Positions 1 to 24,000 of a DNA stretch of 24,000 nucleotides are shown here, piece after piece. The position numbers and the translations under genes are program-made. The notes below the pieces were generated by a model that saw nothing but the letters and a program-made list of their open reading frames with translations, did not search any database and was not told the origin of the DNA. Each line of letters begins with the position of its first letter. Positions within the stretch are counted from its first letter, which is position 1. Origin of the DNA: Mariprofundaceae bacterium (GTDB lineage Bacteria; Pseudomonadota; Zetaproteobacteria; Mariprofundales; Mariprofundaceae); contig JAIPJD010000004.1 in assembly GCA_021734365.1 (NCBI GenBank), positions 1 through 24,000 on the forward strand, read 5' to 3'.

Positions 1-1
1 C

Positions 2-64
2 TACCTGAACCTTCAGCAGCGTTTTATCGGGCCGGATCTGACCCTGAGGCTGATGAGCCGATAA
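2..64 (+). CDS. 3' end of unidentified gene (partial; continues left of window)
   Basis: Frame is open from the window edge (YLNLQQRFIGPDLTLRLMSR*). TAA at 62-64 overlaps ATG 64-66 of the next ORF (TAATG junction). Too short for a functional call. Confidence 0.3.
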   Translation, partial: YLNLQQRFIGPDLTLRLMSR

Positions 65-666
65 TGGATCTGTATGCATGGCTGGAGATCGTTGTCAGGC
101 AGATCATACTTTATGGCCTGCCTGTTATCATTTCGCTCACCTGCATCACCATGATTGAGGCCAGGCTGCTGCGGCATTCACCTCCGCACCCTTTCTACGC
201 CATCAGCTGGTCCGGGACATGGCTGCCCTGGATAACCTCTATCCTGTTTACACGCGGGGTCATCTTTGCCATCCCCCAGCCCCTGCTTCCGGGAGTCAGA
301 CCGGCCCTCTACCGCTTTCTGGGACACGTGCTCCTCTCCGCAGCCGGATTCCTGCTCTACAGCTGGAGCCTGAATCATCAACCTCCATCTGGCCTGCCGC
401 CACTGCATCACTGGTGGGCGAAACTGTTCATGTTTTACAACCTCTGCATGGTCTGCATGCACCTGCTTCCGCTTCCCGGGCAATGGCTGGGAGAGCTGCT
501 GCTGGCATCAAAATTTGCCGCTCCGCTCTCCATACTCTCTGACAGGCGTTATACCGTTGGAATTTATACCCTGCTGGCTGCCTCTCCGCTCGTTGATCTG
601 CTATTGGGGGAACCTGTTATTTACCCGATCTATGCCATGCTCGCCAACACGGCTGAAATGTTATGA
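64..666 (+). CDS. polytopic inner-membrane protein, function unknown
   Basis: 200-aa ORF with ATG start and several long hydrophobic segments (IILYGLPVIISLTCITMI, VLLSAAGFLLYSW, IYTLLAASPLVDLLL). MHLLPLPGQWLG weakly resembles the M50/site-2-protease NxxPxPxLDG motif, but there is no HExxH, so no enzymatic call. Confidence 0.55.
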   Translation: MDLYAWLEIVVRQIILYGLPVIISLTCITMIEARLLRHSPPHPFYAISWSGTWLPWITSILFTRGVIFAIPQPLLPGVRPALYRFLGHVLLSAAGFLLYSWSLNHQPPSGLPPLHHWWAKLFMFYNLCMVCMHLLPLPGQWLGELLLASKFAAPLSILSDRRYTVGIYTLLAASPLVDLLLGEPVIYPIYAMLANTAEML

Positions 667-689
667 TGTTGGGTATCTGAAATAAAAAT

Positions 690-1013
690 TCACTTTTCCG
701 CAACATGAAAGGCCAGTGACTCAACGATCTTTCCCTGTTTGAAATGCTCTTCGATAATTTGATCAATATTTTCTCTGCTCAGATTGTAATACCAGACGCC
801 ATCGGGATGAACCACCATAATCGGCCCCTGCTCACACACCCCTAAACAACCGGCACGGTTGGCACGCACCACAGCCTCTCCACTCTCCAGACCCTCTTCA
901 GCAATACGCTGTTTCAAATACTGAAAAAGGGCGCGGTCCCCTTCCGGCATACAGTTATTACCACAGCACAACATGGTGTGGTAACGGTAACGTTCAATTA
1001 CGGGCTTGCTCAT
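690..1013 (-). CDS. thioredoxin-like [2Fe-2S] ferredoxin
   Basis: 107 aa. Cys pattern CCGNNC ... CLGVCEQGP followed by PIMVVHPDGVWY is typical of thioredoxin-fold 2Fe-2S ferredoxins. The ATG overlaps the cobA stop (ATGA at 1010-1013). Confidence 0.8.
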   Translation of the reverse strand: MSKPVIERYRYHTMLCCGNNCMPEGDRALFQYLKQRIAEEGLESGEAVVRANRAGCLGVCEQGPIMVVHPDGVWYYNLSRENIDQIIEEHFKQGKIVESLAFHVAEK

Positions 1014-1762
1014 CTATTCTTCCTCCACTCCACACGCTCAGACACAACATCACCAATAATAACAATCGAAGGTGATTTTGCATTTATCTCTCCATTCACT
1101 GCTTCAGCCAGTGTTCCTTCACTGTATGTTTCATCTGCCAGGGTTGCCGAAAAAATAACCGCGACCGGCGTTGCAGCACCAAGGCCCGCCTCCACCAGCC
1201 TTTTGGCAATCTGCGGAAGATTTTTTGCAGCCATGTAAAAAATCAGCACGGGAAAAGCCCTAACCAGTGCCTTCCACTCCATGCGACTGTTTTCAGTCGC
1301 CTCATGCCCGGTCAGAAAAGCCAGAGAGCCATTTACCAGCCGGTCTGTTACCGGTATACCTGCCATCGCAGGTGCAGCCACACCGGATGTAATGCCGGGA
1401 ATCACACGGAACTGAACACCCGCTTCGGATAGAGCCCGGATCTCCTCACCACCCCGGCCGAAGACAAACGGGTCCCCGCCCTTGAGACGCACCACCCGCT
1501 TTCCTGCTTGTGCAATTTGAACAAGTATTTCACAGATATCACGCTGGCTGGCAGACGGCCTGCCACCACGCTTTCCGGCAGGGATTTTCTCAGCCTTCGG
1601 ATCAGCCATCGCCATCACCGAATCGGAAACCAGCGCATCAAACACAATCACATCACAATCCCCGATCAGTTTTGCTGCTGCAAGCGTTAGCAGACTTGCA
1701 TCGCCAGGGCCTGCACCAACGAGTGCGACCTCCCCGGCTTTCAGTGGGGCATCAAGCTGCAT
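1010..1762 (-). CDS. cobA: uroporphyrinogen-III C-methyltransferase (SUMT)
   Basis: Motifs VALVGAGPGDASLLTLAA, DVIVFDALV, RLKGGDPFVFGRGGEE and VIPGITS of class III tetrapyrrole methylases. The ORF track extends to 1891, but that extension overlaps cbiX. ATG at 1760-1762 (MQLDAPLKAGE...) gives 250 aa and an 11-nt overlap with the cbiX stop. Confidence 0.88.
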   Translation of the reverse strand: MQLDAPLKAGEVALVGAGPGDASLLTLAAAKLIGDCDVIVFDALVSDSVMAMADPKAEKIPAGKRGGRPSASQRDICEILVQIAQAGKRVVRLKGGDPFVFGRGGEEIRALSEAGVQFRVIPGITSGVAAPAMAGIPVTDRLVNGSLAFLTGHEATENSRMEWKALVRAFPVLIFYMAAKNLPQIAKRLVEAGLGAATPVAVIFSATLADETYSEGTLAEAVNGEINAKSPSIVIIGDVVSERVEWRKNR

Positions 1763-2396
1763 AAGGCTCTCTGAAACAGTCGGCAACAAAGCCGGGGAAT
1801 GCGGTATGAGATGAGAGTACAGGCCCGACCTGTGCATCAACTCCCGACTGAGCAACCACTCGGCGCACATGCTCCATCGTTCTGCCTTCAAACAGTGCCA
1901 TCGGCTGCACTACAATATTTTGTAACCCCTCGCTACGCCACTCGGCCAATGACTCTTCCAAACCCGGGGATGAATAAATCCCCGCTACCGCTGCATGTGA
2001 AAATCGTTGCGTTAATCCTTCCAAGGCCCTGGTCACTGTTTCGAAACCATCAAAGTGATAGACAGAAAATATCGTGCTGCATTGGCTCGCCTGCAAACCG
2101 GAAAAACTATCAACAGCCAGGTCTGCCGCCATACAGGCGATGGGAATCGCATGGGCCGATAAAGAAGGCAACATCATACAGGCCGATGCTTTAGAAAGGC
2201 GCACAATATCGTTGCGTGCATGCCACCCTTCGCCCAACAACAATGGCAACACTTTTGATCCGTCAGGCATGGGATCGCCGCTCAGGAGACGCAACTCAAC
2301 CGCCTCACCAAGCTCTTCAGAGACCTTCCCTGCAAGTTGCTCTGCCTGAACGGCATGTCGGGAATCACTTGATCCATGTGCCAATAGAATGTTCAC
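1752..2396 (-). CDS. cbiX: sirohydrochlorin chelatase, CbiX/SirB family (class II chelatase)
   Basis: 214 aa with GTG start. The N-half has ILLAHGSSD ... LPLLLGEGWHARNDI. The C-half has IVVQPMALFEGRTMEHV, giving the duplicated CbiX fold pattern. The metal (Co vs Fe) cannot be decided from sequence. Confidence 0.7.
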   Translation of the reverse strand: MNILLAHGSSDSRHAVQAEQLAGKVSEELGEAVELRLLSGDPMPDGSKVLPLLLGEGWHARNDIVRLSKASACMMLPSLSAHAIPIACMAADLAVDSFSGLQASQCSTIFSVYHFDGFETVTRALEGLTQRFSHAAVAGIYSSPGLEESLAEWRSEGLQNIVVQPMALFEGRTMEHVRRVVAQSGVDAQVGPVLSSHTAFPGFVADCFREPYAA

Positions 2397-2782
2397 ATAT
2401 CCCCCCTTTGCAAAAGGGGGGCATGGGGGGATTCAAGAACAGTCGTCTCAATCATTGCCATCACTCCATCCATATTCCGCATGACCTCCCCATTATCAAA
2501 TCGTAAAACTCGAAGCCCCATTTTACTCATCAATTCATCCCGAACCATGTCCCTGTTGCGTCCGTCCTCGGTAAAGTGCTGGCCGCCATCAACTTCGATC
2601 ACCAGTTTTGCACCGGCGCAATAGAAATCGACAATGTAAGACCCGACCGGTTTCTGCCTGTAAAACTGTAATCCATGCAGCTGTTTTCGCCGAAGCCTGC
2701 TCCATAGTGCCTGTTCAGCTTCTGTCATCTGACTGCGTAATCGCCGCGCATTCTGCTTAAGCGCTTTCGGATACGGTTTCAT
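2393..2782 (-). CDS. DUF559 domain protein (Vsr/restriction-endonuclease-like fold)
   Basis: MKPYPKALKQNARRLRSQMTEAEQALWSRLRRKQLHGLQFYRQKPVGSYIVDFYCAGAKLVIEVDGGQH...LRVLRF is the classic DUF559 pattern. I take ATG 2780-2782 as the start, because the ORF-track extension to 2866 merely reads through the flanking repeat. The TGA stop overlaps the cbiX GTG (GTGA). Confidence 0.85.
   Translation of the reverse strand: MKPYPKALKQNARRLRSQMTEAEQALWSRLRRKQLHGLQFYRQKPVGSYIVDFYCAGAKLVIEVDGGQHFTEDGRNRDMVRDELMSKMGLRVLRFDNGEVMRNMDGVMAMIETTVLESPHAPLLQRGDM
2402..2433. repeat. left inverted repeat flanking the DUF559 gene (CCCCCTTTGCAAAAGGGGG-GCATG-GGGGGATT)
   Basis: Matches the reverse complement of 2783-2814 at 27/32 positions (hand alignment). 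The core is itself a near-palindrome capable of forming a hairpin. Confidence 0.8.
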
Positions 2783-2814
2783 AATCCCCCTCAATCCCCC
2801 TTTTGCAAAGGGGG
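2783..2814. repeat. right inverted repeat flanking the DUF559 gene (AATCCCCC-TCAAT-CCCCCTTTTGCAAAGGGGG)
   Basis: Partner of 2402-2433. It abuts the DUF559 ATG and provides a GAGGGGG SD-like stretch on the minus strand. Confidence 0.8.
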
Positions 2815-2874
2815 AAGGCTGAACATCGTTACAGCAGTCGATCGAGCACAGCACCCTGGCCATCAAGGGAGAGG

Positions 2875-3411
2875 TTAGAACTCAATCCCCTGCGTTGCTT
2901 TGATGCCCTGCTCAAAGGCGTGCCTGATCATTTTCATCTCGGTGACGGTATCAGCAACATCAACTACTTCGGGAGAAGCATTGCGCCCGGTCAAAATAAG
3001 ATGCATCCATTTGGGCTTCTCACTGCGGATAAACCCGGCAATCTCCTCGCCCGATATCCAGCCGTAACCGGTGCAGTAATTGATCTCATCGAATACAACC
3101 ATGTCAAAATCATGCGACCGTACTTTTGCCTTGCACAGCTCCCATATCTCGCGGCTGGTTCTGATATCCTGCTCAGGATTTTTTGTATCCCAGGTAAATC
3201 CGTCACCAGGTGCATGCCACTCAATATTGCCGAACTTCTCCGCCGCCTTCTGCTCGCCGGTCTTCCACTTCCCCTTGATAAACTGGATCACGCACACTTT
3301 CATACCCCAGCCTGCTGCACGAAACGCCATACCGAAGGCACTGGAGGATTTACCCTTCCCCTCACCGGTGTTAACAACAACCACTCCTGTCCGTCTGTCG
3401 CGTGATTTCAA
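2875..3411 (-). CDS. cobO: cob(I)yrinic acid a,c-diamide / cobalamin adenosyltransferase (CobO/BtuR type)
   Basis: VVVNTGEGKGKSSSAFGMAFRAAGWGMKVCVIQFIKGKW ... DMVVFDEINY ... HLILTGRNA is a typical CobO/BtuR P-loop protein. TTG start overlaps the btuD stop (TTGA). Confidence 0.9.
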   Translation of the reverse strand: MKSRDRRTGVVVVNTGEGKGKSSSAFGMAFRAAGWGMKVCVIQFIKGKWKTGEQKAAEKFGNIEWHAPGDGFTWDTKNPEQDIRTSREIWELCKAKVRSHDFDMVVFDEINYCTGYGWISGEEIAGFIRSEKPKWMHLILTGRNASPEVVDVADTVTEMKMIRHAFEQGIKATQGIEF

Positions 3412-4142
3412 GCCCCATCTCCATAATCCGGAATCAAAAGCTTACCCTGCCCGATAAGTGGCGTATCAAACAAGGTTGAAAGCCTGCCGATTGTAAGCAT
3501 CCGGTTGGCAGGACCGCATTGAGCACTGCCGTTGCCATCAATCAGAATGACTGAATCCGCAACAGCTGCCGCCTGCTGCAGATCGTGCAGGACAGTCACG
3601 ATGGTTCGTCCTGAAGCAGCCTGCTTCTTCATCATTTTCAGGCAATGTGCCTGATGCCTGAGATCGAGGTGAGTGGTTGGCTCATCAAGCAACCAGACGG
3701 GTGCTTCGCGCAGCATCAGTGCAGCAAGCTCCACGCGCTGGCGCTCACCGCTGGAAAGCTCTGCCAGAGGTCTGTTCAGAAGATCCTCGATCTCCATGGC
3801 TAAAGCAGCAGGCGGCATATCACAATCATCTTCTCCATGGGCAAGAAGCAGTCGTTGTTTCACCGTCAGGCCGAATTCAGTGGGTGGTAGTTCACCCTGC
3901 CATGCAACATCTCTGGCCAGCTCGTGCCTTTTGTAGCCTGTGATAGCTACCCCGTTTAGCAGCAGTTCACCATCAGCCGGAATCAGTCCGGCAAGAGCCA
4001 GCAGGAGACTGGATTTTCCCGCACCGTTCGGGCCCAGAATGACCGTGATCTTTCCCGCCTGAATGGAAAAGCTGAACCCGCTCAATAACTGTCTGTTGCC
4101 GCGTTGCAGGCAAAGATTTGAAGCCTGTATCAGTTCATTCAT
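3408..4142 (-). CDS. btuD: ABC transporter ATP-binding protein, FecE/BtuD type (B12 import)
   Basis: Intact Walker A (GPNGAGKSS), signature (LSSGERQR), Walker B (VWLLDEPTTHLD) and H-loop (VLHDL). Sits in an operon with btuC/btuF behind a B12 riboswitch. Confidence 0.8.
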   Translation of the reverse strand: MNELIQASNLCLQRGNRQLLSGFSFSIQAGKITVILGPNGAGKSSLLLALAGLIPADGELLLNGVAITGYKRHELARDVAWQGELPPTEFGLTVKQRLLLAHGEDDCDMPPAALAMEIEDLLNRPLAELSSGERQRVELAALMLREAPVWLLDEPTTHLDLRHQAHCLKMMKKQAASGRTIVTVLHDLQQAAAVADSVILIDGNGSAQCGPANRMLTIGRLSTLFDTPLIGQGKLLIPDYGDGA

Positions 4143-5084
4143 TTACGAACGCCTCAACAGCAGAAACAGGAACACCGGCACGCCGAGCATGGCGGTAAGC
4201 ACGCCAACCGGCAGTTCGGATGGTGCAACGATGGTGCGTGCCACGCTATCCGCAAGCATCAGCAGTATGCCGCCGCCAATGGCTGAGGCGGGCAGTACCG
4301 CCCTGTGCAGGGAGCCGAACATCAACCGCATCAGATGCGGCACGACAAGACCGACAAAGCCGATCGTACCGGCAGCGGTAACTGCAATCGCCGTAACGGC
4401 GGAGGCGAGCAACAGTAGCCGATTGCGCTGTTTTTTTACCTCGACACCCAGTGCTTCGGCATGGCGCTCGCCCAGCAGCAGAGCGTCAAGAGAGCGGGAT
4501 AGCAGGAGCCCGCAGCCGAGCGCCACAATCCAGCTGAGCAACAGCAGCGGGATCGGCAGATCGGAATGAGAGAGGTCACCCATCATCCATGAAAATGCCA
4601 AACCAAGTCCGGATTTGGGTAACAGGGCAAGCAACAGGGAAAGCAGAGCCGACCAGAATGCGGCCAGCACCACACCGGCCAGAAGCATGCGGCCGGAACC
4701 GAGATGGGAAAAGGCCATAACGATGGAAATACCCAGCCATGCACCGGCAAATGCACCGATGGACATCACGACAGCCGATTCCGGATAGATCATCAGTCCG
4801 GCCACAGCACCCACTGAAGCAGACCCTGCCACCCCGAGCACATACGGTTCGGCCAGCGGATTACCCAACAGCACCTGAAACCAGGCCCCGGCCAGCGCCA
4901 GCAGGCCACCGACAGAGAATGCGATCAGCAGCCGCGGCCAGCGCAGCTCCCACAGAATTACAGCGTCCTGCCCGTTGGCTGCAAACGGATTGATCCACTC
5001 CTCCCCAATACCCAGGCAGAGCAGGACGGTGCATACCAGCACTGTCAGCACAAGCACCCATCTGAATGCAGGATTCAGTGTCAT
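4143..5084 (-). CDS. btuC: FecCD-family ABC permease (B12 import)
   Basis: 313-aa polytopic protein with FecCD hallmarks (LRWPRLL, LLGNPLAEPYVLGVAGSAS, LPVGVLTAMLGVPVFLFLL). ATGA overlap with the btuF stop. Confidence 0.82.
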   Translation of the reverse strand: MTLNPAFRWVLVLTVLVCTVLLCLGIGEEWINPFAANGQDAVILWELRWPRLLIAFSVGGLLALAGAWFQVLLGNPLAEPYVLGVAGSASVGAVAGLMIYPESAVVMSIGAFAGAWLGISIVMAFSHLGSGRMLLAGVVLAAFWSALLSLLLALLPKSGLGLAFSWMMGDLSHSDLPIPLLLLSWIVALGCGLLLSRSLDALLLGERHAEALGVEVKKQRNRLLLLASAVTAIAVTAAGTIGFVGLVVPHLMRLMFGSLHRAVLPASAIGGGILLMLADSVARTIVAPSELPVGVLTAMLGVPVFLFLLLRRS

Positions 5085-5869
5085 GGTGTCCGGCTCAACT
5101 GCTGTTGTAACTGCACAATGCCATCGACGATGCGCGGTCCGGGGCGGCTGACAAGATCGGGGTTGATGGCGATAACACGGGCATCAGGAAGCCACTGCCT
5201 CCAGAAGATTTTGCGTGATTCGATTTTACCACTGCGGCTCGGAATAATAATCACTTCGGGATTGGCCCGAACCACGGATTCCACGTTCACACGCATGGTT
5301 TCAGCATGATTCTCCGCGAACACATTATCGCCGCCTGCTGCGCTCAACACCTGTGTGATAAAGCTGCCTCCGGCTTCGGTCATCAGCGGATCACTCCACA
5401 CTTCGAAAAAAACCCGAAGCCGTTTTGTTGTCCGGCTTTGCACAGCAGCGAGCCTTTCGCGCATCTGAGCGACCAGTCTGCCTGCCTGTTGTCCATGCCC
5501 GGTCTGTTTTCCGAGCCGGATAAGATCATCAAAAATATCCTGCAGATTCTCCGGATGGGTCACCATCACGCGAACCCCATGCTGCTCAAGTTTTTGCAGG
5601 CCTTGCAGGGCCGGATTGGATGCGATGACCAGCGTTGGTTTGAGTCTCAGCGAGGCTTCACTGAACAGCCGTGAGTAGTTGGCAATGACAGGCCTGTTTT
5701 TTACCGCTTCGGGAAAGTCACAGTATGCGGATACACCGACTACCTCAGCACCGGCACCCATGGCAAAAAGCAGTTCACAGGCGTGCGGTGACAGGGCAAG
5801 GATACGCTCCTCAGCCCATGCATCGGATGCAGAGAGAGATGCCAGTAACAGGAGAAGAACTATTCTCAC
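5081..5869 (-). CDS. btuF: periplasmic cobalamin-binding protein (BtuF-like, class III SBP)
   Basis: Signal peptide MRIVLLLLLASLSASDAWA, then RILALSPHACELLFAMGAGAEVVGVSAYCDFP, which resembles BtuF. GTG start overlaps the tonB stop (GTGA). Confidence 0.75.
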   Translation of the reverse strand: MRIVLLLLLASLSASDAWAEERILALSPHACELLFAMGAGAEVVGVSAYCDFPEAVKNRPVIANYSRLFSEASLRLKPTLVIASNPALQGLQKLEQHGVRVMVTHPENLQDIFDDLIRLGKQTGHGQQAGRLVAQMRERLAAVQSRTTKRLRVFFEVWSDPLMTEAGGSFITQVLSAAGGDNVFAENHAETMRVNVESVVRANPEVIIIPSRSGKIESRKIFWRQWLPDARVIAINPDLVSRPGPRIVDGIVQLQQQLSRTP

Positions 5870-6483
5870 AGTCGTTTAAACTTCAGACGAAAGCGGTATG
5901 TTCCATCATCAACCGGGAAAGGCTGTGCTCTGGAAACAGTCTGTATGGCTGCACGGTCCAGCATGCTATAGCCGGATCCATGTAATACTGAAATCTGATC
6001 AGCAGCCCCGTTCTGTGTCAGAACAAATGCCACATCGACATGGCCTTCAATACCACGGCGGCGAGCGCTGGCAGGATAGAACTTGAATGATTCCAGGTGG
6101 CTTCTGACCAGGCTGTTTGTTGCGTTGCCTGTTTCGCTGCTGCTTTCAGTTTTTTCCATGGCAGCCTGTCCGGATGCGGTGGTGGTGGTGATCGCAGGCT
6201 CCGGTTCAGAAGGTTCGGTAGCCTGATTTGCAGGAAGAGACATTGCGGCCATTTCTGTATGGGTGACATCACTCTCTTCCAGAGCGATTTGCTCAGTCTG
6301 TTTTACAGGGGGGTTGCTGGCCCTGATGCTGGCAGGCCGGGGAGGTGTGGCGACTTTTTCGGACAGCACTTCTATCGTAACCAGCTCCAGTATGGTTCCC
6401 TTTTGCAACATCTCATTTGTGCCATTGCCAGCCAGATTAAACCAGAGGGTACCCAACAGGCCGTGGATGGCAGCACTTGCCAC
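5866..6483 (-). CDS. tonB: energy transducer TonB
   Basis: SAAIHGLLG (SxxxH TM motif), a Pro/Glu/Thr-rich spacer, and a C-terminal TonB domain (YPASARRRGIEGHVDVAFVL...G..LD.AA...V). The start is given at the only canonical codon (GTG 6483). The conserved FWPW segment lies upstream of it (see findings). Confidence 0.75.
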   Translation of the reverse strand: MASAAIHGLLGTLWFNLAGNGTNEMLQKGTILELVTIEVLSEKVATPPRPASIRASNPPVKQTEQIALEESDVTHTEMAAMSLPANQATEPSEPEPAITTTTASGQAAMEKTESSSETGNATNSLVRSHLESFKFYPASARRRGIEGHVDVAFVLTQNGAADQISVLHGSGYSMLDRAAIQTVSRAQPFPVDDGTYRFRLKFKRL

Positions 6484-6508
6484 CAGCCACGGCCAGAAGG
6501 GTTTGATC

Positions 6509-8461
6509 CTAGAAGCTATAACTTACTCCGCCACGCGCACTGATTGATGCGCCCGGATACAGGCCGATGGCGCCTGCAGGGGAAGCGGCACCGGTGCTGA
6601 TATATTTCCTGTTGGTCAGGTTATCCACGCGCACGAAGAACTCCGCACCCTGCCAGCGATAGGACGCCACTGCATCGAGCAGCAAGTAAGATTGTACCTG
6701 GGCACGTGAATTAAGCTGATCGTTAATCAGGTGATGGGAGCCGACATAGGTTGAGTACAGCGTGGTGGAGAAGCCCTCCGTCCAGTCCGATGTCACATTC
6801 AGACCGACCCGGTTTTGTGGTACGCCGGGGATACGGTTGCCACTGAATGCGCCACCGCTGAAGGTGGCACGAACCAGTGAATAGTTGGCACTGATCCGGG
6901 CAAGGTCATGGGCATGCCAGAAGCCTGCAAGCGTGAGCAGACGATGCAGTGTCGGATCAACATAGTTGCTGTTGGTGCCGAAGAAGCCGATGGTAGGATC
7001 AAGGTAGATCTCATTTTTAAGCTTGGCATGCTGATAGGAGATTTCCAGCCATGCCCTGTCAGTTTCATAACGCAGGCCTGCATTATAGTGCTGGCCTGTT
7101 TGCGGCAACAGGTCGGTGCGAAAGCTTGCTGTAAAGGCTGGTGGCAGCCACTCGGTACGTTCATCCAGTCTCGGAAACCGCACCGAGCGATTGTGATTCA
7201 GGCGCAGGCGAAAATCGCCGAAACCGATGGAAGCCCCGACATCATAAGCGCTCAATCGATTTGATACGGCACTGGTTCCACTGTTCAGAGCATCGTTTAC
7301 TTCCTCGGAGCGAAACCCACCTGTAACCGCATAGTTGTCGTCTGATAGCGTGATCTGACCGTAATAACCGCTACGGTCACGCCTGGCATCCAGACCGGCA
7401 ACAGTGCCTTTAACCCTGTCAATATCAGCGCCGACAATCAGTTGCGTGTTAAATTCACCGTGCTCATGAGCAAGCTTCACTTTCGGGCGCGTGGAGATCG
7501 TGCGTAACACACTGGTGGAGTCAAACGGGAATGCACCACCGAAATGGGCAGAGGAGTCACGACGACGGAATGAGGCAGGCAGATCAAGCTCCACAGGCCC
7601 GGCATTGACCAGCAGGCCTGAGTTGATGAAATCATCCGTGGTGCTGCCGAATTCATCCGGCTTCAGCGTCTGCTTCGGGTTGGCATCCACCTGAGCCTGT
7701 GTCAGAGCACCGGGCAGACCGAAACGGTCGGTGTGGTGATTGCCGCTGCCATACCACATGATGGCGTCAGTGATATCAGCCTCAAAGCGTGCGCCTGCAT
7801 CATAACGTTCGAAACGACTGTTATCGCGATAACCGTCCGTCTTCTGGCCGGAGAAATTGCCTTCCAGACGTACCTTGCCGGTGTCGGCACCCATGCGAAC
7901 TTTACCATTCTGGCTGCCAAAGCTGCCACCGCCCAGCATGATTTCACCACCGGATTCCGGGATGCGGGTGATAATGTTGATCACGCCACCGACCGCACCG
8001 TCACCGTAAAGAACCGAGCCGCCACCATGCACGATTTCAATGCGCTCAATCTGATCCAGTGGAATCTGGGTCCAGTCTGCTTCTGAAAGATCGGGACTGC
8101 TGATACGACGTCCGTCAATCAGCACGACTTTGTTTGATGCCGCCGAATCGCCGAAGCCACCCAGGTCGATCACCGCTTTGGCACCGATGCCGGATGTATC
8201 ACGCACGGTGATGCCAGCCTGGCCCTTGAACAGGTCGGCAACATTCTCGGCATGTGATGCCTCGATTTCACCCCGACTGATGATGGTGACCGGTTTCGAT
8301 GATTGAATGGAAGGGGACTCAACTCTGCTACTGGTGACATTGAGTTCACCAAGATCCTGAGTTTGAGCCTCTGTTGTTGCTGGAATGACGGTCAGAAAAC
8401 CTGCCAGCCATAGTGTGTGTTTAAGTGTATGTTTCAAAGTTTCTCCGCGCCCGCCGCGCAT
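6509..8461 (-). CDS. btuB: TonB-dependent outer-membrane receptor, cobalamin type
   Basis: Signal peptide, a plug domain (ITVRDTSG...VLIDGRRI), a beta-barrel, and a C-terminal aromatic residue (GGVSYSF*). It lies directly downstream of a cobalamin riboswitch. An alternative start TTG at 8437 has a better SD (GGAGaaactTTG) than ATG 8461. Confidence 0.85.
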   Translation of the reverse strand: MRGGRGETLKHTLKHTLWLAGFLTVIPATTEAQTQDLGELNVTSSRVESPSIQSSKPVTIISRGEIEASHAENVADLFKGQAGITVRDTSGIGAKAVIDLGGFGDSAASNKVVLIDGRRISSPDLSEADWTQIPLDQIERIEIVHGGGSVLYGDGAVGGVINIITRIPESGGEIMLGGGSFGSQNGKVRMGADTGKVRLEGNFSGQKTDGYRDNSRFERYDAGARFEADITDAIMWYGSGNHHTDRFGLPGALTQAQVDANPKQTLKPDEFGSTTDDFINSGLLVNAGPVELDLPASFRRRDSSAHFGGAFPFDSTSVLRTISTRPKVKLAHEHGEFNTQLIVGADIDRVKGTVAGLDARRDRSGYYGQITLSDDNYAVTGGFRSEEVNDALNSGTSAVSNRLSAYDVGASIGFGDFRLRLNHNRSVRFPRLDERTEWLPPAFTASFRTDLLPQTGQHYNAGLRYETDRAWLEISYQHAKLKNEIYLDPTIGFFGTNSNYVDPTLHRLLTLAGFWHAHDLARISANYSLVRATFSGGAFSGNRIPGVPQNRVGLNVTSDWTEGFSTTLYSTYVGSHHLINDQLNSRAQVQSYLLLDAVASYRWQGAEFFVRVDNLTNRKYISTGAASPAGAIGLYPGASISARGGVSYSF

Positions 8462-8580
8462 TTTAATTTACGGGTTGAGCATCAATGGAGAAAAACCTGG
8501 TTGTCGGAAGTCATCGGTAGAATCGACCAGCCCACGACCAGCCTCCCGCCGAGACCCAATCCGATTTGAAACCCGCAGGT

Positions 8581-8757
8581 TTCTCACATTGGGCCGGTCT
8601 CCTGGCTTGCCATCATCCTCAGCTGTTTATGCCTTCCCGGTAGTGACACCAGTGGCGTTTCAAACAGCTTTGTCAGGCCTACAGTAGCGGGGGCTGCGCC
8701 GGAATGGGGTTAAATCAACCTTCACCGGACTTCCCGTTTCACTTCGTAATGAGAATC
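8581..8757 (-). promoter_or_regulatory. cobalamin (adenosylcobalamin) riboswitch in the btuB leader
   Basis: The minus-strand RNA contains GGGAAGUCCGGUGAA, GCAGCCCCCGCUACUGUAGG and GCCACUGG...CCGGGAAGGC. It also has the B12 box AGCCAGGAGACCGGCC (reverse complement of 8591-8606). Putative P1 is UUCUCA (8750-8755) pairing with UGAGAA (8581-8586). Boundaries are approximate. Confidence 0.88.
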
Positions 8758-8763
8758 ATTACA
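8745..8763. promoter_or_regulatory. candidate Fur box overlapping a -10-like hexamer of the btuB operon promoter
   Basis: cgTAATGAgAATCATTAca matches the 19-bp Fur consensus GATAATGATAATCATTATC at 14/19 positions and contains a 7-3-7 palindrome GTAATGA/TCATTAC. Minus-strand TGTAAT (8758-8763) is a 5/6 match to TATAAT. No convincing -35 found. Confidence 0.45.
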
Positions 8764-8821
8764 AAAGCACCCAAAGCGGCGGTAATCCTACAGCGGTCAT
8801 ATTTAGAAATCTATCAGAAGA

Positions 8822-10891
8822 TCAGGTGCTGCCCGAAAGGGCCGGCATATCCGTACGGATAACGGGTATGGCCAAGGATAAGTCCCGTGGGTGCTGGTTC
8901 AGGGGCTCCTTAAGGAAAGACTTATCTCTGGCTGAAGGCCTGTCAGCATCTGCCTGAATGCCCAGTTTTGGAACCCAGTTCATCTCCAGCCAGCGGGTCA
9001 GATCAAGCGGCATCTGGGTCAACACGGCCGCACGCACAGAATTGTCGACCTGCGTAGTAATCAGCTTATAGCCAACACCATTTTTCTTCAGTATTTCCAG
9101 ATTCTGCCCGGCGACAGGGAGGCCTCCTTCCAGAGCCGCTTTAAACAACTCCATGCTCCGCTTGCTCTCCCTCGCCACACCACGCCCTTCAGCATACATG
9201 TAGGCCAGGGCATTTTGTGCGGGGGCATAATTCTGTTCTACAGCTTTTCGGTACCAGAACACAGCTTTACTGTCACTCTGCTCTATACCATCACCGCGGC
9301 GATAAACATTACCAATGTTAAACTGAGCTGTGGTATTCCCCTGTCTTGCAGCGGCAAGAAACAGCTCGGCAGCTTTAGCAAGATTATACTCTACGCCCTG
9401 CCCCTCGAGATACATGCTCCCCAGTGTGTTCTGAGCTGCTGCGTCTCCATGCTCCGCCAGCTTCTGAAACAGTTGGGCTGCATGAATCATATTCCTTTCC
9501 ATGCCACGTCCATTGTAATAGAGAACGGCCAGATTATAGGCCGCATCCATATCACCCCGCTCCAGTGCCTTACGATACCAGCTTGCAGCTTCATGCTCGC
9601 TGCGTCCGACACCACGCCCTCCACTATAGAATAACCCCAGAATCATCTGGGCTCGTGCATTACCCCCTGCTTCGGCTTTAAGCAACCACTGGGCGGCGCC
9701 TTCATCATCCCGGTCCATCCCGATACCGCGTGTGTAGAGGATCCCCAGGTTCAACTGTGCTTTTGCATACCCGCTTTCAGCAGCTTTTCCAAGCCAGTAT
9801 AGCGCACTTTTCATATCCGACTCACGGTAACCGAAACCAAGTGTGTATATCACGACCAGACTGTTCTGGGCTTCAGCAAACCCGGCCTCTGCTGCGCTCT
9901 TCAGCCATTTTATCGATTTTTCCAGATCTTTTGGGATGCCTTTGCCCGCTGCATAAAGAATTCCAAGATTCGTCTGTGCCCTTAGCACCCCCTGATTGGC
10001 TGCGATCAGCATCCATTTTTCGGCCTCAGCAACGTTTGTCCCAACACCCTGGCCCAATGCGTACATCGCCCCCACCAGAGAGGCTCCCTCCGCACTGTTT
10101 TGACGTGCCGCCCTTAAAAGCCACTGGAAGGCCTCTCGATCATCCGGTGCGGTACCAATCCCGAGAATCAACACCTTTCCAAGCCGCAACTGGGCCTCAA
10201 CATAATCAGCCTCTGCTGCATTTCTCAGCCACTGCAGGGACTTGACACTGTCAAATGCCACACCGCGGGATTCATGGTACATCATGGCCAGTAAAAATTG
10301 TGAGCCGGCGTCGCCTGCACGTGCCTTGTTTGTAATCCGGCTAACCAGTTCCTGACGATAGGCTTCTGCTTCGGGAACCTTTGCCGCCTCGGCTTTTAAA
10401 ACCCAGTTAAGTGCTTCACTGTCACTCTGCTCAATCCCCCGCCCGTCAGCGTAGATCCCTGCCACCTTGTACATAGCAGGAGCAATCCCTTTCTTTGCTG
10501 CGAGCAGATACCATCCGACCATTTTCTGATCATCTTTAACAGTACCTCTTTCATGTTCGATATGCCCGGCCAGCTGGTACTGGGCCTCTGCATACCCCTG
10601 CTTTGCCGCCATGGTGAGCCACCTTACAGCCTGCGCATCATCACGATCGGTGCCTTTACCCTGTTGATACATCAGCCCAAGTCGATATTGAGCCTCCGCA
10701 TAACCGCTTCGCGCCGAATTCTCAAACCAGTGGAGTGCGTCTTCATACTGGCCGCTTTCAAACGCTGCCTTGCCCTGGTCAACTGTATCCGACTGGACTG
10801 TTTCATAATCTTTATCAGAAACGACAAAATAGACGGCTACAGCGCCTACCAGCACAAACAGAGCAATAAAAATAATCTTAATTAACTGCAT
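8822..10891 (-). CDS. membrane-anchored Sel1-repeat (SLR/TPR-like) protein
   Basis: N-terminal TM helix IKIIFIALFVLVGAVAVYFVV, then about 15 tandem ~36-aa Sel1 units (pattern xAEAQxxLGxMYxxGxGVxxDxxxAxxWxxKAAxxG). A non-repetitive C-terminal region of ~100 aa follows. Confidence 0.85.
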   Translation of the reverse strand: MQLIKIIFIALFVLVGAVAVYFVVSDKDYETVQSDTVDQGKAAFESGQYEDALHWFENSARSGYAEAQYRLGLMYQQGKGTDRDDAQAVRWLTMAAKQGYAEAQYQLAGHIEHERGTVKDDQKMVGWYLLAAKKGIAPAMYKVAGIYADGRGIEQSDSEALNWVLKAEAAKVPEAEAYRQELVSRITNKARAGDAGSQFLLAMMYHESRGVAFDSVKSLQWLRNAAEADYVEAQLRLGKVLILGIGTAPDDREAFQWLLRAARQNSAEGASLVGAMYALGQGVGTNVAEAEKWMLIAANQGVLRAQTNLGILYAAGKGIPKDLEKSIKWLKSAAEAGFAEAQNSLVVIYTLGFGYRESDMKSALYWLGKAAESGYAKAQLNLGILYTRGIGMDRDDEGAAQWLLKAEAGGNARAQMILGLFYSGGRGVGRSEHEAASWYRKALERGDMDAAYNLAVLYYNGRGMERNMIHAAQLFQKLAEHGDAAAQNTLGSMYLEGQGVEYNLAKAAELFLAAARQGNTTAQFNIGNVYRRGDGIEQSDSKAVFWYRKAVEQNYAPAQNALAYMYAEGRGVARESKRSMELFKAALEGGLPVAGQNLEILKKNGVGYKLITTQVDNSVRAAVLTQMPLDLTRWLEMNWVPKLGIQADADRPSARDKSFLKEPLNQHPRDLSLAIPVIRTDMPALSGST

Positions 10892-10952
10892 TGGGTGCCC
10901 ACCCTGAAAAGGTCTGTGGCAACTGTAGCATCAATTCTAAAATAATCATGCA

Positions 10953-12416
10953 TCAAAAGAGGCCCAGCTCATCCCACATTTCATCCACGCGGCTCTTTAC
11001 CTTTTCACTCATGGCAATGGGGATTCCCCACTCCCGCCCGGTCTCACCCGGGAGCTTGTTTGTAGCATCTATTCCCACTTTGGAACCGAGCCCCGCAACC
11101 GGTGAGGCAAAATCCAGATAGTCGATGGGAGTATTGCCTACAATGGTGAAGTCACGCTCAGGATCAGTGCGGGTCGAAATGGCCCAGACCACCTCTTCCC
11201 ATGAGCGGCAATCAATATCCTCATCAACAACAATAATAAACTTGGTATACATGAACTGACGCAGATAAGACCAGATACCAAACATGACTCGCTTGGCATG
11301 CCCGGCATATCCCTTCCTGATTGAAACAACCGCCACACGATAGGAACATCCCTCCATGGGCAGGTAAAAATCAACAATCTCCGGAAACTGCTTTTTCAGA
11401 ATGGGTACAAAAACCTCATTAAAAGCCAGTCCCAGAATGGCAGGCTCATCAGGCGGTTTGCCTGTATGGGTGGAGTGATAGATGGCATCCCTGCGCATCG
11501 ACATGGTTTCCACGGTAAAGACAGGAAACCGCTCTACTTCATTGTAATATCCGGTGTGGTCACCAAACGGCCCCTCATCGGCATACTCATCAAAAGAGAT
11601 ATGTCCCTCCAGCACAATCTCTGCACTGGCGGGAACCTGCAGGGGAACGGACATGCAGTTGGTTAACACCGTCTTTTTACCCCGCAACAGGCCGGCAAAC
11701 TGATACTCAGACAATGTGTCAGGAATTGGCGTGACTGCTGCCAGAATCGTTGCCGGATCCGCCCCGATTACAACAGCGCATGGAAATTTTTCCGCCCCTG
11801 CACTGCCGGCCTCCCGGTGATCCTGTGCGCCGCCACGGTGTTTAAGCCAGCGCATGATCAGTCTGTTTTTACCAAGCAACTGCTGCCGGTAGATGCCGAG
11901 ATTCTGCCGCTCTTTATGCGGCCCTTTTGTAACAACCAGCCCCCAGGTAAGCAGTGGCGCAACATCCCCGGGCCAGCAGGTCTGAATCGGAAGGCGGGTC
12001 AGGTCAACATCGTCTCCCTGCAGGACAACCTCTTTCCAGGGGGCATGTTTCACGACCTTCGGCGCCATATGCAGCACCTGTTTTAATATTGGGAATTTAC
12101 CAACAGCATCTTTAATACCCCTGGGAGGCTCCGGCTCTTTCAGGTATGCCAGCAATTCGCCAATTTCACGCAACTCATCGGCGGAATCTCTTCCCATGCC
12201 CAGTGCGATCCGTTCTGCTGTTCCAAAAAGATTTGTTAACATCGGCATGGTATGGCCTTTAATATTCTCAAACAGCAGTGCCGGACCACCCCGTCGCAGC
12301 ACCCTGTCTGAAATTTCCGTAACCTCCAGCTCGGAACAAACAGGCGCTGAAATACGTTTCAGATCACCCCGCTGCTCCAGCTCATCGATAAAGGCTCGAA
12401 GATCCGGATAACCCAT
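10953..12416 (-). CDS. ubiD: UbiD-family decarboxylase (4-hydroxy-3-polyprenylbenzoate decarboxylase)
   Basis: 487 aa. The N-terminus [31 protein letters not shown] and the full-length pattern are typical of UbiD. The ATG lies 3 nt after the STAS stop. Confidence 0.9.
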
Positions 12417-12419
12417 GGA

Positions 12420-12746
12420 CTACTCACCGGCCTCGGCAATTTCAAATTCATGCTCCAGATTTGAAAGCACAACAAGATCTCTGACCGCTCCCGTCAATCC
12501 GGAAATAACAAACTGTTTGTCTGGCGACCGGCTCCATTGAAGACCTTCAACAAGCGTGGCGATCCCGGAGGAGTCCATGCGCGCAACATCATTCAGTACA
12601 ATCCGGACAGAGCGTACCAGCCGGTCTGCAAAGCAGCCGCTCATCACCTTCCTCAAGGCAGGCGATGTATGGAAATTGATGTCACCTTTCACATGAATGC
12701 TCAGACTCTCTGAACTTTCCCGATCCACACTCACTTCAAACTTCAT
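12420..12746 (-). CDS. STAS-domain protein (anti-sigma-antagonist / MlaB-like)
   Basis: 108 aa. L(S)IHVKGDINFHTSPALRKVM, then RMDSSGIATLVEG (the DSSG motif of STAS domains). Strong SD (AGGAGaccggATG). Confidence 0.75.
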   Translation of the reverse strand: MKFEVSVDRESSESLSIHVKGDINFHTSPALRKVMSGCFADRLVRSVRIVLNDVARMDSSGIATLVEGLQWSRSPDKQFVISGLTGAVRDLVVLSNLEHEFEIAEAGE

Positions 12747-12783
12747 CCGGTCTCCTGCATCCCATTTTAATCACGCTTATCAC

Positions 12784-13677
12784 TTACTGGTCAGCCACCA
12801 TATGTTCACCCACCTGATCGAGTTCTTCCTGCAGTCGCTGCAACTCAATATGATCGCCATTATGCTCAGCAAGGTGCATCAGTTGATGGAGTGTGTCACT
12901 CTGCCCCTGAAGATCCTCAAGAGCCCGGTAAATTGCCAGAGCATCCTGCAAATTATCCCGTTTTTGAGCTTCATCCTGTATCAGCTTCGCACTCAGAAGG
13001 AGTGCATGCGCGGCCAGTCTGGGAGCTCCGACATCACGGCTCATATTCGATACCAGCGCAGTCTCCTGTTTTGCAGTTTCATGATCCAGCTGTTGCTCTG
13101 CAAGCAGCGCCAGCCCCATGTGCGCCTCGATCTTATACAGCATTGCAGCTCTATCTACTTCACTGTTTCTGAGAACCAGATCATACTCCTGTCGGGCAAC
13201 ATCATACCTCAGCTGCAGCTGGCTAAGGCGTGCTGCAATAAGATGTATATCGGCCGGATAGCCGGAACCCAAAACATCCGGCTGCCATGCCTCTCTGCCC
13301 TGTCGCTGATGCAGAAGTGCCAGCGCAACTTTGGCCCGCATATTTAAAATTTCAAGCCGATGCCGCTGCGCCACACCGGAGGCACGCTTCAATGCCGCCT
13401 CTCCCTTTTGAACATCGCCTGCAGAGACATGCAGCGTGCCAAGATTATACCAGGCAGTGGCAATCAGGTCCGGATCATTGGCCAGCTGGGCGGCCTGGAG
13501 TGCCCGCTCAAGCAGCCTCTCCGCCACCAGCCAGCGTTCACGCTGCATCGCTGCCACGCCATTACTGCTGAGCTCTTTCATTCTCTCTGTATAAGGGTTC
13601 TCAACGGGATTTTTCTGTCCGGAACTTCCGCAGGCCGCCAGCATCAGCATGGCCGCTAAAACAACAAGCTGTTTCAA
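12784..13677 (-). CDS. TPR-like helical-repeat lipoprotein
   Basis: TTG start. Signal peptide with lipobox (MKQLVVLAAMLMLAAC|GSS). The rest is all-helical with TPR-like units (AWYNLGTLHVSAGDVQKGEAALKRA...). TTGA overlap with the mlaD-like stop. Confidence 0.65.
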   Translation of the reverse strand: MKQLVVLAAMLMLAACGSSGQKNPVENPYTERMKELSSNGVAAMQRERWLVAERLLERALQAAQLANDPDLIATAWYNLGTLHVSAGDVQKGEAALKRASGVAQRHRLEILNMRAKVALALLHQRQGREAWQPDVLGSGYPADIHLIAARLSQLQLRYDVARQEYDLVLRNSEVDRAAMLYKIEAHMGLALLAEQQLDHETAKQETALVSNMSRDVGAPRLAAHALLLSAKLIQDEAQKRDNLQDALAIYRALEDLQGQSDTLHQLMHLAEHNGDHIELQRLQEELDQVGEHMVADQ

Positions 13678-14684
13678 GGCCGCAGATCCAGTGCAGGTGC
13701 CGCAACCGCACCGCCACCTTTCGACCCCTGCCCTTTATCTCCGCCAATAAGCCAGGAACCCTGAAGGTTTTTGACAAGCCTGTTAATCTCTTCAATCGTT
13801 GTACGTGATTCACGCGCCAGGCCCGGAAGCTCCGGGGTTAATTCCGACAGGTCAGAAGCAACAATATCCAGCGATTTGGAAAGCATATCCAGATTACGCA
13901 GCATCGCATTCACATGCTCAACGGTAGCGCCCCCCTCTTTGCCCATAGCTTCGGAAAAAGGCCGGATATCATGAAGTATCGCTGTCATCTCCTTCAGTGA
14001 AGAAGAGAGCCCGTGTGCCACCTGCTGCTGGTTCAGCTCTTCGGCAAACTTCTGCAAATGAACCAGCGTGCCTGTCAGCTGCTCAATCATTACCTCCAGT
14101 CTGTCTCCACGAACACCCTGGGTGACCTCCCGGACTCCGGAGAGAGCCAGGCGAACATCGCCTTTGGGGTCATTCATCCATTTTGCCAGTGAAGCCAGTT
14201 CACTTAGCAGCACATTGGCGTTGCCAACTGCAGGCTTGAGATCTGCAAGCAACTGATCCAGTGAGGCCTCGGTCTCATACCCCAGCAAAGCACCATCATT
14301 AATCGCGGGTTTGTTTTCATCCCCTGCTGTAACTTCAACCACCTGTTCGCCAATCAGCCCCTCTTTGGTCACTCTGACAATAGCATCCTGATGCAGCATG
14401 TTCCGGTAACGGTCAATCAGCTCCATTGTGATTCTTACTTTTCCCTCTTCCTGCAACTCAATTTGATCGACACGTCCGATGGCAAACCCCTGGAACTTCA
14501 CGGGCTGTCCTTCATAAAAGGAGGCCGCTGAAGGTGGAGAGAAAAAGATGTAAAACTTTTTGGCAAACACATTACTGCGCATACTGGCAACCAGCAGCAC
14601 CAGCACCAGGGCGCCGACACCCAGAATGACAAACCAGCCCACCTGCCGCCGCATGCTCGAAACAACATCATCGCGCTCTACCAT
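13674..14684 (-). CDS. MCE/MlaD-family protein with extended helical C-terminal region
   Basis: N-terminal TM (WFVILGVGALVLVLLVA). MCE domain (FYEGQPVKFQGFAIGRVDQIELQEEGKVRITMELIDRY...VRVTKEGLIGEQVVEV). Then ~200 aa of heptad-like helical sequence and a Gly-rich tail. The start could alternatively be ATG 14654. Confidence 0.8.
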   Translation of the reverse strand: MVERDDVVSSMRRQVGWFVILGVGALVLVLLVASMRSNVFAKKFYIFFSPPSAASFYEGQPVKFQGFAIGRVDQIELQEEGKVRITMELIDRYRNMLHQDAIVRVTKEGLIGEQVVEVTAGDENKPAINDGALLGYETEASLDQLLADLKPAVGNANVLLSELASLAKWMNDPKGDVRLALSGVREVTQGVRGDRLEVMIEQLTGTLVHLQKFAEELNQQQVAHGLSSSLKEMTAILHDIRPFSEAMGKEGGATVEHVNAMLRNLDMLSKSLDIVASDLSELTPELPGLARESRTTIEEINRLVKNLQGSWLIGGDKGQGSKGGGAVAAPALDLRP

Positions 14685-15346
14685 ACACCACTCACATCCG
14701 GGACAGCGTCATCAACAATTCTATGCGTACGGGCAAACTTCAGGCCTGAGCCCTCGTGCTCTGATGCGCTGAGGTAGAGCACTCCGGATCCGAGCTCTTC
14801 CAGCGCCACCCTGGCCTTTTCACGGAAAAGCTGCAGTCGATCCGGTGCCATGCCGACATGCACTTCCTGTGCCACAATAACATCGGGCTCCTGCAACAGG
14901 CAGTGGCCCAGACTTAACAGTGCATGTGTAAAGCTGGAACGCTCTCCGGCCTGCTCCTCCAGCCGCTCCAGCCCGACAAGTTCAGCCACTTCATCAACAC
15001 GATTTCTGGCATTCTGCAGCCGTCCTTCATCCCCGCAATAGAGGAAAGGCAACAGCAGATTCTCCCTGATGCTCAGGTTTGCCATCAAACCCCGATGCCG
15101 AATCATACTTCCAACCCGCAGGCAGAATTCAGGCGAGCCCGCGGGAAGGCGCTGATTCCCATGCTGTAGCCAGATAGATGATGCCAGCGACCCCTGCCCC
15201 CCCATATCGGGAAACATCAGGCTTAAAAATGCATACTGAAAGCGGTTGTTCATAACAATACGCACGCTCTCTCCCCGCATCACCCGGTCAGCCGGCAGCA
15301 GATCACCAAAGAGGTTGAGATCTTCCCACTGCAGAATGTCACTCAT
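14678..15346 (-). CDS. ABC nucleotide-binding-domain homologue with degenerate catalytic motifs (MlaF-like pseudo-ATPase)
   Basis: 222 aa from ATG 15346 (ATGA overlap with the mlaE-like stop; the track ORF to 15505 is an over-extension). Collinear with MlaF-type NBDs: GESVRIVMNNRFQYAFLSLMF sits where G..xxIxGxSGxGKSTLL is expected, LSIRENLLLPF matches, ERSSFTHALLSLGHCLLQEPDVIVAQEV replaces LSGGQ...hhhhDE. Confidence 0.65.
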   Translation of the reverse strand: MSDILQWEDLNLFGDLLPADRVMRGESVRIVMNNRFQYAFLSLMFPDMGGQGSLASSIWLQHGNQRLPAGSPEFCLRVGSMIRHRGLMANLSIRENLLLPFLYCGDEGRLQNARNRVDEVAELVGLERLEEQAGERSSFTHALLSLGHCLLQEPDVIVAQEVHVGMAPDRLQLFREKARVALEELGSGVLYLSASEHEGSGLKFARTHRIVDDAVPDVSGVW

Positions 15347-16164
15347 AACACGATCCTTGAAACCACCCATAATGCGTCCAGCAAAACCATCACGATTAAT
15401 GCCCCCACAACACCATTTGTTGCCCGGATCGGAATCTGATTTGGATCCCGTCCGACCCGGCAAGCCTGATCCAGCAAAACCATACATGAGAACATGGGGA
15501 AGCACATGCCCTTTAACATCATGGCAAGCATCATCTCAATATCCATGCCCCTGCGAACCTCTACGAGGAACTCGGAAAAGTTCAGGGTATAGCTCCAGGA
15601 GACAACCAGCCCCCCCACCCAGATGGAGACAACCACAAACAGAAAGGTAAGAATCAACCCACTTAAGGCAAAGGCAAGAACCCTTGGAAGATGCAGGTAT
15701 TCATGCGGGTGTACACCCATGCTGCGAAGGAATGCATCTTCTCCCCGAACATGCATATTACCAATCTCCGTTACAACCGCCACGCCGGAACGGGCCAGCA
15801 GGAAAATACCCACGGTAAATGGCGCCACCTCCTGAACCAGAACACCGTTCATGAGCGTTCCAATCAGGGAAAGGTCCTGAATCTGCTGGGCAAACACAAC
15901 GATGCTGTAGACCGCCAGCACCCCCGCCCCCAAAGCAAACAGGAGTACCCAGGGCAGGCTCTGTACGCCCGTAAAATAAAGTTGTCTGATTAATACGTGT
16001 GTTACAGCGGGTCTGGAGAGCCACTTCATTCGCAGGCAGATGGAGAAGACTGAAAAGAAGAGATTGTAAAAACGAACGATGCTATTGAAAAGGTTGATGG
16101 CCTGATCGCCCAGCCTCTCAGCTCGCCAGTTCCATCCCCCGATATATGCCTGCAAAATTCGCAT
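15343..16164 (-). CDS. MlaE-family ABC transporter permease
   Basis: 273 aa. QEVAPFTVGIFLLARSGVAVVTEIGNMHVRGEDAFLRSMGVHPHEYLHLPRVLA matches the conserved MlaE/DUF140 core (ELGP..TA...AGR.GSA..AEIG.M.V.EQ.DAL..MG..P..YLV.PR). Confidence 0.85.
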   Translation of the reverse strand: MRILQAYIGGWNWRAERLGDQAINLFNSIVRFYNLFFSVFSICLRMKWLSRPAVTHVLIRQLYFTGVQSLPWVLLFALGAGVLAVYSIVVFAQQIQDLSLIGTLMNGVLVQEVAPFTVGIFLLARSGVAVVTEIGNMHVRGEDAFLRSMGVHPHEYLHLPRVLAFALSGLILTFLFVVVSIWVGGLVVSWSYTLNFSEFLVEVRRGMDIEMMLAMMLKGMCFPMFSCMVLLDQACRVGRDPNQIPIRATNGVVGALIVMVLLDALWVVSRIVL

Positions 16165-16338
16165 ACCGACTTTATAGGCTGCATATCAGGAAATACAAGT
16201 GCGATGGATCACAATCGTCTAAAGTGCTCAAATTAGAAACGGTTTCTGTTTCTTCTCCAGACTTGCGTGCACAACCACGCTTAAGTAGCGTCCCGCCCCC
16301 TTTCATTTACGTTAAAATTCAGGACTTTCGGGGGCAAA

Positions 16339-18249
16339 ATGCTCGAATCAATGCGGAACCAGGCTCAATCATGGATCGCCAAAGTTATCCTTGGCGGTAT
16401 CGTACTCTCTTTTGCGTTATGGGGAGTGGGTGACTACTTCATGGGCAGCCAGGTAGAGTATGTTGCAGAAGTGGATGGAAAACCCATTACGGACAGCACA
16501 TTTATCCAGACCTACGAACGCCAGCTTAATGCCTTCCGGGCCACGTTAGGCAAGGCATATTCCAAAGAGCTGGCAGAGGAGCGCGGCCTTAAAGAGAATA
16601 CTATTCAGACACTTATCAATCGCCGTCTGATGCTCGAAGAGGCGCAGAAACTCGGACTTGCAGCACCTGAAGCCGCCCTGACGGCCCGCCTGCAGGCCGA
16701 CCCCGCCTTTCAGTCTCCTGATGGATTTGATCTCGATCGATACAAAATTATCACCCGTAACATGGGCTACAGAACGACGCGTGACTATGAAGATGAACAG
16801 CGCCTGAACCTGATGGTCAATGCCCTGCAACAGGCCATTCTCGCCTCCGCACATGTGAATGACCGCGACATCAGAGAGAGTTTCAATCGTGAATTTGAAC
16901 AGCGTGTTCTCTCTGCCATCATTGTTGATCCGGCCAGCATCGGTAAAAAGATCAAAATCGATGATGCACAGGCACGCGCCTATTTTGAAGGGCATCAGCA
17001 GAAATACCGTTCTCCTCTGAAGGTAAAACTGACAGCCGTTGAAATCTCTCCTGAAACATTTACCACCGACATGGCCATTGAAGCTGCGGATGTGGAAAGC
17101 GCATACAACGAGCGTATTGCCGAATACACCACGCCTGAGCGGCGCCATGCCAGACATATTCTGATACAGGCGGAAGATGATGAAGCATCACGCAAAGCCT
17201 CTCTGGACAGGGCGAATGCGGTTAAAGCACGCCTGGATGCCGGAGAAGCATTTGCTGCAGTTGCCAGAGAGCTGTCAGATGACAAAAGCACTGCTGACAA
17301 AGGTGGTGACCTCGGCTTCTTTGCACATGGCGTCATGCTGCCTGAGTTTGATGAAGTCGTATTCAGCACCGACATAGGCAAGGTGAGCAATCCTGTTGAA
17401 TCCCAGTACGGTTACCACCTGGTCAAAATCGAAGCGATTCAGCCTGCCGCTGAAATCGCATTGAAAGATGTGTACGAAAAAATTGCCGATGATCTCCGTA
17501 AGGCCAGAGCCACGGATGAGGCCTACAAGGTTTCCCAGGATCTCGAAAACGCACTTGGCATGGAAGACTCACTAAAAGCTGCTGCAGCGATCATGAATCT
17601 GAAAGCCGTCGAAATTGGCCCGATCAGTGCCGATGAAGCACTTGGTGACGAACTGCTGGGCAGTGATGCTGCACTTCGGGTAAGGGCGTTCTCTGCTTTG
17701 CCTGGTGAAATTGTAGAAATTCAGGAGCTTGATGATGGCCGCTTTGTGGCACTTGAAATCAGCGAACGGATTGAACCTGACACATTGAGCTTTGCCGATG
17801 CGGCCGTACAGGTCTATGAAGATGCCCGTATTGCTCAGGCGGAAGAAAAGGCCGAAAACATTGCCGCCGAGATTGTTGCCAGGGCAGCAGAGACACCCAT
17901 GGAAACGCTGGCACAGCAGCATGGACAGCCGCTATATATCTCCAAACCCGTTCGCAGCAGCGGCATTGGAGATGAGGCTGACTGGCTGACACCAACACTT
18001 CTCAGGCAGGCATTCAAGGGTGCCGACAAGAGTGTGTTGCCCACCCCTGTAAAAGTTTCAAAAGGCTTCGCTGTGGTACATGTAAAAGAGATCATTTCTC
18101 CTTCAGATGATAAGTTTGAAGCCGAGAAAGAGTCGATGCGTGTCGAAGTTGAAAGGGCGAAGGGTGCTGTTCGCTTTGCCCGCTGGATGGCAACCATACG
18201 GGACAACCACGACATCATCGTGCACAGGAATATTCTCGAACGCTTCTAA
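16339..18249 (+). CDS. ppiD: periplasmic chaperone / peptidyl-prolyl isomerase PpiD
   Basis: N-terminal anchor MLESMRNQAQSWIAKVILGGIVLSFALWG and a SurA-N-like region. Parvulin domain (RHARHILI...GGDLGFF..G.M.PEFD..VF....G.VS.PV.S.YGYHLVK). Confidence 0.85.
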   Translation: MLESMRNQAQSWIAKVILGGIVLSFALWGVGDYFMGSQVEYVAEVDGKPITDSTFIQTYERQLNAFRATLGKAYSKELAEERGLKENTIQTLINRRLMLEEAQKLGLAAPEAALTARLQADPAFQSPDGFDLDRYKIITRNMGYRTTRDYEDEQRLNLMVNALQQAILASAHVNDRDIRESFNREFEQRVLSAIIVDPASIGKKIKIDDAQARAYFEGHQQKYRSPLKVKLTAVEISPETFTTDMAIEAADVESAYNERIAEYTTPERRHARHILIQAEDDEASRKASLDRANAVKARLDAGEAFAAVARELSDDKSTADKGGDLGFFAHGVMLPEFDEVVFSTDIGKVSNPVESQYGYHLVKIEAIQPAAEIALKDVYEKIADDLRKARATDEAYKVSQDLENALGMEDSLKAAAAIMNLKAVEIGPISADEALGDELLGSDAALRVRAFSALPGEIVEIQELDDGRFVALEISERIEPDTLSFADAAVQVYEDARIAQAEEKAENIAAEIVARAAETPMETLAQQHGQPLYISKPVRSSGIGDEADWLTPTLLRQAFKGADKSVLPTPVKVSKGFAVVHVKEIISPSDDKFEAEKESMRVEVERAKGAVRFARWMATIRDNHDIIVHRNILERF

Positions 18250-18273
18250 AGCGCCTCTTTTAAGCCAGATAAT

Positions 18274-18302
18274 AAAGCCGGGCTTTGAAGCCCGGCTTTT
18301 TT
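18274..18302. terminator. bidirectional rho-independent terminator between convergent ppiD and the HD-GYP gene
   Basis: AAAGCCGGGC-TTTGAA-GCCCGGCTTTTTT: a 7-bp GC stem (18277-18283 / 18290-18296) with an A-run on the left and a T-run on the right. A second hairpin GCCTGA-gcggg-TCAGGC lies at 18305-18321. Confidence 0.8.
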
Positions 18303-18336
18303 GTGCCTGAGCGGGTCAGGCCTTGTTTCGTGTGCG

Positions 18337-21300
18337 CTAAGCAGTCGATGGTGTCTCTTCTGATTCAAAGCTGAATGCCTTCTTCTCAAACAGTGTAAGA
18401 CAGGCAGCCACTACGTCGGCGTCATATAACCCGCCACTATTTGTTTCAATCTCCTCCAGAGCAGGTTTAATGCCAAGACTTGCCCGGTACGGCCGATGTG
18501 AACTCATCGCTTCGACCACATCAGCAACAGCCACAATCCTTGCCTCAAGGCATATCTGATCCCCTTTCAACCCTTGCGGATAGCCGGAGCCGTCGAGCCG
18601 TTCATGATGCTGATGGGCAATATCGGCCACCGGCCATGGGAAGTGGATATCCTTCAGAATATCAAAACCCGCCTGCGGGTGGCTCCTGATCAGGCTGTAT
18701 TCAATATCCGTCAGCCGTGACGGCTTGCTCAGTATCTCAGCCGGCAGATGAATCTTGCCGATATCATGGATGATGGCACCCATCCGGATGCCTTCGATCC
18801 GGCTCTCTTCCAGGCTCATTGCACGGGCAATGGCAGTCGCAAGTTCAACCACGCGCCGCTGGTGGCCGGCCGTATAGGGATCGCGTGCCTCCACAGCCCT
18901 GGCAACGGCGGCAATTGTCTCCTGCAGATTCCGGTGTATCTGCACCAGCTGCTGCTCATTGACTGCCATAATCTCGTCACGATGCAGGCGCAGACGCAGT
19001 GAGCGCACGCCAAAGGCAAGGTCGTCTGCTGTCTCCTGCAGCAGCTTTATTTCCCTGTCCGTAAATGCATTCACACGTTCTGCATAGACGTGCAGCAGGC
19101 CGAAAGCTTTATTATCCGCATCCATCAGGGGCAGCGCAATATCGGCTGCACAATCGGATTTGAGCAGTGCGCCACCCCACTGCTGATAATTTGAATCGAC
19201 TGCAATATCCTGCGTCACCTGGGTTTCTCCGCTCCGGATTGCACGGCCGCTGGGCCCCATGCCGGCTTTATTTTTTGCCCAGCCCGGTTGCATTTTATTC
19301 AGTAATTTTTTCTCAATGCCTGCACTGGCCATGATCTTTATCGACCGGTTTTTGTCATCCTGCGCATAACCCACCCAGGCCATCCGATACCCGTGCTGCT
19401 CAACAATTGCCCGGCAGATGGCCTGCAGCAGATCCGTCTCACTCTCCGCATGTACCAGTTCATGGTTTACCGTACTCAGTGCTATCAGCGCCCGGTTGAC
19501 ATGCTCCAGATTCTGTTCCGCCTGCTTGCGATCGGTGACATCACGGATAGTTCCTACTGCATGCCACTCGCCATGCAGATTGACTGAGGAAAGTGACAGC
19601 TCTATCGGGAATTCCGTTCCATCCTTTTTTAAACCTGTTAGTTCTACAGTTTGACCAATGACAGGCCCTTTGCCTGTCCTGATAAATGTTTTGAATCCGG
19701 AATAAAATGCCTCGTGGAATCGGGCCGGAGCAATCAGGGGGTGCAACTCCTTACCGACAGCCTCGGAGGCCGGGTAGCCGAAGAGCCTCTCGGCTGAACT
19801 GTTCCAGAAGGTGATCCTGCCTTCATGATCCATCATTAGCAGAGCGTCAAAGGCCGACGTTGCCATGGCGTGAACCGTTTCATTACTTTCTGAAAGTTTG
19901 AGCTCTGCTTCTCTGTGCTCAGTCACATCCTCCATGACGTGAATCGATAATGGTTCTTCGCCCTCCACGCACATGGTGTAGCCCTTGTTCAGGAATATCC
20001 GGCCATCTTCCAGCATGATTTCTTCTGCTGCTGCTTTTTCCAGCATCTTTGCACAGCCGGGCAGCGGCCCATCGCCTTTGGGGAACACCTCCCAGTAGAG
20101 CTTGCCGACCACCTCCCCGATCTCCATGCCGGCCTGTTCAGCATAGGCGCGGTTGGCGCGCAGGATGCGTAACTCGCTGTCATGCAGGAAGATCGGATCG
20201 GTGACCGCATCGAAGGTGCTCTCCCAATCCTTTTTGGCTGCTTCAATGGCATGCCGGGACAGGTTCAGATCCTCCAGCATGTAGAGCATGGACTGGCGGG
20301 ACTTTTCCGCCTCTTCGAGGCGTTGTTGAAGCTGCCGCTCTGCATGTACGCGATCAGTAATATCATTGGCCGCAGCGTAAAGATTATTCTCTAAGGCCGG
20401 GGATGCTCGCCACTCCAGCCATCTGTATCCACCATCTTTATGCCGGTAGCGGTTGACAAATGCCGTTGTGCTCTGGCCGGAAAGCTGTTTTTCCACTTCC
20501 TTGTAGGTCATCTCCAGATCATCGGGGTGGATGAGATCAGTAAACGGTTTGCTCAGCAGTTCTTCTTTACTGTACCCAAGAACCGTTTCCCACTCATGAT
20601 TAATCTCCTTGAAATAACCATCGGTTCCGGCAATACAGATCAGGCTGGGGACAACCGAGAAGAACTGTTCCAGCTCATGTTTTGCTTGCTCAATTTCCTT
20701 CTCCACCTGTTTTCGGCTGGAAATATCATGCTCCACTACGAAAGCACATTGCTCCCCGTGGTATTCTATCGCCCGGGCTGCAATCTCGGTAAAGAACGTT
20801 GAACCATCCTTGCATCTGTGCTCAGCCTCGAAATGAACAAGCTCTCCCTTTTTGATCAGCTCCAGTCTTTCGCCGATCTTCTCTGCCGATGATGTGGTGT
20901 CGAGCAGGGTGATCGGCTGATCGATCATCTCCTCCCGCCTGTAACCATGTTTCTCAAAAGCAGCATCATTTGCATCCACAATGACCGGGGGGCCGGACTC
21001 CTCTATTTTCAGAACCATCGCATAGTCTGCCACGCTCTGAAAAAGTGTCCGGTAGCGCTCCTCATTCCGGGCCACCTCTTCTTCGGCCCGCCTGCTTTCG
21101 GTGATATCCCGGGCTGTGGAAAGCGCACCCGTTACGGCTCCGTCAACACCCCTGAGCGCCTTGCAGTTCCAGGCCAGCAGACGCCTTTGCCCATCACTGC
21201 GATGCTGCCAGCTTTCCAGATAAATTGGGTTTTCATCGCCATCAAAGAGGGGTTGAACTGCTGTATATGTCTCCTGTTCTCCCTCAAAATAGAAACCGGC

Positions 21301-21831
21301 CTCCCTGCCGATTACATCTTCACCGAAAAACTCGATCCCCGCCCTGTTTGCCCATCTGTATATCCTGCTGCTATCCACCTCCATAACAATCTCGGGGATG
21401 GCAGCCAATAGTGCTTCGTAGCGTGCGGAAAGGGCCCTCAACCCCTCTTCCAACCGCCTGCGCTCAGAAATATCGCGGAAGATGCCTTGAATGAATTTCC
21501 TGCCATCAATCTCAATCGTGCCGGCAGTTACCTCCACAGGCACGTGATGCCCATCCCTGTGCAGGACAACAACACTCCCTTCGATGGCAGTTCCTTTTTG
21601 GATATTTTGCCGGAAGATATTCTGATAATACCCGGCCTCTTCTTTTGGATGCAGATCGGACTGATGCATGCCAATGATCTCTTTTCGTGGGCGGCCAATG
21701 AGCCCGGATGCCTGTTCGTTTCCTTCAACGATCAGGCCGGTCTCTGCATCGGCCAGAAATATGGCGTCCGGCGATGCCTCGATAATACTGACGTATATTT
21801 TCAGCCAGGCTGCATTGAGCTCATTGCTCAC
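18337..21831 (-). CDS. multi-sensor signalling protein: ~6 PAS domains, GAF, C-terminal HD-GYP (c-di-GMP phosphodiesterase type)
   Basis: 1164 aa with GTG start. Repeated PAS cores each end in DI(T/S)ERK-like motifs (RDISERRR, RDITESRR, HDISSRKQ, NDITDRVH, EDVTEHRE, RDVTDRKQ). A GAF-like block follows. The HD-GYP motifs are HDIGK and HHERLDGSGYPQG. Confidence 0.9.
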   Translation of the reverse strand: MSNELNAAWLKIYVSIIEASPDAIFLADAETGLIVEGNEQASGLIGRPRKEIIGMHQSDLHPKEEAGYYQNIFRQNIQKGTAIEGSVVVLHRDGHHVPVEVTAGTIEIDGRKFIQGIFRDISERRRLEEGLRALSARYEALLAAIPEIVMEVDSSRIYRWANRAGIEFFGEDVIGREAGFYFEGEQETYTAVQPLFDGDENPIYLESWQHRSDGQRRLLAWNCKALRGVDGAVTGALSTARDITESRRAEEEVARNEERYRTLFQSVADYAMVLKIEESGPPVIVDANDAAFEKHGYRREEMIDQPITLLDTTSSAEKIGERLELIKKGELVHFEAEHRCKDGSTFFTEIAARAIEYHGEQCAFVVEHDISSRKQVEKEIEQAKHELEQFFSVVPSLICIAGTDGYFKEINHEWETVLGYSKEELLSKPFTDLIHPDDLEMTYKEVEKQLSGQSTTAFVNRYRHKDGGYRWLEWRASPALENNLYAAANDITDRVHAERQLQQRLEEAEKSRQSMLYMLEDLNLSRHAIEAAKKDWESTFDAVTDPIFLHDSELRILRANRAYAEQAGMEIGEVVGKLYWEVFPKGDGPLPGCAKMLEKAAAEEIMLEDGRIFLNKGYTMCVEGEEPLSIHVMEDVTEHREAELKLSESNETVHAMATSAFDALLMMDHEGRITFWNSSAERLFGYPASEAVGKELHPLIAPARFHEAFYSGFKTFIRTGKGPVIGQTVELTGLKKDGTEFPIELSLSSVNLHGEWHAVGTIRDVTDRKQAEQNLEHVNRALIALSTVNHELVHAESETDLLQAICRAIVEQHGYRMAWVGYAQDDKNRSIKIMASAGIEKKLLNKMQPGWAKNKAGMGPSGRAIRSGETQVTQDIAVDSNYQQWGGALLKSDCAADIALPLMDADNKAFGLLHVYAERVNAFTDREIKLLQETADDLAFGVRSLRLRLHRDEIMAVNEQQLVQIHRNLQETIAAVARAVEARDPYTAGHQRRVVELATAIARAMSLEESRIEGIRMGAIIHDIGKIHLPAEILSKPSRLTDIEYSLIRSHPQAGFDILKDIHFPWPVADIAHQHHERLDGSGYPQGLKGDQICLEARIVAVADVVEAMSSHRPYRASLGIKPALEEIETNSGGLYDADVVAACLTLFEKKAFSFESEETPSTA

Positions 21832-22742
21832 GGCTGTTTCTCCCGATGCTCTTTTTTCAGCTCTGCAAGTTCATCGCGCAGCTCCTTGATACGGAACTCC
21901 CGGTCAACGGTTGCCCGCTGGAACCGCTCCAGCTCATCAACACGGGCAGCCAGATCTTCAGCCCTCTGCCTGCGCTCAGCTTCCAGGACAATATTGTTCA
22001 GCGCCACAGAAATATCATTGGCCACTTCACCCAGAATAGTCTGCTCCTCATCGGCAATCTGGCCATCCTCTCCGGCATAGACCTCAAATACGCCGACCGT
22101 CCTGCCCTCAACAATAAGCGGAAGCACAGCAGCATGCTCACACCCCAGCTTCAGGAAAGGGGATAGCCATGGTGCTTTACAAGCCTCTCTATCCCTGAGT
22201 TCACAAAGCTCGATAACCCCTTTCTCCAGCACGCTCTGACAGGCAAGACAGAGGTGCAATGCGCCCGGTTCCTGCAGCCTGGTGACCTCTTCGACAAGGG
22301 CTTCATCTGCAGCAGCCCATGCAGCCATTTCCAGTTTGTTGCCCCGTTGCATACCGATCCAGGCGAAGCGGAATTTACCAATCTCCACGGCACTCACGCA
22401 TGCTGCATCCAGCAGTGCCTTCTCATCAGGCTGCCTCTGCACATTCTGGTTGCAGTCGGAGAGAAATCGCAGCAGCCGGCTCGTTCTCTCCTGCTGGTAT
22501 AAATCCTTAAGAACACGTTGCCTGTTGGTCTCGGCAAAGAAGCCGAAGCCAATCAGCAGGGCTGCGATAACAAGGCGCATCGACAACTCATCAGGCTCCG
22601 ATTGGGCCAGCAGCGTTACGGATAGGGGCGCTATTTTCCAATAAAAGGTGTGTAGCAGCGCTTCCATCAACCAGTAGATGATTGCCAGGACAAGCCCCAG
22701 CCATCTCAGGTTAATTTTAAGGTGATTCGCATAGAGTGACAC
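21828..22742 (-). CDS. membrane-anchored GAF-domain protein with C-terminal coiled coil
   Basis: 304 aa. GTG start preceded by AGGAG (9-nt spacer) and an in-frame TAA. Two hydrophobic helices (LGLVLAIIYWLMEALL, LVIAALLIGFGFFA). Cys-rich GAF-like core (FAWIGM...LPLIVEGRTVGVFEVYA). Charged heptad tail (ERRQRAEDLAARVDELERFQRATVDREFRIKELRDELAELKKE). The stop overlaps the next GTG (GTGA). Confidence 0.65.
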   Translation of the reverse strand: MSLYANHLKINLRWLGLVLAIIYWLMEALLHTFYWKIAPLSVTLLAQSEPDELSMRLVIAALLIGFGFFAETNRQRVLKDLYQQERTSRLLRFLSDCNQNVQRQPDEKALLDAACVSAVEIGKFRFAWIGMQRGNKLEMAAWAAADEALVEEVTRLQEPGALHLCLACQSVLEKGVIELCELRDREACKAPWLSPFLKLGCEHAAVLPLIVEGRTVGVFEVYAGEDGQIADEEQTILGEVANDISVALNNIVLEAERRQRAEDLAARVDELERFQRATVDREFRIKELRDELAELKKEHREKQP

Positions 22743-22803
22743 TTACCATAGCTCCTGTTTAAACATATAAGAGCAGGTCGTTATTGAAGCAGCACACCTT
22801 CCA

Positions 22804-22831
22804 CATATACCCCTCACCCTTATAAGGTCAA
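22804..22831 (-). promoter_or_regulatory. candidate sigma70 promoter for the GAF / PAS-HD-GYP pair
   Basis: Minus strand reads TTGACC (22826-22831), a 16-nt spacer, then TATATG (22804-22809), about 60 nt upstream of the GTG at 22742. Motif match only. Confidence 0.35.
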
Positions 22832-22884
22832 TTTACTAGTTTAGTTTATATCCCCCGATTTGTCCATTTACAACGCGAATGGGT

Positions 22885-22917
22885 GGAAAACGGGGAGAAA
22901 AACGGGAGAAAATGGGG
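22885..22917. repeat. three tandem 11-bp purine-rich units with phased A-tracts
   Basis: GGAAAACGGGG / AGAAAAACGGG / AGAAAATGGGG, contiguous with an exact 11-bp period, in the intergenic region upstream of the candidate promoter. Confidence 0.7.
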
Positions 22918-23071
22918 ACAGTGTACTAATTAAATTTTCTCTCAGGCAATTTACCAAAAAAGGGCAGGCATCGTGCACAACTCTTTATGCTGCATTGAGT
23001 CTGGCCCGCCTGCGGCAGAAAATGTATGTTTCGCAGCAATGAAAACCGTTGCAGACATCACTGCTCAAAAG

Positions 23072-23109
23072 AAAAAAGCCGGAAACCGCACAGTGGCAAT
23101 TTCCGGCTT
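23072..23109 (-). terminator. rho-independent terminator downstream of tRNA-Ala
   Basis: Minus strand reads AGCCGGAAA-(loop)-TTTCCGGCTTTTTTCTTTT. The 8-bp stem is 23078-23085 / 23100-23107, followed by a U-run. Confidence 0.7.
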
Positions 23110-23115
23110 TGTGTC

Positions 23116-23191
23116 TGGTGGAGCCAAGCGGGATCGAACCGCTGACCTCCACACTGCCAGTGTGGCGCTCTCCCAGCTGAGCTATGGCCCC
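23116..23191 (-). tRNA. tRNA-Ala (anticodon GGC)
   Basis: The minus-strand 76-nt sequence is GGGGCCATAGCTCAGCTGGGAGAGCGCCACACTGGCAGTGTGGAGGTCAGCGGTTCGATCCCGCTTGGCTCCACCA. It folds as a cloverleaf with anticodon loop CT-GGC-AG, the G3:U70 Ala identity pair, a GGTTCGATCC T-arm and an encoded CCA. Confidence 0.95.
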
Positions 23192-23225
23192 GGAGCAATG
23201 GATCTCCCGATCCGTTGCGGTCGCG

Positions 23226-23255
23226 AATACAGCCATGCACACATGGCAGTGTCAA
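23226..23255 (-). promoter_or_regulatory. candidate tRNA-Ala promoter
   Basis: Minus strand has a perfect TTGACA (23250-23255), an 18-nt spacer and TGTATT (23226-23231). A GC-rich discriminator (CGCGACCGC) follows, about 30 nt upstream of the mature 5' end. Confidence 0.45.
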
Positions 23256-23276
23256 CACCAATTGGGGATAGATAAA

Positions 23277-24000
23277 GTGAAGCTTTTTAAGCACACGCTT
23301 TCAGCCGACTGCCTGACACCGCCGGGCGTTTTCTCCCGCCTCGTAAATCGCGGCGACTGCTTCATGTTTGAATCGGCTGAGGGTGGTGAACAGTGGGGCC
23401 GTTTCAGCATTCTCGGTATCAGCCCGGCATGCCGGGCAACCGCTAACGGAAACGTCACACACCTGCTTCATCGTGATGGCAGTGAAGAGACTGTCGACTG
23501 CGGTATTCTTGACTGGTTGCGTGACCATGTGCTGAACCAGACGTTTATTCCGGAAGATGACCTGCCGTTTGCCGGTGGGGCAGTGGGTTATTTCGGTTAT
23601 CAGATCGTTTCACAATTTGAAGATATCCCTGCCGACCTTCCCGATCCGGTGGGCGCACCCGAATCGGCTTATCTGCTGGTCGATCGCTTCATGGTATTCG
23701 ACAATCTCAAAGGTACACTGACCTGCTGTGTCCGCCTGCCGGAACATGAATCTGAAGAGGCTGAGAGCGTATTAAACCGGATGGAGGCAAGCCTCTATGA
23801 GGGTGAAGTGGCCCATGCCCTGAATCTGGATGCCGATACCACCCTGAGCGAGCCGCCGGTAGCTCTAACCACACAGGCTGATTTTGAAGCGGCTGTTTCC
23901 AAAGCGCGTGAGTACATTCATGCCGGTGATATTTTTCAGGTGGTACTGAGCCAGCGCTTTTCCAAGAAACTGAATTGCGCACCGTTTGATCTCTACCGTG
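23277..24000 (+). CDS. trpE: anthranilate synthase component I (5' part; runs off window end)
   Basis: Translation from GTG 23277 (GGGGA SD ~9 nt upstream) gives KLFKHTLSADCLTPPGVFSRL, FMFESAEGGEQWGRFSILG, GGAVGYFGYQIV and AGDIFQVVLSQRF. These are TrpE hallmarks. It is not in the ORF track because no stop is reached. An in-frame ATG at 23235 is a possible alternative start, but it would overlap the tRNA promoter. Confidence 0.85.
   Translation, partial: MKLFKHTLSADCLTPPGVFSRLVNRGDCFMFESAEGGEQWGRFSILGISPACRATANGNVTHLLHRDGSEETVDCGILDWLRDHVLNQTFIPEDDLPFAGGAVGYFGYQIVSQFEDIPADLPDPVGAPESAYLLVDRFMVFDNLKGTLTCCVRLPEHESEEAESVLNRMEASLYEGEVAHALNLDADTTLSEPPVALTTQADFEAAVSKAREYIHAGDIFQVVLSQRFSKKLNCAPFDLYR

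Follow-up and report, generated by a model that had tools for sequence, protein, structure and literature searches.

Organization and conservation of the operon

The analysed DNA, a stretch of 24,000 nucleotides referred to below as the window, comes from the genome of an iron-oxidising bacterium of the Mariprofundaceae (Zetaproteobacteria). All five of the minus-strand genes proposed in an initial annotation were confirmed, and their coordinates and junctions proved exact when the sequence was re-read directly. The first gene, mlaE2 (15343–16164), shares an ATGA overlap (15343–15346) with the gene for an F-like subunit, here designated F* (14678–15346). F* in turn overlaps a long mce gene (13674–14684) by 7 nt (ATGGTAG, 14678–14684), and mce overlaps a lipoprotein gene with a TTG start (12784–13677) at TTGA (13674–13677). 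A 37-nt spacer on the same strand, containing an AGGAG Shine-Dalgarno sequence (12747–12783), precedes the STAS gene (12420–12746), at which the annotation ended the operon. That boundary was wrong: the ATG of ubiD (10953–12416, minus strand) lies 3 nt past the STAS stop, and ubiD is the last operon gene. Its 487-aa product, a UbiD-family decarboxylase, matched all three of UbiD_N, UbiD and UbiD_C. At the other end, 174 nt (16165–16338) separate mlaE2 from the divergent gene ppiD, a neighbour kept in many relatives. This interval is presumed to be the promoter region; a promoter consensus scan of it gave no match above chance.

The order mlaE2–F*–long mce–TPR lipoprotein–STAS–ubiD is a conserved zetaproteobacterial operon, and its product is a second, non-canonical MCE envelope machine. 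A gene-neighbourhood survey recovered the gene set in approximately 39 zetaproteobacterial species-level genomes, which excludes a chance arrangement and establishes the co-occurrence that the annotation had left to such a survey. In Mariprofundus, an intact mlaFEDC–yhdP cluster lies directly upstream of its copy of the operon, pointing to envelope lipid transport.

Envelope components and the F* pseudo-ATPase

The MlaE-type ABC permease (273 aa) matched PF02405 (1.3e-39, 136.5 bits) and the single-MCE-domain protein (336 aa) matched PF02470 (43.4 bits, residues 51–121), bearing out the annotation's assignment to an MlaE/MCE-type envelope system. The permease differs from the canonical MlaE present in related genomes and scored 96.7 bits against the NCBIfam subfamily model TIGR00056, under its cut-off of 212.2. 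The MCE protein consists of an N-terminal transmembrane helix, the MCE domain (51–121), a helical tail of about 200 aa and a conserved, proline-rich C-terminal peptide. TIGR00996 spans residues 19–294, and residues 197–273 align to positions 445–520 of the PqiB model, its C-terminal needle region; precomputed annotations of orthologues list PF28544 Helical_needle and DUF948. These TIGR00996 and PqiB matches cover the helical extension described by the annotation, which is not atypical: a long MCE protein belongs to the ancestral MlaEFD type. The tail motif SDLSELTPELPGLARES has an invariant Asp, Leu and Pro-Glu-Leu core, with the other positions conserved at 90% or more; further tail motifs are SWL.GG and the terminal APP(V/A)LD(M/L)(R/Q)P. 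With several Pro and Gly residues in its sequence, the tail does not have the geometry of a simple single helix.

The 297-aa lipoprotein (lipobox LAAC, with an invariant Cys16) scored 29.7 bits against TPR_12, just short of the 30.1 cut-off, and its orthologues pass TPR models. Its AF2 model (pLDDT 93.7, 14 helices) confirmed a TPR solenoid, in line with the TPR-like lipoprotein of the annotation, and the best Foldseek matches were peptide-binding TPR solenoids (LGN/Pins, Rap/NprR and KLC). A PqiC-like identity was rejected, PqiC, MlaA and BamD all being absent from these best matches. The +2 rule places the lipoprotein presumably at the outer membrane.

A Pfam search with the 222-aa F* protein returned no match, with ABC families appearing only below threshold (residues 65–190). 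Its AF2 model (pLDDT 85.5) recovered nucleotide-binding domains (NBDs) in a Foldseek search against the PDB at E 6e-11 and TM 0.65–0.70, including MlaF (7d06_B) and MceG (8fed_H, from the Mce1 structure); as modelled, F* has the ABC nucleotide-binding fold. Alignment against MlaF from the same genome showed every ATP motif to be replaced: the Walker A Lys is Tyr38, the Q-loop Gln is Arg83, the signature LSGGM is RSSFT (136–140), the Walker B Asp is Gln160 and the H-loop His is Ala194. The annotation's F-like subunit without recognisable ATP motifs thus withstood proper alignment. The MlaF-type C-terminal extension is also missing. Motif loss is family-wide and holds equally against intact MlaF from the same genomes. 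Glu161, at the catalytic-Glu position, is kept in most members, a possible sign of residual or novel chemistry. With dN/dS values of 0.06–0.19, equal to those of MlaE and MCE, F* is under purifying selection. The best-conserved segment, MIRHRGLxANLSLRENLLLPFLY, is the Q-loop region; in ABC transporters, the Q-loop/helical-subdomain region contacts the permease coupling helix.

Degenerate NBDs also occur beside long-MCE genes in non-zetaproteobacterial contigs, mostly again after mlaE, with the layout (MlaE)-NBD*-long MCE-(TPR); the outgroup operons seen are without STAS. The initial annotation had missed these operons beyond the Zetaproteobacteria, as well as the upstream mlaFEDC–yhdP of relatives. 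Literature searches for an MlaF that is degenerate or inactive turned up no account of one. The unusual component of the operon is F*, a conserved NBD fold that has lost its ATP motifs.

The STAS protein and its kinase-gene slot

The 108-aa STAS protein matched PF01740 (46.4 bits) and passed the anti-sigma-antagonist model TIGR00377 (55.8 bits, cut-off 53.45). An MlaB-like identity was rejected: the MlaB model gave 27.1 bits against a cut-off of 90, and the closest PDB relatives are TM1442, SpoIIAA and RsbV, placing the protein with TIGR00377 in the SpoIIAA/RsbV type. The motif MDS[SA]GIATLVEGLQWSR is conserved in 31 loci with an invariant phospho-acceptor Ser (Ser59 of MDSSG in the window). 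In approximately 25 related loci, a HATPase_c_2 kinase gene of the RsbW/SpoIIAB type lies where the window has its 37-nt spacer, and it overlaps the adjoining genes. The failed MlaB model, the retained Ser and the adjoining kinase gene in most relatives leave unsupported the annotation's view that the STAS protein retains the MlaB role.

The likeness to SpoIIAA–SpoIIAB and RsbV–RsbW comprises the phospho-acceptor Ser in a DSSG motif, the HATPase_c_2 partner gene in most relatives and a PP2C gene in one. Unlike those modules, this one is embedded in a transporter operon with no nearby sigma factor. The kinase G1 box (DxGxG) is atypical in the relatives, reading RD[YF]A in comparison with a SpoIIAB sequence, which leaves kinase activity uncertain. 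In the window's subclade, the operon lacks the kinase gene both in the window itself and in the nearest relatives (L009, L012, L013 and L014).

Among STAS-bearing relatives with contigs long enough to reach the ubiD position, nearly all keep the STAS–ubiD linkage. STAS, kinase and ubiD travel together and are all missing from L005, L018 and L039, which keep the four-gene core, so the STAS protein could belong to a different circuit. On such a reading, STAS and the kinase would form with ubiD an unrelated, merely co-transcribed module, leaving the MCE core without any STAS partner. The joint gain and loss of these genes independently of the core, the outgroup operons seen without STAS and the failed MlaB model all favour it. 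We nevertheless consider it unlikely. The TPR–kinase–STAS junctions overlap in most loci, and L018 carries a PP2C gene in the kinase slot while lacking STAS and ubiD, which ties phospho-signalling to the core and not to ubiD. Mla-type transporters with a STAS partner also have precedents, namely MlaB–MlaF and the STAS–MpcE fusion; in the former, Thr52 of MlaB is part of the interface with MlaF, and binding is weaker in the T52E mutant (PMC7367683).

Comparison with known systems and the proposed machine

Apart from F*, much of the operon is typical: the E-F-D order, the lack of MlaC, the long MCE protein and the terminal lipoprotein are ordinary features. The annotation had treated the E-F-D order as atypical, yet this order, with a long MlaD and no MlaC, is the commonest arrangement and probably the ancestral one (Grasekamp 2023, PMC10665443). 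It recurs in Brucella MpcEFDA, which combines it with a 331-aa MCE protein, a terminal lipoprotein and a STAS domain, and has no MlaC (PMC12436622). The operon indeed contains no mlaC, as annotated, but this absence is equally shared with the ancestral type and Brucella Mpc and is not atypical. The annotation also knew of no characterised system with its combination of features; MpcEFDA is characterised and has a similar gene set.

The Brucella abortus Mla-Pqi chimeric system resembles the window's operon in its E-F-D-lipoprotein order, its single-MCE protein of matching size (~331–336 aa) with a long helical C-terminal region, the absence of MlaC and MlaA, an associated STAS domain and a predicted trans-envelope bridge (PMC12436622). 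MpcF, however, is described as an MlaF homologue with motif loss unreported, whereas F* lacks the ATPase motifs and the C-terminal extension. MpcA is PqiC-like, whereas the window lipoprotein is an all-helical TPR solenoid; and STAS is fused to MpcE, whereas here it is separate and SpoIIAA-type, with a kinase gene in relatives. The Veillonella parvula MlaEFD 'ancestral core' shares the E-F-D order, an elongated envelope-spanning MlaD and the absence of MlaC and MlaA, and is also without MlaB; its MlaD ends in an outer-membrane beta-barrel rather than a short peptide, no separate TPR lipoprotein corresponds to that of the window, and its MlaF is modelled like E. coli MlaF with motif loss unreported (PMC10665443).

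The MlaFEDB-MlaC-MlaA system of E. coli and A. baumannii likewise has an MlaE permease, an MCE-domain subunit, a cytoplasmic NBD-fold subunit and a small STAS protein in the operon. It differs in its gene order, short MlaD, soluble MlaC shuttle with MlaA, active MlaF with a C-terminal 'handshake' extension, and truncated STAS protein MlaB, which has no match to the window STAS. A canonical MlaFEDC set is additionally present in related zetaproteobacterial genomes. Mycobacterial Mce1 (YrbE1AB-MceG-Mce1A-F) has MlaE-like permeases and a needle of helical MCE C-termini, and the best NCBIfam match of the window MCE protein was the Mtu_fam_mce model. Mce1 is, however, a heterohexamer of six Mce proteins with an active ATPase, MceG, encoded elsewhere, and has neither a TPR lipoprotein nor a STAS protein. 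PqiABC and LetAB are also MCE-based trans-envelope conduits without a dedicated ATPase; in the former, the lipoprotein PqiC receives the C-terminal needle of PqiB. Their partners in the inner membrane, PqiA and LetA, do not belong to the ABC permeases, and these systems are multi-MCE-domain and without an NBD-fold subunit.

Since F* is strongly conserved despite the loss of all ATP-handling residues, the machine is probably passive or a regulated gate. The reading we favour, holding it with confidence and doubt in equal measure, is an MCE bridge or gate that spans the envelope, works without ATP and is probably controlled by a phospho-switch. It would be assembled along the lines of Brucella Mpc, Veillonella MlaEFD or Mce1, with an F* dimer capping the MlaE2 dimer from the cytoplasmic side and a hexamer of the MCE protein building a needle or tunnel through the periplasm. 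The conserved MCE C-terminal peptide, together with the peptide-binding TPR fold matches, suggests that this peptide may dock in the lipoprotein groove; in Brucella, the long MCE protein and terminal lipoprotein form a pulled-down complex (PMC12436622). As F* appears unable to bind or hydrolyse ATP canonically, the conduit, gated by F* or locked in a single conformation, would not pump lipid or other hydrophobic cargo but let it follow its gradient passively. The SpoIIAA-type STAS protein would pair with F* in the manner of MlaB with MlaF. An RsbW-type kinase, as encoded in most relatives, may release it by phosphorylating Ser59, and a PP2C like that of one relative may dephosphorylate it, a cycle that would switch the machine on or off.

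Energy might instead be supplied in trans, with canonical MlaF docking on MlaE2 in place of F* or as a heterodimer to give an ATP-driven pump, F* being an assembly factor or competitive inhibitor. In mycobacteria, one MceG serves several Mce systems, a precedent that accompanies the intact MlaF genes of related genomes, directly upstream in Mariprofundus. This is quite improbable, however: the ATGA and 7-nt overlaps couple F* translationally to mlaE2 and mce, suggesting stoichiometric co-assembly, and in an F*/MlaF heterodimer each of the two composite ATP sites would be short of one motif, Walker A or the signature. The Q-loop region, the most conserved part of F*, fits permanent MlaE2 docking, and other lineages repeat dead NBDs at the same operon position.

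A transporter turned sensor, in which MCE–TPR reports the outer-membrane or periplasmic state via MlaE2 to F*, which sequesters or releases STAS into an RsbW-type partner switch with transcriptional or enzymatic output, possibly on UbiD and quinone supply, would suit the missing catalytic engine of F*, the anti-sigma-antagonist STAS type, the HATPase_c_2 anti-sigma-type kinase genes of most operons with a PP2C gene in one, and the tight coupling of STAS to ubiD, but is similarly doubtful, because neither the operon nor the window contains a sigma factor or other output gene, the four-gene core stands without STAS and kinase in L005, L039 and outgroup operons, the kinase gene is lacking from the operon in the window's clade, and the adjoining mlaFEDC–yhdP favours a transport role.

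Layout and conservation of the operon

All five minus-strand reading frames proposed in the initial annotation are present at their coordinates, and the junctions read directly from the sequence are those it described. The permease gene mlaE2 (15343–16164) and the gene for F*, the 222-aa F-like protein of this operon (14678–15346), share an ATGA overlap. F* and the mce gene (13674–14684) overlap by 7 nt (ATGGTAG), and mce overlaps the lipoprotein gene (12784–13677), which starts with TTG, in TTGA. The STAS gene (12420–12746) is preceded by a 37-nt spacer containing AGGAG. These five genes are real, but they do not complete the unit as had been supposed: the ATG of ubiD (10953–12416, minus strand) lies only 3 nt past the STAS stop, and the operon therefore comprises six genes. 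An Rfam scan gave no match inside the operon, and a promoter and terminator scan returned nothing exceeding chance.

The product of ubiD is a ubiquinone-pathway decarboxylase, its gene being coupled here to an MCE operon. STAS and ubiD are linked in nearly all STAS-bearing relatives whose contig extends that far, and ubiD is missing at all three loci without STAS (L005, L018 and L039).

The window comes from a Mariprofundaceae (Zetaproteobacteria) MAG, and a homologue search showed its F* to be 100% identical to NCBI K9M17_00635. Against 1.84 billion representative proteins, the F* profile recovered only 23 clusters at E ≤ 1e-10, and when GTDB was scanned with one genome for each species, about 39 carried the family, every one of them zetaproteobacterial; Mariprofundus sp. 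KV, M. micogutta ET2 and Ghiorsea are among them. A neighbourhood survey confirmed that the genes co-occur: the set, degenerate nucleotide-binding domain (NBD) included, recurs in these roughly 39 genomes in the order mlaE2, F*, mce (331–343 aa), TPR lipoprotein, an optional HATPase_c_2 kinase, STAS and ubiD. The F* operon is thus real and conserved; its architecture is more ordinary than first claimed, and its dead NBD and regulatory module are more interesting.

Fold, motif loss and selection in F*

The AF2 model of F* (pLDDT 85.5) was compared with the PDB using Foldseek, which retrieved ABC NBDs at E 6e-11 with TM 0.65–0.70 over 201–232 alignment columns for the 222-residue query. The matches include MlaF (7d06_B) and MceG (8fed_H) and cover the whole length of F*, demonstrating an ABC nucleotide-binding-domain fold in the model. 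At the sequence level, F* matches no Pfam family at E ≤ 0.1 and does not pass the ABC_tran (PF00005) gathering score; none of its 105 homologues carries a precomputed Pfam domain, and the MlaF model (NF008809 / PRK11831) is not among its NCBIfam matches at E ≤ 0.1.

Motif positions were taken from three comparisons: the family alignment, an HMM alignment to BceA/PsdA, and a MAFFT alignment to intact MlaF sequences from related genomes that carry the F* operon. The Walker A motif, canonically GGSGSGKT (GxxGxGK[ST]), reads MNNRFQYA at residues 32–39, with the lysine replaced by Tyr38 and no glycine, family-wide. The Q-loop glutamine is Arg83, the signature LSGGM (LSGGQ) is RSSFT at residues 136–140, and the H-loop histidine is Ala194. 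Walker B, canonically FFDE (hhhhDE), has become VIVAQE, its aspartate replaced by Gln160, which is invariant in a 22-sequence core alignment. The C-terminal extension that runs about 60 aa past the H-loop in MlaF is absent, F* ending about 25 aa past that position. This degeneracy is common to all 105 homologues, down to 43% identity. All three alignments uphold the initial annotation's description of an F-like subunit without recognisable ATP-binding or hydrolysis motifs, Glu161 alone being kept, in most members; its concern that a proper alignment might reveal intact motifs is answered, as the motifs have been replaced. Masking by misalignment is ruled out by the agreement of the BceA/PsdA HMM alignment, the MlaF MAFFT alignment and the fold model.

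F* is not decaying. Its dN/dS of 0.06–0.19 spans the same range as that of mlaE and mce, and this value, together with an intact frame in about 39 genomes, rules out a pseudogene. The best-conserved stretch, MIRHRGLxANLSLRENLLLPFLY, corresponds to the Q-loop/helical-subdomain region, the part of an ABC-transporter NBD that touches the coupling helix of the permease. Since this is the best-conserved part of F*, the pattern of sequence conservation fits a protein that would still dock on MlaE and no longer handle ATP. On its alignments and predicted model, F* is best described as an NBD-fold pseudo-enzyme. ABC transporters that have degenerate sites are, to our knowledge, still left with one that works; an NBD dimer degenerate throughout, held under purifying selection and found again in several lineages, would be a novelty among them.

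Full-length NBD-like proteins without Walker A, signature and Walker B are over-represented among the next-best matches of the F* profile (E 1e-8 to 1e-4); about 35 of 126 are of this kind, in several subfamilies sharing GGLxSNLxVxENxxLPxxYH. Seven outgroup loci beyond the F* orthologues were inspected. The degenerate NBD directly follows mlaE in five of them (the locus of P0252, L007, L008, L089 and L091), a gene fragment with no identity assigned in L090, and purL in L092. In all seven it is directly followed by an MCE gene, of 334–351 aa where the whole gene is on the contig, and L007 also has a 293-aa lipoprotein that matches TPR models faintly, L092 a 278-aa TPR protein, giving the form (mlaE)-NBD*-long mce-(TPR/lipoprotein). 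The NBD-like proteins of these loci belong to divergent subfamilies, lack Walker A, signature and the H-loop histidine, score 42–64 bits with the F* profile and reach no cut-off among curated NCBIfam models. Judged from their motifs, putatively dead NBDs occur in MCE operons beyond the Zetaproteobacteria too. The literature searched held no description of a degenerate or inactive MlaF, of a pseudo-ATPase with MlaE/MlaD or of ABC pseudoenzymes of this kind. L092 also carries a RelB/ParE toxin-antitoxin pair between mce and the TPR gene, and has no adjacent mlaE.

Permease, MCE protein and lipoprotein beside known systems

The profile searches proposed in the initial annotation returned Pfam scores for MlaE2, the MlaE-type permease of the operon (PF02405, 136.5 bits against a cut-off of 22.5), the MCE protein (PF02470, 43.4 against 25.1, residues 51–121), the STAS protein (PF01740, 46.4) and, marginally, the lipoprotein (TPR_12, 29.7 against 30.1, which its orthologues pass). 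MlaE2 stays below the canonical-subfamily models TIGR00056 (96.7 against 212.2) and NF033619 (64.3 against 315), as does the MCE protein for TIGR04430 OM_asym_MlaD (56.7 against 135) and TIGR00996 (69.2 against 140.5).

The helical extension of about 200 aa ascribed to the MCE protein is borne out by its tail, which matches TIGR00996 and, at residues 197–273, the needle region at the C-terminus of PqiB. Conservation along this tail is strong: it carries the motif SDLSELTPELPGLARES, in which Asp, Leu and the Pro-Glu-Leu core are invariant and the other positions at least 90% conserved, then SWL.GG, a variable linker and a terminal APP(V/A)LD(M/L)(R/Q)P. Homology searches with the MCE and TPR proteins found zetaproteobacterial orthologues only.

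The TPR-like character of the lipoprotein likewise holds, on the orthologue TPR scores, the AF2 model (pLDDT 93.7, all-helical, 14 helices) and Foldseek, which matched TPR solenoids at E 4e-7, the best being the peptide-binding LGN/Pins, Rap/NprR and KLC. With its predicted lipobox Cys16, which is invariant, the protein appears to combine TPR repeats with a lipid anchor site. PqiC, MlaA and BamD are not among its best Foldseek matches and Pfam gives no PqiC match; a PqiC-, MlaA- or BamD-like lipoprotein is ruled out, the sole BamD signal lying in the signal-peptide region (residues 4–59) and the fold being a generic TPR solenoid. By analogy with the PqiB–PqiC and MpcD–MpcA pairs, the ligand of the TPR groove may be the C-terminal peptide of the MCE protein. 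The TPR lipoprotein would then be a third kind of distal MCE-needle partner, after PqiC-like lipoproteins and fused beta-barrels.

The initial annotation treated gene order, the degenerate F subunit, a lipoprotein in place of MlaC and the extended MCE protein as four atypical departures from mlaFEDCB. The commonest form, and probably the ancestral one, is MlaEFD with a long MlaD, and MlaA, MlaB and MlaC are sparsely distributed (Grasekamp et al. 2023, PMC10665443). Brucella MpcEFDA has no MlaC and is ordered E-F-D with a lipoprotein at the end; its MpcD, of 331 aa, bears a helical needle, its STAS domain is fused to MpcE, and MpcEFDA is pulled down as one complex (PMC12436622). Given these precedents, three of the four differences are ordinary, and the degenerate NBD stands. 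The window operon shares with Mpc the E-F-D-lipoprotein order, a long single-MCE protein (~330 aa) and the lack of MlaC. Unlike Mpc, it has a TPR solenoid rather than a PqiC-like lipoprotein, a separate STAS gene rather than a fused domain, and a degenerate F* where Mpc has an MlaF-type ATPase subunit. The initial annotation knew of no characterised system with this combination. Mpc shares the features just named, and the literature searched offered no precedent for a fully degenerate yet conserved NBD, for a TPR lipoprotein partner, or for a SpoIIAA-type STAS protein with a kinase or PP2C gene in relatives.

The STAS module and a candidate mechanism

The STAS protein had been assigned the MlaB role, which its family scores contradict: it fails the MlaB model NF033618 (27.1 bits against 90) and passes the anti-sigma-antagonist model TIGR00377 (55.8 against 53.45), ruling out MlaB and pointing to the SpoIIAA/RsbV type. 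No MlaB chain is among its PDB sequence matches at E ≤ 0.01, where the best relatives of solved structure are TM1442, SpoIIAA and RsbV. Ser59, in MDSSG, aligns with the phospho-acceptor position in the MDSAG motif of TM1442, and presumably with SpoIIAA Ser58; it is invariant in 31 loci, kinase-less loci included.

In about 25 related loci the TPR lipoprotein gene and STAS are separated by an RsbW/SpoIIAB-type kinase gene (HATPase_c_2, PF13581, 45.7 bits; 111–187 aa), whose junctions overlap the neighbouring genes; most zetaproteobacterial relatives (loci L001, L002, L004, L015 and L019–L046) carry it. A short spacer takes its place in the window (12747–12783) and in the nearest relatives, L009, L012, L013 and L014, so one subclade lacks the kinase at the locus. 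Set beside SpoIIAB, the kinase seems to keep the N-box and GGLG box and to have an atypical G1 box, which is a lead only. In one Mariprofundaceae MAG (L018, 5678–6547), a gene for a 289-aa PP2C_2 phosphatase directly follows the TPR lipoprotein gene, where other loci have kinase, STAS and ubiD. Partner-switching modules have PP2C as their third component, and components of such modules are associated with the operon at the gene level.

In the Mla system, Thr52 of MlaB is part of the contact surface with MlaF, and T52E weakens binding, with phosphoregulation left as an open question (Kolich et al. 2020, PMC7367683); nothing relevant on partner switching with MlaB appeared in the literature searched. 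A kinase gene beside STAS in most relatives, and PP2C in one, makes MlaB-type phosphoregulation directly testable, with the zetaproteobacterial operons as a natural test case.

We give about even odds to the operon encoding an ATP-independent trans-envelope MCE bridge with an MlaE2–F* cap, a TPR anchor and a STAS phospho-switch. An F* dimer would cap MlaE2, fixing or gating its conformation; the MCE needle would be anchored through its C-terminal peptide in the TPR lipoprotein; and, where STAS and a kinase or PP2C are present, the phospho-switch would control STAS binding to F*. The analysis shows the domains, the fold, the loss of motifs, purifying selection, synteny and the gene-level link to partner-switch components; every protein contact, the cargo, passive flow and the direction of regulation are inferred. 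Outer-membrane lipid homeostasis relies centrally on MCE systems, whose direction and energetics are still debated. A conserved MlaE–MCE machine with a fold-intact, motif-dead NBD is a natural experiment on how an Mla-type conduit behaves without ATP.

Three alternatives were weighed against this bridge. It is unlikely that STAS, kinase and ubiD form an unrelated co-transcribed module. In favour of that reading, three loci (L005, L018 and L039) have the four-gene core without them; L018 is the one that holds the PP2C gene. We think it quite improbable that the machine is a sensor feeding the partner switch: among the ORFs of at least 120 aa scanned with Pfam across the 24-kb window there is no HATPase_c_2 kinase and no sigma factor, nor any PP2C, and the annotated genes of the related loci inspected include no sigma factor. 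ATP supply in trans by a canonical MlaF seems equally improbable, although related genomes encode intact ones. A canonical mlaF-mlaE-mlaD-mlaC cluster followed by yhdP (~1020 aa) lies immediately upstream of the F* operon in five Mariprofundus-type loci, L002 (1–5126) and L022, L023, L026 and L027 (about 250–6120). Every ATPase motif is present in the complete MlaF genes of the latter four, and the L002 MlaF, which runs off the locus end, matches ABC_tran. Against the F* profile, canonical MlaF of the same genomes reaches only about 0–2 bits. With intact MlaF in these clusters, the class evidently has a normal Mla system plus a second machine, and the neighbourhood theme is envelope lipid transport; nothing relevant on Mariprofundus with MlaD appeared in the literature searched. 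The canonical mlaFEDC cluster itself lacks an mlaB, the sole nearby STAS gene being that of the F* operon.

A bolder reading, which we think less likely than not, is of an unrecognised MlaE/MCE clade that gave up ATP for good, its NBD serving as a cytoplasmic docking and gating platform for a phospho-regulated STAS partner switch, in either a regulated passive lipid bridge or a trans-envelope sensor that signals outer-membrane state to the cytoplasm. If so, this would be the first ABC-type transporter with both nucleotide sites dead by design, and would provide the first genomic evidence for phosphorylation control of MlaB-like STAS subunits.

Several features surround the operon. On its own strand, ubiD is directly followed by a gene (8822–10891) for a 689-aa Sel1-repeat protein (297.8 bits; 8 Sel1 stretches above threshold) whose N-terminus carries a hydrophobic segment; in L002 and L003 this slot holds a 635-aa protein without a Pfam match. 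A cobalamin riboswitch (RF00174, 109.9 bits; 8575–8789, minus strand) precedes a TonB-dependent receptor gene, after which minus-strand genes within 1010–8461 encode TonB, a periplasmic binding protein, a FecCD permease, an ABC ATPase, a CobO/BtuR adenosyltransferase, a DUF559 endonuclease-like protein, CbiX and a tetrapyrrole methylase. The whole is a cluster for the uptake and salvage of B12. On the other side of the operon, also on the minus strand, are a 1164-aa multi-PAS/GAF/HD-GYP-type (HD_5) signalling protein (18337–21831), a 304-aa GAF protein whose gene (21828–22742) overlaps and precedes it, and a tRNA gene (23119–23191; RF00005, 63.7 bits).

Follow-up and report, generated by a model that had tools for sequence, protein, structure and literature searches.

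Among the MCE systems of the bacterial envelope, Mla is ATP driven and Pqi and Let operate without an ATPase, while in mycobacteria a single ATPase encoded elsewhere, MceG, is common to the Mce permeases. Two long-standing questions about the Gram-negative envelope are whether MCE systems depend on ATP and which way they transport lipids. In Mycobacterium tuberculosis, MceG is reported to stabilize the Mce1 and Mce4 transporters (PMC9947336). The PA3211-PA3214 ABC/MCE/lipoprotein system of Pseudomonas aeruginosa has a tripartite layout like that of the module considered here, and its PA3212 component is described as an ATPase (PMC13631591), unlike the protein that is our subject. A search of the literature accessible to us found nothing on MCE systems with a pseudo-NBD, and the MCE papers that we consulted, PMC13631591 included, do not mention degenerate NBDs or TPR partners.

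The window (a 24,000-nucleotide stretch of a Mariprofundaceae contig) carries an MCE operon in which the gene between the permease and MCE genes encodes such a pseudo-NBD, here designated pNBD (Table 1). pNBD is an intact protein with a confident ABC NBD fold. The AF2 model (pLDDT, 85.4; pTM, 0.85) contains a RecA-like core and a helical subdomain, and a Foldseek search of the PDB with this model gave 1,091 matches at an E value of ≤0.001 (TMq, 0.6 to 0.7), the best of which were all ABC NBDs; MceG and MlaF were among the matches. phmmer and profile searches of the PDB matched MalK, BceA, PsdA, and LolD. Among family models, Pfam gave no family at an E value of ≤1, including PF00005 (ABC_tran), for which pNBD falls below the gathering threshold, and the NCBIfam NBD matches were weak (the best, NodI, scored 27.8 bits against a cutoff of 521), with no match to the MlaF model. 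The initial annotation had described an intact open reading frame coupled to the permease gene, and this was borne out: at its start the pNBD gene overlaps the stop of the permease gene upstream (GTT-ATG-A), at its stop it overlaps the start of the MCE gene downstream (ATGGTAG), and both overlaps are kept across orthologous loci. Proteins of this family are presently labeled “ATP-binding cassette domain-containing protein” or “organic solvent ABC transporter ATPase”; such ATPase labels are probably misleading for them.

Table 1 Features of the pNBD locus (positions within the window)
Feature	Coordinates	Strand	Basis or remarks
pNBD (222 aa, ATG start)	14678..15346	-	ABC nucleotide-binding-domain fold without ATP-binding/hydrolysis motifs
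Walker A equivalent, residues 33-40, NNRFQYAF	15227..15250	-	hhalign vs MlaF GGSGSGKT
Q-loop-to-helical-subdomain block, residues 83-103, RHRGLMANLSIRENLLLPFLY	15038..15100	-	Alignments; Q-loop Gln replaced by H84
Signature equivalent, residues 136-140, RSSFT	14927..14941	-	Inside family motif QAGERSxYTHALxSLGxC
Walker B equivalent, residues 156-161, VIVAQE	14864..14881	-	Asp replaced by Gln160 (116/117); Glu161 kept
D-loop equivalent, residues 163-166, HVGM	14849..14860	-	Asp lost (M166)
H-loop equivalent, residues 192-195, LSAS	14762..14773	-	His lost (S195)
MlaE' (MlaE-family permease, 273 aa)	15343..16164	-	Pfam MlaE, 1.3e-39; translationally coupled to pNBD gene
MlaD' (MCE protein, 336 aa)	13674..14684	-	Pfam MlaD, 4e-11; NCBIfam MCE family, 3e-19
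TPR lipoprotein (297 aa)	12784..13677	-	TPR_12, 7e-7; lipobox LAAC-G
STAS protein (108 aa), SpoIIAA/anti-sigma-antagonist type	12420..12746	-	Pfam STAS, 3.6e-12
UbiD-family decarboxylase (487 aa)	10953..12416	-	Pfam UbiD, 6e-81

Walker A, the LSGGQ signature, and the Walker B Asp had been reported as lost, and alignment to MlaF with hhalign placed NNRFQYAF, RSSFT, and VIVAQE at exactly these positions. The losses go beyond that list, since the Q-loop Gln, the D-loop Asp, and the H-loop His are also replaced, and the catalytic Glu (E161; present in 104/117 homologs) is the sole catalytic residue left. The Walker A equivalent has no Gly and no Lys, and its Q37 is invariant (117/117). Not one of the 117 family members has the Gly/Lys pattern of GxxGxGK[ST] or carries intact motifs, which answers the earlier suggestion to check whether orthologs retain them. 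In the AF2 model, a helix begins at residue 34, so a P-loop would not be formed. Several of the substituted positions (Q37, Q160, and H141; n = 117) are near-invariant, more so than most of the protein, and around the signature equivalent the same is true of A133, G134, H141 itself (116/117), S145, L146, and G147. The strong conservation at the former ATP-site surfaces is left unexplained by a pure “cap” role. W7, close to the A-loop position, is near-invariant as well, and the conservation of W7 and E161 makes a noncanonical ligand site conceivable. A six-frame regular-expression scan for a P-loop or LSGG near the pNBD gene found neither in any frame, where a missing P-loop had earlier been claimed for the other two minus-strand frames, and with the hhalign result it led us to reject hidden or shifted motifs. 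A protein lacking the P-loop, the signature, the Walker B Asp, the Q-loop Gln, and the H-loop His cannot form a canonical ATP sandwich; judged by its motifs, pNBD is predicted to be catalytically dead, neither binding nor hydrolyzing ATP.

The most conserved stretch of the whole pNBD family is instead the block at residues 83 to 103, in which N90, N96, and L99 are each present in 117/117 members. The Q-loop position itself (H84) varies among His, Arg, and Gln. In ABC transporters, the equivalent region forms the groove that receives the coupling helix of the permease, and by analogy the block would contact the transmembrane domain here. The initial annotation had also called the protein an NBD collinear with those of the MlaF type. 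The collinearity holds over residues 1 to 222, but assignment to the MlaF type does not, as it rests on gene context and on the D-loop “VG” that pNBD has in common with E. coli MlaF (FVGQD). The hhalign comparison gave a local match at 18.8% probability with E. coli MlaF and 80.6% probability at 13% identity with an MlaF profile. The PDB profile search returned BceA, PsdA, and MalK first, with MlaF absent at an E value of ≤0.01, and MalK, BceA, and SugC ranked over MlaF in both sequence and fold searches. True Zetaproteobacterial MlaF proteins are 49 to 50% identical to E. coli MlaF. On the sequence and fold ranking, we rejected specific MlaF orthology of pNBD.

MlaE' and E. coli MlaE are 34% identical in their core, and MlaE' resembles the permeases of the related modules described below (median, 94 bits) more than E. 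coli MlaE does (69 bits). MlaD' has an N-terminal transmembrane helix, one MCE domain, and a helical C-terminal region of ~190 aa that resembles the PqiB needle: the PqiB C terminus (residues 445 to 520) matches MlaD' residues 197 to 273 at 2e-6. MlaD' is also 27% identical over its full length to a Nitrospirota homolog that itself has a faint Helical_needle match. The TPR protein begins with a signal sequence and lipobox (MKQLVVLAAMLMLAACGSS in translation) and, because of the lipobox, is probably anchored in the outer membrane; the same slot is occupied by a TPR protein in nearly all related modules. The STAS gene, which had been described as lying next to the NBD gene, in fact lies two genes downstream, beyond the MCE and TPR-lipoprotein genes. 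Its product scored 55.8 bits against TIGR00377, above the cutoff, and 4e-6 but only 27 bits (cutoff, 90) against the MlaB model. The phosphorylatable DSSG is kept in this protein, and DS[SA]G is present in all Zetaproteobacterial loci. An RsbW-like Ser kinase gene precedes the STAS gene in most Zetaproteobacterial loci (~27) and is absent from the studied locus, having been lost in its clade; M. micogutta and Mariprofundus sp. KV are among the organisms that have the kinase. Both genes are absent from modules outside the Zetaproteobacteria. Since the STAS protein is more SpoIIAA-like than MlaB-like and is missing from those other modules, its link to pNBD is circumstantial and less strong than the initial annotation suggested. 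The ubiD gene is always directly downstream in Zetaproteobacteria (at all loci long enough for synteny to be assessed) and is a candidate member of the functional unit. Scanning the operon for promoters and terminators yielded no more matches than chance would give and did not indicate transcription units.

The gene order mlaE'-pNBD-mlaD' (336 aa)-TPR lipoprotein-STAS-ubiD is syntenic across the Zetaproteobacteria (38 loci). Canonical MlaF is widespread in the Mariprofundaceae, and four Mariprofundus genomes have an mlaFEDC operon of the canonical type, with intact MlaF, ~6 kb upstream; in such genomes the pNBD system is thus an extra system and not the sole Mla, as is probably true of the studied genome. 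We rejected the idea of an oddity confined to Zetaproteobacteria, as related MlaE-NBD-MlaD (300 to 340 aa)-TPR (E-N-D-T) modules occur also in Nitrospirota, Geobacterales, Gallionellaceae, and ~70 metagenome loci. This module family was delineated by the present analysis and is not a curated family; the metagenome scan was seeded with a narrower alignment (A4), since a broader one (A3) was too diverse. All four module genes were found in ~55 of 80 metagenome loci, and most of the others were contigs that ended early. Among 76 distinct NBDs tabulated, Walker A, the Q-loop Gln, LSGGQ, and the H-loop were missing in nearly all, the sole in-module exception being L050/P0190, which retains Walker A and the Q-loop. 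What the family does keep is a block after the Q-loop position, defined as G-[GL]-L-x-[SA]-N-L-x-x-x-E-N-x-x-L-P-x-x-Y, which reads RGLMANLSIRENLLLPFLY in the pNBD studied here and has the consensus GGLISNLKVxENxxLPxxYH (87 to 100%) outside the Zetaproteobacteria. This permease-contacting groove block is the only one kept across the whole family, whereas outside the Zetaproteobacteria the residues of the former ATP site vary from clade to clade. The pNBD of the studied locus represents a single branch of this widespread type of MCE module with a pseudo-NBD, which appears to be enriched in iron-cycling bacteria. Cultured members (Citrifermentans bremense, Geoanaerobacter pelophilus, Dissulfurispira thermophila, and Mariprofundus spp.) exist, so experiments look feasible.

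We consider it reasonably probable that pNBD is a structural or regulatory pseudo-ATPase that serves as the cytoplasmic subunit of a second, noncanonical MCE/Mla-type envelope system. In such a system, a dimer of MlaE' would sit in the inner membrane with pNBD docked on its coupling helices, an MlaD' hexamer would form an MCE ring running on into a long helical needle, and the TPR lipoprotein would be the fourth part, at the outer membrane. pNBD would stabilize or assemble the permease, a role that we propose because the fold and the permease-contacting groove are kept while the ATP site is lost, and it would either fix the cytoplasmic side of the permease or hold that side in an allosterically switchable state. 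As in PqiABC and LetAB, hydrophobic cargo would then traverse the MCE tunnel with no need for ATP hydrolysis. The Zetaproteobacterial operon has also acquired a gene for a SpoIIAA-type STAS protein, ancestrally together with one for an RsbW-type Ser kinase; this STAS protein probably binds pNBD, as MlaB binds MlaF, and thereby regulates the complex. The occurrence of E-N-D-T modules with dead NBDs suggests that some lipid conduits of the envelope form a class that operates without ATP. A bolder version, which we put forward only tentatively and regard as doubtful in its full form, is that this is an unrecognized, widespread class of trans-envelope conduits for lipids or hydrophobic cargo that are built on an ABC chassis and have abandoned ATP hydrolysis; the dead NBD would act as an allosteric latch, which in Zetaproteobacteria would be wired to STAS/RsbW partner switching so that Ser phosphorylation switches lipid flux.

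The loss of every catalytic motif and the failure to match Pfam ABC_tran could also mean that pNBD is a decaying pseudogene or a mis-called frame, a functionless relic of MlaF. However, orthologs are intact in 38/38 loci, with no internal stops and constant length, and thus do not show the random decay for which the initial annotation had proposed looking. The dN/dS ratio, which it had named as a check for purifying selection, is 0.10 to 0.14 (NG86), far below 1 and comparable to that of the neighboring MCE gene (MlaD', 0.09 to 0.15; MlaE', 0.065 to 0.07; UbiD, 0.06 to 0.07). An alignment of 34 pNBD sequences reaching down to 40% identity has 23 invariant columns, the predicted fold is confident, orthologous genes keep the overlaps with both neighbors, and the missing motifs are in no alternative frame. 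The intact orthologs and low dN/dS effectively refute the pseudogene reading, to which we give almost no credence; at the sequence level, they support the earlier proposal that a dead NBD has been retained as a scaffold or regulatory pseudo-ATPase.

Two further readings accept pNBD as functional and differ on what it does. The remodeled ATP-site surfaces (Q37, QAGERSxYTH141, AQ160E, and HxGM) might bind another small molecule or a protein, such as a second messenger, phospho-STAS, or the RsbW-like kinase, and thereby gate the MCE channel allosterically, which would make pNBD more than a scaffold. The greater conservation of the substituted motif positions than of most of pNBD would fit such ligand sensing, as would the near-invariant Trp by the A-loop position and the presence, in most Zetaproteobacterial loci, of a STAS/kinase partner-switching pair with a conserved DSSG phosphosite. 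We nevertheless judge it unlikely, because outside the Zetaproteobacteria only the block that couples to the transmembrane domain, and not the ATP-site residues, is conserved between clades, because the STAS protein and kinase are missing there, and because no known ligand motif was identified in pNBD. Still less probable is energization in trans, in which canonical MlaF or another NBD would replace or pair with pNBD on MlaE', or another source, such as the proton motive force, would drive transport. Canonical MlaF is indeed encoded in genomes that have the pNBD system, close by in the four Mariprofundus genomes mentioned above, and the sharing of MceG among mycobacterial Mce permeases is a general precedent. 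But a live NBD paired with a pNBD that lacks Walker A and the signature would have no complete ATP site, and MlaE' is only 25 to 28% identical to canonical Zetaproteobacterial MlaE, which makes a shared NBD interface unlikely. The translational coupling of pNBD to MlaE' and the superior conservation of the coupling block argue that pNBD itself occupies the NBD site, and modules with only a pseudo-NBD are found in many phyla.

If pNBD is a structural or regulatory pseudo-ATPase, its module is a natural intermediate, with the full layout of an ABC-type MCE system and an NBD long kept across several phyla without an ATP site. It offers a direct handle on noncatalytic roles of NBDs, such as permease stabilization and gating, and a test case for passive transport via MlaE-type permeases. 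In Zetaproteobacteria, lipid transport may in addition be tied to partner-switching phosphosignaling.

The comparison with described systems places the module between the ATP-driven and ATPase-free types. MlaF of the MlaFEDB complex (E. coli and Acinetobacter baumannii; PDB 7d06) has the same fold, aligns collinearly, and is encoded at the same operon position, beside an MlaE-family permease and an MlaD/MCE protein, in an operon that also encodes a STAS protein. It differs in that its motifs for ATP binding and hydrolysis are, except for the catalytic Glu, replaced in pNBD, and in its C-terminal extension of ~45 residues (269 versus 222 aa), whose residues ~242 to 269, which embrace the neighboring MlaF/MlaB, have no counterpart in pNBD. 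MlaD has 183 aa, compared with 336 aa and a putative helical needle in MlaD'; the pNBD operon lacks MlaC and has a TPR-lipoprotein gene; and the organism group of pNBD has a separate, bona fide MlaF. PqiABC and LetAB, which in E. coli form trans-envelope MCE tunnels and have no ATPase, carry a C-terminal helical needle, as MlaD' appears to; they and PA3211-PA3214 have, like the pNBD operon, an adjoining gene for an outer-membrane lipoprotein partner; and ATP-independent passage, as in the two E. coli systems, is what we propose for the pNBD system. In contrast, neither PqiA nor LetA is an ABC permease, their systems have no NBD-like subunit at all, and the lipoprotein of the pNBD operon belongs to the TPR proteins and is not of the PqiC/DUF330 type. 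In heterodimeric ABC exporters (TM287/288, TAP, and CFTR), degeneracy affects only one of the two composite sites, which has lost the signature, Walker B, and H-loop consensus, and the domain is retained under selection; Walker A persists there and ATP can still be bound, whereas pNBD, presumably homodimeric and without both Walker A and the signature, could form no complete site. MceG (Mkl) serves as the NBD in an MCE system and is a structural neighbor of pNBD (8fed_H; Foldseek rank 14); it is a working ATPase encoded outside the mce operons, in contrast to the in-operon pNBD without catalytic motifs. The stabilizing effect reported for MceG suggests by analogy a precedent for an MCE-system NBD with a structural role, as proposed here for pNBD.

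The 222-aa product of the pseudo-NBD gene (pNBD) is an ABC nucleotide-binding domain (NBD) that lacks the motifs of the ATP site. No Pfam model matched it at an E value of ≤1; NCBIfam NBD models matched weakly over residues 65 to 190 (best, NodI at 1e-6), phmmer against the PDB matched MalK at 1.5e-4, and a 34-sequence family profile matched the NBDs of PsdA, BceA, MalK, LolD, and a LivG-like protein, the strongest match being at 6.5e-8. With the family alignment as input, AlphaFold2 gave a confident model (pLDDT, 85.4; pTM, 0.85), and Foldseek matched it to >1,000 ABC NBDs in the PDB (TMq, 0.6 to 0.7), with MceG (8fed_H) ranked 14 and MlaF (7d06_B) ranked 42. The initial annotation had described a protein collinear with MlaF-type NBDs that had lost Walker A, the LSGGQ signature, and the Walker B aspartate. 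A profile-profile alignment to MlaF spanned residues 1 to 222 and bore this out: N33-N-R-F-Q-Y-A-F40 replaces Walker A (GGSGSGKT), R136-S-S-F-T140 replaces the signature (LSGGM), and V-A-Q160-E161 replaces Walker B (FFDE), with Q160 at the Asp position. The motif list was correct as given but slightly understated the loss, as the Q-loop Gln (H84), the D-loop SGLD (H-V-G-M166), and the H-loop THD (S-A-S195) are also replaced. The label “MlaF-type” is apt for the gene context and for the D-loop “VG” common to both proteins but not for best-match similarity. In the model, a helix starts at residue 34, and therefore the P-loop does not form. The earlier reading of the other two minus-strand frames across the Walker A region had shown no hidden P-loop, and none of the frames near the gene contains a P-loop or LSGG pattern; the sole P-loop NBD of the window belongs to a B12/siderophore-type importer.

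Six genes, from the permease gene to ubiD, form a tight row. The pNBD ATG overlaps the permease stop (GTT-ATG-A), in agreement with the coupling first noted, and the pNBD stop overlaps the MCE start (ATGGTAG). The STAS gene, initially described as a neighbor, in fact lies two genes away from the pNBD gene. A longer, 275-aa reading from GTG 15505 is merely the open frame extending back into the permease gene; homologues begin at the MSD... methionine.

Features of the window and of homologous loci (positions without a locus prefix are those of the window)
Feature	Coordinates	Strand	Remarks
MlaE-family permease (MlaE')	15343-16164	-	Pfam MlaE, 1.3e-39
pNBD ORF, 222 aa	14678-15346	-	ABC NBD fold without motifs
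MCE/MlaD protein (MlaD'), 336 aa	13674-14684	-	
TPR protein, 297 aa	12784-13677	-	lipoprotein signal ...LAAC-G
STAS protein, 108 aa	12420-12746	-	
UbiD-family decarboxylase	10953-12416	-	
RsbW/SpoIIAB-type kinase	L026:12657-13163		also L012-L036, L038-L040, L043; absent at window 12747-12783
B12/siderophore-type importer NBD	3408-4142		P-loop present
Cobalamin riboswitch (Rfam RF00174)	8575-8789	-	109.9 bits; upstream of TonB-dependent receptor
Cobalamin-riboswitch cluster	1010-8461	-	TonB-dependent receptor, TonB, periplasmic binding protein, FecCD permease, ABC ATPase, CobO, tetrapyrrole methylase
DUF559 endonuclease-like gene	2393-2866		inserted within the cluster
Sel1-repeat protein, 689 aa	8822-10891	-	unrelated to pNBD
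1164-aa ORF	18337-21831	-	C-terminal region HD-GYP-like by eye; unrelated to pNBD
tRNA gene	23119-23191	-	unrelated to pNBD
Canonical mlaFEDC operon and 1023-aa ORF	L023:3283-9123		also L022, L026, L028; directly upstream of pNBD operon
RelB/ParE-type toxin-antitoxin pair	L046:9701-10161; L048:8731-9210		between MCE and TPR genes (Nitrospirota)
P0190 NBD	L050:3126-3797		

pNBD is a retained protein under purifying selection, not a pseudogene. A database search found 105 homologues (43 to 100% identity, one of them identical; most ~213 to 243 aa), those with names all being from Mariprofundaceae/Zetaproteobacteria, and an exhaustive HMMER search reached remoter members at 29% identity. When one genome was scanned for each species, 37 Zetaproteobacterial loci were found, those of the isolates Mariprofundus sp. 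KV and M. micogutta ET2 among them. The ORF was intact, with no internal stop, in 38 of 38 loci examined, consistent with the initial view that a frameshift pseudogene was unlikely, and dN/dS (Nei-Gojobori, three closest genomes; dS, 0.4 to 0.6) was 0.10 to 0.14 despite the motif loss; on these two grounds the pseudogene reading was rejected. Values for the neighbors were 0.065 to 0.07 (MlaE'), 0.09 to 0.15 (MlaD'), and 0.06 to 0.07 (UbiD). The relatives share the loss, with the Walker A glycines and lysine present in none of 117 aligned family members. The replacement residues Q37 (117/117), Q160, and H141 (116/117 each) are almost invariant, as are the motifs ERSxYTHALxSLGxC and HxGM, and the best-conserved block is R83-Y103 (RxRGLxANLSxRENLLLPFLY).

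The order mlaE'-pNBD-mlaD'-TPR-STAS-ubiD is kept in every Zetaproteobacterial locus of sufficient length, usually with a divergent PpiD-like gene upstream. In ~27 of these loci, an RsbW/SpoIIAB-type Ser kinase gene (HATPase_c_2, ~160 aa) lies between the TPR and STAS genes, and a distant relative (L043) also has one; the window's clade (the window, L001, and L004 to L011) and L037 have lost it. The STAS protein scored above the cutoff of the anti-sigma-antagonist model TIGR00377 and matched the MlaB model weakly, and its DS[SA]G phospho-site motif is kept at every locus, whether or not the kinase gene is present. In Zetaproteobacteria the STAS gene is invariably followed, after no more than a few bases, by the gene for the UbiD-family prenylated-FMN decarboxylase; because of this position, a link between the cargo or function of the system and polyprenyl or quinone lipids is a possibility.

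Four Mariprofundus genomes (L022; L023, Mariprofundus sp. KV; L026, M. micogutta; and L028) carry a canonical mlaFEDC operon, without mlaB after mlaC, ~6 kb upstream of the pNBD operon, and together with the intervening 1023-aa ORF these form a lipid-transport supercluster. The canonical MlaF there shares 49 to 50% identity with its E. coli counterpart, and its motifs are intact (GGSGSGKT, LSGGM, FFDEP, and VTHD). Canonical MlaF is widespread in Mariprofundaceae (identity to KV MlaF, 71 to 98% across the best 120 clusters among 1658 matches at E≤1e-60), and therefore the pNBD system is an additional, paralogous MCE system in this lineage.

Related modules occur outside Zetaproteobacteria. Nitrospirota MAGs encode a degenerate NBD, then an MCE protein of 341 aa that matches “Helical_needle” faintly, and then a TPR lipoprotein; MlaD' aligns with this MCE protein over its full length (27% identity; E, 1e-43). 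In two of these modules (L046 and L048), the MlaE gene is not adjacent, purL lies upstream, and a toxin-antitoxin pair is present. Two further contigs (L049 and P0169) encode MlaE, a degenerate NBD, and MlaD (324 to 334 aa), followed by a TPR protein in L049 and an unannotated 179-aa ORF in P0169. A metagenome scan seeded with the common “GGLISN...LPLYY” block returned 80 loci, and nearly all those of sufficient length comprise a four-gene module of MlaE (256 to 290 aa), an NBD-like protein (~205 to 235 aa), MlaD (300 to 340 aa), and TPR (270 to 350 aa), with no STAS, kinase, or UbiD gene. Their NBDs lack Walker A (e.g., TETEFEKNL, TARQEENEL, or LSSKAEKDA), LSGGQ (LPVYKKRL or LSLYGRRQ instead), the Q-loop Gln, and the H-loop His. 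In Walker B, most of them retain the Asp, and the catalytic Glu is mostly gone. Zetaproteobacterial pNBD, having lost the Walker B Asp too, is the most diverged branch. The exceptions were three canonical off-target NBDs without the module and one module NBD, that of P0190, in which Walker A (GPPGSGKS) and the Q-loop are intact but degeneration has reached the signature (LVNES), the H-loop, and Walker B (IFIEEP). This NBD, which adjoins an MlaE gene and has the GGLISN block on a contig ending before any MlaD/TPR gene, could represent an intermediate stage in evolution. MlaE' and MlaD' resemble the wider modules clearly more than their E. coli counterparts do, with a median of 94 bits against 69 for the permease and 107 bits against 42 for the MCE protein. 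Exact look-ups gave a handful of names (Dissulfurispira thermophila, Geoanaerobacter pelophilus, Citrifermentans bremense, and Gallionellaceae), all annotated as ABC ATPases. The few named carriers are mostly iron or sulfur cycling (Zetaproteobacteria, Gallionellaceae, Geobacterales, and Dissulfurispira), a pattern that could stem from ecology, from horizontal transfer, or simply from biased sampling.

The sole block conserved across the superfamily, residues 85 to 104 of the window's pNBD, comes after the Q-loop and opens the helical subdomain; from established ABC transporter structures, we take this segment to line the groove that receives the permease coupling helix. A complete ATP site combines Walker A of one NBD with the signature of the other, and because both are gone, pNBD would be unable to form an ATP sandwich. 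We infer that it would still dock on MlaE' and cap, structurally or allosterically, an MCE conduit working without ATP hydrolysis. The conserved former active-site surfaces may instead mark a new ligand or partner site, with pNBD acting as a sensor in the Zetaproteobacterial clade, but conservation of these residues does not extend to the wider family, which weakens that reading. It is unlikely that canonical MlaF energizes the pNBD complex in trans, given that a heterodimer of live and dead NBDs would have no complete ATP site, that MlaE' is very divergent from canonical Zetaproteobacterial MlaE (only 25 to 28% identical), and that pNBD is translationally coupled to MlaE'. To a conduit capped by pNBD we would add, as the least secure step, regulation through pNBD by the Zetaproteobacterial STAS protein, alone or together with the kinase, which is plausible because of the analogy with the MlaB-MlaF pair.

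The components of the module are all of known kinds; the new variant lies in a widespread MCE module whose NBD is, as a rule, fully dead. In the literature searched, coverage of which was incomplete, we found no description of MCE/Mla systems with a noncatalytic NBD or a TPR partner. Such a module bears on the energy dependence and direction of MCE lipid transport and is of clear interest there. The long helical C terminus of MlaD' matches the PqiB needle region (2e-6), and the TPR lipoprotein encoded beside it has a lipobox; this combination suggests a trans-envelope bridge resembling PqiABC and LetAB, which have no ATPase, or alternatively PA3211-3214 (PMC13631591). According to the title of PMC9947336, MceG stabilizes the mycobacterial Mce1 and Mce4 transporters, which hints that a structural role for the NBD of an MCE system has a precedent.
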